Made by a program: the position numbers and the translations under genes. DNA of 64,000 nt. Source: an uncultured Actinomycetes bacterium (lineage in GTDB: Bacteria > Actinomycetota > Thermoleophilia > UBA2241). Each line of letters starts with the position of its first letter. The first letter of the stretch is position 1. Positions 1 through 64,000 of this stretch are shown here, one piece after another. The stretch is from assembly GCA_963755025.1 (NCBI GenBank), contig CAVWIH010000010.1, positions 1 to 64,000 of the forward strand, given 5' to 3'. The notes beneath the pieces are model-generated. The model was not told the origin of the DNA. It searched no databases and saw nothing but the letters and a program-made list of their open reading frames with translations.

Positions 1-1563
1 AGCCCTGCCGCCCATGCCGTCGTCGGTGCGCTCTGGCCCGACGAGGCCATCGACGCCATCCACACCGCCTCGCTCGACCTGCTCGAGCGCGCCGGCGTGC
101 GTGTCGAGTCGCCGGCGGCGCGCGAGCTGCTGCTGCGCGTCGGCTGCCGCGAGGGTGACCCCGGTCGCGTGCTCGTGCCGCGCGCCGTCGTCGCCGAAGC
201 CGTGGCCGCGCAGGGCTCCGCTTACGTGCTGAGCGCCCGCGGCGCCGGTCGCTCGCTCGCCATCGACCCCGAGCCGGGCGAGATCTTCGTGCACAACATG
301 GGGGGCGCCGCCGACGTCTCGGACGCCCTCACCGGCGTCGTGCGGCGGGCGACGCTCGCAGACCAGGGCGACTTCACCGGGTCATGCACCAGCTCGAAAA
401 CCAGCACGCCGTCTGTTCGCTGCTGCAGCCCCAGGACGTGCCCGACGAGCTCGAGCCGCTCTACTCGTACCTCATGGTGGCCTTCGAGACCGACAAGTAC
501 GTCGGCGGGCCCGGCATCTCGTTGTCCTTTCCAGGCGCGCTACCTGCACGAGATGGCGATCGCGCTGACCGGCGCGACCGGCGCCGACGGGCGCTACCCG
601 CTCGACCTGGCCTTCTCGCCGGTGAGCCCGCTGCTGCTCGGCGCCGACGTGACCGACGCGCTGTCGATACCGTGCGCCGCGGTCGGGTCGTGGTCGAGAT
701 CCTGCCCTGCCCGGCGGCGGCCACGACGGCGCCGGCCGCGATCGCCGCCGCCGTCGCCCAGCAGAACGCCGAGGTCCTCGCCGGCCTGGTCGTGGTCCAG
801 GCGGTCGCCCCCGGCACGCCGACCTACTACGGCCCGCGCCTCTCGGCGGTCGATCCGCGCACGGGCGTCTTTACGCTCGGGCACGCCCGAGACCGGCGTC
901 TCGTCGTGTGCGGCGGTGCTGCTGGCGCGCCGCTACGGCATGGCCTGCGACTGCTACGGACCGTCGAGCGACGCGCACGTGGCCGACGCCCAGTTCGGCG
1001 CCGAGCATGCCCTGAACGCCATGCTCGGCGTGCTCGCTCGGCCGCGCTTTCTGTCGGGCGTGGGCGACGTGGCGGCCGGCGCCTCGTCGAGCCTCGAGGC
1101 GCTGGTCATCGACGACGACATCCTGGGCGACGTCTTCTACGCGTTGAGCGCGCGCCCGTACGACGACCAGGCGCTCGACGTGGGGGCGATCGTCGACGCG
1201 GTGCTGGGCGACAAGGGCTTCCTGGCCAGCAGGCACACGCGGCGCTACCTGCGTAGCGAGCTCGTCGCGCCGCGCCTCAGGGGCCGCGCCCGCGCCGGGG
1301 CGTCGGGCGCCGACGGGGCGGCGAGCGCCGGCCAGCCCGGCTCGGCCGCCGCCGGCCTCGCCGGCCTCGCTCGCGAGCGCGTCGCCGAGCTGCTCGCGCG
1401 CGAGCCCGTGGGCTTGCCTGCCGATACAATGACGGCGATGTGCGCGCAGATCGACGAGTGCGCGCGCGGGCTCGGCCTTTCGGAGTGGCCCGACCCGCGC
1501 CGCCTGCTCGACGATCGCCGCGCGCGAGCGCAGCAGCTGAGGCCCGTCAGCCAAGACCGATAG
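1..1563 (+). CDS. Trimethylamine methyltransferase (MttB/MtgB superfamily), non-pyrrolysine; 5'-truncated by window, several frameshifts
   Basis: Frame 1 from base 1 reads ...DEAIDAIHTASLDLLERAGVRV (typical MttB N-terminus). ORFs 97..1563 and 384..1256 alternate to give RRATLAD, FSPVSPL, AGLVVVQAVAPGTPTYYG, GTPE, SDAHVADAQ and SLEALVIDDD, all MttB-family motifs. Confidence 0.85.
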   Translation, partial: SPAAHAVVGALWPDEAIDAIHTASLDLLERAGVRVESPAARELLLRVGCREGDPGRVLVPRAVVAEAVAAQGSAYVLSARGAGRSLAIDPEPGEIFVHNMGGAADVSDALTGVVRRATLADQGDFTGSCTSSKTSTPSVRCCSPRTCPTSSSRSTRTSWWPSRPTSTSAGPASRCPFQARYLHEMAIALTGATGADGRYPLDLAFSPVSPLLLGADVTDALSIPCAAVGSWSRSCPARRRPRRRRPRSPPPSPSRTPRSSPAWSWSRRSPPARRPTTARASRRSIRARASLRSGTPETGVSSCAAVLLARRYGMACDCYGPSSDAHVADAQFGAEHALNAMLGVLARPRFLSGVGDVAAGASSSLEALVIDDDILGDVFYALSARPYDDQALDVGAIVDAVLGDKGFLASRHTRRYLRSELVAPRLRGRARAGASGADGAASAGQPGSAAAGLAGLARERVAELLAREPVGLPADTMTAMCAQIDECARGLGLSEWPDPRRLLDDRRARAQQLRPVSQDR

Positions 1564-1634
1564 GGGCGACACGGGCGACCGGCCGCGCGGCCGCCGGTCC
1601 GCCCGAGAGCGCGCCCGCGAAAGGAGCCCGGCCG

Positions 1635-2768
1635 GTGGCGATCCCCTTCGTCTACGTGCGCGCGCAGGGCTCGTATCGCGAGATCGGTCGCTAGGTAGGC
1701 GAGGCCGCACGCCCGCAGATCGAGGCGTCGCTTGCCTTCTTCGCCGACAACTTCGCGGCGATGAGCGGCGGCCTGTCGTTCGAGGGCGCCGTCCGCGAGG
1801 CCGCCGCCTACCTGCCCTACGCGCGCCGCTGCACGCCCCATGCCCTCGAGGAGCTCGAGGGCATGGCCGAGGGCGCCGGCGTATCGTTCGCCGCGCTTCT
1901 CGTGCCCAACTGCGCCGAAGAGCTCACCGCCGCCGAGCCGGCTGTCGGGGCCGTGCCGCTGCCCGCCGCGACATGCGCCGGCGAGCCTGCCGCCGCGGCT
2001 CGGCGCCCCTTGACGCCCGGCTGCACCGCCGTCCCCGTGGCGAGCGGCGGGCGGCACATCGTGGGGCACAACATGGACTGGTACGTGGTCGACGCCCCCA
2101 ACAACGTGCTCTTCGACCTGACCCACCCCGACGGCACCAGGCTGCTGGCCTTCGCCGGCGCCGCCTACCTGCCGATGGTCGGCCTGAACTCGCACGGCGT
2201 GGGCAACGTGAGCAACTCGTTGCACTCGCTCGACAACCGCCGCGGTGTGGCCAACTGTTTCGTGCGGCGCTCGACCATGACGGCCGCTACGCTCGAAGAG
2301 GCGCGCGAGCGCGGCCTGCCGGCGGCCCGCGCCAGGGGCACCAACCAGGTGTTCGCCGACGCCGCCGGCCGGCTGTGGGACGTCGAGTCGTCGGCCACGG
2401 CGAGCGCCTTCGCCGACCACACCGCCCGCGGCTACCTGGCGCATACCAACCACTACGTGGCGCCCGAGATGGCGCCGTTCGAGGGCTCCGACCACGAGGA
2501 GTCGCGCACGCGGCTGCGCACCGCCGAGGCCCTGCTCGCCGAAGGGCTCGACCACGGCGCCGAGCCCGTGGCCCTGGTGGCCGACGTCCTGCGCTGCCAC
2601 GAACCGGAGCTCCAGGCGTGCATCTGCGGCCACCCGGAGCCCGCCGACCCGCTGGGCGAGCAGGGCATGACCGTCGGCAGCCTCATCTGCGACCTGGACG
2701 AGCGCCGGCTGTACGCCTGCGCCGGTCCGCCTTGCGAGAGCGCCTATCAAGTCTTTGACATGGACTGA
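1635..2768 (+). CDS. C45 family Ntn-hydrolase (acyl-CoA:6-APA acyltransferase-like) with in-frame TAG at 1692-1694
   Basis: AAGGAG at 1621 and GTG at 1635 lie in the same frame as ORF 1761..2768. Motifs GSYREIG, EELEGMAEGAG, G|CTA nucleophile, GHNMDW, GLNSHG and HTNHY. Confidence 0.8.
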
Positions 2769-2802
2769 ACACGACGACCCGGGACGAGACGAGGAGAACG
2801 CT

Positions 2803-3144
2803 GTGGACTATCAGTGGACGACGACTACCTTCGAGATGCCCGGCTGCCACGTGGTGCGCAACCTGGGCGTGGTGCGCGGCGTGACGGTGCGCTCTGCGCA
2901 CCTCGGCAGCCAGATCGCGGCCGGCTTTCGCTCGCTGGGCGGCGGCCGCATCGACGAGTACGTCGAGATGTGCGAACAGGCCCGCTCCGAGGCGTTCGCC
3001 ATTATGGTGGCCCACGCCGACCAGATGGGCGCCAACGCCATCCTCGCCGTGCGCTACGACGCTACCGAGCTCATGCAGAACATGACCGAGGTGATCGCCT
3101 ACGGCACCGCCGTCGTGGTCGAGGCCGACGCCCCGAGCGCCTGA
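2803..3144 (+). CDS. YbjQ/UPF0145 family protein
   Basis: GAGGAG RBS then GTG at 2803. Motifs LGVVRG..VRS, GGRIDEY, GANAILAVRYD and EVIAYGTAV. Confidence 0.9.
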   Translation: MDYQWTTTTFEMPGCHVVRNLGVVRGVTVRSAHLGSQIAAGFRSLGGGRIDEYVEMCEQARSEAFAIMVAHADQMGANAILAVRYDATELMQNMTEVIAYGTAVVVEADAPSA

Positions 3145-3357
3145 GCCGCCGGTGCGTCGCGACGCACGCGCCGCGCCGCCCACTGCGCCTCGGCGCGGGC
3201 GTCGCACCGTCGCGGCGCGCGGCTGCGGGGGGCGCACCGCTTGCGGCGCGCCGCCTTGGACAATCTGCACTGCACTCTCGCCTTGTGGTTGGACAGAAGG
3301 TAGAGTAAGGGCGCAGCATGTACGGCGACGGCACCCGTGCGGGAGGACGACGAACAG

Positions 3358-5019
3358 ATGATCACGGTTCAGGACATCCTCGAGATCCCCGGTCTCAATC
3401 TCAGGCTCTGCGCAGGAAAAAAGGCGATCAGCAACCCCGTACGCTGGGTGCACATCGCCGAGATGTCCGACCCCACGCGCTGGCTTAAGGGCGGCGAGCT
3501 GCTGCTCACCACGGGCCTCGCGCTGGTCGACCGCGAAGCTGAGCAGCTCGCCATGCTGCGCCGCCTGATCGACGCCAACCTCTCGGGCCTCGGTTTCGGC
3601 GTGGGCTTCGGCTTCAAATCGGTGCCCGACTCCATGATCGCGCTCGCCGAGGAGCACGACTTTCCGCTGTTCGAGGTGCCCTACAACATCCCGTTCATCG
3701 CCATCACCGAAGCCGTCGCCTCAAAGATCGTCAACGAGCAGTACTCGCTCCTGCAGCGCTCGCTGGCCGTGCACGAGAAGCTCACCAAGATCGTGCTCGA
3801 AGAAAAGGGCCTGCAGTTCATCATCTCGACGCTCTCGGCCCTGGTCGGCTGTTCGGCCGTGCTCTTCGACTTTCACGGGCTCGTGCTGTGCGAGGCGGCG
3901 CACCGGCGCCGCATCCCCGCCGAGCTGATCGCCGACCTCTGGAGGCAGATCTCCGACAAGCGCGCCTCGCGTCAGGACTTCGCCGCCGAGGCGCCGCACG
4001 GCGCCGGCGGCAGCGTGCAGGTCTACCCGGTCGTGGCCTCGCACCGCATCGGCGCCTTTCTCGCAGTCATCAAAGACGGCGGCGAGTTCTCCGACTACGA
4101 CCGCATCATCCTGCACCACGTGGTCACGGTCACGGCGCTCGAACTGGTCAAGAAGAAGGCGGTCGCCGAGACCGAAAAGCGCCTGGCCGGCGACTTCTTC
4201 GACGAGCTCATCGCGAGCGACCTCTACGAAGAAGAGATCGCCCGCCGTCTGGCCTTCTTCGGCCTCGAACCGGGCGCCGAACAGCTCATCATGCTGGTCG
4301 ACATCGACGGCTTCAAGGCCTTTGCCGACGGCGCCCGCGACAAAGAGCAGGCGGTGCAGGACGTCAAGGAGCGCCTGCATTGGGCGGTCGACGAGTTCCT
4401 CGCGCAACGCGACCTGCTGTTCATCTCGGCGTCGCACAGCGACGCGGTGATCGTGCTGGTCCAGCTCGGACAGCGCACGCCGCACGACATGCTGGCGCTG
4501 GCCGGCGAGTTGCAGGGCACGATCGGCGGCATGATCTCCGAGGTCACGGTCTCGGTCGGCATAGGCCGGCCCCACCGCCTGCTTGTCGACCTGCGTCAGA
4601 GCTACTACGAGGCGCTCTACGCCATCCAGATCCGCAAGCTCAAGGGCAGCACCAGTGTTATCGCGAGCTTCGACGACCTGGGCTCGTACGGCCTGCTGCT
4701 CGGCCTGCAGGACACCGTGTCGCTCGAGGTCTTCTACGACAGCGTGCTCGGCAAACTGCACGACTACGACGAGGCCAACGCCAGCGACCTCGTGAAGAGC
4801 CTGGCGTGCTTCTTAGAGGCCAACGGCCATTGGGGCGAGGCCGCCGAGCGCCTCTACGTGCACCGCCACACGCTGCGCTACCGCATGAAGCGCGTCGAAG
4901 ACATCACCGGGCGCGATCTGGGCAGCTCGCAGGACCGCATGGAGTTCTGGCTGGCCCTCAAGGCCCGCGAGCTCACGGCCCAGGCGAGCAAGCGCCCCCG
5001 CGTCGCGCGCCCCGTGTAA
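3358..5019 (+). CDS. PucR family transcriptional regulator
   Basis: N-terminal PucR ligand domain (VRWVHIAE..WLKGGELLLTTG), GGDEF-like middle, C-terminal HTH (AERLYVHRHTLRYRM). GGAGG RBS. Confidence 0.93.
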   Translation: MITVQDILEIPGLNLRLCAGKKAISNPVRWVHIAEMSDPTRWLKGGELLLTTGLALVDREAEQLAMLRRLIDANLSGLGFGVGFGFKSVPDSMIALAEEHDFPLFEVPYNIPFIAITEAVASKIVNEQYSLLQRSLAVHEKLTKIVLEEKGLQFIISTLSALVGCSAVLFDFHGLVLCEAAHRRRIPAELIADLWRQISDKRASRQDFAAEAPHGAGGSVQVYPVVASHRIGAFLAVIKDGGEFSDYDRIILHHVVTVTALELVKKKAVAETEKRLAGDFFDELIASDLYEEEIARRLAFFGLEPGAEQLIMLVDIDGFKAFADGARDKEQAVQDVKERLHWAVDEFLAQRDLLFISASHSDAVIVLVQLGQRTPHDMLALAGELQGTIGGMISEVTVSVGIGRPHRLLVDLRQSYYEALYAIQIRKLKGSTSVIASFDDLGSYGLLLGLQDTVSLEVFYDSVLGKLHDYDEANASDLVKSLACFLEANGHWGEAAERLYVHRHTLRYRMKRVEDITGRDLGSSQDRMEFWLALKARELTAQASKRPRVARPV

Positions 5020-5165
5020 AGCGCCGACGCCCAAGCAGCTCGCCGCCGAGGCCTTGAGCGCCGACGCCCGAGCAGCTCGCCGCCCAGGCCTTGAGCGCCG
5101 GCGCCCGAGCAGCTCGCCGCCGCCGGCTTTAGAGAGTCGACCGCCCGAGCAGCTCGCCGCCGTCG
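5020..5165. repeat. Degenerate 37-bp tandem repeat (about 4 units) echoing the 3' end of the SDR gene
   Basis: Units start at 5020, 5057 and 5094 (AGCGCCGACGCCCRAGCAGCTCGCCGCC...). A fourth copy lies inside the SDR stop region. No spacers. Confidence 0.85.
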
Positions 5166-5986
5166 ACCGGCAGGTTCACGCCGGTCAGGGCGTCGCAGGC
5201 GATCATAAAGCGCACCGCTCGCGCGATCTCGGCCGAGTCGACGAGGTGGCCGGTCGCCGACTTCGCCGCGGCCCTCATCGTGGCCTCACGGCGCGGGTCG
5301 TCGGGCAGGTCGATGGGTCCGGGAGCCACGCCGCACACCCGCACGCCGTCGGTCGCCCAGGCCTTGGCCAGCGACGCCACCAGCATGATCTGCGCCGCCT
5401 TGGCGGCGCCGTGCCCGGCGAAGGCGGCCGACGGCGTCGTGCCCAGCACGTCGGTCAGCGCCACGATCACGCCGCGGATGGGCGCGGCCGCGACGACCGA
5501 CGGCGCGACTGCGCCCCCGGCAGCGGCGGCCTCAGCCTCGGCGGGGGCAGCGGCCGCGGGCGTCGCCGCGCCCGACACACGCGCAGGACCGCCCACGAAC
5601 GCGTCGCGCGCCGCGCACGCGGTCACGAAGAAGCCGCGCACGATCACGTCGAACGATGCCTGCCAGGCGCTCAGGTCGGCGTGCTGGGGGAGAGCCGGGT
5701 CGAAGGGACCGCTCGCGGTGTAGACGAGCACGTCGAGGCCGCCGAGGGCTTCGCCGGCGGCGCTCACCAGGCGTGCGGCCTCGGTGGGCACGGCGGCGTC
5801 GCCCGACACGGTCACGGCGCGCCGCCCGAAGCCGCGGATGGCGGCGCAGGTCTGGGCGGCTTCGTCGGTCGCCGACCGGGTGCTCACCGCGACGTCGGCG
5901 CCGTGGGCGGCCAGGTCGAGCGCCACGACACGCCCTGTGCGGCGCGCGCCGCCGACCACCAGGCACCTGGCGCCTTCGAGTCTCAT
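5129..5986 (-). CDS. Short-chain dehydrogenase/reductase, pteridine reductase (FolM/PTR1)-like
   Basis: GGARRTG Rossmann motif, GGLDVLVYTAS, VRVCGVAPG and C-terminal TGVNLPVDGG. The catalytic YxxxK appears as HGAAK. Confidence 0.82.
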   Translation of the reverse strand: MRLEGARCLVVGGARRTGRVVALDLAAHGADVAVSTRSATDEAAQTCAAIRGFGRRAVTVSGDAAVPTEAARLVSAAGEALGGLDVLVYTASGPFDPALPQHADLSAWQASFDVIVRGFFVTACAARDAFVGGPARVSGAATPAAAAPAEAEAAAAGGAVAPSVVAAAPIRGVIVALTDVLGTTPSAAFAGHGAAKAAQIMLVASLAKAWATDGVRVCGVAPGPIDLPDDPRREATMRAAAKSATGHLVDSAEIARAVRFMIACDALTGVNLPVDGGELLGRSTL

Positions 5987-6160
5987 GCCGTCGCGCCGCG
6001 CGCGCGCGGCGTGTCGGCGAGCGCGCGCCTGTGCGCTTCGCTCGTGCCGTACCGCTCGCGCCTGGTGCTCACGCAACCCTCCGTCGTCGCTCCTCAGGTC
6101 CAGTATGATACACATACGGGGAACGGCCGCCTGTGGCGGCCGTAGCGACGCGGGGGAGAC

Positions 6161-6655
6161 ATGAAACGCGGACTCGACGCGCTCGACAAGGCGCTGATCG
6201 GCACGCTGTTCGGCAACGGGCGTCTGGCGGCCTCCGACATGGCCGCCCGCCTGGGCATCTCCACCCCGACCGTGCGCGGCCGCCTGCGCCAGCTCGTCGG
6301 GGCGGGTGTGCTGCGCATCGCGGCGCTGGTCGCCTCGTCCGAGACTCCCGAGCTCACCATCGCCATCGTGGGCCTCAGCCTCGACCGCTACAACCTCGAC
6401 GAGATGGTCGAGCGCGTGGCGGCGCTCGACGAGGTGAGCTGGGCGGCGGTGGTCACGGGACGCTACGACATCATCGCCGAAGTCGTCACCACCGACGGCA
6501 TGAACGGCCTCTACGAGTTCCTGAACGCCTCGTTACAGAAGCTCGGCGGCATACAATCGAGCGAGATGTTCGTCGTCATGAAGGCCAGCAACAAGTGGTT
6601 GCTGCTGCCGCCCGCCATGACCCAGGCGTGGACCAGGGCCAACGCCGACGACTGA
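6161..6655 (+). CDS. Lrp/AsnC family regulator (AldR-like by position)
   Basis: LDALDKALI..GR...ARLGISTPTVRGRL HTH and VTGRYDI. Directly upstream of ald. Confidence 0.9.
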   Translation: MKRGLDALDKALIGTLFGNGRLAASDMAARLGISTPTVRGRLRQLVGAGVLRIAALVASSETPELTIAIVGLSLDRYNLDEMVERVAALDEVSWAAVVTGRYDIIAEVVTTDGMNGLYEFLNASLQKLGGIQSSEMFVVMKASNKWLLLPPAMTQAWTRANADD

Positions 6656-6710
6656 AAGGCAGGGAGGCAAGACCGACGACCGCCGCCCACGCAGCCGCGA
6701 TCGCAGAGGC

Positions 6711-6793
6711 CTCACGGGTTTTTCACGAATCGGCAATCGCACGTTCACTTTCTTTCGACTATGGAAGAAGACGTTCGGTTTTTCTGCTAGACT
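6711..6793 (+). promoter_or_regulatory. ald promoter with phased T-tract elements (putative Lrp/AldR sites) and extended -10 TGCTAGACT
   Basis: CTCACGGGTTTTTC (6711), ACGTTCACTTTCTTTC (6741) and ACGTTCGGTTTTTC (6771) are spaced 30 bp apart. TG-C-TAGACT at 6785-6793. Confidence 0.5.
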
Positions 6794-6880
6794 GCCACCG
6801 TCCACGGTCATGACGCGCGCCGGCAACGCGCTTCGTACCGGGGACTGCTGGGTGAACTGCGGTCAACAAGGAGGACGACG

Positions 6881-8005
6881 ATGATCGTCGGCGTGCCGAA
6901 AGAGATCAAGAACGAGGAATACCGTGTCGCGATGACGCCGAACGGCGCCAAAGACTTCGTGCGCGCGGGTCACACCGTCGTGGTCGAGGCCGGCGCTGGC
7001 GTCGGTTCAGGCTTCAGCGACGCCGAGTACAAGGCCGCGGGCGCCGAGCTCGCTCCTGTCGACGACGTCTTCGCGCGCGCCGACATGATCTACAAGGTCA
7101 AGGAGCCCATCCAGGTCGAGTACAAGAAGTTCAAGCCTGGCCAGATCCTTTACACGTACCTCCACATGGCCGCCGCGTACGCTCGCGAGCTCACCGACGC
7201 CATGCTCGCCGCCGACATCAAGGGCATCGCCTTTGAGACCGTCGAGTACCCGAACGGCGCCCATCCGCTCCTCTTCCCGATGAGCGAAGTCGCCGGCAAG
7301 CTGGCCATCCAGGCCGGCGCCACCCACATGCAGAAGAACAACGGCGGCCGCGGCGTGCTCCTCGGCGGCGTCACCGGCGTACCGCAGGCCAAGGTCGTCA
7401 TCATCGGCGGCGGCACCGTCGGCGCTAACGCCGCCAAGGTCGCCGTCGGTATCGGCGCCCGCACGGTCGTCGTCGACAAGAGCGCTGAGCGTCTGACCTA
7501 CCTCGACGACGTCTTCGCCGGTCACATCGAGACCGTCCTCAGCACCGAAGCGGCCATCGAGGCCGAGATCGCCGACGCCGACCTCGTCGTCGGCGCCGTG
7601 CTGCTGCCGGGCGGCGCGCAGGCCCCGCATCTGATCAAGAAGAGCATGCTCAAGAACATGATGCCGGGTTCGGTCCTCGTCGACGTCGCCATCGACCAGG
7701 GCGGCTGCTTCGAGACCTCCAAGCCCACCACGCACACCGAGCCCACCTATGTGGTCGACGGCGTGATCCACTACTGCGTCGCCAACATGCCCGGCGCCGT
7801 GGCTCGCACCTCCACGATGGCCCTCGCCGGCGCGACGCTGCCGTTCGGCCTCGCGCTCGCCAACAAGGGCTTCGAGAAGGCCGTCGCCGAAGACGCAGCG
7901 CTGGCGCTTGGCGTCAACGTCTACCGTGGCAAGCTCACCATCCCGTCCGTCGCCGAGGCTCATGGCCTCACCTACACGCCGCTGGCCGACGCCCTCAAGG
8001 CGTAA
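6881..8005 (+). CDS. ald: Alanine dehydrogenase
   Basis: GVPKEIKNEEYRV, KVKEP, YLH, PMSEVAG, VDVAIDQGGCFET and YCVANMPGAV. AAGGAGG RBS. Confidence 0.97.
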   Translation: MIVGVPKEIKNEEYRVAMTPNGAKDFVRAGHTVVVEAGAGVGSGFSDAEYKAAGAELAPVDDVFARADMIYKVKEPIQVEYKKFKPGQILYTYLHMAAAYARELTDAMLAADIKGIAFETVEYPNGAHPLLFPMSEVAGKLAIQAGATHMQKNNGGRGVLLGGVTGVPQAKVVIIGGGTVGANAAKVAVGIGARTVVVDKSAERLTYLDDVFAGHIETVLSTEAAIEAEIADADLVVGAVLLPGGAQAPHLIKKSMLKNMMPGSVLVDVAIDQGGCFETSKPTTHTEPTYVVDGVIHYCVANMPGAVARTSTMALAGATLPFGLALANKGFEKAVAEDAALALGVNVYRGKLTIPSVAEAHGLTYTPLADALKA

Positions 8006-8032
8006 GCCAAACGCACACGACTGACCTTCACG

Positions 8033-8071
8033 CGAGGGGCCGGGCCGCAAGGCCCGGCCCCTCGTTTTTTT
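8033..8071 (+). terminator. Rho-independent terminator after ald
   Basis: CGAGGGGCCGGGCC-GCAA-GGCCCGGCCCCTCG followed by a T7 tract. Confidence 0.92.
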
Positions 8072-8215
8072 GCGCCGCGCGCCGTTCGGCGCCGGTGGTT
8101 CCCCAGAAGAAGCGAGGGGGACCACGGGCGCCGGGCGGCGCGCGGCTCGTTGGTGAGCAGTCGCTGGGTCTGTGGAGGGTGGGTCGGGGTGCGCCTGCGG
8201 CGAGCGCCGCGCGCC

Positions 8216-8536
8216 CTACTTTACGTAGCGGCGCAGGCGCTCCCAGGGAGCGGCGGCTTCGCGTGCGGCCTGCATGAGGACGGCGGCGCGGGAGACCGAG
8301 CGCTGCAGGTCTTCGAGGCGCTCGGTCAGCTCCATCCCCCTGTCGCCCAGCGCGGCCGCCTTTTGGGCGGCCTGGTCGGCCCGCTGGGCGAGGCCGTCGG
8401 CGATCGGCACGAGCTCGCCCTGCGCGCGGCGCGCCGAGCGGTACAGCCGGTAGCCGCGCACGGCGAGCGGTACGAGCGCGACCAGCGCGGCGACGACCAC
8501 GACGACGAGGATGATGAGCAAGACGGTGCCGTTCAT
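8216..8536 (-). CDS. Small membrane-anchored coiled-coil protein (hypothetical)
   Basis: N-terminal hydrophobic helix (VLLIILVVVVVAALVALV) then an amphipathic helical tail. GC3-biased frame. Confidence 0.7.
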   Translation of the reverse strand: MNGTVLLIILVVVVVAALVALVPLAVRGYRLYRSARRAQGELVPIADGLAQRADQAAQKAAALGDRGMELTERLEDLQRSVSRAAVLMQAAREAAAPWERLRRYVK

Positions 8537-8632
8537 ACGCCGACAGTCTACCCCCGGCGCGCCGTTTGCGTTAGCGAGAAGCGGGCGGCGGCCGTGTGTG
8601 AGCGGAGCCTGGGCGGCGCCGCCCCAGCCTGG

Positions 8633-9751
8633 TCAGGGCATATGCAGCAGGTACCGACGGCAGGCGGAGGGCGCCTCGAAGTCGGACAGGCGACTGACCT
8701 TGACGACGTCGCCGGTGTGCGGCGCCTGCACCACTAGCCCGTCGCCGGCGTAGATCACCACGTGGTGGATGGGGTTGCCGAAGAACACGAGGTCGGCGGG
8801 CTGAAGCTGTGACTCGGGGACCGGCGTGCCCATGTCGGCCTGGTAAGCGGCGAAGTGCGGGAACGCGACGCCGTACCTGGCATAGACGTACAGCACGAGG
8901 CCCGAACAGTCGAAGCCGCTCGGGGTGGCGCCGCCCCACACGTACGGCACTCCCAGGAACTTGAGCGCGTCGCGGACCACGCCGATCTGGGCCTGCGTGC
9001 CGTGGATGGTGCCGATCTGCGCGAGCGCGACGCGACCCAGGTGGCCGGCCGAAGCCGCCGCCAGCCGATCGCGCTGGTCGACGATGCGCTTGATGCGGCC
9101 GTTCAGCCCGTTCAGGATCGCCTGGCGCTGGGCGAGTTGATCGGAGATCGTGGCGCGCGCCGCGTCGACGCGCTGCTGCACGACCATCGCCTGGTCGCGT
9201 GTGGTCGCGATCGACGCCTGCAGGGCGGCCACGCGCTTGACGGTGGCGATGAACCCGCTGCGCAGCGCGCGGTCCTGCTGGTTGACGCGCTTGTAGAGCT
9301 CGACGCGCGCTCCGGCGCCCGTGAGACCGCCGCCGTCGAGCACCTCGTCGAGCACGCCGTAGTCGCCGAGCTTGTACATCCAGGCGAGGTGCGCGCCCAG
9401 CACCGACTGCTGTCGGGCAAGGGCGCTCTGGCTCTGGGCGAGCTGCAGCCGGACCCGACCGAGCTGGATCTCGATCGCGGCGAGCTGCGACTCGGCGCCG
9501 TCCCACTGCTCGACGACCACCTCGAGGCGGTCGTCGAGGGCGGCGACCTGGTGCTGGACCTGGTCGGCGACCTGCTGCAGCCCCGAGAGACTGGTCGGCT
9601 GCCGGGTGGCGACGATCGCCTGCGGGTTCGCCGCGGCGCTGCCCGCCGACAGGCAGGCGAGACAGGCCGCCAGGGCGCCGGCGAGTACGCCGGCGCGCAG
9701 CAGCCGCCACAGGCGGCCGGGACGTGCGCTGGTGTCGGTAGAGGAGCTCAT
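8633..9751 (-). CDS. Secreted coiled-coil NlpC/P60 (C40) peptidoglycan endopeptidase
   Basis: Signal peptide (AAA|NP), long coiled coil, GVPYVWGGATPSGFDCSGLV and HHVVIYAGDG. Confidence 0.92.
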   Translation of the reverse strand: MSSSTDTSARPGRLWRLLRAGVLAGALAACLACLSAGSAAANPQAIVATRQPTSLSGLQQVADQVQHQVAALDDRLEVVVEQWDGAESQLAAIEIQLGRVRLQLAQSQSALARQQSVLGAHLAWMYKLGDYGVLDEVLDGGGLTGAGARVELYKRVNQQDRALRSGFIATVKRVAALQASIATTRDQAMVVQQRVDAARATISDQLAQRQAILNGLNGRIKRIVDQRDRLAAASAGHLGRVALAQIGTIHGTQAQIGVVRDALKFLGVPYVWGGATPSGFDCSGLVLYVYARYGVAFPHFAAYQADMGTPVPESQLQPADLVFFGNPIHHVVIYAGDGLVVQAPHTGDVVKVSRLSDFEAPSACRRYLLHMP

Positions 9752-9883
9752 GAAGGTCGTCAGGGTCTGTATCGGCCGGTCACGGCGGGCCTTGACCGGC
9801 GCGCCGCCGCCGCGGGCGCTGACGTCGTCGCGGACGCGGCCCCGGCCGGCCGGCGAAGCGCCCTTTGGGCGGGGGTCGGGACC

Positions 9884-9912
9884 TTTACAGGGCCGCAGAG
9901 CGGCGGTATACT
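9884..9912 (+). promoter_or_regulatory. Sigma70-type promoter of tRNA-fMet
   Basis: TTTACA-N17-TATACT followed by a GC-rich discriminator. Confidence 0.75.
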
Positions 9913-9951
9913 GCCAGCCCTGCTTGGGAACAAGGCAAGCAGATGGTACGT

Positions 9952-10028
<77 letters not shown>

Positions 10029-10036
10029 AGCCTTCC

Positions 10037-10066
10037 GGGGCGCCCGTTCGGGCGCCCTATTTTTTT
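10037..10066 (+). terminator. Rho-independent terminator after tRNA-fMet
   Basis: GGGCGCCC-GTTC-GGGCGCCC followed by TATTTTTTT. Confidence 0.85.
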
Positions 10067-10124
10067 GGTCCTGACGTACTATGCTCTGACGCGCCCACGT
10101 TCGCTTGGCACAAAGGAGACAGGC

Positions 10125-10472
10125 ATGGTGACGACGCTGATCGTCAACGGGAGTCCCTACGGCAGCGAGCTGCCCTATAACGCCCTGCGACTGGCCGGCG
10201 CCCTGCTCGTCAAGGGGCACTGGGTCGAGCTCTTCTTCCTGGGCGACGGCGTGCACACGGCGCGCCGCGGCCAGGACCCGCGGGGCGCGCACGCCTCGCT
10301 CGAAGAGTCACTGCTCGAGCTGCTCGGCAAGGGCGCCGTGGTCACGCTTTGCGGCACCTGCTGCCAGACGCGCGGCCTGACTGCCGCCGACGTCGTCGAC
10401 GGCGCGCAGCTCGGCACCATCCACGACCTCGCCGACCTCGTCGTGCGCAGCGACCGGGTCGTCTCGTTCTAG
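10125..10472 (+). CDS. DsrE/YchN family sulfur-relay protein
   Basis: PYGSE..YNALRLA, FFLGDGV, CGTCCQTRG and SDRVVSF. AAGGAG RBS. Confidence 0.9.
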   Translation: MVTTLIVNGSPYGSELPYNALRLAGALLVKGHWVELFFLGDGVHTARRGQDPRGAHASLEESLLELLGKGAVVTLCGTCCQTRGLTAADVVDGAQLGTIHDLADLVVRSDRVVSF

Positions 10473-10547
10473 GTCCCATGGCGGCGAGCGACAGGCGGCT
10501 CCGGCGATGGTGAGCGGCGCTCCTGCCGGCGCCCGGCGGCGCGGGCG

Positions 10548-12044
10548 ATGGTGAGCGGCGCGCCGACGGGGCTCGACCGCGCGGGCGCCTGACGGCCGAC
10601 CTGCGCCGGCGGGCGGCCGACTTCGTCGCCGCCGGCGCCCTGCTGCTCCCCGGCGAACGGCTGCTGCTCATGCTCTCGGGCGGCGCCGACTCCATGGCCC
10701 TGCTCGACATCGTGCGCGCCGTCGACCGGCGCCTCGGCCTGGGTCTCGAGCTGGCCGTCCTGCACGTCGACTACGCCACGCGGGGCGTCGCCTCGACGCG
10801 CGACCGCCGAGATCGTCGCCGCGGCTTGCGCCGCGCTCGGCGTGCCGCTGCACGTCGTGCGCCTCGCGCGCAAGCCGGCCGCGGCGGACTTCCAGGAGCG
10901 CGCCCGCGAGATCCGTTACGACGCCGCGCGGGCGCTCGTGGCGCGTGGCGACGCCGACCTCGTCGTCACCGCCCACAATCGCGACGACCAGGCCGAGACG
11001 GTGCTCTATCGCCTCGTCAAATACGCCGCGCCCTCGTCGCTGCGCGCCATGCGGCCGCGCGAGCAGGGCCTCGCCCGGCCGCTGCTCTGCCTGGGGGCGG
11101 CCGAGCTGCGCGCCTACTGTGCCGAGCGCGGCATCGCCTACGGCCACGACGAGAGCAACGACGCCGTCGACTACCGCCGCAACCTCGTGCGTCACGAGGT
11201 GCTGCCCGTGCTCTCGACCATCAACCCGCGGGTCGCCGAGACCCTCGCCGACGCCGCGGCGCTGGCCGACCAGGAGCACGCCGTCGTGGCGGCGGCCGTC
11301 GACCAGGCGTGGGCCCGCGTGGCGTTGCCGGCCGTGCACCCCGCCGACGGCGAGGCCGGCGCCGGCCCAGGCGTCGACCACGCCGGCGAAGGCCGGCCGG
11401 TACCGGGCGGCGAGCCGGCGTGGACGCTCGACCTGAGGGCCCTGGCCGCCGAACCACCCGCGCTGCGCGCGCTCTGCCTGCGCCGCCTCGCCGCCGCCGC
11501 GCTGGGCGACGAGGCGCTGCTCGGCCGGCGCGCCACGCAGCTCCTCGAGCGGCTCGCGGCCGGCAGCGCCGGGTCGCGGGCCGTCACGCTGAGCGCCGCG
11601 CTCGAGGCGGTGCGCGAGTACGACCGGCTCACGGTGCGCCGCCGGCAGCCGGACCACGTCTGCGCGCCCGCCGTCCTCGCGCCGGGCTCGTCGGTGGTCT
11701 TCTGCGGCCGGCGCTACCGCGCCGACCTGATCCACGGTCCCGCGTTCGAACGCACGACCACCGAGGCCTGGCTGTCCGTCTCGCGCCCCGACTGCGAGAT
11801 CGTGCTGCGCCACCCGCGGCGCGGCGACCGCCTGCGTCCGTTCGGCATGGCCGCCGACGTGCTGCTGAGCGATCTCTTCGGCGCCGGCCACGTGCCGCGC
11901 GCCCGGCGACCGCTCGCGGTGGTAGCCGACCTCGACGGCCGGCCGGCCTGGGTCTGCCCGGGGCGCAGCTCCGAATGGTTCCGGGTGACGGCGGAGACAC
12001 CGTATACTCTTCACATCTTCGAACAGGCAACGGAGGCGACGTGA
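10548..12044 (+). CDS. tilS: tRNA(Ile)-lysidine synthetase (frameshifted in assembly; start approximate)
   Basis: SGGADS (ORF 10670 frame) continues after a shift near 10805 into AREIRY, TAHNRDDQAETVL, RPLL and DESN..YRRN.VRH. Lies upstream of hpt. Confidence 0.9.
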
Positions 12045-12592
12045 TCGACCCGATCGGCGACACCCTGGTAGGCCGCGACGAGCTGCGCGCGAAGATCGCC
12101 GAGCTCGGCGCGCAGATCTCGGCCGACTACGAGGGCAAGGACCTCGTGCTCGTGGGCGTGCTCAAGGGCGCGGTCTTCTTTCTGGCCGACCTGGCCCGCA
12201 CCCTCACCGTCCCCTGCTCGATCGACTTCATGGCCGTCACCAGCTACGGCTCGTCGACCGACTCGTCGGGCGTCGTGCGCATCCTCAAAGACCTGGACCA
12301 CCCCATCGAGGGGCGCGACATCCTGATCGTCGAGGACATCATCGACTCGGGGCTCACCCTGAGCTACCTGCTCAAGAACCTGCGTTCGCGCAAGCCGGCC
12401 TCGCTCGAGGTCTGCGCCCTGCTCACCAAGCCCGAGCGCCGGCGCATCGACCTCAAGTGCCGCTACATCGGCTTTGAGATCCCCAACGTGTTCGTCGTGG
12501 GGTACGGTCTCGACTGGGACGAACGCTATCGTACGCTCGACCATGTCGCGGGGGTGCGCGAAGAAGCCATCGCCGAGGCGGGGGGAGCCTGA
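12041..12592 (+). CDS. hpt: Hypoxanthine phosphoribosyltransferase
   Basis: VGVLKGA, SYGSST.SSG, IVEDIIDSGLTL and FVVGYGLD. Confidence 0.96.
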   Translation: MIDPIGDTLVGRDELRAKIAELGAQISADYEGKDLVLVGVLKGAVFFLADLARTLTVPCSIDFMAVTSYGSSTDSSGVVRILKDLDHPIEGRDILIVEDIIDSGLTLSYLLKNLRSRKPASLEVCALLTKPERRRIDLKCRYIGFEIPNVFVVGYGLDWDERYRTLDHVAGVREEAIAEAGGA

Positions 12593-12682
12593 GGGTTCTT
12601 TGCCCCAGTCTCAGGGGTATGCTAGGGTCAAGCGCCCACGGGGCGCCCACCTTGGCATGTTCCCCTCGTCGAGAGAGTTGAC

Positions 12683-15033
12683 GTGAGCAGATTCATCCGC
12701 AGCGCCTTCTTCCCGATCCTCGTGGTCATCGTGTTGGCGATCGTCATCAACATGATGGTGCATCGTGGGAACGGCGGCTCGAGCGGTTCGGCCAAGCCCA
12801 ATTACCAGGGCACCACCACGGTCCTGAACGTGCCGGCCACCAAGCCGCTCTCACAGCTTGCCGCCGATCTGGCCGCCGGCAACGTGCGCGCCATCGTCGC
12901 CGACCAGCAGACCCACGCGGCGCGCGTGACCGTCGGCCCGGCCGCGTCGTCGTCGACCGGCTCCTCCGGCTCGTCGTCGTCTTCGTCTGCGACCGGCTCC
13001 TCCGCCTCGTCGACGGCTCGTCGTCGGCTCGTCGTCGACCGGCTCGTCGTCTTCGTCTACGACCGGCTCGTCGTCGACCGGCTCTTCCGCCGCGACCACC
13101 GACTACGGGGTCGTGTACGATCCCGCTTCGTTTGCCGCGCTGCTCGCCAACTACAAGGTCACGCCCACCACGGGCGACGTGGCCACCACGAGCACCCCCC
13201 AGAGCTTCGTCAACGACCTGCAGAACGGTCGCATCTCGGCGATCGTCATGAACACCAAGAACCAGACGCTGCAGGTCACGCTGAACGACGCCAGCAAGAC
13301 CAAGTACACGGTCTCGTACCCGTCCACCACGACCACCACCCAGCTCATCGACCAGTTCAACGTGCAGCTCGTCTCGAAGAACCCGGGCAGCCCGCTCTGG
13401 GGCAGCCTGCTGTCGTTCATCCTGCCGCTGGTGCTCATCCTGGGCTTCTGGTTCTTCATCATGAACCAGATGCAGGGCGGCGGCTCCAAGGTGATGAGCT
13501 TCGGCAAGAGCCGCGCCAAGCGCGCGAGCGTCGACTCCCCCAAGGTCACCTTCAAAGACGTGGCGGGCATCGACGAGACGGTCGAAGAGCTGCAAGAGAT
13601 CAAGGAGTTCCTCGAGAACCCCAAGAAGTTCCAGCAGCTCGGGGCGCGCATCCCCAAGGGCGTCTTGTTGTTCGGCCCTCCCGGCACCGGCAAGACGCTG
13701 CTGGCGCGCGCCGTGGCCGGCGAGGCCGGCGTGCCGTTCTTCAGCATCTCGGGCTCCGACTTCGTCGAGATGTTCGTGGGCGTCGGGCGCGAGCCGCGTG
13801 CGCGACCTCTTCGAGCAGGCCAAGCAGAACTCGCCCTGCATCATCTTCATGGACGAGATCGACGCCGTGGGCCGCCATCGCGGCACAGGCATGGGCGGCG
13901 GTCACGACGAGCGCGAGCAGACCCTGAACCAGCTGCTGGTCGAGATGGACGGCTTCGAGATGAAGGACAACATCATCCTGATCGCCGCCACCAACCGCCC
14001 CGACATCCTCGACCCGGCGCTGCTGCGCCCGGGCCGCTTCGACCGCCAGATCGTGGTCGACCGCCCCGACCGCCAGGGCCGCCAGGACATCCTCGCCGTG
14101 CACACCCGCGGCAAGCCGATCGCCAAGCACATCGACCTGGACACGCTGGCCGCCCAGACCCCGGGCTTCACCGGCGCCGACCTGGCCAACCTAGTCAACG
14201 AGGCCGCCCTGCTGGCCGCCCGGCGGGGCCACAAGATCATCGACATGCCCGAGCTCGAAGAGGGCATCATGCGCGTGCTGGCGGGCCCCGAGAAGAAGAG
14301 CCGCCTGCTCTCCGACAAAGAGAAGGCGATCACCGCCTACCACGAGATGGGCCACGCCCTGGTGGGTCACTTCCTGGCCCACACCGACCCGGTGCACAAG
14401 ATCAGCATCGTGAGCCGCGGCGCGGCGCTGGGCTTCACCATCTCGCTGCCCGCCGAAGACAAGTTCCTGACCACGATGGGTGAGTTAAACGACACCCTGG
14501 CGATGACCCTGGGCGGTCGCGCCGCCGAGGAGATCCAGTTCGGCGAGATCACCACGGGCGCCGCCAACGACTTGGAGAAGGCCACCGACACCGCCAAGCA
14601 GATGATCATGCGCTGGGGCATGAGCGAGAAGCTCGGCCCCCGCACCCTGGGCCACAACCAGGCGATGCCCTTCCTGGGCCGCGACTTCTCGCAAGAGGCC
14701 GACTACTCGCAGGAGATCGCCCAGGCGATCGACGACGAGATCAAACGCATCATCGAAGAGGCCCACGACCGCGCCCGCGCCGTGCTGCACGACCACCGCG
14801 AGCAGCTCGACTCCACGGCCAAGATCCTGATCGACCGCGAGACCCTCGAACGCGGCGAGTTCGAAGCGCTGCTGGCCGGCACCCCAGAAGAAGAGGTCTT
14901 CCGCGAGAAAGACGCCAAGGCCCGCCAGCGCAGCACCGGCGACAGCCCCAGCGAGCGCCGCACCCCGACGCCGCAGCAGCCGCGCCTGGGGCAGCCCGCC
15001 CCGGTCAATCCGCTCAATCCCGAACCGACCTGA
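12683..15033 (+). CDS. ftsH: ATP-dependent zinc metalloprotease FtsH (frameshifts near 13020 and 13790)
   Basis: Two TM segments, [43 protein letters not shown] and AYHEMGH spread over three ORFs. Confidence 0.95.
12944..13090 (+). repeat. Low-complexity TCGTCGACCGGCTC-type repeats encoding a Ser/Thr/Gly linker in FtsH
   Basis: Recurrent TCGTCG(A/T)CGACCGGCTC units translating to SSSTGSS. Confidence 0.8.
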
Positions 15034-15059
15034 GTCGGGCAGAGAGCCACCGGCCGGCC

Positions 15060-15626
15060 ATGGACAAAGCAAAGATCGAACAGGCGGTGCTCCTGTACCT
15101 CGAGGGCATCGGCGAAGACGTCACGCGGCCCGGACTGCGCGACACCCCGCGGCGTGTCGCCGAGATGTGGGACGACATCTTCTTCGGCCTCGAGTCCGAC
15201 CCCCGCGAGCTCCTCGTGCCCATGGACGAAGACCACCACCACGAGATGGTGCTGGTGCGCGACATCGCCTTCTACTCGGTCTGCGAGCATCACCTGCTGC
15301 CCTTCGTGGGCACCGCTCACGTCGCCTACATCCCGAGCAGCAGCGGCCACATCGCCGGCCTGTCCAAGCTGGCCCGCGTGGTGCGCACGATCGCCGCGCG
15401 CCCGCAGCTCCAGGAGCGCATCACGAGCGAGGTCGCCGATACCATCGTCGACGCCCTGAACCCCCTCGGAGCACTCGTGCTGATCGAGGCTGAGCACCTC
15501 TGCATGTCCATGCGCGGCGTACGCGCCCAGGGCACCAAGACGGTGACGAGCGCGGTGCGCGGCATCGTCGAGTCCAACGACGCCACCCGCGCCGAGGTCC
15601 TGGCGCTCATCAACGCCGGCCGCTAG
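15060..15626 (+). CDS. folE: GTP cyclohydrolase I
   Basis: DTPRRVA, SVCEHHLLPF, GLSKLAR, RPQLQE and HLCMSMRG. Confidence 0.97.
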   Translation: MDKAKIEQAVLLYLEGIGEDVTRPGLRDTPRRVAEMWDDIFFGLESDPRELLVPMDEDHHHEMVLVRDIAFYSVCEHHLLPFVGTAHVAYIPSSSGHIAGLSKLARVVRTIAARPQLQERITSEVADTIVDALNPLGALVLIEAEHLCMSMRGVRAQGTKTVTSAVRGIVESNDATRAEVLALINAGR

Positions 15627-15647
15627 GCCGCGCCGCCTCTCGCCCGC

Positions 15648-16529
15648 GTGCGCTACCCGCCCACAGACCTGCAGGTGAGCCTGCCGTGCGTCATGGGCAT
15701 CGTCAACGTCACGCCCGACTCCTTCTCCGACGGCGGCGAGCACGCCGACACCGACTCGGCCGTGGCGCACGGCCTGCTGCTCGCCGCCGAGGGCGCCGCC
15801 ATCCTGGACGTGGGCGGCGAGTCGACCAGGCCGGGCTCCGACCCGGTCACGGCCGACGACGAACTGGCGCGCGTCGTGCCGGTGATCGAGCGTCTCGCCG
15901 TCGCCTCGCAGGCGCTCATCTCGGTCGACACCACCAAGGCGGTCGTGGCGCGCGCCGCCTTAGACGCCGGCGCCGTGCTGGTCAACGACGTCACCGCGCT
16001 GCGCGGCGACCCCGCCATGGCGGCGCTGGTCGCCGAACGCGGCTGTCCGCTGTGCCTCATGCACATGCTCGGCGAGCCGCGCACCATGCAGGACGATCCG
16101 CGCTACGACGACGTGGTGGGCGAAGTCGTCGCCTTTCTCGAGGAGCGCCTGGCCTACGCCGTCGCCGCCGGAGTGCGCGAGGAGCAGGTGCTGCTCGACC
16201 CCGGCATCGGCTTCGGCAAGACGCTGCGTCACAACCTGTTGCTGCTCGCCCACCTCGACCGGATCGCGGCGCTGGGCCGCCCCGTCGTGCTGGGCGCGTC
16301 GCGCAAGCGCTTCATCGGCGTCCTGCTCGACGCCGCGCCCGGCGAGCGCACCGTCGGCACCGTCGCCACGACCGTCCTTGGCCTCGCCCGCGGCGCGGCC
16401 ATCGTGCGCGTGCACGACGTGCGCCCCAACGCCGAGGCGCTGCGCGTGGCGCAGGCCATCCTCGACGTCGACTCACCCGACGGCGACGTGGTCGCCGCCG
16501 CCGCCGCGGGCCGCCGGAGCCCCCTGTGA
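15648..16529 (+). CDS. folP: Dihydropteroate synthase
   Basis: MGIVNVTPDSFSDGG, DVGGESTRPG, DPGIGFGK, SRKRF and RVHDV. Confidence 0.97.
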   Translation: MRYPPTDLQVSLPCVMGIVNVTPDSFSDGGEHADTDSAVAHGLLLAAEGAAILDVGGESTRPGSDPVTADDELARVVPVIERLAVASQALISVDTTKAVVARAALDAGAVLVNDVTALRGDPAMAALVAERGCPLCLMHMLGEPRTMQDDPRYDDVVGEVVAFLEERLAYAVAAGVREEQVLLDPGIGFGKTLRHNLLLLAHLDRIAALGRPVVLGASRKRFIGVLLDAAPGERTVGTVATTVLGLARGAAIVRVHDVRPNAEALRVAQAILDVDSPDGDVVAAAAAGRRSPL

Positions 16530-16900
16530 GCCCGGCGCGGCGCTCCCTGGAGATCTCGCTCGCCGCCCTCGAGGCGCCCTGTCACTGCGGCGTGACCGCC
16601 GAAGAGCGCCGCGTGGCGCAGACGCTGCTGCTCGACCTGCGCCTCACGCCGCTCGAGGTCGGCGACTACGCAGGCGACGACCTCGCCGGCACGATCGACT
16701 ACGGCGGCGTCGCCCGCCTGGCCGTGGCGACGGCCGCCGAACGGCCCTACAAGCTGCTGGAGCGCCTGGCGACCGAGATCGCCGACCGCCTGTGGGCCGC
16801 CCACGAGCTCGCCGAGCTCTCTGTCTCGGTGCGCAAACAAGCGCCGCCGGTCGGTTCGCCGGCCGCGACGGCCGGCGCCCACCTCACCTACCGGCGATGA
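16526..16900 (+). CDS. folB: Dihydroneopterin aldolase
   Basis: HCGVTAEER..Q, DDLAGTIDY, KLLERLA and SVRK. GTG overlaps the folP stop. Confidence 0.88.
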   Translation: MSPARRSLEISLAALEAPCHCGVTAEERRVAQTLLLDLRLTPLEVGDYAGDDLAGTIDYGGVARLAVATAAERPYKLLERLATEIADRLWAAHELAELSVSVRKQAPPVGSPAATAGAHLTYRR

Positions 16901-16922
16901 CGGCGAAGGTGATCCGGGCGGC

Positions 16923-17453
16923 ATGAACGCCACGGGCGAGGGGGCGCAGGGCCCCGCCAGGCAGGCGCGTCGCGCCTTTGTGTCGCTCGGCGCCAATCTG
17001 GGCGAGCGCGCCGCGGCGCTGCGCGCCGCGCGCGCCGCGCTCGCCGCGCTGCCGGGCACGACCGTGGTGGCCGCGTCGCGCCTCTTCGAGACCGCCCCGC
17101 AAGACGTGACCGACCAGCCCTCGTTCCTGAACCAGGTCGTGTGCCTCGACACGACCCTCTCGCCGCTCGAACTGCTGGCCGCGGCGCACCGTATCGAGGA
17201 CTCCGCCGGGCGTGTCCGCGAGCTGCGGTTTGGTCCGCGCACCCTCGATGTCGATATACTCCTCTTTCAAGGTGTGGAGAGCGCCGCTCCCGAGCTCACG
17301 CTGCCACACCCGCGGCTATGGCAGCGCGCCTTTGTGCTCGTGCCTCTCGCCGAGCTCTGGTCGCTCGCGCGCGACATGCCGCAGGTCGACGTCGCCCGGC
17401 TCGCCGCCGAGCTCGCCGGAAGCCAGGCCGTCAGGCCGTACGCGGAGGACTGA
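16923..17453 (+). CDS. folK: 2-amino-4-hydroxy-6-hydroxymethyldihydropteridine pyrophosphokinase
   Basis: SLGANLG, FLNQV, GPRTLDVDIL and PHPRLWQRAFVLVPL. Confidence 0.95.
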   Translation: MNATGEGAQGPARQARRAFVSLGANLGERAAALRAARAALAALPGTTVVAASRLFETAPQDVTDQPSFLNQVVCLDTTLSPLELLAAAHRIEDSAGRVRELRFGPRTLDVDILLFQGVESAAPELTLPHPRLWQRAFVLVPLAELWSLARDMPQVDVARLAAELAGSQAVRPYAED

Positions 17454-17515
17454 TCGACGAGCACCGACCTCACCATCCAGCCGGGCGCCACGATGCCGGC
17501 CCCCGCGGCGCTCGC

Positions 17516-19150
17516 GTGACGGCCGTGCCGCGGCCCTACATCGCCAGCGTGCCGCCGCGCCCCCTGCTGCGCCGCCAGTTCGACGTGCTCGTGCTGGGCG
17601 GCGGCATCGCCGGGCTCACCGCCGCGATCGCCGCGGCGCGTCACTGGCACGTCGGCCTGCTCACCAAGGCGAGCCTGAACGACACCACCACCTTCCTCGC
17701 CCAGGGCGGCATCGCCGCCGCCCTCGGTGAATCCGACTCGCCCGAGCTGCACTTTCAGGACACGGTCGACGCCGGGGCCGGCCTGTGCGACCCCGAAGCC
17801 GTGCGCGTGCTGGTCAACGAAGGTCCCGACCGCGTGCGCGAGCTCATGGAGATCTGCCCGCGCTTCGATCGCCAGGACGGCGAGATCGTGCTCGGCCGCG
17901 AGGGCGCCCACTCGGTGCGCCGCGTGCTGCACGCCGGCGGCGACGCCACCGGGCGCGAGGTCTCGAGCACGCTGTCCGAGGCGGCCCGCATGGGCAGCCG
18001 CGTGCAGCTCTACGAAGACGAGTTCGTCATCGACCTGCTCACCATCGACGGCCGCTGCATCGGCGCGCTGTCGCTCAACCTGGCCGACGGCGAGTACACG
18101 CTGAACCTGGCGATGGTCACCATCCTCGCCACCGGCGGGGCGGGCCAGGTCTACGCGCGCACTACCAACCCCGAGGTCGCCACCGGCGACGGCGTGGCCA
18201 TGGCCTACCGCGCTGGCGCCTCGATACGCGACCTCGAGTTCGTGCAGTTCCACCCCACCGGGCTGGCCGCCGACACCTCGCCGACGCCGCTGATCACCGA
18301 GGCGCTGCGCGGCGAAGGCGCGTTCCTGCGCAACGCCGCCGGCGAGCGCTTCATGACGGGCGTCGACCCCAAGGGCGAGCTCGCGGCGCGCGACGTGGTG
18401 GTGCGCGCCATGCTCGCCGAGATGCGCAGAGAGGGCTCGACGCACGTCTACCTAGACGCGACCGCGCTCGACGCCGACATGTTGCGGGCCCGCTTTCCGC
18501 GGGTCACCGGCCTGCTCGCCGAGCACGACCTCGACCTGAGCCGCGACCTCGTGCCGGTCGCCCCCGTGGCGCACTACTCCATCGGCGGCGTGGTGACCGA
18601 CGTCTGGGGGCGCACCACGGTGCCCGGCCTCTACGCCGCCGGCGAGGTCGCCAGCACGGGCGTGCACGGCGCCAACCGCCTCGCCTCGAACTCCCTGCTC
18701 GAAGGCCTCGTCTTCGGCGACCGCGTCGTGCGCCACCTCGATCGCTACATCGGCGGCCTCGGCGAAGACGTGCGCCGGCTGCAGTTCGAGCTGCCCTCGC
18801 CGTCCGGGCACGCGGCGCCGCCCAGCGACATCGCCGCGGTGCGCCGCCAGGTGACCGGGCTCATGTCCGAAAAGGTGGGCTGGGTGCGCTCCGAAGACGG
18901 CCTGCTCGCCGCGCTCGAGGAGCTGCGCGCCATCAACTCGGCGCTGCGCCTGGGCGAGGCCGGACCGCCCGAGTTCGAGCTGCTCAACATCCTCACGCTC
19001 GCCACCCAGATCACCAAGTGCGCGCTGCTGCGCGAAGAGTCGCGCGGCGTGCACGTGCGCGACGACCACCCCGAGCGCGACGACTACCACTGGCAACGGC
19101 ACATCACCCTGCGACTGCCGGCTGCCCGGGTGGCCGAGCGCCGGCCGTGA
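17516..19150 (+). CDS. nadB: L-aspartate oxidase
   Basis: GGGIAGL, AQGGIAAA, EGAHS..R.LH, QFHPT, TEALRGEG and GVHGANRLASNSLLEG. Precedes nadC. Confidence 0.93.
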   Translation: MTAVPRPYIASVPPRPLLRRQFDVLVLGGGIAGLTAAIAAARHWHVGLLTKASLNDTTTFLAQGGIAAALGESDSPELHFQDTVDAGAGLCDPEAVRVLVNEGPDRVRELMEICPRFDRQDGEIVLGREGAHSVRRVLHAGGDATGREVSSTLSEAARMGSRVQLYEDEFVIDLLTIDGRCIGALSLNLADGEYTLNLAMVTILATGGAGQVYARTTNPEVATGDGVAMAYRAGASIRDLEFVQFHPTGLAADTSPTPLITEALRGEGAFLRNAAGERFMTGVDPKGELAARDVVVRAMLAEMRREGSTHVYLDATALDADMLRARFPRVTGLLAEHDLDLSRDLVPVAPVAHYSIGGVVTDVWGRTTVPGLYAAGEVASTGVHGANRLASNSLLEGLVFGDRVVRHLDRYIGGLGEDVRRLQFELPSPSGHAAPPSDIAAVRRQVTGLMSEKVGWVRSEDGLLAALEELRAINSALRLGEAGPPEFELLNILTLATQITKCALLREESRGVHVRDDHPERDDYHWQRHITLRLPAARVAERRP

Positions 19151-19995
19151 GCGCGGGCCTGTTCGACACGGCGCTGCGCGCGGCCGCCCACGACGTCGCC
19201 CGGCGCGCGCTCGCCGAAGACCTCGCCGGTTTCGGCGACCTCGCCGGACGCGCCTTCACCGCGCCCGGACGGGCGCGGGTCGAGGCGCGCGCCGACGGCG
19301 TCCTGTCGGGCGTCGCCGTCTTCGCCGAAGCCGCCCGCCTGGTCGACCCCGAGCTCGCCGTCGAGTTCTCCTGCGGGGCCGGCGCACCCTTTGCGAGCGG
19401 CGCCACGCTGGCCACGCTCGCCGGCCGCCTGTCGAGTATCCTCGCTCTCGAGCGCACCGGCCTCAATCTGCTGGCCCGGCTGTCGGGTGTGGCCACGATC
19501 ACGGCGCGCTACGTGGCTCAGACGGCCGGCACGACGGCCGTGATCGCCGGCACGCGCAAGACCACGCCCGGGCTGCGCGCCCTCGAAAAGCAGGCCATCG
19601 TCGACGGCGGCGGCAGCCCGCACCGCTTCGGGCTGTTCGACGGCGCCATGGTCAAGGACAACCACGTGGCCGCGGCGGGCGGCCTGCCGGCGGCCGTGGC
19701 CGCCGTGCGCGGCGGCCTCTCGCACGCGCACCTGCTCGAGGTCGAGGTCGACACCCTCGAGCAGCTCGACCAGGCGCTGGCCGCCGGCGTGCCGGTCGTC
19801 CTGCTCGACAACATGGACGTCGCCACCGTGCGCGCGGCGGTGAGTCGCACCGCGGGCCGCGCCGTGCTCGAGGTCTCCGGCGGCGTCACGCTCGACACGG
19901 TGGCCGCCTATGCCGCCACCGGCGTCGCCGTGATCTCGGTGGGCGCCCTCACCACCGCGGCGCCCTGGATCGACCTCAGCCTGGTGGTCGACTGA
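19147..19995 (+). CDS. nadC: Quinolinate phosphoribosyltransferase
   Basis: TRKTTPGLR, HRFGLFD..MVKDNH, EVEVD, LLDNM and EVSGG. Confidence 0.95.
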   Translation: MSAGLFDTALRAAAHDVARRALAEDLAGFGDLAGRAFTAPGRARVEARADGVLSGVAVFAEAARLVDPELAVEFSCGAGAPFASGATLATLAGRLSSILALERTGLNLLARLSGVATITARYVAQTAGTTAVIAGTRKTTPGLRALEKQAIVDGGGSPHRFGLFDGAMVKDNHVAAAGGLPAAVAAVRGGLSHAHLLEVEVDTLEQLDQALAAGVPVVLLDNMDVATVRAAVSRTAGRAVLEVSGGVTLDTVAAYAATGVAVISVGALTTAAPWIDLSLVVD

Positions 19996-19996
19996 C

Positions 19997-20770
19997 GTGC
20001 TGCTCATCGTCGACGTCGGCAACACGCAGACCGTCATCGCCTTGAGCGAGGGCGGCGTCATCGCGCACGACTGGCGCATCGCCACCGTGCGCCACCGCAC
20101 CGCCGACGAGATCGCCGGCCTGCTGCAGGGCTTCTTCAGCCTGCTGGGCGAGCGCGTCAAGGAGCTGGTCGACGAGGTGGCCATCGCCTCGGTCGTGCCG
20201 CGCCTCACGGCGCAGTGGGTGACGATGAGCGAGAAGCACCTCGGCCTCACGCCGTTCGTGCTGGGGCCCGGCGTGCGCACCGGCATCCGCCTCATGGTCA
20301 AGAACCCGGCCGAGATCGGCGCCGACCGTATCGCCAACGCGGTCGCCGGCCTCGAGACTTACGGCGCGCCGGTGATCGTCGTCGACTTCGGCACCTCGAC
20401 CAACTTCGACGTGGTCGACTCGGGCGGCGACTACGTGGGCGGCGCCATCGCGCCCGGCGTCGAGGTCTCCATGGAGGCGCTCACCACGCGCGCCGCCCGC
20501 CTCATCAACATCGAGGTCAGCGAACCCGGCCGCGCCATCGGCCGCGACACCACCGAAGCCATGCAGTCGGGCGCCATCTACGGTTTCACCGGTCAGGTCG
20601 ACGGCATCGCCGAGGCCATCCGCGCCGAGCTCGGCGTCGCCGCCCCGGTGATCGCCACCGGCGGCCTCGCGGTGCTGATCGCGCCCCACAGCCGCACCAT
20701 CTCGGCGGTCGACCGGCAGCTCACCGTGCGCGGCATCGAGCTGGTGCTGCGCCGCCAGCAAGCCCACTGA
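19997..20770 (+). CDS. coaX: Type III pantothenate kinase
   Basis: DVGNT, SVVP, GADR, VVDFGT and GGAIAPG. Confidence 0.96.
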   Translation: MLLIVDVGNTQTVIALSEGGVIAHDWRIATVRHRTADEIAGLLQGFFSLLGERVKELVDEVAIASVVPRLTAQWVTMSEKHLGLTPFVLGPGVRTGIRLMVKNPAEIGADRIANAVAGLETYGAPVIVVDFGTSTNFDVVDSGGDYVGGAIAPGVEVSMEALTTRAARLINIEVSEPGRAIGRDTTEAMQSGAIYGFTGQVDGIAEAIRAELGVAAPVIATGGLAVLIAPHSRTISAVDRQLTVRGIELVLRRQQAH

Positions 20771-20807
20771 CGGCCCGCCGCCGGGCCGCCTCGTAGCCAC
20801 GGACGAC

Positions 20808-21788
20808 TTGCGCGACAGGCTGCTGCAGCCCCTGGCGATCGGCGCCCTGCGCCTCGACCGCCGCCTGCTCATGGCGCCCATGGCCGGTATCAGCGCGTGC
20901 GCCTTCCGGCGCTCGGTGCGGCGCTTCGGGGCCGGCCTCGTCTTCACCGAGATGATCTCGGCCCACGGCATCGTGCACGACAACCGGCGCACCGCGGCCT
21001 ACCTGGCTTGCGGTCCCGACGAGCACCCCATCGGCTTTCAGCTCTTCGCCGCCGAGCCGGCGGCCCTGGCTCACGCCGCGCGCGCCGCCCTCACCGCGGG
21101 CGCCGACCTGATCGACCTCAACATGGCCTGCCCGGTGCGCAAGGTCATGAAGACCGGCGCCGGAGCGGCCCTGCTGGGCACGCCCGCGCTGGCTGTGGCC
21201 TGCCTGCAGGCGGTCGTCGCCGAGGTCGCCGGCGAGGTCCCGGTGACCGTGAAGATCCGCAGCGAAGTGCGCGGCGGCGACGAGGCGGGGCGCCGCCTGG
21301 CGCCCCGCCTCGTCGCCGCCGGCGCCGCCGCCATCTGCCTGCACCCGCGCTCCGCCGGCCAGCTCTACCGCGGCCTGGCCGACCACGCCGTCACGCTGGC
21401 CCTGGCCGGCGAGCTGCCCGTGCCGGTGATCGCCTCGGGCGACATCGCCGCCGTGGGCGCCGACGGCGTGGTCGACCGCGCCTTGAGCGCGCGCCTGCTC
21501 GACGGCGGCGTGGCCGCCGTCATGGTGGCGCGCGCCGCGCTGGGGCGCCCGTGGGTGTTCGGCGAGCTGCTCGACGGCGAGGGCGCGCCGCCGCTCGACG
21601 AGCGACGGCGCGCCCTCGCCCTGTTCGCCGGCGAGGCAGTGGCCGAGATGGGCGCGCGCGCGGTCGGCTATCTGCGCCGCTTCTGGCCGCGCTTTCGGCG
21701 CAGCGGCGCGCTCGACGCGGCCCTCGCCGCGCGCCTCATGGCGGCCGCCGATGTGGCGACTATTCTGAGGCTCGTACGGGCAGATTGA
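20808..21788 (+). CDS. dusB: tRNA-dihydrouridine synthase (DusB-like)
   Basis: APMAG, TEMIS, DLNMACP, VTVKIR, HPR, SGDI and ARAALGRPW. Confidence 0.88.
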   Translation: MRDRLLQPLAIGALRLDRRLLMAPMAGISACAFRRSVRRFGAGLVFTEMISAHGIVHDNRRTAAYLACGPDEHPIGFQLFAAEPAALAHAARAALTAGADLIDLNMACPVRKVMKTGAGAALLGTPALAVACLQAVVAEVAGEVPVTVKIRSEVRGGDEAGRRLAPRLVAAGAAAICLHPRSAGQLYRGLADHAVTLALAGELPVPVIASGDIAAVGADGVVDRALSARLLDGGVAAVMVARAALGRPWVFGELLDGEGAPPLDERRRALALFAGEAVAEMGARAVGYLRRFWPRFRRSGALDAALAARLMAAADVATILRLVRAD

Positions 21789-21909
21789 GGCTGAGCAGGC
21801 CGCCCGCCACGGTGAAGTGGCGCACGACCGGAGAAAGCCCTATACTACGTCTCTTATTCGGGCCTGCGTGTTGCAGCGGCCCGTTTCGTCGTAAGGAAAG
21901 GAAGCCATC

Positions 21910-22389
21910 GTGCCGGAAAGAGAGATCATCCTCACTCCCGGGGGGTACCGGCGCCTGAAGGACGAGATCGAGTACCTCTCCACCAAGAAGCGCGAAGAGG
22001 TGGCCGATCGCATCAAAGAGGCCCGCTACTTCGGCGACATCAGCGAGAACTCCGAATACGACGACGCCAAGAACGAGCAGGCCATGCTCGAGCAGCGCAT
22101 CTTCGCCCTCGAAGACAAGCTGCGCTCGGCAATCGTGATCGACGAAAAAGACATCAAGACCGACGTCGTGGGCGTGGGCACCAAGGTCACCATCCAGGAC
22201 GTCGCCCGCGGCGAGGTCGTGCAGTACTCGATCGTGGGGTCCGCCGAGGCCGATCCCAGCGAGCGCAAGCTCTCCAACGAGTCGCCGGTCGGCAACGCCA
22301 TCATGGGCCACAAGCCCGGCGAGGTCATCTCGGTGCGCGCGCCGCGCGGCGAGATCAAGCTCAAGATCATCGACATCGAGCGGGCGTAG
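21910..22389 (+). CDS. greA: Transcription elongation factor GreA
   Basis: GDISENSEY, EADP and SNESPVG. Confidence 0.97.
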   Translation: MPEREIILTPGGYRRLKDEIEYLSTKKREEVADRIKEARYFGDISENSEYDDAKNEQAMLEQRIFALEDKLRSAIVIDEKDIKTDVVGVGTKVTIQDVARGEVVQYSIVGSAEADPSERKLSNESPVGNAIMGHKPGEVISVRAPRGEIKLKIIDIERA

Positions 22390-22405
22390 GGCCACGGCGC
22401 CGGTC

Positions 22406-23917
22406 ATGGCCGACGACGTCCAGCCGCTCGGCGCAGCCGACGACCAGCCCCTCGGCGCGACCCAGGAACGGCGCGGCAAGCTCGCGCGCCTGCGGGAGCA
22501 CGGCGTCGATGCCTTTCCCACGCGCTTCGACAGCCGCGACGAGATCGGCTCGTTGCACGAGCGCTTCGACTCGCTCGAAGCCGAAGCCGAAGCGCCCGGC
22601 ACCTTCCGCGTGGCCGGCCGCGTCATGTCGCGCCGCGAGCACGGCAAGCTTGCCTTTCTCACCATCAAGGACGGCTCCGGACACCTGCAGCTGTTCGCCA
22701 AGCTCGACGCCCTGGGCGCCGAGGCGTTCCAGGGCCTGCTCGACGTCGACATCGGCGACTTCGTGGGCGCCGAGGGTACGGTGCTCAAGACGCGGCGCGG
22801 CGAGCTTTCGCTGCGGCCCGTCTCCTGGCAGTTCCTTTCAAAGGCGCTGCGCCCGCTGCCCGAAAAGTTCCACGGCCTGACCGACGTCGAGACGCGCTAT
22901 CGCCGGCGCTACCTCGACACCATCGTCAACGACGATTCTCGCGAAGTCTTCGTCAAGCGCGCCCGCATCATCGCCGCCGTCCGCCGCTACCTCGACGAGC
23001 GCAGCTTCGTCGAAGTCGAGACGCCCATCCTGCAGCCGCTCTACGGCGGCGCCATGGCGCGGCCCTTCGTCACCCATCACAACGAGCTCAAGCGCGACCT
23101 CTACCTGCGCATCGCCGTCGAGCTCTACCTCAAGCGCTGCATCATCGGCGGCATCGACCGCGTCTACGAGATCGGCCGCAACTTCCGCAACGAGGGCGTG
23201 AGCTTCAAGCACAACCCCGAGTTCACCATGCTCGAGACCTACGAGGCCTACGTCGACTACAACCATGTCATGACCCACGTCGAAGAGCTCGTGGGCGCCG
23301 CCGCCTCGGCCATCGGCAGCCTCACCACCAGCTTCCGCGGCCACGAGATCGACCTGCGCCCGCCGTGGCCCCGCATCACCATGCGCCAGGCCATCCTCGA
23401 CGGCAGCGGCATCGACATCGCCGCCGACGACGTGCGCGACGTGGCCGGCCTGCAGGGCGCCATCAAGGCACGCGGGCTCGACGACACGGTGCCGCTCAAG
23501 CCCACCTGGGGCCAGCAGGTCGACGAGCTCTTCAGCGAGACCGTCGAACCCAACCTCATCCAGCCGGTGTTCATCACCGAATACCCGCTCGAGATCAGCC
23601 CCTTCGCCAAGAAGACGCCGCACGACCCGCGCTTCGTTGAGCGCTTCGAGGGCTTCATCGGCGGCATGGAGAGCTCCAACGGCTTCAGCGAGTTGAACGA
23701 CGCCGACGACCAGCGCGAGCGCTTCATGACGCAGCTCGAGGCCTTCGACGCCGGCGACGAAGAGGCCCATCAGCTCGACGAAGACTTCCTCGAGGCCATG
23801 GAGCACGGCATGCCGCCCACCGGCGGCGTGGGCATCGGCATCGACCGCCTCATCATGGTGCTCACCGACTCCGCCTCCATACGCGACGTGATCCTCTTTC
23901 CGCAGCTGCGCGGTTAA
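22406..23917 (+). CDS. lysS: Lysyl-tRNA synthetase class II
   Basis: LRPLPEKFHGL, FRNEG, HNPEFT and GMPPTGG.GIGIDRL. Confidence 0.97.
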   Translation: MADDVQPLGAADDQPLGATQERRGKLARLREHGVDAFPTRFDSRDEIGSLHERFDSLEAEAEAPGTFRVAGRVMSRREHGKLAFLTIKDGSGHLQLFAKLDALGAEAFQGLLDVDIGDFVGAEGTVLKTRRGELSLRPVSWQFLSKALRPLPEKFHGLTDVETRYRRRYLDTIVNDDSREVFVKRARIIAAVRRYLDERSFVEVETPILQPLYGGAMARPFVTHHNELKRDLYLRIAVELYLKRCIIGGIDRVYEIGRNFRNEGVSFKHNPEFTMLETYEAYVDYNHVMTHVEELVGAAASAIGSLTTSFRGHEIDLRPPWPRITMRQAILDGSGIDIAADDVRDVAGLQGAIKARGLDDTVPLKPTWGQQVDELFSETVEPNLIQPVFITEYPLEISPFAKKTPHDPRFVERFEGFIGGMESSNGFSELNDADDQRERFMTQLEAFDAGDEEAHQLDEDFLEAMEHGMPPTGGVGIGIDRLIMVLTDSASIRDVILFPQLRG

Positions 23918-23994
23918 CCGGCGCCGGCGGCCCCTGCCGCGGCCCGTCATCGCCAGCTGCCTGTTTGACCTCGGCCGTGCCGAGGAACAAGACA

Positions 23995-24045
23995 GTCCGC
24001 CTCTCGCGAACGTCGGCCCCTCGTGAACGTTCGTCTCTTGCGAAC
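23995..24045 (+). promoter_or_regulatory. Three abutting ClgR-like boxes upstream of clpC
   Basis: GTCCGC-N5-GCGAAC, GTCGGC-N5-GTGAAC and GTTCGT-N5-GCGAAC, compared with the Streptomyces ClgR motif GTTCGC-N5-GCG. Confidence 0.6.
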
Positions 24046-24128
24046 GTCATCCCGGGCGATCGGGCGAAAGGTCGCAGCGCCGTGGGAATCGGGTAACATA
24101 CGAAGGAACCCCGCTAGGAGGATCAAGC

Positions 24129-26693
<2,565 letters not shown>

Positions 26694-26712
26694 ACCGGGG
26701 CCGTCGGCCGGG

Positions 26713-28152
26713 GTGCCGCGCAAAGACCACGTCGTTTTCACTTGTGGCCAGTGCGGGCGCCACGAAGCGCGCTGGGCCGGGCGCTGCCCCGATTGCGGCG
26801 CCTGGAACTCGTTCACCGAAGAGATCGTGAAAGGCGTGACGGCGGGCAGGGGCGGCACAGCCGCCCCTGCCCGCCGTCGTTCTCAGCTCGACGGCGGGGC
26901 CGCGGTGCGCCCCCTGTCGAGCTTCACCTCGTCGGCCGACGACCGCTTCACGAGCGGTATTCCCGAGCTCGACCGCGTGCTCGGCGGCGGCGTGGTGCCG
27001 GGCTCGCTCGTGCTGGTCGGCGGCGAGCCAGGCATCGGCAAGTCCACGCTGCTGCTCCAGGTGCTCGACGCGGTCGGCGCCCAGGGCGTCGAGCGCCCGG
27101 TCATGCTGGTCTGCGGCGAAGAGTCGCCCGCCCAGGTCCGCATGCGCGCCGAACGGGTCTGCACAAACCCGGGCGCCATCCAGGTGCTCGCCGAGACCGA
27201 GCTCGAGACCATCCTCGAAGCGCTCGACCAGCACCGTCCCGCGCTCGTCGTGATCGACTCCATCCAGACCCTCTACAACGACGAGCTGTCGTCGGCTCCG
27301 GGCAGCGTGAGCCAGGTGCGCGAAGCCACCTCGCGCTTTCTGCGCTACGCCAAAGAGAGCGGCACCGCCGTGTTCCTGGTGGGCCACGTCACCAAAGACG
27401 GCGCCATCGCCGGCCCCCGGGTGCTCGAGCACATGGTCGACACCGTGCTGCAGTTCGAAGGCGACCGCAACCGCTTCTTTCGCCTGCTGCGCGCCGTCAA
27501 GAATCGCTTCGGCTCCACCAACGAGCTCGGTGTCTTCGAGATGGGCGAGAAGGGCCTCGAAGCGGTCGCCGATCCCTCCGCCATCTTCCTGGCCGAACGC
27601 GGCGCGGCGGGCTCGTGCGTGCACATCGCGGTCGAGGGCACGCGCTGCTTTCTGGTCGAGGTGCAGGCTCTGGTCAACCCTACCGACCTCGCCCTGCCGC
27701 GGCGCCTGGCGACCGGGTTCGACCGCAACCGTCTGGCCATGATCGTGGCCGTTCTGGCCCGTCATGCGCGCCTCACTTTGGCAAGTGCCGACGTTTTTGT
27801 TAACATAGTCGGCGGGGTGCGCATCGAAGAACCTGCGGCCGATCTGGCCGTGGCTCTCGCAGTGGCATCTGCCGAACGAGGCGTCGCGCTTGCGAGCAAC
27901 GCCGCTGTGTTCGGCGAGATCGGCCTTACGGGAGAGCTGCGATCGACCGGGCAACCGGAGCGGCGGGTCGCCGAAGCCACCAAAGTGGGCTTCGAGACCG
28001 TGCTCATGCCGATGGCCGATGCCCGGCGACTGCGAAACGGGGCCCGGGTGGAGGGTGTCGGCAGTCTGAGGGACGCGATCACCAAGGCCCTGTCGTCGCC
28101 CGACCAGCAACGGGGACGCCACCCACAGAACGAGACGCCGGGAGGTGGCTGA
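26713..28152 (+). CDS. radA: DNA repair protein RadA/Sms
   Basis: CxxC..CPxC zinc finger, GEPGIGKST, KNRFG and Lon-like C-terminus. Confidence 0.96.
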   Translation: MPRKDHVVFTCGQCGRHEARWAGRCPDCGAWNSFTEEIVKGVTAGRGGTAAPARRRSQLDGGAAVRPLSSFTSSADDRFTSGIPELDRVLGGGVVPGSLVLVGGEPGIGKSTLLLQVLDAVGAQGVERPVMLVCGEESPAQVRMRAERVCTNPGAIQVLAETELETILEALDQHRPALVVIDSIQTLYNDELSSAPGSVSQVREATSRFLRYAKESGTAVFLVGHVTKDGAIAGPRVLEHMVDTVLQFEGDRNRFFRLLRAVKNRFGSTNELGVFEMGEKGLEAVADPSAIFLAERGAAGSCVHIAVEGTRCFLVEVQALVNPTDLALPRRLATGFDRNRLAMIVAVLARHARLTLASADVFVNIVGGVRIEEPAADLAVALAVASAERGVALASNAAVFGEIGLTGELRSTGQPERRVAEATKVGFETVLMPMADARRLRNGARVEGVGSLRDAITKALSSPDQQRGRHPQNETPGGG

Positions 28153-28154
28153 GC

Positions 28155-28709
28155 TTGTACAGAGTCGGCGATAAGGTCGTCTACCCGCACCACGGTGCGG
28201 GCAAGATCATGAAGATCGAGGACATGGAAGTCCGCGGTCAGCTGCGCGAGTACCTCACCATCCAGATCCTGCACAACGACATGACCGTCATGGTCCCCGT
28301 CGACTCCGCCGACCGCGCGGGTCTGCGCAAGGTCGTCGCCTCCGACGTCGTCGACGACGTTCTCGCCGTGCTGCACGGCAACCCCACGAAGATGCCCAAG
28401 AACTGGAGCCGTCGCTACAAGCACAACCGCGACAAGCTGAAGACGGGCGACATCTTCGAGGTCGCCGAAGTCGTGCGCAACCTCGCCATCCGCCACTGCG
28501 ACAAGGGTCTGTCGACCGGCGAGAAGCAGATGTTCTCGAAGGCCAAGAAGATCCTGGCGAGCGAGCTCATGTACGCACGCGACATGAACGAGGAGCAGGC
28601 CAACGCCTTCCTCGACACGGTCCTCGACGAAGTCGGCGCCGCCGGCGCGGTGGCGCCCATCGACGCACCCGATCTCGCCGAAGTCGCCGAGGCTGCACCC
28701 GTCGCCTGA
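28155..28709 (+). CDS. carD: CarD transcription factor
   Basis: VGDKVVYPHHGAG, NWSRRY and KLKTGD. Confidence 0.96.
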   Translation: MYRVGDKVVYPHHGAGKIMKIEDMEVRGQLREYLTIQILHNDMTVMVPVDSADRAGLRKVVASDVVDDVLAVLHGNPTKMPKNWSRRYKHNRDKLKTGDIFEVAEVVRNLAIRHCDKGLSTGEKQMFSKAKKILASELMYARDMNEEQANAFLDTVLDEVGAAGAVAPIDAPDLAEVAEAAPVA

Positions 28710-28875
28710 GCGTCACGGCGCCCGACGTCGCCGGCCGGCAGGTCGGTGCGCGCCCTCTCCACCGTGCTGCCCGCGCGCTGTCTTCGCCGCTGCCGGCGCG
28801 CCTTCTTCGCCGCTGCCGGCTCGCCTTCTTCACCGTGCCCGGTGGGGGCCCACGTCGAACGGCCGGTCTTCACCG

Positions 28876-28959
28876 TGCCCGGCGCCGGTCCGCTCGCCCC
28901 GATACGGCTTCTCTCCCTGCCCGGCGCCGGTCCGCTCGCCCCAACACGGCTTCTCTCCC
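28876..28959. repeat. 42-bp tandem duplication in carD-ispD intergenic region
   Basis: TGCCCGGCGCCGGTCCGCTCGCCCC(GAT/AAC)ACGGCTTCTCTCCC occurs twice. Confidence 0.85.
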
Positions 28960-29271
28960 CGCTCCTCGTCCCGCCACCGCCGCGGGGCCCGCTCGGCTTG
29001 CCCCCTGCGCCTGCCCGACGGCTACGGTCACGGCTGCACCTCACGCCGATCCGGCTCGATCTTGCCGACCCGATGTGTCGCCCGAAGGCGCGAGCCCGGC
29101 CAGGGTGTAGGCTATCCCGGCGATGGCGCCACGATCGTGCTCGCAGACGGGTCGCACGGTGGTGGGCAGGTGCCGTCGGCGCCCGGACGGCAAGCGTGGT
29201 GCGCGATCTCGCGGGCAAGATGAACTGTGTAAAGGTCGTGGGGGCTTGACCCCCTGAAAGGTGGGAGTGAC

Positions 29272-29985
29272 GTGGTTTCAACGGGCGCAAAGGCCTGGGT
29301 GATCGTCGCGGCCGCCGGCGAAAGCCGGCGCATGGGACTGCCCGAGGGCGAGTCCAAGCAGTTCCTGCTCCTGGCGGGCGAGCCCATCATCTGCCACTCG
29401 GTGCGGCGCCTCACGGCGATCGACGAAGTGGCCGGCGTGGTCGTGGTGCTGCACCCGTCACACGTCGTGCGCTTCGCCGGCTTGCCCGACGTGGCCGATC
29501 AGGGCAAGCCGGTGCTCATCGCCGAAGGCGGTCGCGAACGCAGCGACTCGGTGCGCGCCGGCCTTGCCGTGGTGCCCGCCGACGCCGAGGTCATCGCCGT
29601 CCACGACGGCGCCCGGCCGCTGTTCGGCCGTCACGTCTTTCTCGACTGTCTCGCCGCGCTAGCCGACGCCGACGGCGCCGTGCCGGCGACGGCCGTCGTC
29701 GACACCCTCAAGCGGGCCGACGCCGGCGGCCGCGTGGCGCACACCGTCGATCGCCGCGAGCTGTGGGCGGCGCAGACCCCTCAGGTGTTCAGGGCGGCGG
29801 CCCTGCGGGCCGCCTACGCGGGCTCCGACGCGAGTGGCTCTACCGACGACGCCTCCGTGCTCGAGCGCGCCGGCGCCGGCGTGGTCGTCGTGCCCTCCAT
29901 CCAGGCGAACGTCAAGATCACGACGCCGGCCGACCTGCCGCTGGCCGGCGCCCTGCTTTCGTGGGAGACCGAGACTGACGTCTAG
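29272..29985 (+). CDS. ispD: 2-C-methyl-D-erythritol 4-phosphate cytidylyltransferase
   Basis: AAAGESRRMG, KQF, GGRERSDSV, VHDGARP, QTPQ, TDDAS and NVKITT. Confidence 0.94.
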   Translation: MVSTGAKAWVIVAAAGESRRMGLPEGESKQFLLLAGEPIICHSVRRLTAIDEVAGVVVVLHPSHVVRFAGLPDVADQGKPVLIAEGGRERSDSVRAGLAVVPADAEVIAVHDGARPLFGRHVFLDCLAALADADGAVPATAVVDTLKRADAGGRVAHTVDRRELWAAQTPQVFRAAALRAAYAGSDASGSTDDASVLERAGAGVVVVPSIQANVKITTPADLPLAGALLSWETETDV

Positions 29986-30475
29986 AGTCGGCATCGGCTT
30001 CGACGCGCACCGGTTCGCCGAGGGGCGCCGCCTCGTCCTGTGCGGGCTCGAGATCCCCTGCGACCGGGGGCTCGCCGGTCACTCCGACGCCGACGTCGCC
30101 ACCCACGCCGTGATCGACGCGGTGCTGGGCGCCGCCGGCATGGGCGACATCGGCGGGTTGTTCCCCGACACCGACCCGGCGTACGCGGGCGCCTCGAGCA
30201 TCGCCCTGCTGGACGACGTCATGACGCGGGTGGCGGGGGCGGGCTGGCAGGTCGTGAACGTCGACCTCGTGATCGTCGCCGAGCGTCCGCGTCTGGCGGC
30301 GCACCGCGCGCCCATGACCGCGCGGCTGGCGGCGGCGCTGAAGGTGGGGGACGACGCAGTCGGGGTCAAAGCGACGACCACCGAAGGCATGGGGTTCGAG
30401 GGCCGCGGCGAGGGCGTCTCGGCGACGGCCGTTTGTCTGCTGGAGCGGACTAGGCGCGCGACGCAGTCACGCTAG
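29975..30475 (+). CDS. ispF: MECDP synthase (no canonical start; probably C-terminal half of a fused IspDF)
   Basis: RVGIGFDAH, GHSDADV..HA..DA, GDIG..FP and KATTTEGMG..GRGEG. Confidence 0.92.
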   Translation: MTSRVGIGFDAHRFAEGRRLVLCGLEIPCDRGLAGHSDADVATHAVIDAVLGAAGMGDIGGLFPDTDPAYAGASSIALLDDVMTRVAGAGWQVVNVDLVIVAERPRLAAHRAPMTARLAAALKVGDDAVGVKATTTEGMGFEGRGEGVSATAVCLLERTRRATQSR

Positions 30476-30517
30476 CCTGAGCGACGACGACGAAGTCGTT
30501 TTGACAGGCCTGGGCGA

Positions 30518-30736
30518 TCAGGCGACGGGCGGCGCCGGAGGCGTCGCGTCGTCGGTCGACTTGTGCTCGAGCTGCTTGGGCGCTTCTTCGTCGGCGCCGT
30601 CCAGGCCGGTCTTGAAACCACGAATGCTCTGCCCGATCGACTTGCCGAGGCTGGGGATGCGCGACGCGCCGAACAGCAGCACGACGATCGCGAAGATGAT
30701 GCCCATTGTGACGGGGTTGAGGTCCACGGCGACCAT
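30518..30736 (-). CDS. tatA: Twin-arginine translocase TatA/E subunit
   Basis: IVVLLFGASRIPSLGKSIGQSIRGFK. Confidence 0.9.
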   Translation of the reverse strand: MVAVDLNPVTMGIIFAIVVLLFGASRIPSLGKSIGQSIRGFKTGLDGADEEAPKQLEHKSTDDATPPAPPVA

Positions 30737-30945
30737 GATGCTGTCCAATCTCTTCGTTAGCCTTAACAAAGTCCCGCGTACAGCGGAGGCGCCGGGGACG
30801 ACGCTGAAGACGCCGTGACCAGGCACCTCTGTCACTGTACGGGCTCGCGCCTCGACAATCAAGATTGGAAACGCCGCGCCGCCCGCTGGTAGTAGACTCT
30901 TGAGCCGTTGCTAGTCACCCGATCAGAAGCGGAGGCGGCGCCGGC

Positions 30946-31542
30946 ATGGAACACCTCACAGAGAGTCCCGACGGCCCCACGGTAGTGGCCGTCGTCGGCA
31001 GCCCGCGAGCCACGGGCAACACGTCGTACCTGGTCGACGTCGCCCTCGACGAGCTCGCGCGTCGCGGCGTGGCGGTCGAGAAGATCACCCTGGGCGAACA
31101 TCGCATCCTGCCCTGCGAGGGCCACGACGACTGCGCCGACTTCGGGGCCTGCCCGTTGAACGACGAAGCCGGCCCCATCCTCGAGCGCGTCTACGCGGCC
31201 GACGGGCTCATTTTCGCTACGCCGGTCTACTACGAGAACGTCTCGGGTCAGATGAAGCTCTTCATCGACCGCAACTGCTTCAACAACTATCACGAGATCT
31301 GGCTGCGGGCCCGCGCCGTGGGGCTGATCGCGGTCGCCGAGAGCACCGGCTTGGACGACGCCATCGACGGCCTGCGGCGCTACGTGTCGCTCGCGTGCGA
31401 CAAGAAGATCAAGCCGCTGTCGGTCTCGGGACTGGCCTACCGCGAAGGCGACGCCGCCGAGAACGCGGCCCTGGTCGCCGAGGTGCGCGACATGGCGCAG
31501 GCCATCGCGGCGGCGCTGCGCCCCGACGCGGCGAGCGCTTAA
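30946..31542 (+). CDS. Iron-sulfur flavoprotein / NADPH-dependent FMN reductase family
   Basis: GSPRATGNT, PCEGHDDC.....C, ATPVYY and MKLFIDR. Confidence 0.88.
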   Translation: MEHLTESPDGPTVVAVVGSPRATGNTSYLVDVALDELARRGVAVEKITLGEHRILPCEGHDDCADFGACPLNDEAGPILERVYAADGLIFATPVYYENVSGQMKLFIDRNCFNNYHEIWLRARAVGLIAVAESTGLDDAIDGLRRYVSLACDKKIKPLSVSGLAYREGDAAENAALVAEVRDMAQAIAAALRPDAASA

Positions 31543-31585
31543 GCCGGCGCTGCGCCCCGACGCGGCGAGCGCGGGGCGGCGGCGA

Positions 31586-32695
31586 CTACTCCTCGTCGCC
31601 GAGCGCCAGCCGCACAAGGCGGTCGAGCAGCTCGCCGAACCCGATGCCGGCTGCCTGCGCGGCCTTGGGGAAGAGGCTGTTGATCGTCATGCCCGGAAGG
31701 GTGTTGACCTCGAGCACGATGGGGCCGCGGTCGGGCGTGATGATCATATCGACGCGCGAGTACCCCCGGCAGTCGAGCGCCCGGTGCGCCCTGAGCCCCA
31801 GGTCCTGCACCGCCGCCGTCACCTCGGGCGAGAGGTCGGCCGGACAGATCTCGTTGAAGAGCGCGGGGTCGTACTTGGCGCGATAGTCGAAGAACTCGCG
31901 GCGCGAGACGATCTCGACCACCGGCAGGGCGGTGAGGCGCCGGTTGCCGATGACCCCGACCGTGATCTCCCGACCGTCGAGCCGCTCCTCGACCAGCACA
32001 CGGCTGTCGTACTCGAAGGCCGTGGCGAGCGCCGCCGCCAGCTGGTCGGGATGATCCACCGGCCCCATGCCCACGCTCGAACCCTGGCGCGCCGGCTTGA
32101 CGAACGCCGGAACGAGAGCGGCGGCGCGGCGCATGGCGTCGTCGTCGCGGTCTTCGCGCTCGATGACGACCGATCGCGCGACCGCGATACCGGCGCCGGC
32201 GAGCATCTTGGCGGCCATGCTCTTGTCCATGGCGAGGGCCGACGCGAGCACGCCCGACCCCACGTAGGGGATGCCCACGATCTCGAGCATGCCCTGCAGC
32301 GTGCCGTCTTCGCCGTAGGGGCCGTGCAGGGCGATGAAGGCGACGTCGATGCGCCGCCCGCTCTGCCCGACCTGCAGAGCCTCGGTGGCGGGCGCCGCTT
32401 CGGCGGCGGCGCTCTGCATCTCGTCCTGGAACGCGGCCGGCAGCTCACGGCTCCGCTCGGCGAGCTCCTCGTGCCCCTTGGCGTGAGCCAGCAGCGCGTC
32501 GGCCTTTGCGGCGAGGTCGGCGGGCAGCGCGGGGTTGGCCGCCATGAGCGCCAGAGAGTCGAACAGGACGACGTCGTAGCGGTCGCGCGGCAGGTGATCG
32601 GCGATCATGCGGCCCGAGGCCAGCGAGATCTCGCGCTCCGCCGAGGCGCCGCCCAGCAGGACACCCACTCGAATGCGCTGATCGGCGTTGCTCAC
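31586..32695 (-). CDS. ddl: D-alanine--D-alanine ligase
   Basis: GGASAEREISLASG, LHGPYGEDG, GSSVG, FFDYRAKY and EVNTLPGMT. Confidence 0.95.
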   Translation of the reverse strand: MSNADQRIRVGVLLGGASAEREISLASGRMIADHLPRDRYDVVLFDSLALMAANPALPADLAAKADALLAHAKGHEELAERSRELPAAFQDEMQSAAAEAAPATEALQVGQSGRRIDVAFIALHGPYGEDGTLQGMLEIVGIPYVGSGVLASALAMDKSMAAKMLAGAGIAVARSVVIEREDRDDDAMRRAAALVPAFVKPARQGSSVGMGPVDHPDQLAAALATAFEYDSRVLVEERLDGREITVGVIGNRRLTALPVVEIVSRREFFDYRAKYDPALFNEICPADLSPEVTAAVQDLGLRAHRALDCRGYSRVDMIITPDRGPIVLEVNTLPGMTINSLFPKAAQAAGIGFGELLDRLVRLALGDEE

Positions 32696-32714
32696 GAGAG
32701 CCCTCCTTGGCTGG

Positions 32715-33359
32715 TCACGTCTGGTCCTTCGCGCCCCGGCAGCCGGTCGCGACGGTGCGCTCCTCGGTCACGACGGTGTCGACGCACAGGTCGTGCGGTT
32801 CGCGCGGCACGCGCTCGACCAGCTGGAGCTCGTAGGCGATGGCGACGCGCGGCGCGTCGGGGCGCAGGCGCCCCAGATAGGTGTCGTAGAAGCCGCCGCC
32901 GTAGCCCATGCGGCCGCCCTCGAGGTCGAACACCGAGCCCGGCACGATGACCACGTCGATGGCGGCGGGGTCGACGAGCGGCAGCTCGGGGCGCGGCTCG
33001 GGAATGGCGAAGCGGCCGGGCACGAGGTCGCGCGCCGGGTCGGACACGGCGAAGGCCTCCATGTGGTGCGGCCCCACGATGAGCGGCAGCGCCACCGTGG
33101 CCCCTTGGGCGAGGCAGCGCGCGATGAACGGCATGGTGTCGATCTCGGTGCGAAACGAGGCGAAGCAGAGGATGGTGTGGGCGCCGGCGACCTCGGGCAG
33201 CGCGGCCAGGCGGGCGCGCAGCGCCTCGTCGGCGCCGCGGCGCTGCGCGCCGGTCAGAGCGTCGCGCCGGGCCAGCACCACCTCGCGCAGCGCGCGCTTG
33301 GCGGCGGCGGTGTCGTCGCCTGGGCGGGCAACGCCGAGGCCCTCTGAGAGTCCGTTCAC
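32715..33359 (-). CDS. 5-formyltetrahydrofolate cyclo-ligase
   Basis: KRALR, IPEP, VPGSVFD..GGRMGYGGGFYD and EPHD. Confidence 0.93.
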   Translation of the reverse strand: MNGLSEGLGVARPGDDTAAAKRALREVVLARRDALTGAQRRGADEALRARLAALPEVAGAHTILCFASFRTEIDTMPFIARCLAQGATVALPLIVGPHHMEAFAVSDPARDLVPGRFAIPEPRPELPLVDPAAIDVVIVPGSVFDLEGGRMGYGGGFYDTYLGRLRPDAPRVAIAYELQLVERVPREPHDLCVDTVVTEERTVATGCRGAKDQT

Positions 33360-33498
33360 AGGTTCCAGGTCCTTGCTTGTGTCATATACTCACCTCCGTA
33401 GTATAGCTGGGCGTCCGGGCCGATAGCCTGTCGGTCCGCTTGCCCCGCGCACCAGGCAAACGCCCGTCAGGGCCGGTCCGTGAAGGGGTGCGGGCAGC

Positions 33499-34671
33499 AT
33501 GGCCATACGCTCTCGCGAAGAGCTCACACTTGCCGATCTGTTCGCTCACACGCTGGGCAACCTGATCGCCCTCACGGGCCCCGAAGAGCAGCGCGTGGCG
33601 CCCACCGCCCAGCAGATCCTCGAGGCCCCCGACGGCGAGGTCTGCATACAGCCGGCCCTGTTCCGGCTCATGCAGCTCGTGCTGCTGCCCGAGGTGCTCG
33701 GCGCCAACTCCGGCCCCATCCTCTACGTCGCCGCCAAGCGCTTCAGCGGCAGCCTCGAGCTGCAGTCCATCCAGGACCTGAAGTCGTGGTTCGCCACCAT
33801 GATGCTCGGCGAGCTCGAGGTCGAGCTCGACGAAGAGAAGGTGCTGGTCAAGCTCTCGAAGTGCATGACCTGTTACCGCCTGCCGCCCACCGGCAGCGCG
33901 CTCTGCGACTTCGAGCGCGGCCTGGTCGACGGCGTGCTCGAGCACATCACCGGCGCCGAGGTGATCACCAAAGAGACGTTGTGCTGGGGCCTGGGCGACA
34001 CCGTCTGCCAGTTCGAGGCCTACAACACGGGCGCCGACGGCTACGTCTACACCGAAGACGGCACCCAGCGCGAGGTGCAGCGCCGCCTGCTGTCCGGCAT
34101 CGCCGACCAGTCCGACATCGCCCTCGAGAACCTGCAGCTGGTGGGCGACCACCGCTACGCCGAGACCCGCGACGCGCTGACCGGCATGTACAACTTCCGC
34201 CATCTGCGCGAACACGCCAGCCTCGAGCTCGCCCGGGCGCGCCGCCACGACCGCAAGGTCGCCTTCGTCATGCTCGACATCGACAGCTTCGCCACCGTGA
34301 ACGAAGCGGTCGGCGAGCAAGGCGGCGACGCCGTGCTGCGCCAGTGGGCCGATCAGCTCCGCGCCCTGCTGCGCGCCTGCGACCTCACCTGCCGGTACGG
34401 CGCCGACGAGTTCCTGCTCGTGCTGCCCGAGACCGGCGACGCCGAAGCCGACCAGGCCCTCGCCCGCCTGCGATCGGCGCTCGGTGAGATGGTCTGCACG
34501 GCCGACGGCCGCAGTTTCTCGCTCAGCGCCAGCGCCGGGGTGGCGACCTTCCCCGAAGACGGCGTCATCGTCGAAGAGCTGGTCGCCAAGGCGACCACGA
34601 CCATGTACGTCGCCAAGTCGCGCGGCGTGGGCCAGATCGGCTTCTACTCGCCGCCCGGGCAGCCGGCTTGA
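33499..34671 (+). CDS. V4R (4VR) domain-GGDEF diguanylate cyclase fusion
   Basis: CMTC...LCDFERG...ETLCWGLGDTVCQF (V4R), then DALTGMYN, DIDSF..VNE..G...GD, RACD I-site and RYGADEF. Confidence 0.85.
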   Translation: MAIRSREELTLADLFAHTLGNLIALTGPEEQRVAPTAQQILEAPDGEVCIQPALFRLMQLVLLPEVLGANSGPILYVAAKRFSGSLELQSIQDLKSWFATMMLGELEVELDEEKVLVKLSKCMTCYRLPPTGSALCDFERGLVDGVLEHITGAEVITKETLCWGLGDTVCQFEAYNTGADGYVYTEDGTQREVQRRLLSGIADQSDIALENLQLVGDHRYAETRDALTGMYNFRHLREHASLELARARRHDRKVAFVMLDIDSFATVNEAVGEQGGDAVLRQWADQLRALLRACDLTCRYGADEFLLVLPETGDAEADQALARLRSALGEMVCTADGRSFSLSASAGVATFPEDGVIVEELVAKATTTMYVAKSRGVGQIGFYSPPGQPA

Positions 34672-34754
34672 GTCTGGGCGGCGGGCGGGGCCGCGGGCCC
34701 TGCCACGCCGCGTTCGTTGCTCGCGCCGCGAGGCTCGTGGTAGCGTAGCCTGCC

Positions 34755-35219
34755 GTGCCCGAACGCCTCGAGATCTTAGCCGTCGGTCGCCTCGACGCCG
34801 ACCTGCGGCCTGCCTTTGCGCATTACGAGCGGCTCATCGCCGGGCTTTGCCGGCTCTCGGTCCGCGAGGTGCGCGAGGTGTCGCTGCGCGGGCGCGCGGC
34901 CGGCGAGGTGCTGCGCGACGAAGGGCGGCGGCTTCTGGTGGGCCTGCCGGCCGGCGGGGTGGTGGTGGCGCTCGACGCCGCCGGCCGCGGCTACGACAGC
35001 GAAGCCTTCGCGGCGCGGCTGCAGGCGTGGTCGCAGGTCGGGCCCGTGACGTTCGTGGTGGGCGGCTCGCTGGGCATGGCCGACGACGTCAAGGCGGCCG
35101 CACACGAGCGGCTGTCGCTCTCGCCGCTGACGCTGCCCCATCAGCTCGCCCGGGTGGTGCTGGCCGAACAGCTCTTTCGCGCGCTGAAGATCGCGCGCGG
35201 GGAGACATACCATCATTGA
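34755..35219 (+). CDS. rlmH: 23S rRNA m3Psi1915 methyltransferase
   Basis: FVVGGSLG and LSLSPLTLPHQLARVVLAEQLFRA...GETYH. Confidence 0.94.
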   Translation: MPERLEILAVGRLDADLRPAFAHYERLIAGLCRLSVREVREVSLRGRAAGEVLRDEGRRLLVGLPAGGVVVALDAAGRGYDSEAFAARLQAWSQVGPVTFVVGGSLGMADDVKAAAHERLSLSPLTLPHQLARVVLAEQLFRALKIARGETYHH

Positions 35220-35266
35220 CGTGCGCCGGACACGGCACAGGCAACTGCGACAGAGGGACGACTGAC

Positions 35267-37009
35267 ATGAGCGAGCGCGACGACCACGAGGAGCTGTACG
35301 GGCTGACCGGCCTGGGGCGGTCGCTCGGGCGAGCGCTCGCGGAGCTCGTGCCCGGCGAGCCGGCGGCGGCCGAGGTCACGCTGCCACCCAAGGCCGAGTT
35401 CGGCGACGTGTCGACCCCGGTCGCCCTGGCCGTGGCGCGCCGCGTGGGCCGTAACCCCCGCGAGCTGGCCGCCGAGCTGGGCGAGCGCTGGTGCTCCGGG
35501 GCGGGCGCGGCCGTGTGCGCTCGCTTCGAGGTCGCCGGTCCCGGCTTTCTCAACCTGTTCCTGAACGACGCCTGGTATCGCGAGGCGACGCGGCGCATGG
35601 TGGCGCTCGGCGCCGATCACGGCCGCGACGTCGTGCCCCCCGACGAGCGTCGCAAGATCAACGTCGAGTTCGTCAGCGTCAACCCCACGGGGCCGCTGCA
35701 CGTCGGCCACGCGCGCTACGCGTCGATGGGCGACGCCCTCTGCCGCCTGCTCGGCTTCGCCGGTCACCAGGTGACCCGCGAGTTCTACGTGAACGATTTC
35801 GGCACGCAGATGGTGAAGTTCGGCCAGTCGCTCACCGCGCGTTACGCGCAGCGCCTGGGGATCGACATCGAGGTGCCCGCCGACGGCTACCTCGGCGATT
35901 ACCTGCTCGAGGTCGCCGACCGGCTCATCGACGAGGTCGGCGAGCGCTACCGGCCGGCAATCGCCGCGGCCGCGCCCGACCTCTCCGCCGTGCCGCCCGA
36001 GGTAGTCGACCAGATCAAGGTGTGGGGCCGCGACGCCATCCTCGGACGTTTTCGCACCACCCTGGGGAACCTGCGGGTGCCTTTCGACGTGTGGAAGAGC
36101 GAGGCGTCGCTCTACGAGGGCGGCCCGGCTCACCGCGGCTTCGCCGGCGAGGTCGGCAAGGCGCTGCTCGAGCTGGACGACGACGGCGAGCTCTTCGACG
36201 CCGACGGCGCCGTGTGGCTGCGCACCACCGACTACGGCGACGACAAGGACCGCGTGCTGGTGCGCCAGACGGGCGCGCCCACCTACTTCCTCTCCGACAT
36301 CGCCTACCACCGCGACAAGATGGACCGCGGCTTCGATCACCTGATCGACATCTGGGGCGCCGACCACCACGGCTACGTGCCGCGCATGAAGGCCATGTTC
36401 ACCGCCCTGCCGCCGCACGACCCCGACCGGCTCGAGCTGATCATCGGCCAGCTGGTGAACCTGCTCGAAAGCGGCGTGGCGCGGCGCATGTCAAAGCGCC
36501 GCGGCGACATCGTCACGGTCGACGACCTGATCGAGGCGATCGGCGTCGACGCCGTGCGCTTCTTCATGGTCGCCCGCAGCCACGACTCGACGCTCGATCT
36601 CGACCTCGACCTGGCGGTCGAGCAGTCGAGCAAGAACCCGGTCTACTACGTGCAGTACGCCCACGCGCGCATCTGCAGCGTGCTCGCCAACCTGCCCGGA
36701 GGCGACGTGGCGTCCGACCCGGCGTCGTTCGGCGAGGTGGCTGTCGGCCCCTACGAGCGCAACCTGGTGCGCACGCTGGCGCGTTTTCCGCTGGTCGTGC
36801 TCGAGGCCGTCGAGCGCCGTGGGCCGCACCGTGTGCACGCCTACCTCGGCGAGCTCGCCGCTGAGTTCCACGTGTTCTACCGCAACTGCCGGGTGCTCAC
36901 CGACGAGCCCGAGGTGGCGGCCTTTCGCGCCGGCCTGTGCGTGGCGACCCGCACGACCCTGGCCAAGGGCCTCGAGCTGCTCGGGGTGAGCGCGCCGCAG
37001 AGCATGTGA
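35267..37009 (+). CDS. argS: Arginyl-tRNA synthetase
   Basis: GPGFLN, EFVSVNPTGPLHVGH, WGADHHGY, MSKRRG and NPVYYVQYAHAR. Confidence 0.96.
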   Translation: MSERDDHEELYGLTGLGRSLGRALAELVPGEPAAAEVTLPPKAEFGDVSTPVALAVARRVGRNPRELAAELGERWCSGAGAAVCARFEVAGPGFLNLFLNDAWYREATRRMVALGADHGRDVVPPDERRKINVEFVSVNPTGPLHVGHARYASMGDALCRLLGFAGHQVTREFYVNDFGTQMVKFGQSLTARYAQRLGIDIEVPADGYLGDYLLEVADRLIDEVGERYRPAIAAAAPDLSAVPPEVVDQIKVWGRDAILGRFRTTLGNLRVPFDVWKSEASLYEGGPAHRGFAGEVGKALLELDDDGELFDADGAVWLRTTDYGDDKDRVLVRQTGAPTYFLSDIAYHRDKMDRGFDHLIDIWGADHHGYVPRMKAMFTALPPHDPDRLELIIGQLVNLLESGVARRMSKRRGDIVTVDDLIEAIGVDAVRFFMVARSHDSTLDLDLDLAVEQSSKNPVYYVQYAHARICSVLANLPGGDVASDPASFGEVAVGPYERNLVRTLARFPLVVLEAVERRGPHRVHAYLGELAAEFHVFYRNCRVLTDEPEVAAFRAGLCVATRTTLAKGLELLGVSAPQSM

Positions 37010-37059
37010 CGCGGGGTCGCGGCGCGCGCGGCGTGGGAGCCTGAGGCCTGACGACAGAC

Positions 37060-37098
37060 GCGGGGGGCGAGTCGCTTGTCGGCGACTCGCCCCCCGCG
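37060..37098. terminator. Strong hairpin between convergent argS and BlaI-family genes
   Basis: GCGGGGGGCGAGTCGC-TTGTCG-GCGACTCGCCCCCCGC; no T-tract. Confidence 0.65.
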
Positions 37099-37130
37099 GT
37101 ATCGGCGCCCTCGGGGCGCCGCCTGAGGCG

Positions 37131-37551
37131 TCAGGCGGCGAAGTGGTCTTCGGCGTACTTGCGCAGCTCCTCGGCCTGCTCGGGGTTGAGGTCGCGCTTC
37201 AGCCCGAGGAGGTGCGACAGCGCCAGGTTGGCCCGCCCGCGGAACAGGCGCTGGACGACGCTGTCGAGGATCGTGCTGGCCACTTCGTTGCCGGGGATGG
37301 CCGGCGTGTACACGTAGGCGATCGCCGGTGCGGTCCTGCGTGAGCAGCTCTTTCTTGACCAGGTTGTTCATGACCGTCATGACGGTCGTGTAGGCGATCT
37401 GGCGCTGCTCGCGGAGCGTCTCGTAGACGTCGCGCACGGTCGCCTGCTTGCGTTCCCAGATGATCGCCAGGATGTCGGCCTCGAGCGAGCCGATCCCGGT
37501 GAAGGGAGCACCCTTTGTGCTCTTGAGCCACTTTGGTCTGATGCGTTCCAT
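37131..37551 (-). CDS. BlaI/MecI/CopY family repressor (one frameshift near 37325)
   Basis: GSLEADILAIIW....TVRDV......AYTTVMTVM.NL..K, then IAYVYTP in the adjacent frame. Confidence 0.88.
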
Positions 37552-37939
37552 GCGCCCGCCCCCTTTCGGAGCCACGTTATGCCGCCCGACGGACCACTTC
37601 CGCGAAAGCGGTAACGAAGGACCTCGTACATCACTACCATAGCCATGGAGCGGCCGCAACAATGCCGTTTACGGGTCGTTTCGTACGCCGGCGGCCGTGA
37701 GTCACTGAACGTACGCGGAGTCTTTGCGGCCAGCTCCGATCCGGACCGGGGGCGCGGTATGAATGTCCACATGCGTAGTTTGGTCAGTCCGGATAAATCC
37801 AAACGCCCTGCGCGTCCCCGTGGGCGAGGCCTTGCCGGCGCGCGCCCTACGGCGGTTTGGTAGGATGGCCGCGGCCCCGGCGGCGGGGCTCCGGCCGCCC
37901 GTTCCGCGCGCGGCCGGCCCCAACGAGGAGGTACGTGTC

Positions 37940-39015
37940 ATGGCGCCCGACGTCGGCTTGTTGCGCGATCTGGTCACGGCGTTCGGGCCGAGCGGCTTCG
38001 AGCAGCCTGTGCAAGAGGTCCTGCGTCGTCGGGTCGCGCCCGTCGCCGCCCCCGAGACCGACGTGCTGGGCAATGTCGTCGCCACCGTCAATCCGGGCGG
38101 CGCCCCCTCGCTCGTGGTCGCCGCCCACGCCGACCAGATCGGCTTGCAGGTGACCTGGGTCGACGAGCACGGGTTCGTCTACTTCGACAAGCTCGGCGGC
38201 ATCGATCACCTGTTGCTGGCCGGCCGGGCGGTCGTCATCCAGGGTCGCGAGGGCGCAGTCGACGGGGTGATCGGCAAGCGGCCCACGCACCTGATCGCCG
38301 AAGCCGAGCGCGGCAAGGCCGCCGAGCTGTGCGATCACTGGATCGATATCGGCGCGCCCGACCGCGAGGCGGCGCTGGCGCGCGTCGCGGTCGGCGACCC
38401 GATCGTCTTCGCGCCGCACTTCGTCGAGCTCGCCGGCGGCATCGTCGCCGGCCGGGCGCTCGACGATCGCGCCGGCCTCTACGTGGTGGCGCGGGCGCTC
38501 GAGCTTTACGCCGGCGGCGCCCGGCGCCGCGGCGCTCACGGGCGCTCTCGACGGTCCAGGAGGAGACGCGCTACATGGGCGCGCACGTGCAGGCGCGCCG
38601 CCAGCGTCCCGACTGCATGATCGTCGTCGACGCCGAGTTCGCGACCGACCAGCCCGAGGTCGAACCGCGCCGCGCTGGGCGGCGCCGCCCTGCTCGGTGG
38701 CGGTCCGGTCCTGGGTCGCGGCGGCGCCGGCAACCCCGCGCTGCTCGCCCTGTTTCGCGAGGTGGCGGCCGCCGAGGCGACATCGCCGTGCAGATCAAAG
38801 CCTTCCCGGGCGACACGCAGACCGACAGCGAGTACCTGCAGACCGCGGGCGGCGGCGCGGCCGCCATCAACCTGGGCCTGCCCGTGCGCTACATGCACTC
38901 GCCTCACGAGGTCGCCCACCTCGACGACCTCGAGGCGGCGGCGCACCTGGTGGCGGCGGTCGCGCGTCGCGCGGGCGAGGTCTTCGAGCCCGGTTACTTC
39001 ACGCCGCGCGCCTAG
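37940..39015 (+). CDS. M42 family metallopeptidase (frameshifted)
   Basis: GPSGFE, DVLGN, AHADQIG, GGID, ALDDRAG, TVQEE and RYMHSPHE across three frames. GAGGAGG RBS. Confidence 0.88.
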
Positions 39016-39099
39016 CGGCGCCGCCGCCGCGACCCGTCGCGCGACCCCCGGCGCGACCTTGAAGCGACGGCGTCGGGTGTGGTGTACTGTGAGCCCGGT

Positions 39100-39175
39100 G
39101 CGGATGTAGCGTAGCTGGTAACGCGTCAGCTTCCCAAGCTGAAGACCGCGGGTTCGAGTCCCGTCATCCGCTCCA
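39100..39175 (+). tRNA. tRNA-Gly (CCC)
   Basis: GCGGATG...TCAGC-TTCCCAA-GCTGA...GGTTCGAGTCCC...CATCCGCTCCA. Confidence 0.97.
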
Positions 39176-39255
39176 GCCTTTGCCCCACCGCCGCGGGTTC
39201 GCCTCAAGCGCCGCGCGTTCGCCTCACCGCGCGCGTTCGCCTCACCGGCCGCCCG

Positions 39256-40824
39256 TCAGGGCAGCAGGACGCCCAGGTGAAGGCGCTTGATGAGCAGCGC
39301 GCCGGCCGTGTTGGCCACGAGCAGAGCCGCGCCGGCCGAGGCCGAGCGGGGCGCCCTTGCCGGGCGACTGGCGGGCGCCGCTCGTGATGCCGTTCTGCAG
39401 CGCGGCGAAGCCGTCGGCGGCCTGCTGTACGGCGGCGTCGATGGCCGGGTCGTCGGAAGCCGCCGCGGTCGTCGGCGTGGCGGGCGTCTGCCCGCTCGCG
39501 GCGGTGCTCACCAGGTGGCCGGCCGCGCGCCAGGCGTCGAGGTAGGGCGTGGGGTCGACCGCCGGCCCGCCGTCGGGGTGGATCTCGAAGTGCAGGTGCG
39601 GCGGCGTGCCCTTGGCGTCGCCGGTGTCGCCCACGTAGCCGATCGTCTGCCCGGCGACCACGTGCTGGCCCTGCACGAGGCCCGTGGCGAAGCGCGACAG
39701 GTGGGCGTAGTAGAAGTAGTCGCCGCGGCGACGTCGTGAGATGGATGTTGTTGCCGCCGATGGGCGTGAGGCTCATGCCGGTGATGGTGCCGTCCTGCAC
39801 CGCCACGACGAGCGAGCCGTAGGTCGCGAAGATGTCGTCGCCCTGGTGTCCGCCGGGCATGTCGGCGCGGTAGGCGCCGAAGGTGTCGGTGTAGGTGTAG
39901 GTGCCGACGACCGGGAACACGGCGCCCGGAAACCGGGCGAGGATCGCCGGCGACGGCGTCGCCGGCGCCGGCATGGCGCTGTAGCTGGTCGGCCGGGTAC
40001 GACGAGCCGGTCGTCGGCTGTGGTGGGCGTCGCGGTGCTCGTCGGCTGCGGGGTGGGCGTACGTCGTGTGGGCGTGGCGTGGGGGTCGGGGTCGGCGTGG
40101 GGGTGGGCGTCGGGCGTCGGCGTGCCGAGCAGCGCGTCGAGGGTCGCCTGATCGGCGCGCACGTGCGAGCGTGCCGACGGTGATCGTGGTGCCGGCCGGC
40201 AAGCCGTCGGTGGCGGCGTGAGCACGAGGGCTGAGGCCGACGACCGAGGCGCTGGCCTCGCCGCCGCCGCCCTGCGGAGAACTCCTTGAGGATGGTGAGC
40301 GTGCCCACGCCGGGCACCGTCACGGTGCCCTGGTGACGGCAGCGCGGCGTCGTCGACGCCGGCGACGTGCAGACCCGCTCACGGCGCTGCCGGCGGTGGT
40401 GGCCTGGGCGTCGCCGTCGACCACGCTGGCCGTGCCGCTCAGCTGCAGGCGAGTCGGCGGTCACGACGCCGTCGAGCAGGCTGATGCCGGTGGCCGTCAC
40501 GCCGGCCTTCGAGACGAGGGTGTGGTCGACGATGAACGACGAGGCGGTCGACGTGCCGCCGGCCAGCGCGACGGCCGTCGGGCAGGTCGGCGGCGGTGGC
40601 GGTGGCGGTGTTGTCGGTCGCGGCGGCGCTGACGGCGACGGCGCCGTACGGTCTGGCCGGCCCCGTCGACGGCGACGGCCGCCTGCGCTCCGGCGCCGGT
40701 CGAGCCGGCCGCGACGGGCAGCACGGAGAGGGCGGCGAGCAGCGCCGCGCCCTACGGCGAGCGCCAACGTCGCGCGAAGTGCGCGCCGGCGTTTCGGCAA
40801 CGGCTGTCGCCTGCGGCGGCCCAT
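39256..40824 (-). CDS. Secreted M23 family peptidase with beta-rich N-domain and Pro/Thr linker (multiple frameshifts)
   Basis: HQGDDIF (HxxxD), GGN, YYAHL and GYVGDTGDA...HLHFEI. N-terminal signal-like segment, TPTP linker and C-terminal hydrophobic tail. Confidence 0.75.
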
Positions 40825-41060
40825 GGCCTGCGTCGAGTATAGCATCGCGTCGGGGGGCTGTTCGGCGTGCGTCGCAGGGCTCGCCGCCGTTGACCCGGTG
40901 CGCGCCTCGGAGGGGCTCTCACCGCCGCCTCCGCGTCTGTCGCGGCCCTTGCGGCGTCCCGCCGGACTGGTAGCATGTGGACGGCCTCAGGGGGGGCGTC
41001 CGCACGCGCGACAGGCCCCCTCGCCGCGCATCCGTGCCCGACGCTCGAGGTCCGCTGACT

Positions 41061-41672
41061 GTGAGTCACTCGACCGAAGCCATCCGCCACGAGGCGGAGC
41101 GCATGCTCAAGGCGGCCGGCGCCACCGGCGCGCCCGTCTCGCTGCGCGACGTGGTGAGCTACCTGAACCTCTCGCTGGTCGAGCGGCGTCGCGAGCCGTT
41201 CGGCTCCGAGGCGGCGCTCGTGGCGCGCGGCGACGGCCACGCCATCGAGCTGCGCGGCAGTCCGGGCGAGCGCCGCCTGCGCTTCACGATCGCCCACGAG
41301 ATCGGTCATTTCGTGCTGCACCCGGGGCGCGCCATGAGCGAGCGCGGCGGAGCGACCAACCAGGTCGACGGCCCGCCTCGAACGCGAGGCCGACCAGTTC
41401 GCCGCCGAACTGCTCATGCCCGAGCAGCTCGTGCGCCAGGCGGTGCTCGACGACGGCGGCGACGCTGCGCCGCCTGGCCGACCGCTTCGACGTCAGCGAC
41501 GCAGGCCATGAGCCTGCGCCTGCGCCGCCTCGGCCTGGTCGAGCGCCGCGGCGCCGCGGCGCCGTCCCTCGCGCGACGCCTGACCTTCGCCGGCGCCGCC
41601 CAGCGGCGCGCGCCGGCGCGCGCCGTGTGCGGACGGCGCCCGAGGTGCGCGGTGTCGGCCGCGCGGGAATAG
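41061..41672 (+). CDS. ImmA/IrrE family metallo-endopeptidase (frameshifted; end approximate)
   Basis: RLRFTIAHEIGH, then EREADQFAAELLMP and LADRFDVS in adjacent frames. Confidence 0.85.
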   Translation: MSHSTEAIRHEAERMLKAAGATGAPVSLRDVVSYLNLSLVERRREPFGSEAALVARGDGHAIELRGSPGERRLRFTIAHEIGHFVLHPGRAMSERGGATNQVDGPPRTRGRPVRRRTAHARAARAPGGARRRRRRCAAWPTASTSATQAMSLRLRRLGLVERRGAAAPSLARRLTFAGAAQRRAPARAVCGRRPRCAVSAARE

Positions 41673-41767
41673 AGGGGTGCCTCGCAGGGCGCGGCGCGCC
41701 ACGGTGTTCAGGCTGACGTCCCCGCTCGCGATGTGATGTACTACGGTGCCATCAGACCGGAGGCCAC

Positions 41768-43010
41768 GTGCGCGATGTCAACGTCGGCCGCAAGTTCCTG
41801 GCCGAGTACCAGAGCATCATCTTCAGGGAGTCTGCTGAGCCGAGATCAAAGAGCTCGCCGCGCCGCTGCAGGGCAAGCGCGTCCTGCACGTCAACGCCAC
41901 CTCGTTCGGCGGGGGCGTGGCCGAGATCCTCTACACCCTGCTGCCGCTCATGAACGACGTCGGCCTGCAGGCCGAGTGGCAGGTCATGACGGCCGACAGC
42001 GAGTTCTTCAACGTCACGAAGAGCTTTCACAACGGCCTCCAGGGAGCGCCGGTCGAGCTCACCGACGAGGTGCGCGCGCATCTACGAAGACGTCAACCGG
42101 CGCAACGCCGCGCAGCTCACGGGCCACTACGACTTCGTCGTGATCCACGATCCGCAGCCCTGCGCCATGCGCGCCTGGGTGCCGGACGACGGCGCCGGCG
42201 ACGCACTGGATCTGGCGCTGCCACATCGACACCTCGACGCCCGACCGGGCGCTCTACGACTACCTGCTGCCGTTCATCCGCCGCTACGACCGGGCGATCT
42301 ACACGATGGCCTCGTACGCGCCCGACGGGCTCGGCGTGCCGCTCGAGGTCGTGCCGCCGCGCGATCGACCCGCTGGCCCCCAAGAACATGACGCTGGTGC
42401 CCGACGACGCCCACTACATCGTGCGGCAGTTCGGCATCGACGTCGACCGGCCGCTGCTCCTGCAGGTCTCGCGCTTCGACCCCTGGAAGGACCCGCTCGG
42501 CGTGGTCGACGCCTACCGTCAGGTCAAGTCGCGCTGGCCTTCGTGCAGCTCGCGCTGATCGGCTCGATGGCCTCCGACGACCCCGAGGGCTGGGACTACC
42601 TCGAGAAGCTCCACGACTACGTGGGCGGCGATCCCGACGTCTACGTGCTCTCCAACCTCGACAACATCGGCAGCGTCGAGGTCAACGCCTTCCAGTCGCA
42701 CGCCGCGGTCGTGTTGCAGAAGTCGACTCGCGAGGGCTTTGGCCTGACCGTGAGCGAGGGGCTCTGGAAGGCGCGCCCGGTGGTCGCCGGCGGCGTCGGT
42801 GGCATACCGCTGCAGATCGAAGACGGCGTCACGGGCTACCTGGTCGACTCGAGCGAGGCCTGCGCCGAGCGCTGCCTCGAGATCCTCGACCGGCCCGAGC
42901 CGGCCCACGCCATGGCCCGTCGCGGCAAAGAGCACGTGCGCGAGCACTTTCTCACGCCTCGCCTGCTGCGCGACTACCTGCGCATCTTCAACGACCTGCT
43001 GGCCGAATGA
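41768..43010 (+). CDS. treT: TreT-like trehalose glycosyltransferring synthase (GT4; frameshifted)
   Basis: HVNATSFGGGVAEIL, FFNVTKSFHNGLQG, IHDPQP, WRCHID, QVSRFDPWKDP, DDPEG and QKSTREGFGLTVSE. Confidence 0.85.
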
Positions 43011-43062
43011 CGCGTCGCGCTCCGGCCGCGCCGCCGGCCTGAACGATCGGCAAAGGGGGAGG

Positions 43063-44706
43063 GTGGTGACAAGCGCAGAGTCCACGCCCGGGCGCTCCGG
43101 GCCGCCCGCCGACGGCGAGTCGCCTGTCCGCCCGGAACCGTCTGCGGGCCCCGATCCGGCCGCCCGCCCAAAGCCTTCCGCGAGCTCCGAGCCGCCCCGC
43201 CCCGATCTCATCGTGGCGGCCAACCGTGGTCCCGTGTCGTTCCACAGCGACGCCGCCGGCGAGCCGGTCGTCACGCGCGGCGCCGGCGGCCTCGTGACCG
43301 TGCTCGGCGCCATGCTGCGGCGCCATCCGGGCGTGTGGATCGCGGCCGCGGCGAGCGACGAAGAAGAGGAGCTCGCCGCGGCCGCTCAGTCGCTGCGCGT
43401 CGACCTGGACGGCGAGACCTACCAGGTGCGGTACGTGGCCCCCGAGCGCGAGGCCTACAACCAGTACTACAACATCATCGCCAACCCCATGCTGTGGTTC
43501 ATCCAGCACTACCTGTGGGACCTCGCCCGCCACCCCGACGTGCGCCAGAACGAGATCGACGCCTGGCGCGACGGCTACCTCGTGGTCAACCGCCTGTTCG
43601 GCGAGGCCATCCTCGACGAGCTCGGCGACGACGGCGCCGGTCGCGTGGTGATCGTCCACGACTACCAGCTCTACGCGGTGGCGCCGGTGGTGCGCGCCGG
43701 CGCGCCGCGCGCCTTTCTGCAGCAGTTCGTGCACATCCCCTGGGCGCAGTCCGACTACTGGAAGGTGCTGCCGCGCGACATCCGCGAACAGATCTTTCGC
43801 AGCGTGCTGGCCAACGACGTGGTCGCCTTTCACACGCAGCACTACGTCGACAACTTCCTGCAGGGCTGCGTCGACGTGCTCGACGTCACGGTCGACACGG
43901 CCGAGAAGGCGGTGCTGATCGACGACCGCACGGTCTGGGTGCGCGCCTACCCCGTCTCGATCGACCCCGAGGTGCTCGAGCAGGCCGTGCGCTCGACGCG
44001 CGTGGCGCGCGCCGAGCGCCAGCTGCTCGAGCGGCGCCGCAAGTACCTGCTGGTGCGCGTCGACCGGCTCGACCTGTCGAAGAACATCCTGCGCGGCTTT
44101 CTGGCCTTCGACCGCTTTCTCGAGCTGCACCCCGAGTTCAAGGGTCAGATCACGTTCCTGGCGCGCCTGCAGCCGTCGCGCGAAGACGTCGAGGAGTTCG
44201 TCGCCTATCGCGACCGCGTCATGCGCCTGGTGGCCGAGATCAACACGCGCCACGGCAACACCGACTGGATGCCGATCGACGTGCGCCTCGAAGACAACTT
44301 CGCGGCCACCCTCGCCGCCTACCGCCACTACGACGCGCTCATGGTCAACGCCATCTTCGACGGCATGAACCTGGTGGCCAAGGAGGGCGCCCTCGTCAAC
44401 ACCATGAACGGCGTGCTGATCCTCTCCGAGAACACCGGCGCCTTCGAGGAGATCGGCGCGCTCACGGTGGCGGTCAACCCGTTCGACATCGAAGACCAGG
44501 CGCAGGCCATCTACCGGGCGCTCACCATGCCCGAAGCCGAGAAGGCGGCGCGCGCCAAGGCCATCCGCGGCGTGGTCCTGGGCAACAGCGTCGAGAAGTG
44601 GGTGGCGGCGCAGTGGCGCGACATCGCGCGCAAGCGCGCCCTCGAGGGGCTAGAGGGTGGGCGTCACGACAGCGCGGGCCGCGCGTCGCGCACGAGCTCG
44701 CGGTAG
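43063..44706 (+). CDS. otsA: Trehalose-6-phosphate synthase (GT20)
   Basis: ANRGP, GGLV, HDYQL, HIPW, VDRLDLSKNI.RG and DGMNLVAKE. Confidence 0.9.
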   Translation: MVTSAESTPGRSGPPADGESPVRPEPSAGPDPAARPKPSASSEPPRPDLIVAANRGPVSFHSDAAGEPVVTRGAGGLVTVLGAMLRRHPGVWIAAAASDEEEELAAAAQSLRVDLDGETYQVRYVAPEREAYNQYYNIIANPMLWFIQHYLWDLARHPDVRQNEIDAWRDGYLVVNRLFGEAILDELGDDGAGRVVIVHDYQLYAVAPVVRAGAPRAFLQQFVHIPWAQSDYWKVLPRDIREQIFRSVLANDVVAFHTQHYVDNFLQGCVDVLDVTVDTAEKAVLIDDRTVWVRAYPVSIDPEVLEQAVRSTRVARAERQLLERRRKYLLVRVDRLDLSKNILRGFLAFDRFLELHPEFKGQITFLARLQPSREDVEEFVAYRDRVMRLVAEINTRHGNTDWMPIDVRLEDNFAATLAAYRHYDALMVNAIFDGMNLVAKEGALVNTMNGVLILSENTGAFEEIGALTVAVNPFDIEDQAQAIYRALTMPEAEKAARAKAIRGVVLGNSVEKWVAAQWRDIARKRALEGLEGGRHDSAGRASRTSSR

Positions 44707-45725
44707 AGCGCCTCGTAGCCCGAGGTCATCGCCGCCACGCTGAAGCGCCGCTCGACGGTCGCGCGGCAGACGTGCGGGTCGATCTCGTCGAGCCGGCCGA
44801 CGGCGGTCACCATCTGGTCGACGTCGTCGCAGATGAAGCCCGTGACGCCGTCGTCGATGACCTCGTCGACCGAGCCGTTGCGCAGGGCGATCACCGGCGT
44901 GCCGGTGGCCAGCGCCTCGACCATCACCAGGCCGAACGGCTCGGGCCACTGGATGGGAAAGAGAAAGCCCTTGGCGTGCGCGAACAGCTCGTGCTTGCGC
45001 TCGTCTGAGACCTCGTCTTCGAAGACGATGCGCTCGCCGTCGACCTGGGGCTTGATGCGCTGCTCGTAGTAGTCGCGGTACCAGTCCTGCACGACGCCGG
45101 CCATGATGAGCCGGTGGCCGGTACGCCGCGCGACGTCGATGGCCAGGTGGAAGCCCTTGTCGTCGCACACGCGGCCGAAGGCCAGCAGGTAGTCGTCTTT
45201 GTCGGTGACCAGCGGCCAGCCCGCGATCGGCAGGGCGTTGTGCACCGTGCCCGCCCAGCTCATGCCGGGGGGCGCGAGGCTGCGCTGAAAGTCGCTGATC
45301 GAGGCGTAGGCGACGTCGTCGCGGAACTGCTCGTAGAACGGGTAGGCGTGGGCGTCGAAGGCGCAGTGCACCGTGTGCAACACGGGCGGCAGGTCGAGGA
45401 AGCGGCTGAAAGCGACCAGCAGAAAGCCGGAGTGGTCGTGCACGACGTCGAAGTCGCCGTCGTCGAGGATCTGCTCGACGGCGAAGCTCACGTGGCGCGC
45501 GTCGTAGGTCGTCATGGCCGAAGGCAGCGCCATCATGGCGGTCTGGGGCTCGGGGAACAGGGCGCGCAGCTCGGCCGGCGTGCGCGAGTCGCCCGACGCG
45601 AACAGCACGACCTCGTGCCCGGCGGCGGTCAGGCCATCGCACAGGTGCTTGACCACCCACTCCGTGCCACCGTAGCCGGCGGGCGGCACGGTGATCCAGG
45701 GAGGAGCTATCTGGGCGATCTTCAT
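44664..45725 (-). CDS. GT4 family glycosyltransferase
   Basis: MKIAQIAPPWITVPPAGYGGTE and EPFGLVMVEALATGTPVI. Confidence 0.92.
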   Translation of the reverse strand: MKIAQIAPPWITVPPAGYGGTEWVVKHLCDGLTAAGHEVVLFASGDSRTPAELRALFPEPQTAMMALPSAMTTYDARHVSFAVEQILDDGDFDVVHDHSGFLLVAFSRFLDLPPVLHTVHCAFDAHAYPFYEQFRDDVAYASISDFQRSLAPPGMSWAGTVHNALPIAGWPLVTDKDDYLLAFGRVCDDKGFHLAIDVARRTGHRLIMAGVVQDWYRDYYEQRIKPQVDGERIVFEDEVSDERKHELFAHAKGFLFPIQWPEPFGLVMVEALATGTPVIALRNGSVDEVIDDGVTGFICDDVDQMVTAVGRLDEIDPHVCRATVERRFSVAAMTSGYEALYRELVRDARPALS

Positions 45726-45826
45726 GAAGGGATTGTATCCACAAGAACGGACCTGCCACGCCTCGCGCACCGCGATGCTAGGATGCGGCTTTGTCGGAAC
45801 GACCGGTGAACGAGCGAAAGGCCCGC

Positions 45827-47060
45827 ATGTCAGCCCAGCGACCCTTGCTCTACCTGCAGTGCCAAAGCGGGGCGAGCGGCGACATGCTGGTCGGCGCGCT
45901 GCTCGGCCTCTTCGCCCCCGAGAGCGCTCCCGCGGCGCTCGCTCGGGTCGTGGCGCCGGCGCTCGCGGCGGCCGGCATCGACCCGGCGGTCGCCCATGTG
46001 GCGAGCGGCGTGAGCGGCGGCCTCGCGGCGCAGCGTTTCACGGTCGACGATCTGCCCGGCTTCGCCACGTTCGCCGCGCTCGACGCCGCGCTGCGACGTT
46101 CGACCCTCGACCGGGCCCTGGCCGACGGCGTCGCCGCGGTGGCCGCGCGCATGGCCGCCGCCGAACGCGCCGTGCACGGCGCTGCCGGGGGCGAGCACCT
46201 CCACGAGCTCGCCGGCCTCGACACCGCCGTCGACCTCATCAGCGTGCTGGCCCTGGTCGCCGCGCTCGATCCCGCGCGTATCGTCGCCTCGCCGCCGGTG
46301 CTGGGCGGCGGTACCGTCATCACGGCCCATGGCGAGCTGCCCGTGCCGACCCCGGCCGTCCTTGAGCTGCTGCGCGGCCTGCCGACCGGCGGCGCCGGCC
46401 CGGCCGGCGAAGCCGCCGAGCTGACCACGCCCACCGGCGCCGCGCTGCTCGCCCACCTGGCCGACGAGTTCGGGGCGCTGCCGCCGGGCCGCCTGTGCGG
46501 TTCGGGCCTGGGCGCCGGGCAGCGCGAGCTGGCCGGACGGGCCAACGTGCTGCGCGCCCTGCTCATCGCGCCTCTCGACCGCGCTCCGGGCGGCGAGGGC
46601 GGCCCGTGGGCCGAAGACGACGCCGAGCTGCTCGAGACGACCATCGACGACCTGCCCGCCGAGCTGCTCGCCGAGGCCGCCGCGCGGCTGCTCGCCGCCG
46701 GCGCGCTCGACGTCTGGGCGACGCCGGCGACCATGAAGAAGAGCCGTGCCGGCGATGGTGCTGCACGTGCTGGCGCGGCCCGCGCAGCGGGCCGCGCTCG
46801 CCGAGATCGCCTTCGCCGAGACCTCGACCTTCGGCCTGCGCGTGACCGCCGTGCGCCGCCTGCTGCTCGACGAGCGCCGCGTCACGGTCACCGTGGCCGG
46901 CGAGGCGGTGCGCGTGCGCCTCGGGTACCTGGGCGAGCGGCTCGTCACCGCCTCGCCCGAGTACGAGGACTGCCGGCGCGCGGCCGAGCGGGCGGGGCGG
47001 CCGGCCAAGGATCTCTACGACGAGGCGCGCGCCGCCGCGCGGGGGCTCGGCGGCGCGTGA
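45827..47060 (+). CDS. larC: LarC-family nickel-pincer cofactor insertase (frameshift near 46745)
   Basis: SGASGDM, HLHELAGLD, HGELPVPTPA, ELTTPTGAA, LETTIDD, MKKSR, ETSTFGLR and PEYED. Confidence 0.85.
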
Positions 47061-47082
47061 GCGACGCCGCGCGCGACACGGT

Positions 47083-47121
47083 TTGACCCCTTAATTTGGG
47101 GCCTTGTAGTATCTGTCACAA
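47083..47121 (+). promoter_or_regulatory. fhs operon promoter with overlapping candidate Rex box
   Basis: TTGACC-N18-TAGTAT. TTGTAGT-ATCT-GTCACAA (47104-47121) versus the Rex consensus TTGTGAA-N4-TTCACAA. Confidence 0.5.
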
Positions 47122-47234
47122 GAAGACGACCGCGACGCGGGTCTTCCGGCCTCACATCCCGGACGCGTGAAACAGTGGATCTACAGAGGAGGGCGCGTTG
47201 AGTTCTGCCGCATAAGCCTGTCCGTCTATCTCCG

Positions 47235-48917
47235 GTGCCGCGAGACATCGAGATCGCTCAGGCGGCGACCATGAAGCCGATCACCGAGATCGCGGCCAAG
47301 GCCGGCATCCTCGAAGAGGAGCTCGAGCTGTACGGCCGCTACAAGGCCAAGATCGACTACATGGCCCTGCTGAAGCGCTTGAAAGATGTGCCCGACGGCA
47401 AGATCATCGACGTCACGGCCATCACCCCGACGCCGCTCGGCGAGGGCAAGACCGTCACCGCCGTGGGTCTCTCCGAGTCCATGAACGCGATCGGCATCAA
47501 GACCATGCTCGCCCTGCGCGAGCCGTCGCTCGGGCCGGTCTTCGGCATCAAGGGCGGCGCGGCGGGCGGCGGCTACTCGCAGCTCATCCCCATGGAAGAC
47601 CTGAACCTGCACTTCACCGGCGACATCCACGCCGTGGGCACCGCCAACAACCTGCTGGCCGCCATGATCGACAGCCACCTCATGCACGGCAACGAGCTCG
47701 ACATCGACCCGCTGACCATCTCCTGGCGGCGCGTCGTCGACCTGAACGACCGCGCCATGCGCGAGATCGTCAACGGCCTCGGCGGCCGCCTGAACGGCGT
47801 CCCCCGCCAGACCGGCTACGACATCACGGTGGCCTCCGAGGTCATGGCCATCCTCGGCCTCGCCACCTCGCTCAAAGACCTGCGCGCGCGCCTGGGCCGC
47901 ATCACCTTCGCCTACAACAAGTCGGGCAACCCGCTGACCGCCGACGACATCGGCGCCGGCGGCGCCATGACGGTGCTGCTCAAAGACGCCATCAAGCCGA
48001 ACCTCATGCAGACCCTCGAGGGCAACGCCGCCCTCATCCACGCCGGCCCCTTCGCCAACATCGCCCAGGGCAACAACTCGATCATCGCCGACCAGGTCGC
48101 CATGAAGCTGGCCGACTACCTGGTCACCGAGAGCGGCTTCGCCGCCGACCTCGGCGCCGAGAAGTTCATGGACATCATCTGCCGCTACGGCGGCTTTGCC
48201 CCGAGCGCCGTGGTCATCACCTGCACCATGCGCGCCCTCAAGATGCACGGCGGCCTGCCCATGGATCCCGAGGGCCTCAAGGCCGAGAACAACGCCGCCC
48301 TCGAAAAGGGCTGCGAGAACCTCGTCAAGCAGATCGAGAACATGAAGCTCTTCGGCCTGCCCGTCGTGGTCACCATCAACCGCTTCGCCTTCGACCGCCC
48401 CAGCGAGATCGAGATCGTGCGCAAGGCGGCCGTGGCGGCCGGCGCCGAAGACGCCGTGCCGATCAACGTGCACGCCATGGGCGGCGACGGTGGCCAGGAG
48501 GCGGCCGAGGTCGTCAAGGCGGCCGCCGACAAGGGCGGCAAGTTCGAGTTTCTCTACTCGCTCGACGCCTCGATCAAAGAGAAGATCGAGACCATCGCCA
48601 CCAAGATCTACGGCGCCGATGGGGTCGACTACCTGCCCGAAGCCGAGGCCAAGATCAAGCTCTTCACCGAGCAGGGCCTCGACAAGCTGCCGCTCTGCAT
48701 GGCCAAGACGCATCTGTCGCTCTCGCACGACCCGGCGCTCAAGGGCCGCCCGCGCGGCTTCCGCGTGCCGATCCGCGACATCCGCCCGGCGACCGGCGCG
48801 GGTTACCTCTACCCGCTGCTCGGCGAGATGCGCACCATGCCCGGCCTGGCCAAGCGCCCGGCCGCGGTCGACGTCGACATCGATACCGAGACCGGCCGTA
48901 TCAAGGGCCTGTTCTAG
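47235..48917 (+). CDS. fhs: Formate--tetrahydrofolate ligase
   Basis: DIEIAQ, TPTPLGEGKT, REPSLGPVFGIKGGAAGGGY, GPFANIA, MAKT and TMPGL. The true start is probably TTG at 47198 (GAGGAGG RBS) with a 1-nt indel. Confidence 0.97.
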   Translation: MPRDIEIAQAATMKPITEIAAKAGILEEELELYGRYKAKIDYMALLKRLKDVPDGKIIDVTAITPTPLGEGKTVTAVGLSESMNAIGIKTMLALREPSLGPVFGIKGGAAGGGYSQLIPMEDLNLHFTGDIHAVGTANNLLAAMIDSHLMHGNELDIDPLTISWRRVVDLNDRAMREIVNGLGGRLNGVPRQTGYDITVASEVMAILGLATSLKDLRARLGRITFAYNKSGNPLTADDIGAGGAMTVLLKDAIKPNLMQTLEGNAALIHAGPFANIAQGNNSIIADQVAMKLADYLVTESGFAADLGAEKFMDIICRYGGFAPSAVVITCTMRALKMHGGLPMDPEGLKAENNAALEKGCENLVKQIENMKLFGLPVVVTINRFAFDRPSEIEIVRKAAVAAGAEDAVPINVHAMGGDGGQEAAEVVKAAADKGGKFEFLYSLDASIKEKIETIATKIYGADGVDYLPEAEAKIKLFTEQGLDKLPLCMAKTHLSLSHDPALKGRPRGFRVPIRDIRPATGAGYLYPLLGEMRTMPGLAKRPAAVDVDIDTETGRIKGLF

Positions 48918-49102
48918 AGACCACTCAAAAACAGGGACAACGGTAGCGAGCGATACCGACCGCGGGGCGGCGGCGCCACAGGCGCCGCCGCCCCGCGCCG
49001 CGAGCGGCCCCCACAACGGGCCGCCCGCGACGCCGGCCTCCGGCCGGCCGGCCCATCCGCCTCTCCTGCCCTGCTTTTGAGCGAAGCGATCGGAGGAACG
49101 CG

Positions 49103-49744
49103 TTGAGCGACGAGGCCACCATCTACCGCGACGAACCACTGCGGGTCTACCTCGACGACGCCGCGTCGGGCAAGCCCGCGCCCGGCGGCGGCAGCGTGTC
49201 GGCCTGCGCCGGCGCCCTGGGCGCCGGCCTGGTGTCGATGGTCTGCAACCTGACGATCGGCAAAGAGAAGTTCGCCGGCGTCGAGGAGGCCCTCACCGAC
49301 GTCGTCGCGCGCTCCGAGGCCCTGCGCGCCCGGCTCGAGGAGCTGCTGCAGGAAGACACCACCGCCTACAACGCCGTGCTCGTGGGCTATCGCCTGCCCA
49401 AGGACTCGCCCGAGCAGCAGGCCGCCCGCACCGCCCACATCCAGGCGGCGCTCAAGGTGGCCGCCAACGTGCCGCTCGAGATCGCCCGCGTGGCGCTCGA
49501 CGTCTGCCGCCTGGCCAGGACGGCGGCCGACCTCGGTAACCCGGCCGCCGTGACCGACGCCGCCATCGGCGCCATCCTGGGCGAAGGCGCGGCCCAGGGC
49601 GCCGCCCTGAACGTGCTCATCAACCTGGGCACGATCAAAGACGTCACCTACGTGGCCGCCTGTCGCGCCGAGCTCGACGGCCTTCTCGCCGAAGCAGTCG
49701 ACCTGCGCACCGAGGTCATGGCGATCACGCACACGAAGCTGTAG
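49103..49744 (+). CDS. fchA: Methenyl-THF cyclohydrolase / formiminotetrahydrofolate cyclodeaminase family
   Basis: PAPGGGS, MVCNLT, D..AY, VPL, GNP.A.TDA and NVLINL. Lies between fhs and folD. Confidence 0.9.
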   Translation: MSDEATIYRDEPLRVYLDDAASGKPAPGGGSVSACAGALGAGLVSMVCNLTIGKEKFAGVEEALTDVVARSEALRARLEELLQEDTTAYNAVLVGYRLPKDSPEQQAARTAHIQAALKVAANVPLEIARVALDVCRLARTAADLGNPAAVTDAAIGAILGEGAAQGAALNVLINLGTIKDVTYVAACRAELDGLLAEAVDLRTEVMAITHTKL

Positions 49745-49798
49745 GGGCCGCGCGGCGGCCCGCCGCGCGCAAGGCAAGCGACAAAGGACTGGACTGAC

Positions 49799-50653
49799 AT
49801 GACAGCGCAGATCATCGACGGCAAGGCGATCGCCGAGCAGGTGCGCGCCGAGATCGTCGCCGAGGTCGGCAAGCTCGCCGCGCGCGGCGTCAAGCCGGGC
49901 GTGGCGACCATCCTCGTGGGCGACGACGGCGGCGCGCAGTTCTACCGCGGCCAGATCGAGAAGAACACCGGCACAGTGGGCTTCAACTACTTCAACCACA
50001 CCCTGCCGGCCGGCACGAGCCAGGCCGAGGTGCTCGAGCTCATCGCCACGCTCAACGCCGACGCCGCCGTGCACGGCATCCTTGCCCTCATGCCCATGGC
50101 CGGCGGCATCGACCAGAACGCCGTGTTCAACGCCATCGCGCCGATCAAGGACCTCGACTGCGTGAACCCGGCCAACGTGGGCCACGTGCTGCTCGGCGAC
50201 TTTCTGTTCGCGCCGGCGACGCCGTCGGCGTGCATCGAGATCCTCGACCGCGAGGGCATCGAGCTGCAGGGCCTCGACGTGACGATCGTCAACCACTCCA
50301 ACATCGTCGGCAAGCCGGCCGCGCTGCTCTGCCTCAACCGCAACGCCTCGGTGCACGTGGTGCACGTCTTCAGCAAAGACGTGCCGGCCGCCTGCCGCGA
50401 GGCCGACGTGCTGATCTGCGCGGCGCCCGTGCAGAACCTGATCAAGCGCGACATGGTCAAGCCGGGAGCGGTCGTGGTCGACGTCACCACCATCCGCCAC
50501 GAGGGCAAGCAGGTCGGCAGCCTCGAGTTCGAGGGCGTCTGCGAGGTCGCCTCGAAGGTCACCCCGGTGCCCGGCGGCGTGGGCCCCGTGACCAACGTCA
50601 TCCTGCTCAAGAACGCCCTCGTGGCCTGCAAGGCCCAGAGCGGCGTCGCCTGA
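49799..50653 (+). CDS. folD: Methylene-THF dehydrogenase (FolD family, probably monofunctional)
   Basis: IIDGK, KDLD, PATP, SNIVGKP and TPVPGGVGP.T. Confidence 0.92.
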   Translation: MTAQIIDGKAIAEQVRAEIVAEVGKLAARGVKPGVATILVGDDGGAQFYRGQIEKNTGTVGFNYFNHTLPAGTSQAEVLELIATLNADAAVHGILALMPMAGGIDQNAVFNAIAPIKDLDCVNPANVGHVLLGDFLFAPATPSACIEILDREGIELQGLDVTIVNHSNIVGKPAALLCLNRNASVHVVHVFSKDVPAACREADVLICAAPVQNLIKRDMVKPGAVVVDVTTIRHEGKQVGSLEFEGVCEVASKVTPVPGGVGPVTNVILLKNALVACKAQSGVA

Positions 50654-50926
50654 CGCTCCGCGCGAGCACCGCGGCCGCGTGCGCGGCCCCTCGGCCGCGG
50701 CCATGCGCCGCGGGCCGTGCGGTCCACCTCTGGTCGCCCGAGCTCCCGCTCGACGCGAGCGCCGTGGTTGCGCGACTCGCCGCCGAGGCGCGACAATGGG
50801 GCGACCGGCGACTTGCGTCGCGACCGCGCGCCAAGGCGCGGCCGGCGGCGCGCGCCGAAGCGCAGCCGACGTTGATGATGGAACGCCCCCCACGGGCCGT
50901 TCGTGGTGACGAAGCGGAGTGATGCG

Positions 50927-51553
50927 ATGCCCAGGCGCGAGACAGAATCTCAGGCACACACCGGCACGGCCGTCCCCGCGCTCGACCTGACCGAGGTCGG
51001 TCGCGTGGTCGACGAGATCGACCCGCACGGCAACCTCATCGCCGTGCTGCAGCACGTGCAGGCCCACTACGGGTACCTGCCCGAGCCGGTGATCAACGAG
51101 ATCGCCCGGCTGTCGGGCGTGCCGGCCTCGCGCATCTACGGCATCGTCACCTTCTACGCCCAGTTCTCGACCGAGCCCAGCGGGCGCCACAAGGTCTTCG
51201 TGTGCCACGGCACCGCCTGCCACGTGGCCGGCGCGCCGCGCATCACCGAGGCCATCGAGCAGGAGCTCGGCGTGGCCGACGGCGGCACCACGCCCGACAT
51301 GAGCTTCACGCTCGACTCGGTGGCCTGCATGGGCGCCTGCTCGCAGGCGCCGGTCATGCGCATCGACGCCGACACGTTCGGCAACCTGACGCCCGACTCC
51401 ACCCGCAAGTACATCCTCGGCGTGCTCGACGAGCTCGGCCTGAGCGCCGCCGACCTGGCGGGCGGCGCGGCCGCCCCCGAGGACGCCGCCCAGGCGGCTC
51501 CCGACACCGCGGCCCGCACGGCAAGCGACGCAAGCGAAGGACGGCGGCCATGA
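50927..51553 (+). CDS. NuoE/HydC-like [2Fe-2S] subunit
   Basis: YGYLP, YGIVTFY, CHGTAC and ACMGACSQAP. Confidence 0.92.
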   Translation: MPRRETESQAHTGTAVPALDLTEVGRVVDEIDPHGNLIAVLQHVQAHYGYLPEPVINEIARLSGVPASRIYGIVTFYAQFSTEPSGRHKVFVCHGTACHVAGAPRITEAIEQELGVADGGTTPDMSFTLDSVACMGACSQAPVMRIDADTFGNLTPDSTRKYILGVLDELGLSAADLAGGAAAPEDAAQAAPDTAARTASDASEGRRP

Positions 51554-53442
51554 GCGAACCCACGACCGTGCCCCAGGGCGTGCGCGTCGGCGTGGTGCCG
51601 GCGCCGGGCGGCAAGCGTCGCGTGCAGGTCTGCGCCGGCACCGCCTGCGTCTTTGCCGGCTCGCTCAAGATGTTCGCCGCCTTCGAGGCCGAGATCGCCG
51701 CGGCCGGACTGGCCGACGAGGTCGAGGTCGCCATCATCGGCTGCCACGGCCTGTGCTCGCAGGGTCCGCTCGCCGTCATCGCGGGCGAGGAGACCTACTA
51801 TCCCAAGCTCAAGGCCAAGCACGTCAAGCGCATCGTCGAAGAGCACCTGGTCGGCGGCAACATCGTCGAGGACCTGCTCTACGTCGAGCCCGGCAGCGGC
51901 GAGCGCATCGCCTGCTGGCACGACATCCCCTTCTACGCCCAGCAGACGCGCATCGCCTTGCGCGACGTGGGCAGCATCCACCCCGAACGCATCGAGGAGT
52001 ACGTGGCGCGGGGCGGCTACGCCGCCGCGCGCACCGTGGTCACCGAAAAATCGCCCGAGTGGGTCATCGACGAGGTGCTCGCCTCGGGCATCCGCGGCCG
52101 CGGCGGCGCCGGCTTTCCCACCGGCCAGAAGTGGAAGTTCGCCTATAACTCGGTGAGCGACCAGAAGTACCTCATCTGCAACGGCGACGAGGGCGACCCG
52201 GGCGCGTTCATGGACGCCTCCATCATGGACGGCGACCCGCACGCCGTGATCGAGGGCATGATCATCGGCTCGTACGCGATCGGCGCCCGCGACGGCTACA
52301 TCTACGTGCGCGCCGAGTACCCGCTGGCCGTCAGCCGGCTGCGCCTGGCGATCTCGCAGGCCGAGGAGCTCGGCTACCTGGGCGACCACATGTTCGGCTC
52401 CGACTGGAGCTTTCACCTCAAGATCAAAGAGGGCGCCGGCGCCTTTGTGTGCGGCGAGGAGACGGCCCTCATGGCGAGCATCGAGGGCCGCCGCGGCATG
52501 CCGCGCTCGCGGCCGCCGTTCCCGGCGGTCTCGGGCCTGTGGGGCAAGCCCACCAACATCAACAACGTCGAGACCTTCGCCAACATCCCCTGGATCATCA
52601 CGCACGGCGCCGCGGCCTACGCGGCCCTCGGCACCGAGAAGAGCCGCGGCACCAAGGCCTTCTCGCTGGCCGGCAAGCTGGTCAACGGCGGCCTCGCCGA
52701 GGTGCCCATCGGCTCGACCATCCGCGAGATGGTCTACGGCGTGGGCGGCGGCATCAAGGACGGCCGCGAGTTCAAGGCCGTGCAGCTCGGCGGTCCCTCG
52801 GGCGGCTGCGTGCCGGCCGCGCTGATCGACACGCCGATCGACTACGAGAGCCTGGCCGCCACCGGCGCCATCATGGGCTCGGGCGGCATGGTCGTCGCCG
52901 ACGACCAGACCTGCATGGTCGACCTGGCGCGCTACTTCTTGCAGTTCACCCAGAACGAGAGCTGCGGCAAGTGCGTGCCCTGCCGCATAGGCACCAAGCG
53001 CATGCTCGAGATCCTCGAGCGCATCACCGCGGGCGAGGGCGAAGACGGCGACATCGAGCGCCTGCAGAAGCTGGCCGCCACCATCAAGCGCACCAGCCTC
53101 TGCGGACTGGGCCAGACGGCCCCCAACCCGGTGCTCACCACCATCCGCTACTTCCGCGACGAATACGAGGCCCACATCTACGGCGGAGCCTGCCCGGCGC
53201 GGGCCTGCAGCGCGCTCATCAGCTACCACATCGACCCCGAGGCCTGCACCGGCTGCGGCCTGTGCGCCAAGAAGTGCCCGGTCGGCGCGGTGAGCGGCGA
53301 GCGCAAGCAGGCGCACGCGATCGACCTCGACGTGTGCACCAAGTGCGACACCTGCCGGCAGGTCTGCAAGTTCGGCGCGGTCGAGCGGCTGACCGGCGAC
53401 GAAGTGGGCGCTCTGGCGAGCGCCGCGGCGCCGCCGGCCTGA
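51550..53442 (+). CDS. NuoF/HydB-like NAD(H)-binding FMN/FeS subunit with N-terminal [2Fe-2S] and C-terminal 2x[4Fe-4S]
   Basis: CAGTAC..GCHGLC, RGRGGAGF, NGDEGDPGAFMD, CGEETAL, GGPSGG, ESCGKCVPCR and CTGCGLC..CP / CTKCDTC..C. Confidence 0.93.
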   Translation: MSEPTTVPQGVRVGVVPAPGGKRRVQVCAGTACVFAGSLKMFAAFEAEIAAAGLADEVEVAIIGCHGLCSQGPLAVIAGEETYYPKLKAKHVKRIVEEHLVGGNIVEDLLYVEPGSGERIACWHDIPFYAQQTRIALRDVGSIHPERIEEYVARGGYAAARTVVTEKSPEWVIDEVLASGIRGRGGAGFPTGQKWKFAYNSVSDQKYLICNGDEGDPGAFMDASIMDGDPHAVIEGMIIGSYAIGARDGYIYVRAEYPLAVSRLRLAISQAEELGYLGDHMFGSDWSFHLKIKEGAGAFVCGEETALMASIEGRRGMPRSRPPFPAVSGLWGKPTNINNVETFANIPWIITHGAAAYAALGTEKSRGTKAFSLAGKLVNGGLAEVPIGSTIREMVYGVGGGIKDGREFKAVQLGGPSGGCVPAALIDTPIDYESLAATGAIMGSGGMVVADDQTCMVDLARYFLQFTQNESCGKCVPCRIGTKRMLEILERITAGEGEDGDIERLQKLAATIKRTSLCGLGQTAPNPVLTTIRYFRDEYEAHIYGGACPARACSALISYHIDPEACTGCGLCAKKCPVGAVSGERKQAHAIDLDVCTKCDTCRQVCKFGAVERLTGDEVGALASAAAPPA

Positions 53443-53680
53443 AGGCCACGCGCCACGGGTCCCCGCCCCTCGCATTGACGGACGAGGTGCGATAGTCTGC
53501 GCGCCATCGGGGGGGAGCGCCGCGACATCCTTGCGTCGCGGCGCTTGTAGGCCCACACTGTCAGAAACCGACGCCCTCGGTGGGTCCGTTGTTCGAATCC
53601 TACGAGGCTTCGCAGTAGGTTGACATTTTCCGACTGTTGCATTGAAGTAAGTCAGTCGTCTATGTGATGAGGGGTCAGGG

Positions 53681-54172
53681 GTGACGTTCAGTCTCGACGC
53701 GATCGATCGCCAGATCGTCGCACTGCTTGCAGAAGATGGCCGCATCTCTTCAGCCGAGATGACGCGTCGCATCGGTCACGTCTCCGAACGCGCCGTGCGC
53801 TATCGCATCGAGCGCCTCACGCGGGCCGGCGTCGTCAAGATCACCGCCATCGTCAACCCCCAGGCCGTCGGCTACCGGGTGACGGGCGACGTGATCATCG
53901 AAGTCTCGCCCGGCATGCTGCAAGACGTCGCCGAACAGCTCTGCGGCCTCGATAACATCAGCTACGTCGCCGGCTCCGTGGGCGACGGCGATCTGAGCGC
54001 GCAGGTCTATGCGCGCGACACCGAAGACCTGTTGCGCTTCGTCGACGAAGTCATCGGCAAGGTCAGGGGAGTCTCACGCACGCGTACAGCCGTGGTCCCC
54101 TGGAAGCTAAAAGACATCTATCAGTGGCGCATCCCCGAGACGATCGGGGAGAAGGGAGGCGGCGGACTCTAG
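53681..54172 (+). CDS. Lrp/AsnC family regulator
   Basis: LDAIDRQIVALLAEDGR...SERAVRYRIERL and GDGDL. TTGACA upstream at about 53620. Confidence 0.9.
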   Translation: MTFSLDAIDRQIVALLAEDGRISSAEMTRRIGHVSERAVRYRIERLTRAGVVKITAIVNPQAVGYRVTGDVIIEVSPGMLQDVAEQLCGLDNISYVAGSVGDGDLSAQVYARDTEDLLRFVDEVIGKVRGVSRTRTAVVPWKLKDIYQWRIPETIGEKGGGGL

Positions 54173-54261
54173 CTCAGGTAGGTGTGCAAGATTTGGGCGA
54201 CCGGCCCGGGCTCTCTCCTTACTCGCCCGGGTGGCCGTTGAAGGGATCCAAGGGGGCGATA

Positions 54262-55893
54262 GTGTCTGAAGAACTAGCTTATGCACGTAAGGCAAGCGGC
54301 CTGGTGCGCGGCCTCTCCATGATGGACGCGTTCGCGGTCGGGTTTATGAACCAGGGCCTCACGCCCAGTATCTGGGTGGTCGTCAGTCTCGGTCTTGGCG
54401 TGTTCCTCGGCGGCAACCTCATCTACGCCGCCATCATCTCGGCGGTGTTCGCCGGCATCGGCTTCCCGCTCGTCTGGGGTATCCTCGGCGGCTCCATGCC
54501 GCGCTCCGGCGGCGAGTATGTGTACAACTCGCGCATCATCCACCCGATCTACGGCATCGCGCAGAGCTTCGGCGACGCCGCGATCTGGCTGATGTGGCTG
54601 TACGTCCTCGCGCCGCTGGCCGTCGACCCGGGCCTCACCATGACGTTCAACTACATGGGCTGGAGCGGCGCCGCCAACTGGCTGACCGACTCGAGCTGGC
54701 ACACCTTCATCGTGGCGAGCCTTTTCAACGTGGTCGGCTTTTTGTTCGTGGTCTTCGGCATCAAGATCTTCGCCCGCGTGCAGAAGATCGTCATGTTCTT
54801 CGGCATCGGCGGCTGCGTCATCATCGGCGTCGTGCTGACGATCACGTCGCGCAACTCGTTCATGGCGAAGTGGAACGCCGCGGCCCTCGCCAACCACGGG
54901 CCCACCTACCACTCGTTCGTCGCTCAGGTCGGGGTGCAGGCAGGGCGCATCATGCCCACGCACACCAACTGGAGCGCCACGTTCGGCACCATGGTCGCCA
55001 TGTCGTGGCTCTTCGCGTACGCCTACTCGATCGCCTTCATCGCCGGCGAGGTCAAGCGCCCCGACAAGTCGATCATCTGGGCCAACACGTTCGCCATCGC
55101 GGTGCCGTTCCTCTTCATGCTCTGGATCGCCATCGTGCTCTACAAGACGGTCGGCTTCCAGTTCCTGAACGCCACCGCCTGGAACGACAACAACGGCAAC
55201 ACGCTGGCCTCGATGGCCCACATGCCGCACGGCACCAACTTCATCGACCTCGCCGTGTACTCGTTAGGCTCATCGGCGACCTGGGCCAAGGTCCTGGCGG
55301 CTCTCATGGGCCTCTCGTACGTGGCCTTCACCGTGTGGTGGCTGGCGCTGTCGTACCTGGCCTTCCCGCGCATCCTGTTCGCGTGGGGCATGGACCGCAT
55401 GGGCCCGAAGTGGTTCACCGACATCAACCCGCGCTTCGCGAGCCCGGTCAAGAACCACATCCTCTGCCTCGTCCTCGGCCAGAGCCTGCTGATCCTCTAC
55501 TACGCGGCCCTGCAGAATCAGATGCAGAACATCGTGCTCACCGGCATGCAGGTGACCTCGGTCTTCATCCCCACGGCAATCGCCGCCCTGTGGTTCCCGT
55601 ACTCCAAGCGGGCCAAGGGCGTCTGGGATTCGTCGCCGTACAAGAAGTGGATGTTCCTCGGCCTGCCGGTCGTGGTCTGGGGCGCCGCAGTCGACCTCGT
55701 GTACCTCGGCATCCTGCTCTACTACTTCATCTTCAACTCCGCCGCCAAGCAGTTCACCGGCCCTTCGGTGATCCTCTTCGTCGGCGTCTGGGTGCTGGGC
55801 ATCATCTGGTACTTCTCCTGGAGTGCCTACAACAAGGCGAAGTCCGGCATGGACATCTCGGCCGTCACCTACGGCGAGCTGCCTCCGGAGTGA
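54262..55893 (+). CDS. APC superfamily amino-acid permease
   Basis: About 12-14 TM helices. YARKASGLVR, MPRSGGEY, IAGEVK.P and RILFAWGMDR..P. Confidence 0.9.
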   Translation: MSEELAYARKASGLVRGLSMMDAFAVGFMNQGLTPSIWVVVSLGLGVFLGGNLIYAAIISAVFAGIGFPLVWGILGGSMPRSGGEYVYNSRIIHPIYGIAQSFGDAAIWLMWLYVLAPLAVDPGLTMTFNYMGWSGAANWLTDSSWHTFIVASLFNVVGFLFVVFGIKIFARVQKIVMFFGIGGCVIIGVVLTITSRNSFMAKWNAAALANHGPTYHSFVAQVGVQAGRIMPTHTNWSATFGTMVAMSWLFAYAYSIAFIAGEVKRPDKSIIWANTFAIAVPFLFMLWIAIVLYKTVGFQFLNATAWNDNNGNTLASMAHMPHGTNFIDLAVYSLGSSATWAKVLAALMGLSYVAFTVWWLALSYLAFPRILFAWGMDRMGPKWFTDINPRFASPVKNHILCLVLGQSLLILYYAALQNQMQNIVLTGMQVTSVFIPTAIAALWFPYSKRAKGVWDSSPYKKWMFLGLPVVVWGAAVDLVYLGILLYYFIFNSAAKQFTGPSVILFVGVWVLGIIWYFSWSAYNKAKSGMDISAVTYGELPPE

Positions 55894-55906
55894 CCTGACA
55901 GTCCGC

Positions 55907-55943
55907 GTGGGGGGCGGGAGCCCTGCTCCCGCCCCCCACTTTT
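55907..55943 (+). terminator. Terminator-like hairpin between permease and phosphoesterase
   Basis: GTGGGGGGCGGGAGC-CCT-GCTCCCGCCCCCCAC followed by TTTT. Confidence 0.75.
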
Positions 55944-55963
55944 GTTCACGAGGAGCGTGATAG

Positions 55964-56896
55964 ATGATCAAACTGTTCTACGTCACAGATATCCACGGAT
56001 CAAACGTCTGCTACCGCAAGTTCCTGAACGCGCTGCCTATCTACGGCGTCGACGTCGCCGTGCTGAACGGCGACCTGCTCGGCAAGGTGCTCATCCCCAT
56101 GGTCGAGAAGGCCGGCGGGGGCTGGGAGTGCCACCTCATGGGCATGTACACCGAGATGAACACCGAGCAGGAGCTCGCCGACGTCAAGAAGATCATCGAG
56201 AACGCGGGCTACTACTGGATTCACCAGACCCGCGAGGAGTTCGAGGCCACCAAGGCCGACCCCAAGCAGATCGACAAGCTCTTCAAGCACGCCGCCTACG
56301 AGCGCATCCAGCAGTGGCTCGAGCTCGCCGACGAGCGCCTCGAGGGCAAGAGCCACCAGATGTACATCTGCCCGGGTAACGACGACTGGTGGGAAGTCGA
56401 CGACATGATCTCCTGCATGAAGGTCATCAAGCCGTGCGACAACCTCGTCGTCGACATCGACGGTCACGAGATGGTCTCGTGCTCGCGCAGCAACCCGACC
56501 CCGTGGGACACGCCCCGCGAGGAGTCAGAAGAAGACCTCGCCGTGCACCTCGACGAGCTCTGCAAGCGCGTCAACAACTACGAAGGGGCGATCTTCAACT
56601 TCCACGTGCCGCCCCACGGCTACTCGCTCGACCTCTGCCCCAAGCTCGACAAAGACATGAAGATGTCGGCCGAAGAGAAGATCCACGCCGGCAGCCTGGG
56701 CGCCAAGCAGGTCATCGAGAAGTATCAGCCGCTGCTGGGCCTTCACGGTCACATCCACGAGTCGCGCGGCGCCCAGAAGGCCGGTCGCACGCTCATGATC
56801 AACCCCGGCAGCGAGTACTCCGAGGGCATCCTCAAGGGTGTCATCATCATGCTCGACAAGAAGAAGGTGAAGGACTACGTCTTCACGCAGGGTTGA
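55964..56896 (+). CDS. Calcineurin-like metallophosphoesterase (Icc-related)
   Basis: Complete motif set TDIHG, NGD, PGND, FHVPP and HGHIHE, plus NPGS. AGGAG RBS. Confidence 0.9.
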   Translation: MIKLFYVTDIHGSNVCYRKFLNALPIYGVDVAVLNGDLLGKVLIPMVEKAGGGWECHLMGMYTEMNTEQELADVKKIIENAGYYWIHQTREEFEATKADPKQIDKLFKHAAYERIQQWLELADERLEGKSHQMYICPGNDDWWEVDDMISCMKVIKPCDNLVVDIDGHEMVSCSRSNPTPWDTPREESEEDLAVHLDELCKRVNNYEGAIFNFHVPPHGYSLDLCPKLDKDMKMSAEEKIHAGSLGAKQVIEKYQPLLGLHGHIHESRGAQKAGRTLMINPGSEYSEGILKGVIIMLDKKKVKDYVFTQG

Positions 56897-56954
56897 TCTG
56901 CATGCAGCGCGTCCCGAGAGCCTCCTTGTGGCCCAACAAAGGCGGTAGCAGGCG

Positions 56955-57767
56955 ATGAGCACCAAGCCCTTCATCCTGCCCAAGGACATACCGATCGAGC
57001 AGTACCCCAAGCCCGAAGCCTTCCTGGCCGAGGGCAAGCGGATCGTCGACGCGGCTCGCGAAGCCGGCATCGTCATGCGGGTCATGGGCCCGCTGGCGCT
57101 GCACTACTACTTCCCCGAGCAGATCGAGCTGTACGCCAGGCTCGAGCGCTTAGGCGAGCGCTATTTCACCGACATCGACTACGCCGCGTACGGCAAGACC
57201 AGCGGCAAGATGCCCAAGTTCATGGAGACGCTCGGCTACGAGTGCGACCTGCAGACCATGATGAGCTCGGGCAAGACCCGGCACATCTACTACGCCGGTC
57301 CCGTCCCCATGATCGACGTGTTCTTCGACAAGCTCGACTACTGTCACGAGGTCCTCTACAAAGACCGCCTCGAGCTCGACCCCTACAGCGTGTCGCTCGC
57401 CGACATCATGCTGCAGAAGTTGCAGATCTGGGAGATCAACGACAAGGACCTCAAGGACATCGAGTACCTGCTCACCACCGCCGCGATCGGCGACGACGAC
57501 ACGCAGAAGATCAACCAGTCGTACATCGCCAAGCGCTTCGGCGACGACTGGGGCTTCTGGTACACGGCCACCACCAACTTCGGCCGGGTCAAAGACCACG
57601 TCGACAAGGTGGCGGCGTTCACCGAAGAGCAGAGACAACACATCAAGGACCGCTGCGACCAGTTCCTGGCGCGCATCGAGGCCGAGCCCAAGACCAAGGC
57701 GTGGACCAAGCGCGCCAAGAAGGGCACGGACAAGCTCTGGTACAACACGGGCTTCTCGGACTGGTGA
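56955..57767 (+). CDS. Uncharacterised protein with nucleotidyltransferase-fold signature
   Basis: hhGPLAh..Y, then R..TDID (DxD), a third acid in IDVF and C-terminal KD..D. This pattern is typical of Pol-beta/AbiEii-like NTases. Confidence 0.65.
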
Positions 57768-57811
57768 CAGTCGGCGGTTCCCAGCTGCGGCCCTGAGGGG
57801 GGCGGCTGCAC

Positions 57812-57872
57812 GGGCGGCGGAGGTAGCGGCGACGGTCGGGGGGCCGTCGTCGCCCCGCCGCCCTTTTTCTTT
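57812..57872 (+). terminator. Rho-independent terminator after NTase-like gene
   Basis: GGGCGGCGG...GCGGCGACGG-loop-CCGTCGTCGC..CCGCCGCCC followed by TTTTTCTTT. Confidence 0.7.
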
Positions 57873-58125
57873 GGGCGCGCACGGGCGCGCACGGGCGACA
57901 GGCGCGGTCCGTGCGCCGCACCGGCCCCCGAGCCCGCGCCACCGCTGCTGTGCGAGCCTGCGGCCCGCTCGACACGCCGCTGGGAGTACGAGTTTCTTCC
58001 TATGTATTTGCAGCGCCGCTCGAGGTGGTGTAGGTTTTCGGCGTTGTGGAACGGTCGTCGCTTGTAGCGGCGACCCCGGGGGGTTGCCGCACGGCAAACC
58101 GCGGCAGGTAGCAGGAGGGAACGCG

Positions 58126-58329
58126 TTGGCCCGAGGAACAGTCAAATGGTTCAGCAATGAGAAGGGGTACGGCTTCATCGAGCGCGAAGAAGGTGAAGAC
58201 CTGTTCGTCCACTTCTCGGAGATCCAGGTCGACGGCTACAAGACCCTGAACCAGGGTCAGGCCGTCGAGTTTGAGATCGCCCAGAGCGACAAGGGCCTGC
58301 AGGCCTCCAAGGTCGTGCCGGTCGGCTGA
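58126..58329 (+). CDS. cspA: Cold-shock protein
   Basis: [15 protein letters not shown] and DLFVHFS. TTG start after AGGAGG. Confidence 0.95.
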
Positions 58330-58354
58330 CACCGACCCGAACCTTGTACCGCTC

Positions 58355-58401
58355 CGCGACCCCGCCGGCCCCACACGGGCCGGCGGGGTCGCGTTTCGTT
58401 T
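58355..58401 (+). terminator. Rho-independent terminator after csp gene
   Basis: CGCGACCCCGCCGGCCC-loop-GGGCCGGCGGGGTCGCG followed by TTTCGTTT. Confidence 0.85.
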
Positions 58402-58538
58402 GAGATGGGCCTGGCGGGGTCGCGTTCGTAGCGAGTCCGGAGCGCCGCTCGCCACGCTCGCCACGGGCCTCTTGCCCAGCGCGTCCTGTGGTACGATTGC
58501 AGGCCCGCGCGAGCGGGGTGTGTGAGGAGGACTCGCGT

Positions 58539-58823
58539 ATGATCGACCAAAACGATGTCCGTCACGTCGCCCGTCTGGCGCGGCTGCGCCTTGAGCCCGG
58601 CGAGGCCGAGCGCATGACCACGGAGCTCGCCAAGATCCTCGAGCACATCGACAAGCTCAGCGAGCTCGATCTGAGCACGGTCGAACCCACCGCTCATGTG
58701 CTCGCGGTGACCGACGTGGTGCGGCCCGACAAACCGCGGCCCAGCCTGCCGCGCGCCGAAGCGCTGCGCAACGCGCCCGCGGTGAGCGACGACTGTTTCC
58801 GCGTGCCCCGGATGCAGTCATGA
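58539..58823 (+). CDS. gatC: Asp/Glu-tRNA amidotransferase subunit C
   Basis: VRHVARLARL, VEPT.H and NAP....FRVP. Confidence 0.95.
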   Translation: MIDQNDVRHVARLARLRLEPGEAERMTTELAKILEHIDKLSELDLSTVEPTAHVLAVTDVVRPDKPRPSLPRAEALRNAPAVSDDCFRVPRMQS

Positions 58824-60334
58824 CGGCCGGTCTCGACCCACTGCGCCTGACGGCGCGTGAAGCCCGGCGCCTGCTGACCGACGGCGAGATCGCCGCCTCC
58901 GAGCTCACCAAGACCTACCTCGACCAGATCGCGCGCGTCGAAGGCAAGGTGCACGCCTTCATCCAGGTGACCGCCGACAACGCCGCCAAGTACGCCACCG
59001 AGATCGACCAGGAGATGGGCGCCACGCGTGGCGCCCTGGCCGGCCTGCCCACCGCCATCAAAGACAACATGGTCACCGAGAGCGTCACCACCACCTGTGG
59101 CTCGAAGATGCTCGGCAACTACCAGCCGGTCTACACCGCCACGGCGGTGCGCCGCATCTGGGGCGACCATATCGTCATGCTGGGCAAAGCCAACATGGAC
59201 GAGTTCGCCATGGGTTCGTCGACAGAGAACTCGGCCTTCGGCCCCACCCACAACCCCTGGGACCTCGGCACCGTGCCGGGCGGCTCGTCGGGCGGCTCCG
59301 CCGCCGCCGTGGCGGCCGGCGAGGCGCTGTGGGCCCTGGGCTCCGACACCGGCGGTTCCATCCGTCAACCGGCGGCGCTGTGCGGCGTCGTGGGCATGAA
59401 GCCCACCTACGGCGCCGTGTCGCGCTACGGCCTCATCGCCTTTGCCAGCTCGCTCGACCAGATCGGGCCGCTCACCCGCACGGTCTACGACTGCGCCCTG
59501 CTGCTGCGCCGCATCGTCGGTCGCGACCCCTGCGACTCGACCTCGGTGGCCCTGCCCGGCGAGATCGAGCTGCCCACCGCCGAGCGCCTCGACGGCCTGC
59601 GCTTCGGCATTCCCGCCGAGTACGTGGCGACCGGCATCGAGCCCGGTGTGCTGGCCCGCTTCGAAGCCACCGTGGCCCTCATCGAAGAGCTCGGCGCGAC
59701 CTGCGTCGAGATCAGCCTGCCGCACACCGAGTACGCCCTGCCGGCCTACTACATCATCGCGCCGGCCGAGGCCAGCGCGAACCTGGCGCGCTTCGACGGC
59801 GTGCGCTACGGCTACCGTTCGGAGCACGCCGCCGACCTCACCGAGATGTACGAAGCCACCCGCGGCGAGGGCTTCGGCCCCGAGGTCAAGCGCCGCATCA
59901 TGATCGGCACGCACGCCCTCTCGTCGGGCTACTACGACGCCTACTACGGCCAGGCCCAGCGGGTGCGCACGCTCGTGCGGCGCGACTTCGAGACGGCTTT
60001 CGCCCAGGTCGACCTGATCGTCTCACCGACCTCGCCCACGGTCGCCTTTGGCCTGGGCACGCGCACCGCCGACCCGCTCGCCATGTACCAGAGCGACATC
60101 TGCACGATCCCCGTGAACCTGGCGGGGCTGCCGGCGATCTCCATACCGTGCGGCCTGGCGGGCCACCTGCCGGTCGGCTTTCAGCTCATGGGGCCGGCCT
60201 TCTCCGAGAACCGCCTGCTGAGCGCGGCCCACGCCCTCGAAGGGGCGATCGGCTTCAGCGCCGTGCCCACCTTCACCGACTCGCGCGCCGCGGCGGGCGG
60301 GCCGGGCGGCACAACGGCCGAGGAGCGCTCATGA
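58820..60334 (+). CDS. gatA: Asp/Glu-tRNA amidotransferase subunit A
   Basis: IKDN, NMDEFAMGSSTE, GGSSGGS, GSDTGGSIRQP and EVKRRI. Confidence 0.97.
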   Translation: MTAGLDPLRLTAREARRLLTDGEIAASELTKTYLDQIARVEGKVHAFIQVTADNAAKYATEIDQEMGATRGALAGLPTAIKDNMVTESVTTTCGSKMLGNYQPVYTATAVRRIWGDHIVMLGKANMDEFAMGSSTENSAFGPTHNPWDLGTVPGGSSGGSAAAVAAGEALWALGSDTGGSIRQPAALCGVVGMKPTYGAVSRYGLIAFASSLDQIGPLTRTVYDCALLLRRIVGRDPCDSTSVALPGEIELPTAERLDGLRFGIPAEYVATGIEPGVLARFEATVALIEELGATCVEISLPHTEYALPAYYIIAPAEASANLARFDGVRYGYRSEHAADLTEMYEATRGEGFGPEVKRRIMIGTHALSSGYYDAYYGQAQRVRTLVRRDFETAFAQVDLIVSPTSPTVAFGLGTRTADPLAMYQSDICTIPVNLAGLPAISIPCGLAGHLPVGFQLMGPAFSENRLLSAAHALEGAIGFSAVPTFTDSRAAAGGPGGTTAEERS

Positions 60335-61806
60335 GCGCCTGGGAGCCGGTCATCGGCCTCGAGGTCCACGTCGAGCTCGACACCGCGACCAAGATGTTCT
60401 GCGGCTGCGCGGTGACCAAGGGCGACGAGCCCAACACGCACACCTGCCCGGTCTGCCTGGCCCACCCGGGGGCGCTGCCGGTGGTCAACGAGCGCGCCGT
60501 CGAGTACGCCGCGCGCATCGCGCTGGCCCTGGGCTGCACGGTGCGGCCGCGCAGCATCTTCCACCGCAAGAACTACTTCTATCCCGACCTGCCCAAGGCC
60601 TATCAGATCAGCCAGTACGACGAGCCCCTGGCCGTGGCCGGTTCGTTCGACTACTGGGTGGGCGAGCGCAAGCTCTCGTGTCGCATCAACCGGGTGCACA
60701 TGGAAGAAGATGCCGCCAAGCTCATCCACGCGGGCGGCGAGGCCGGGCGCATCGCCGGCTCCGACTACTCCATGGTCGACTTCAACCGCGGCGGCACGCC
60801 GCTCATCGAGATCGTCGGCGAGCCCGACATTCCCTCGCCCGAAGCCGCCCGCGAGTTCCTGCAGCAGCTGCGCAACCTGGTCGTCGGCCTCGGCGTGAGC
60901 GAGTGCAACATGGAAGAAGGCCAGATCCGCTGGGACGCCAACCTGAGCGTGCGGCCGGCCGGCAGCACCGAGCTCGGCACGCGCACCGAGCTCAAGAACA
61001 TGAACAGCTTCCGCTACCTGCAGCAGGCCCTCGAGGCCGAGTTCCCGCGCCAGGTCGCCGTGCTCGAAGCCGGCGGCGCCATCGGCCAGGAGACCCTGCA
61101 CTTCGACCCCGAGACCGGCGTCACCACGCCGCTGCGCTCCAAAGAAGAGGCCCACGACTACCGCTACTTCCCCGAACCCGACCTCGTGCCGCTGACCACG
61201 AGCGAGGCCTGGATCGACGCCGTGCGCGCCGCGCTGCCCGAACTGCCCGCGGCCCGCGTCGAGCGCTTCAGCACCCAGTACGGGCTGTCGCGCTACGACG
61301 CCGCGGTGCTCGGTGGCGGGGCGGCCATGGCGGCCTTCTACGAAGAGCTCGTGGCCGAGGGCACCGACCCCAAGCTGGCCGCCAACTGGGCCATGGGCGA
61401 GTACTCGGCGCACCTGAACGCGGCCGGCCTCGAACCCGGCCACGGCCACGTGACCGCGCCGCGCCTGGCGGCCCTGCTGCGCCTCGTGACCGGCGGTCAG
61501 GTCTCCGGCACGGCCGCCAAGCAGGTCTTCGCCTACATGGTCGACGAGCGCGGCGAGCCGGCCGACATAGTGGCCCGCCACGACCTGGGCCAGGTCTCCG
61601 ACTCGAGCGAGCTCGAAGCCGCCGTGGCGGCCGTGCTGGCCGCGCACCCCGCGCAGGTCGAGCAGTACCACGCCGGCAAAGAGGCGCTGGCCGGCTTCTT
61701 CGTGGGCCAGGTCATGAAAGCGACGCAGGGCAAAGGCAACCCCCAGCTCGTCGGCGAGCTCGTGCGAGCGGCGCTCGCCGGCGACGAGCGTAAAGGACCG
61801 GCATGA
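60331..61806 (+). CDS. gatB: Asp/Glu-tRNA amidotransferase subunit B
   Basis: IGLEVH, KNYFYPDLPK, HMEED, YRYFPEPDL and GQVMK. Confidence 0.97.
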   Translation: MSAWEPVIGLEVHVELDTATKMFCGCAVTKGDEPNTHTCPVCLAHPGALPVVNERAVEYAARIALALGCTVRPRSIFHRKNYFYPDLPKAYQISQYDEPLAVAGSFDYWVGERKLSCRINRVHMEEDAAKLIHAGGEAGRIAGSDYSMVDFNRGGTPLIEIVGEPDIPSPEAAREFLQQLRNLVVGLGVSECNMEEGQIRWDANLSVRPAGSTELGTRTELKNMNSFRYLQQALEAEFPRQVAVLEAGGAIGQETLHFDPETGVTTPLRSKEEAHDYRYFPEPDLVPLTTSEAWIDAVRAALPELPAARVERFSTQYGLSRYDAAVLGGGAAMAAFYEELVAEGTDPKLAANWAMGEYSAHLNAAGLEPGHGHVTAPRLAALLRLVTGGQVSGTAAKQVFAYMVDERGEPADIVARHDLGQVSDSSELEAAVAAVLAAHPAQVEQYHAGKEALAGFFVGQVMKATQGKGNPQLVGELVRAALAGDERKGPA

Positions 61807-63085
61807 GCGAGTTCCGCCCAGGCGATCTGTCGAGCTTCATCATCGCCGAAGAGGCGCCGGCCGAAGGCCCGCCGGTGCGCATCGACGACACCACCCTGCG
61901 CGACGGCGAGCAGACCGCCGGCGTCGTGTTCTCGAACCACGAGAAGATCCGCATAGCGCGCCTGCTGGGCGACGTCGGCGTGCACCAGATCGAGGTCGGC
62001 ATCCCGGCCATGCTGGGCGACGAAAAGGCGGCCATCGCGCAGATCGTCGAGCTTGGTCTCAAGCCCTCGATCCTCGCCTGGAACCGCGCCGTCATCTCCG
62101 ACATCCAGCACTCCATCGACTGCGGCGTCGACGCCGTCGCCATCTCCATGTCGGCGAGCGACATCCACATCGAGCACAAGCTGGCCAAATCGAGGCAGTG
62201 GGTGCTCGACCAGATCCGCGAGTGCGTGGCCTTCGCCAAAGAGGCCGGCGTGTACGTGTCGGTGAACGCCGAAGACGCCTCGCGCGCCGACCTCGAGTTT
62301 CTGCTGCGCTTCGGGCGGGCCGCCAAGAAGAGGGCGCCGACCGCCTGCGCTTCTGCGACACGCTGGGCATTCTCGACCCCTTCGACACCTACAACGTGAT
62401 CAGCTTCCTCACCCGCCAGGGCCTCGAGATCGAGATGCACACCCACGACGACTTCGGCATGGCCACGGCCAACGCCCTGGCCGGCATCAAGGCCGGCGCG
62501 ACCTACGTGAACACCACGGTCAACGGCCTCGGCGAGCGCGCCGGCAACGCCGCCCTCGAAGAGGTCGTCATGGCCCTCAAGTTCCTGGGCCACGTCGACC
62601 TGGGGCTGCACACCTCGCAGTTCCGCGAGCTGTGCGAGTACGTGGCCGCCGCCTCGGCGCGCTCGATCCCCTCGTGGAAGAGCATCGTGGGCACCAACGT
62701 CTTCGCCCACGAATCGGGCATCCACGCCGACGGCGTCATCAAGAACCCGCTCAACTACGAGGCTTACGCCCCCGAAGACGTGGGCCTCGAGCGGCAGATC
62801 GTGGTGGGCAAGCACTCGGGCTCGCGCACCATCTACCGCAAGTTCCAGGAGTTCGGCATCGAGCTCTCCGACCACGACGCCAGCGAGATCCTGAAGATGG
62901 TCCGCCAGACGGCGATCGAGCTCAAGCGCGCGCTGTTCTCCAAGGAGATCATGTACATCTACCAGGACTACATCGCGAGTCTCGCCGCCGCCGCCGAAGC
63001 CGATGCCGCCGAGGCCCCCACTGCCGAGGCCCCCGCGGCCGCCGCCGGCGGCGCCGTCACGGCCACGCCGGCCGCCCGCGACTAG
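61803..63085 (+). CDS. Homocitrate synthase-like (NifV/AksA-type, DRE-TIM) enzyme; frameshift near 62328
   Basis: DTTLRDGEQ, EDASR, HTHDDFGMATAN, GLGERAGNA, HESGIH and GKHSG. No LeuA regulatory domain. Confidence 0.85.
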
Positions 63086-63086
63086 C

Positions 63087-64000
63087 ATGGCGGCCACCCT
63101 CGCCGAAAAGCTCATCGCCGCGCACGCCGGGCTCGACTCCGTGGCGCCCGGCCAGATCGTGGTCGCCCTGGTCGACGTGGCCATCGCCCAGGACGGCACC
63201 GGCCCGCTCGCCATCCAGCAGCTGCGCGACCTCGGCCGCGTGCACGTCAAGGTACCCACGGCTGTCTTCTTCATCGACCACGCGGCGCCCTCGCCGCGGG
63301 TCGAGCTCTCCAACGCCCACCAGCTCGTGCGGCGCTTCTGCGACGAGACCGGGGCCATCCTGTCCGACGTCGAGATGGGCGTCTGCCACCAGCGCGTGGC
63401 CGAGAGCTTCGCCAAGCCGGGCGACCTGGTGATTGGCGCCGACTCGCACACCTGCACCGCCGGCGCGCTGGGCGCCTTTGCCACCGGCATGGGCTCGACC
63501 GACGTCGCCATCGGCATGGCGACCGGCCAGACCTGGCTGCGCGTGCCCGAGACGCTGCGCGTAGAGGTCGGCGGGCGCTTCGCCGACGGCGTCGGCGCCA
63601 AAGACCTCATCCTCACCGTCATCGGCCGCCTGGGCGCCGACGGCGCCACCTACAAGGCGCTCGAGTTCGGCGGGCCGGCCATCGAGGCCCTGCCCATGCA
63701 CGAGCGTCTTACGCTCACCAACATGGCTGTCGAAGCCGGCGCCAAGACCGGCCTCATCGCCAGCGACGACGTCACCCGGGTGTTCCTGGCGGCCCAGGGC
63801 CGCCCCGACGACTACCGCGCCGTGGCCGCCGACCCGGGCGCCGCTTACGAACGCTCGCTGTCATTTTTGGCCGACGAGCTCGTGCCCATGGTCGCGGCGC
63901 CGCACACGGTCGACAACGTGCGCAGCGCCGCGTCGCTCGCCGGAACCAGGGTCGACCAGGTGCTGATCGGCACGTGCACCAACGGCCGCCTCGACGACCT
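63087..64000 (+). CDS. Isopropylmalate/homoaconitate dehydratase large subunit (LeuC/HacA type), 3'-truncated by window
   Basis: [36 protein letters not shown] and IGTCTNGR. Confidence 0.92.

Follow-up and report, generated by a model that had tools for sequence, protein, structure and literature searches.

A permease, metallophosphoesterase and nucleotidyltransferase-fold gene trio set amid choline and amine breakdown genes in soil and peat bacteria

Gene content and layout of the locus

Within the window (the whole stretch of DNA analysed, 64,000 nucleotides), the locus at 53,681–57,872 holds four intact open reading frames in the same orientation (53681-54172, 54124-55893, 55964-56896 and 56955-57767). 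The genes and associated features are as follows.

53619..53624, + strand: TTGACA hexamer ahead of the regulator gene, no more than promoter-like, as read from the sequence
53681..54172, + strand: Lrp/AsnC-family regulator, 163 aa (PF01037 49.2 bits, PF13404 42.7 bits)
54262..55893, + strand: APC-superfamily permease, 543 aa, pre-TM1 motif YARKASGLVRG (PF13520 42.8 bits, cut-off 27)
55907..55939, + strand: GC-rich hairpin (15-pair stem) and then TTTTGTT, in the permease-phosphoesterase spacer
55964..56896, + strand: divergent metallophosphoesterase, 310 aa, whose dinuclear-metal site is intact (motifs, model, structural neighbours)
56955..57767, + strand: predicted Pol-beta-fold nucleotidyltransferase (NTase)-like protein, 270 aa (model and motifs; no curated family)
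57812..57872, + strand: closing hairpin with T-run, terminator-like (fold -72.9 kcal/mol, z -2.67)

For the permease, GTG 54262 is the most likely start; it lies inside the open reading frame 54124-55893 behind AAGGGGG and yields 543 aa in the frame check; protein collection entry P0272 is an identical 543-aa call. An initial annotation had described the locus as a four-gene module with its own TTGACA promoter and a closing terminator. The four co-oriented genes are real, but the core of the locus is the permease, metallophosphoesterase and NTase-fold gene, a conserved three-gene unit beside which the regulator is exchanged. The gene order including the Lrp/AsnC regulator is kept at a 75%-identical locus (L050), and Lrp stands beside the trio only in L050 and L052 among the 20 loci fetched, with a DeoR- or IclR-type regulator, or none, in its place elsewhere. 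The Lrp gene is just the local, variable regulator of the trio, and its product passed none of the NCBIfam equivalog cut-offs. The hexamer is present, but a sigma-70 scan of 53300-58300 returned 0 promoter-like sites; the closing element folds with the energy given above, but a motif scan did not list its hairpin and T-run.

The hairpin between permease and phosphoesterase, omitted from the initial annotation, is stronger than the closing one: the 77-nt RNA separating the two genes had a minimum free energy of -45.1 kcal/mol (z -5.43), which none of 200 shuffles equalled. This element is terminator-like or attenuator-like; the orthologous spacer of L050 also has a GC hairpin, but without the T-run. 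The GC content over 53500-57499 was 0.616-0.644, compared to about 0.69-0.75 upstream. This fall was confined to codon positions 1 and 2, while GC3 of the four-gene region (0.82-0.95) matched that of neighbouring genes, so the fall stems from the amino acids encoded rather than from foreign codon usage.

Folds and motifs of the trio proteins

The metallophosphoesterase is divergent, scoring just 18.5 bits against PF00149 (cut-off 21.5). The five metal motifs first noticed in the single sequence were each invariant in 22/22 family members (D9xH11, G36D37, G138N139D140D141, H214 and G262H263xH265). Motif III thus reads GNDD; in metallophosphoesterases it is usually GNH[DE]. The model (pLDDT 94.2) carries an inserted cap region at about residues 42-135 and had as structural neighbours aq_1956 (Z 24.1), TT1561 (Z 23.2) and MPPED2 (Z 20.8), with further matches to Rv0805 (Z 18.0) and GpdQ (Z 17.4), the phosphodiesterases MPPED2, Rv0805 and GpdQ being the nearest characterised folds. 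There was also weak sequence likeness (E 0.0027) to entry 3qfm, which we take to be an Ap4A hydrolase.

No Pfam or NCBIfam family scored above cut-off with the 270-aa protein. Its 850 homologues at E<=0.001 were, where named, all 'hypothetical protein', and the family comprises 1534 cluster representatives at 50% identity; one look-alike cluster in the ESM Atlas was 71% archaeal, the sole hint relating to the archaeal resemblance that the initial annotation proposed for the permease. The protein is predicted to have a Pol-beta nucleotidyltransferase fold, as shown by a model with pLDDT 95.5 whose top Foldseek match was ANT(2'')-Ia (E 3.1e-5). The best structural matches were ANT(2'')-Ia (Z 11.9, 154 residues aligned, rmsd 3.3), MenT1 (Z 11.4) and LnuA (Z 9.7). 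In 95 sequences the hG[GS], DxD and third-Asp motifs of the family were conserved at >=90%, as was the fuller set G45..A48, R69..T-D73-I-D75, D121-V-F123 and K164-D165..D168. Both the fold and the motif layout proposed in the initial annotation held up, as did its statement that no antitoxin sits beside the gene: none was found as a neighbour, and no PADLOC defence or antitoxin model matched the protein at E<=0.01. With a pI of 5.66 the protein is acidic (the family median is 6.08, and 14/95 members exceed pI 8), which speaks weakly against a nucleic-acid substrate.

The permeases share the pre-TM1 motif [FY]xR[KRQ][AS][ST]GL in 19/20 cases inspected; the exception (L050) had no regex match among the initial 330 residues of an over-extended open reading frame. 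The segment R[KRQ][AS][ST]GL, with its invariant Ser/Thr, was retained even between permease paralogues only 24% identical.

Linkage and metabolic neighbourhoods

Near-obligate co-inheritance of the trio genes was observed. The source genome has three diverged copies of the trio, and a sample of 301 genomes from the phylum contained the NTase family in 42 cases and the phosphoesterase subfamily in 41, all of which fell within those 42. The phosphoesterase gene lay within 300 bp of the NTase gene at 44/60 NTase places in this sample. In other genomes the two were adjacent at 19 of the 20 fetched loci and within 5.2 kb at all 20, accompanied in 20/20 by a permease of the same type (one a contig-end fragment, two on the opposite strand). 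The pair overlapped by <=4 nt or was spaced by <=6 nt at 16/20 loci, counts that depend on the start codons we chose, and the pairwise identities of permease, phosphoesterase and NTase correlated across loci (r 0.91 to 0.97). Recurrence of the NTase with the other two genes was almost without exception (20 loci, 301 genomes). A literature search found no description of the trio, in keeping with the earlier impression that no system of this composition has been characterised. Contigs from RNA libraries of two studies, in which carried-over DNA is possible, cover all three genes, and two near-identical pieces span the phosphoesterase-NTase junction (X3 record 15, 426 nt with 2 differences; X9 record 30, 451 nt with 5 differences).

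Soil and peat bacteria house the trio amid choline and amine breakdown genes, most of its neighbours serving the catabolism of choline, betaine, methylamine or gamma-glutamyl-amines. In the window, FTHFS, FchA-like and FolD genes (a tetrahydrofolate C1 cluster) lie just upstream, and the other two copies in the source genome are flanked by choline/ethanolamine kinases and an MtbB-like gene. Elsewhere, dimethylglycine-dehydrogenase-like genes and a choline kinase follow the trio (L048, L049, L051), choline-sulfatase-like, OpuAC, aldehyde dehydrogenase and GCV_T/DAO genes occur in the flanks (L056, L057, L059-L064), and L052, L054 and L055 have glutamine-synthetase-like genes beside it. Such surroundings suggest a role in the metabolism of choline, ethanolamine and methylamine, and fit a system that would import an amino compound carrying a phosphoryl or nucleotidyl group and process it. 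The initial annotation had raised this option together with a feast/famine regulator; the option fits, but the regulator lies outside the conserved unit (Lrp in 2/20 loci). Overall, what the initial annotation observed holds, and its reading of the locus has partial support.

Candidate functions and comparison with known systems

We tentatively propose, at somewhat less than even confidence, that an imported small molecule of amino-alcohol type is first nucleotidylated by the NTase and afterwards hydrolysed by the phosphoesterase. The trio would then be a self-contained uptake-and-processing cassette, for which we infer the substrate, the sequence of the two reactions and the purpose of both. 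The APC permease would take up a small nitrogenous molecule, an amino-alcohol or amine, which in the source organism would most likely be choline or a relative. The cytoplasmic NTase-fold enzyme, using an NTP and Mg2+ held by D73, D75 and D121, would nucleotidylate this molecule at a hydroxyl or a phosphate, as ANT(2'')-Ia and LnuA do with antibiotics, and the metallophosphoesterase would next cut the resulting phosphodiester or diphosphate. Both steps together may trap the substrate or activate it; a phospho-amino-alcohol, for instance phosphocholine, might result and could feed the neighbouring demethylation and C1-tetrahydrofolate genes. In a published pathway (PMC12155760), choline is phosphorylated prior to corrinoid-dependent demethylation, so hydroxyl activation is a known theme in such metabolism.

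The proposal is supported by the fold and active-site motifs of the NTase, the invariant metal ligands of the phosphoesterase, the linkage of the three genes and the metabolic neighbourhoods, with the RNA-library contigs as a hint of expression. Several observations count against it. Across differing metabolic neighbourhoods, both enzymes keep many non-core residues invariant or almost so, a pattern no less compatible with a constant target (the permease or a nucleotide) than with a small molecule that changes. A choline kinase already stands beside the trio in L048, L049, L051 and the copy on contig C36 of the source genome, which would make a second phosphocholine route redundant. Counting against the small-molecule reading are also the score of MenT1, a tRNA-modifying toxin (Z 11.4 vs 11.9 for ANT(2'')-Ia), and a permease paralogue on contig C37, 83% identical, that neither enzyme adjoins.

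The same orphan permease weighs against the reading preferred in the initial annotation, which we consider rather unlikely: the NTase would nucleotidylylate a cytoplasmic residue of the permease or a small partner and the phosphoesterase would remove the group, gating uptake by analogy with AmtB-GlnK-GlnD. Both enzymes track the permease rather than any single catabolic pathway, their surfaces outside the catalytic site show strong conservation whatever the context, all three proteins co-vary as described above, and the pre-TM1 motif with its invariant Ser/Thr is cytoplasmic. However, that motif may be no more than the standard N-terminal motif of APC proteins, a sensor domain is lacking in the NTase, and the protein-AMPylating NTases GlnE, GlnD and DrrA did not appear in the listed top 50 structural matches, an absence compatible with either reading. 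The likeness of the enzyme pair to GlnD/GlnE is an analogy; the nearest structural relatives of the modelled NTase are small-molecule and tRNA nucleotidyltransferases. Unlikely, too, is a role for both enzymes in one pathway with no cycle, where the phosphoesterase would free choline or ethanolamine from imported phospho-esters (for example phosphocholine or glycerophosphocholine, in parallel to the neighbouring choline-sulfatase-like genes) and the NTase would perform a separate LicD/CDP-alcohol-type phosphotransfer or cytidylyl transfer. Choline-sulfatase-like genes do adjoin the trio in L057, L059, L062, L063 and L064, DeoR-type regulators precede it in L048, L049 and the C36 copy, the glycerophosphodiesterase GpdQ has the fold of the phosphoesterase, and LicD-like FKRP weakly matches the NTase structure (Z 5.3). 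Yet the LicD Pfam family gave no match, and the pairing, with stop and start codons often overlapping and 44/60 within 300 bp, is tighter than independent steps predict; no APC permease is known to carry phosphodiesters.

It is improbable that the NTase makes a small nucleotide messenger that the phosphoesterase degrades and that gates the permease. Cyclic-nucleotide synthases have the NTase fold too, the phosphoesterase resembles the cyclic-nucleotide phosphodiesterases Rv0805 and MPPED2 and, weakly, 3qfm, and CBS-pair genes occur in two loci (L054 and L055), but these are no constant neighbour, CD-NTase and cGAS-like structures match weakly (Z about 3.7) and the permease has no visible receptor domain. 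A toxin-antitoxin or phage-defence role, with the phosphoesterase as antidote, is very improbable. MenT1, MenT3 (TglT; Z 9.3), MenT4 (Z 9.0) and AbiEii (DUF1814) toxins have the fold in common with the window NTase (Z 9.0-11.4), which, unlike them, has no antitoxin neighbour and no PADLOC match at E<=0.01 or Pfam AbiEii/DUF1814 match at E<=1, is acidic and is operonic with transport and catabolic genes. Its distribution is family-wise, its genes lie inside catabolic operons alongside a permease, GC3 is native and one genome holds three diverged copies.

Small-molecule processing, the reading we favour, draws its closest structural parallel from ANT(2'')-Ia (AadB) and LnuA, which like the window NTase are small cytoplasmic proteins combining a Pol-beta NTase core with a helical C-terminal domain. 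A profile places the G..A and DxD motifs of the NTase on those of ANT(2'')-Ia (E 0.48, alone not significant). The two act on antibiotics, are 14-15% identical to the window NTase with no significant sequence match and are ~90 residues shorter, whereas the window NTase is linked to a permease and phosphoesterase in catabolic clusters. Its sole Pfam match was PF14907 (NTP_transf_5, 'uncharacterised nucleotidyltransferase') at 12.4 bits and E 0.11, far under the gathering score; a 30%-identical paralogue in the same genome (L012) reached 31.8 bits (cut-off 31.2), and 19% of members in one look-alike Atlas cluster carry this family. The phosphoesterase shares its metal motifs with its top structural matches aq_1956 (2yvt), TT1561 (1uf3) and MPPED2 at 15-17% identity but adds the ~90-residue inserted cap; aq_1956 and TT1561 are structural-genomics proteins whose entry titles state no function.

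AmtB-GlnK-GlnD comprises a channel, a PII protein and a Pol-beta-type uridylyl/adenylyl-transferase with a removing activity. The trio would resemble it only in possible working, as a nitrogen-compound transporter with an NTase-fold 'writer' and an 'eraser'; it has no PII protein, HD or ACT domains or ammonium channel, and no sequence relation was found between the two. In the MthK-MthB-MthC-MthA choline (phosphocholine):THF methyltransferase system and the Lic pathway, the choline hydroxyl is activated first (PMC12155760). In that paper the terms phosphoesterase, nucleotidyl and permease occur 0 times and the Mth transporter is of the EamA family, while the trio has an APC permease; LicD (PF04991) of the Lic pathway did not match the trio proteins. 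The trio copies on C36 are adjoined by choline-kinase-like and MttB/MtbB-like genes, recalling the Mth system.

Co-inheritance of two enzymes and a permease

The initial annotation implied that homologues of the nucleotidyltransferase (NTase)-fold protein encoded by the module's last gene should recur beside a metallophosphoesterase and an APC permease. This was borne out for the two enzymes in 41 of 42 genomes and for all three genes (the trio) at 20 of 20 loci taken from other genomes. A phylum sample of 301 genomes, with two unpublished genomes (G018 and G120) included in the tallies, was searched at thresholds of E<=1e-10 for the NTase and E<=1e-30 for the phosphoesterase subfamily. The NTase family was found in 42 genomes and the phosphoesterase subfamily in 41, all of which lie within the 42; the one NTase-only genome held just an NTase fragment with a stop codon. 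Once three second fragments of split hits had been merged there were 60 NTase places, 44 with a phosphoesterase within 300 bp and 7 more with one 0.3-5.1 kb away on the same contig. At the other nine no phosphoesterase lay on the contig; five of these are distant paralogues from the window's own genome, one is a pseudogene and one sits at a contig edge.

The external loci (L046-L065) are a non-random set comprising the best-scoring published NTase matches, all from this phylum. The phosphoesterase gene adjoins the NTase gene in 19 of them and lies about 5.1 kb off in one. All 20 have a same-type permease (as a contig-end fragment in L053 and partial in L052); in L046 and L047 it lies on the opposite strand. 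Both gene orders occur, and 16 of the 20 NTase/phosphoesterase pairs, with start codons of our choosing, overlap by at most 4 nt or are separated by at most 6 nt. Pairwise identities correlated between NTase and phosphoesterase (r 0.91, 20 loci) and between these and the permease (0.96 and 0.97, 19 loci), with L052, L053 and L060 left out as partial; because related genomes are not independent, the correlation shows inheritance as a unit and is no statistical proof. Relatives likewise have gene order in common; even so, the trio is retained across families whose loci span 30% to 71% GC.

The window's own genome (39 contigs, 84% complete) was surveyed by tblastn with the four module proteins, and contig C36 was found to carry two more trio sets. 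One has the order NTase-phosphoesterase-permease, its proteins being 35%, 42% and 24% identical to their window counterparts. The second set is rearranged into a phosphoesterase, a seemingly frameshifted permease and an NTase 78% identical to the window's, and is chimeric in that this window-type NTase is joined to a phosphoesterase nearest another clade (52%). This set lies at 11200-13060 (- strand) of locus L009, where the N-terminal (12054-12791) and C-terminal (11509-12396) parts of the permease occupy overlapping frames; this is a pseudogene with a frameshift or else an error of assembly. Contig C37 of the same genome encodes a solo permease 83% identical to the window's, with identical ribosome-binding site and start context (L010 4714-6363); neither phosphoesterase nor NTase adjoins it, and downstream of it are an enolase-superfamily gene and an MttB fragment.

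Together, the data show two soluble enzymes whose active sites are intact and whose ties to one another and to the permease are closer than those to any pathway downstream.

Proteins and signals of the module

The four co-oriented open reading frames at 53681..57872 are present as first annotated, and the following features are referred to below.

54262..55893, + strand: APC permease; a GTG start behind AAGGGGG is likely, and the listed start at 54124 overlaps the regulator
55907-55939: terminator-like hairpin in the permease/phosphoesterase spacer, 15 pairs followed by TTTTGTT (z -5.43), stronger than the closing hairpin and absent from the initial annotation
56955..57767, + strand: NTase-fold protein, 270 aa, Pol-beta fold by motifs and model

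The NTase-fold protein matches no curated Pfam or NCBIfam family, the best score being 12.4 bits (E 0.11) for PF14907 (NTP_transf_5), whose gathering cut-off is 31.2 bits. Its own family is large: of 1404 candidate proteins, 850 match at E<=0.001, at 50% identity the family comprises 1534 cluster representatives, and the named members, several from Thermoleophilia bins, are all called 'hypothetical protein'. Among 95 aligned members G45 of the hG[GS] motif, D73 and D75 of DxD and the third carboxylate D121 are each conserved in at least 90%, and H131, W199, R253, G257 and W262 are invariant; the aromatics reported as invariant are W199, W250, W262 and Y263. The AlphaFold2 model (pLDDT 95.5, pTM 0.92) retrieved ANT(2'')-Ia first in Foldseek (E 3.1e-5), followed by MenT1 and JHP933. 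A Foldseek-independent structure search returned eight chains at Z>=8, all titled nucleotidyltransferases or NTase-type toxins.

Structural matches of the NTase-fold protein model
Match; Z score
ANT(2'')-Ia; 11.9
MenT1; 11.4
Paracoccidioides NTase-like protein; 11.3
LnuA; 9.7
JHP933; 9.6
TglT; 9.3
MenT4; 9.0
TM1012; 8.6
FKRP; 5.3 over 139 residues

The model and the two structure searches thus confirm the NTase fold proposed for the last protein, which is assigned by motifs and predicted fold to the Pol-beta NTase superfamily. At the sequence level, phmmer against PDB sequences gave 0 matches at E<=10, and a profile search gave E 0.48 to 1 for the ANT(2'')/Lnu group. With a pI of 5.66 (family median 6.08) the protein is acidic. 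Among longer homologues there was one 485-aa protein (48% query coverage), one of five longer representatives had an N-terminal MarR-like HTH, and none was fused to a phosphoesterase, permease or kinase, so that fusions offered no Rosetta-stone clue. When NTase and phosphoesterase were modelled as a complex, the score was 0.00 in two runs without controls, a value with no bearing on binding.

Two NTase paralogues of about 30% identity in the window's own genome (L013 3629-5815, + strand; L014 4209-7646, - strand) are located at the C-termini of long frames that open with Fic_N and Fic domains, with no stop codon before the NTase part; the L014 frame also contains an MttB fragment. These frames may represent Fic-NTase fusions. 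Phosphoesterase and permease genes do not adjoin either of them.

The five metal motifs noted in the phosphoesterase are present and unchanged in 22 of 22 family members (D9xH11, G36D37, G138N139D140D141, H214 and G262H263xH265), with motif III carrying D where the superfamily GNH[DE] has H. The protein scores below the Pfam PF00149 gathering threshold (18.5 vs 21.5 bits); its C36 paralogues score 27.3 and 25.8 bits and the L047 protein 30.5. The closest folds to its model (pLDDT 94.2) are the structural-genomics proteins aq_1956 (Z 24.1) and TT1561 (Z 23.2), then the phosphodiesterases MPPED2 (20.8), Mre11, Rv0805 (18.0) and GpdQ (17.4). Matches to sequences of solved structures were weak, aq_1956 reaching E 0.00043 with a profile.

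Translation of the permease from GTG 54262 gives exactly a 543-aa database entry (P0272). The protein belongs to the APC superfamily (PF13520 at 42.8 bits, cut-off 27, spanning profile positions 15-425 of 427), and source databases label its homologues amino acid transporter or APA-family antiporter.

The regulator contains both Lrp/AsnC domains (PF13404 HTH, 42.7 bits; PF01037 RAM, 49.2 bits) and was assigned to no specific orthologue since it scored under every NCBIfam equivalog cut-off. Its inclusion in the module holds for the window, but the constant unit excludes it, as regulators vary between loci. An Lrp gene stands next to the trio in the window, in L050, where gene order is the same and the enzymes are 75% identical to the window's, and divergently in L052. 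A DeoR-type gene precedes the trio in L048, L049 and the C36 copy, and IclR-type genes lie near it in L057 and L063.

GC content is 0.62-0.64 across the four genes vs about 0.69-0.75 upstream. GC3 is 0.82-0.95, like the neighbours, and the drop lies in codon positions 1 and 2, indicating that the proteins differ in composition, as had been noticed, while codon usage is native. A foreign island was rejected on the native GC3 and the family-wise conservation of the trio.

The annotated TTGACA hexamer is found at 53619, but no full sigma-70-like promoter was called around it; the closing terminator, a hairpin with a T-run, does exist. The orthologous spacer of L050 holds a GC hairpin without a T-run. 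An Rfam search over 53300-58200 at E<=1 gave no riboswitch and a chance-level snoRNA as its sole match. Word matches located the stretch in metagenomes of soil, peat and wetland as well as in seven RNA libraries. Four RNA libraries, belonging to two studies, yielded contigs over the permease, phosphoesterase and NTase genes; such contigs may derive from carried-over DNA and show neither transcript ends nor expression levels. Records 10 and 14 of one contig set (X3) have 0 differences to the window, and the phosphoesterase-NTase junction is bridged by X3 record 15 (426 nt, 2 differences) and by record 30 of a second set, X9 (451 nt, 5 differences). In two runs of one study the contigs end at 55869, just ahead of the internal hairpin; other runs cover the permease-phosphoesterase spacer, and one 93%-alike contig bridges it. 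The RNA contigs do not decide whether the 55907-55939 hairpin terminates transcription.

Amine-catabolic surroundings of the trio

Examined locus by locus, 11 of the 20 external loci and the C36 copies lie in choline/betaine-type settings. The C36 copies are flanked by two choline/ethanolamine-kinase-like genes, another amino-acid permease and an MtbB-like gene. A dimethylglycine-dehydrogenase-like gene (DAO and GCV_T) and a choline/ethanolamine kinase come after the permease in L048, L049 and L051. A choline-sulfatase-like gene stands beside the trio in L057, L059, L062, L063 and L064, with aldehyde dehydrogenase, DAO, GCV_T, FTHFS or MTHFR nearby. In four loci of one family a gene for an OpuAC betaine/choline-binding protein directly abuts the NTase gene, and no ABC membrane or ATPase gene adjoins it among the genes scanned.

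L056 9901-10893: OpuAC gene
L059 10233-11288: OpuAC gene
L060 8500-9513: OpuAC gene
L061 3831-4793: OpuAC gene

Elsewhere, L052, L054 and L055 have glutamine-synthetase-like genes, accompanied by amidohydrolase, GATase and formamidase genes and a PucR-type regulator, and L046, L047, L050, L053, L058 and L065 have no clear theme. In the window, the module comes straight after a stretch (47235-53442) of tetrahydrofolate C1 genes (FTHFS, an FchA-like cyclodeaminase domain and FolD) and then NuoE-like and NuoF-like iron-sulfur flavoprotein genes. On its downstream side are a cold-shock gene and gatCAB.

The MtbB-like dimethylamine methyltransferase gene on C36 (L009 8939-10339, - strand; PF09505 E 1.6e-131) has one in-frame TAG (L009 9281-9283) and then stays in frame, the profile match stopping at the TAG (position 353 of 463). 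A PylS C-terminal domain gene (277.8 bits, above cut-off) is found at 75537-76259 of contig C10, about 11.5 kb past the window's end on the same contig; going by these genes, the organism probably decodes UAG as pyrrolysine. Also in the window, an HMGL-like domain at 61803-63085 is spread over two overlapping frames (profile 2-157 in 61803-62399; 152-259 plus HCS_D2 in 62198-63085), which suggests a homocitrate/isopropylmalate-synthase-like gene split by a frameshift or a sequencing error.

Candidate functions and known families

In soils, peat and guts, choline, ethanolamine and methylated amines serve as major sources of nitrogen and C1 units, and the production of methane and trimethylamine is fed by their turnover. 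We rate the trio as an operon for catabolic uptake whose enzyme pair is near-obligate and undescribed, and see a real chance that it is something more unusual. The mechanism that we tentatively prefer, while holding it to be doubtful, would have the permease import an amino-alcohol-type compound, the NTase O-nucleotidylate it and the phosphoesterase cleave the nucleotidylated product, with the substrate thus trapped, or activated, for the demethylation and C1 genes nearby. This preference follows from the likeness to NTases that act on small molecules, from the acidic charge, from a partner that resembles phosphodiesterases and from a precedent for activation of the choline hydroxyl. For the latter, the main text of PMC12155760 describes an acetogen that phosphorylates choline ahead of corrinoid-dependent demethylation; phosphoesterase, nucleotidyl and permease do not occur in that text. 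Against import and nucleotidylation of a small molecule stand the high conservation of non-catalytic residues across differing contexts, the choline kinases beside some trio copies, the nearly equal scores of MenT1 and ANT(2'')-Ia and the lone permease on C37.

The initial annotation had pictured, as one option, a nucleotidylation switch acting on the transporter or another protein. A cytoplasmic motif ahead of TM1 with a conserved Ser/Thr, found in 19 of 20 permeases inspected, would suit such a target, although it may be an ordinary APC N-terminal motif, and we regard the switch as improbable. We would give slightly more room, while still thinking it rather improbable, to a broader idea in which NTase and phosphoesterase are accessory enzymes dedicated to the APC permease, linking its transport to nucleotide chemistry: either an amine or amino alcohol is nucleotidylated at the membrane and then released, or the permease is reversibly nucleotidylylated. 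The former would resemble group translocation and can be compared to vectorial acylation by FadD. The native GC3, the acidic NTase and the lack of a PADLOC match make a role as toxin or in defence unlikely, and the gene's neighbours are the phosphoesterase and permease, with no antitoxin beside it, as first described.

The trio is a nearly always co-inherited unit inside amine-catabolic islands, seen in environmental RNA libraries, and marks a missing step or missing control point in choline/amine metabolism. A large NTase family without a curated model gains its first firm functional partners, and a 'hypothetical protein' becomes a hypothesis that can be tested at the bench, with candidate substrates and mutants defined. 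Should the enzymes act on or with the permease, this would be a new principle of transporter coupling; either form of the accessory-enzyme idea would be a so far undescribed mode of coupling or control of a secondary transporter, widespread in soil Actinomycetota and beyond.

As the initial annotation supposed, no functional description of the trio was found in literature on the trio, PF14907 and the choline pathway. The NTase lacks the HD, ACT or second NTase domain of GlnD/GlnE-type enzymes, and no PII gene was found among ORFs of 50000-61000. It has no Pfam match at E<=1 to LicD, and FKRP, of the LicD/FKRP phospho-alcohol transferases, is a weak fold match (Z 5.3 over 139 residues). For AbiEii/MenT (DUF1814) toxins there was no Pfam match at E<=1 and no PADLOC match at E<=0.01, while a likeness in fold stays (Z 9-11.4). 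The ANT(2'')/Lnu antibiotic NTases are alike in structure, whereas their sequence similarity to the window NTase is not significant.
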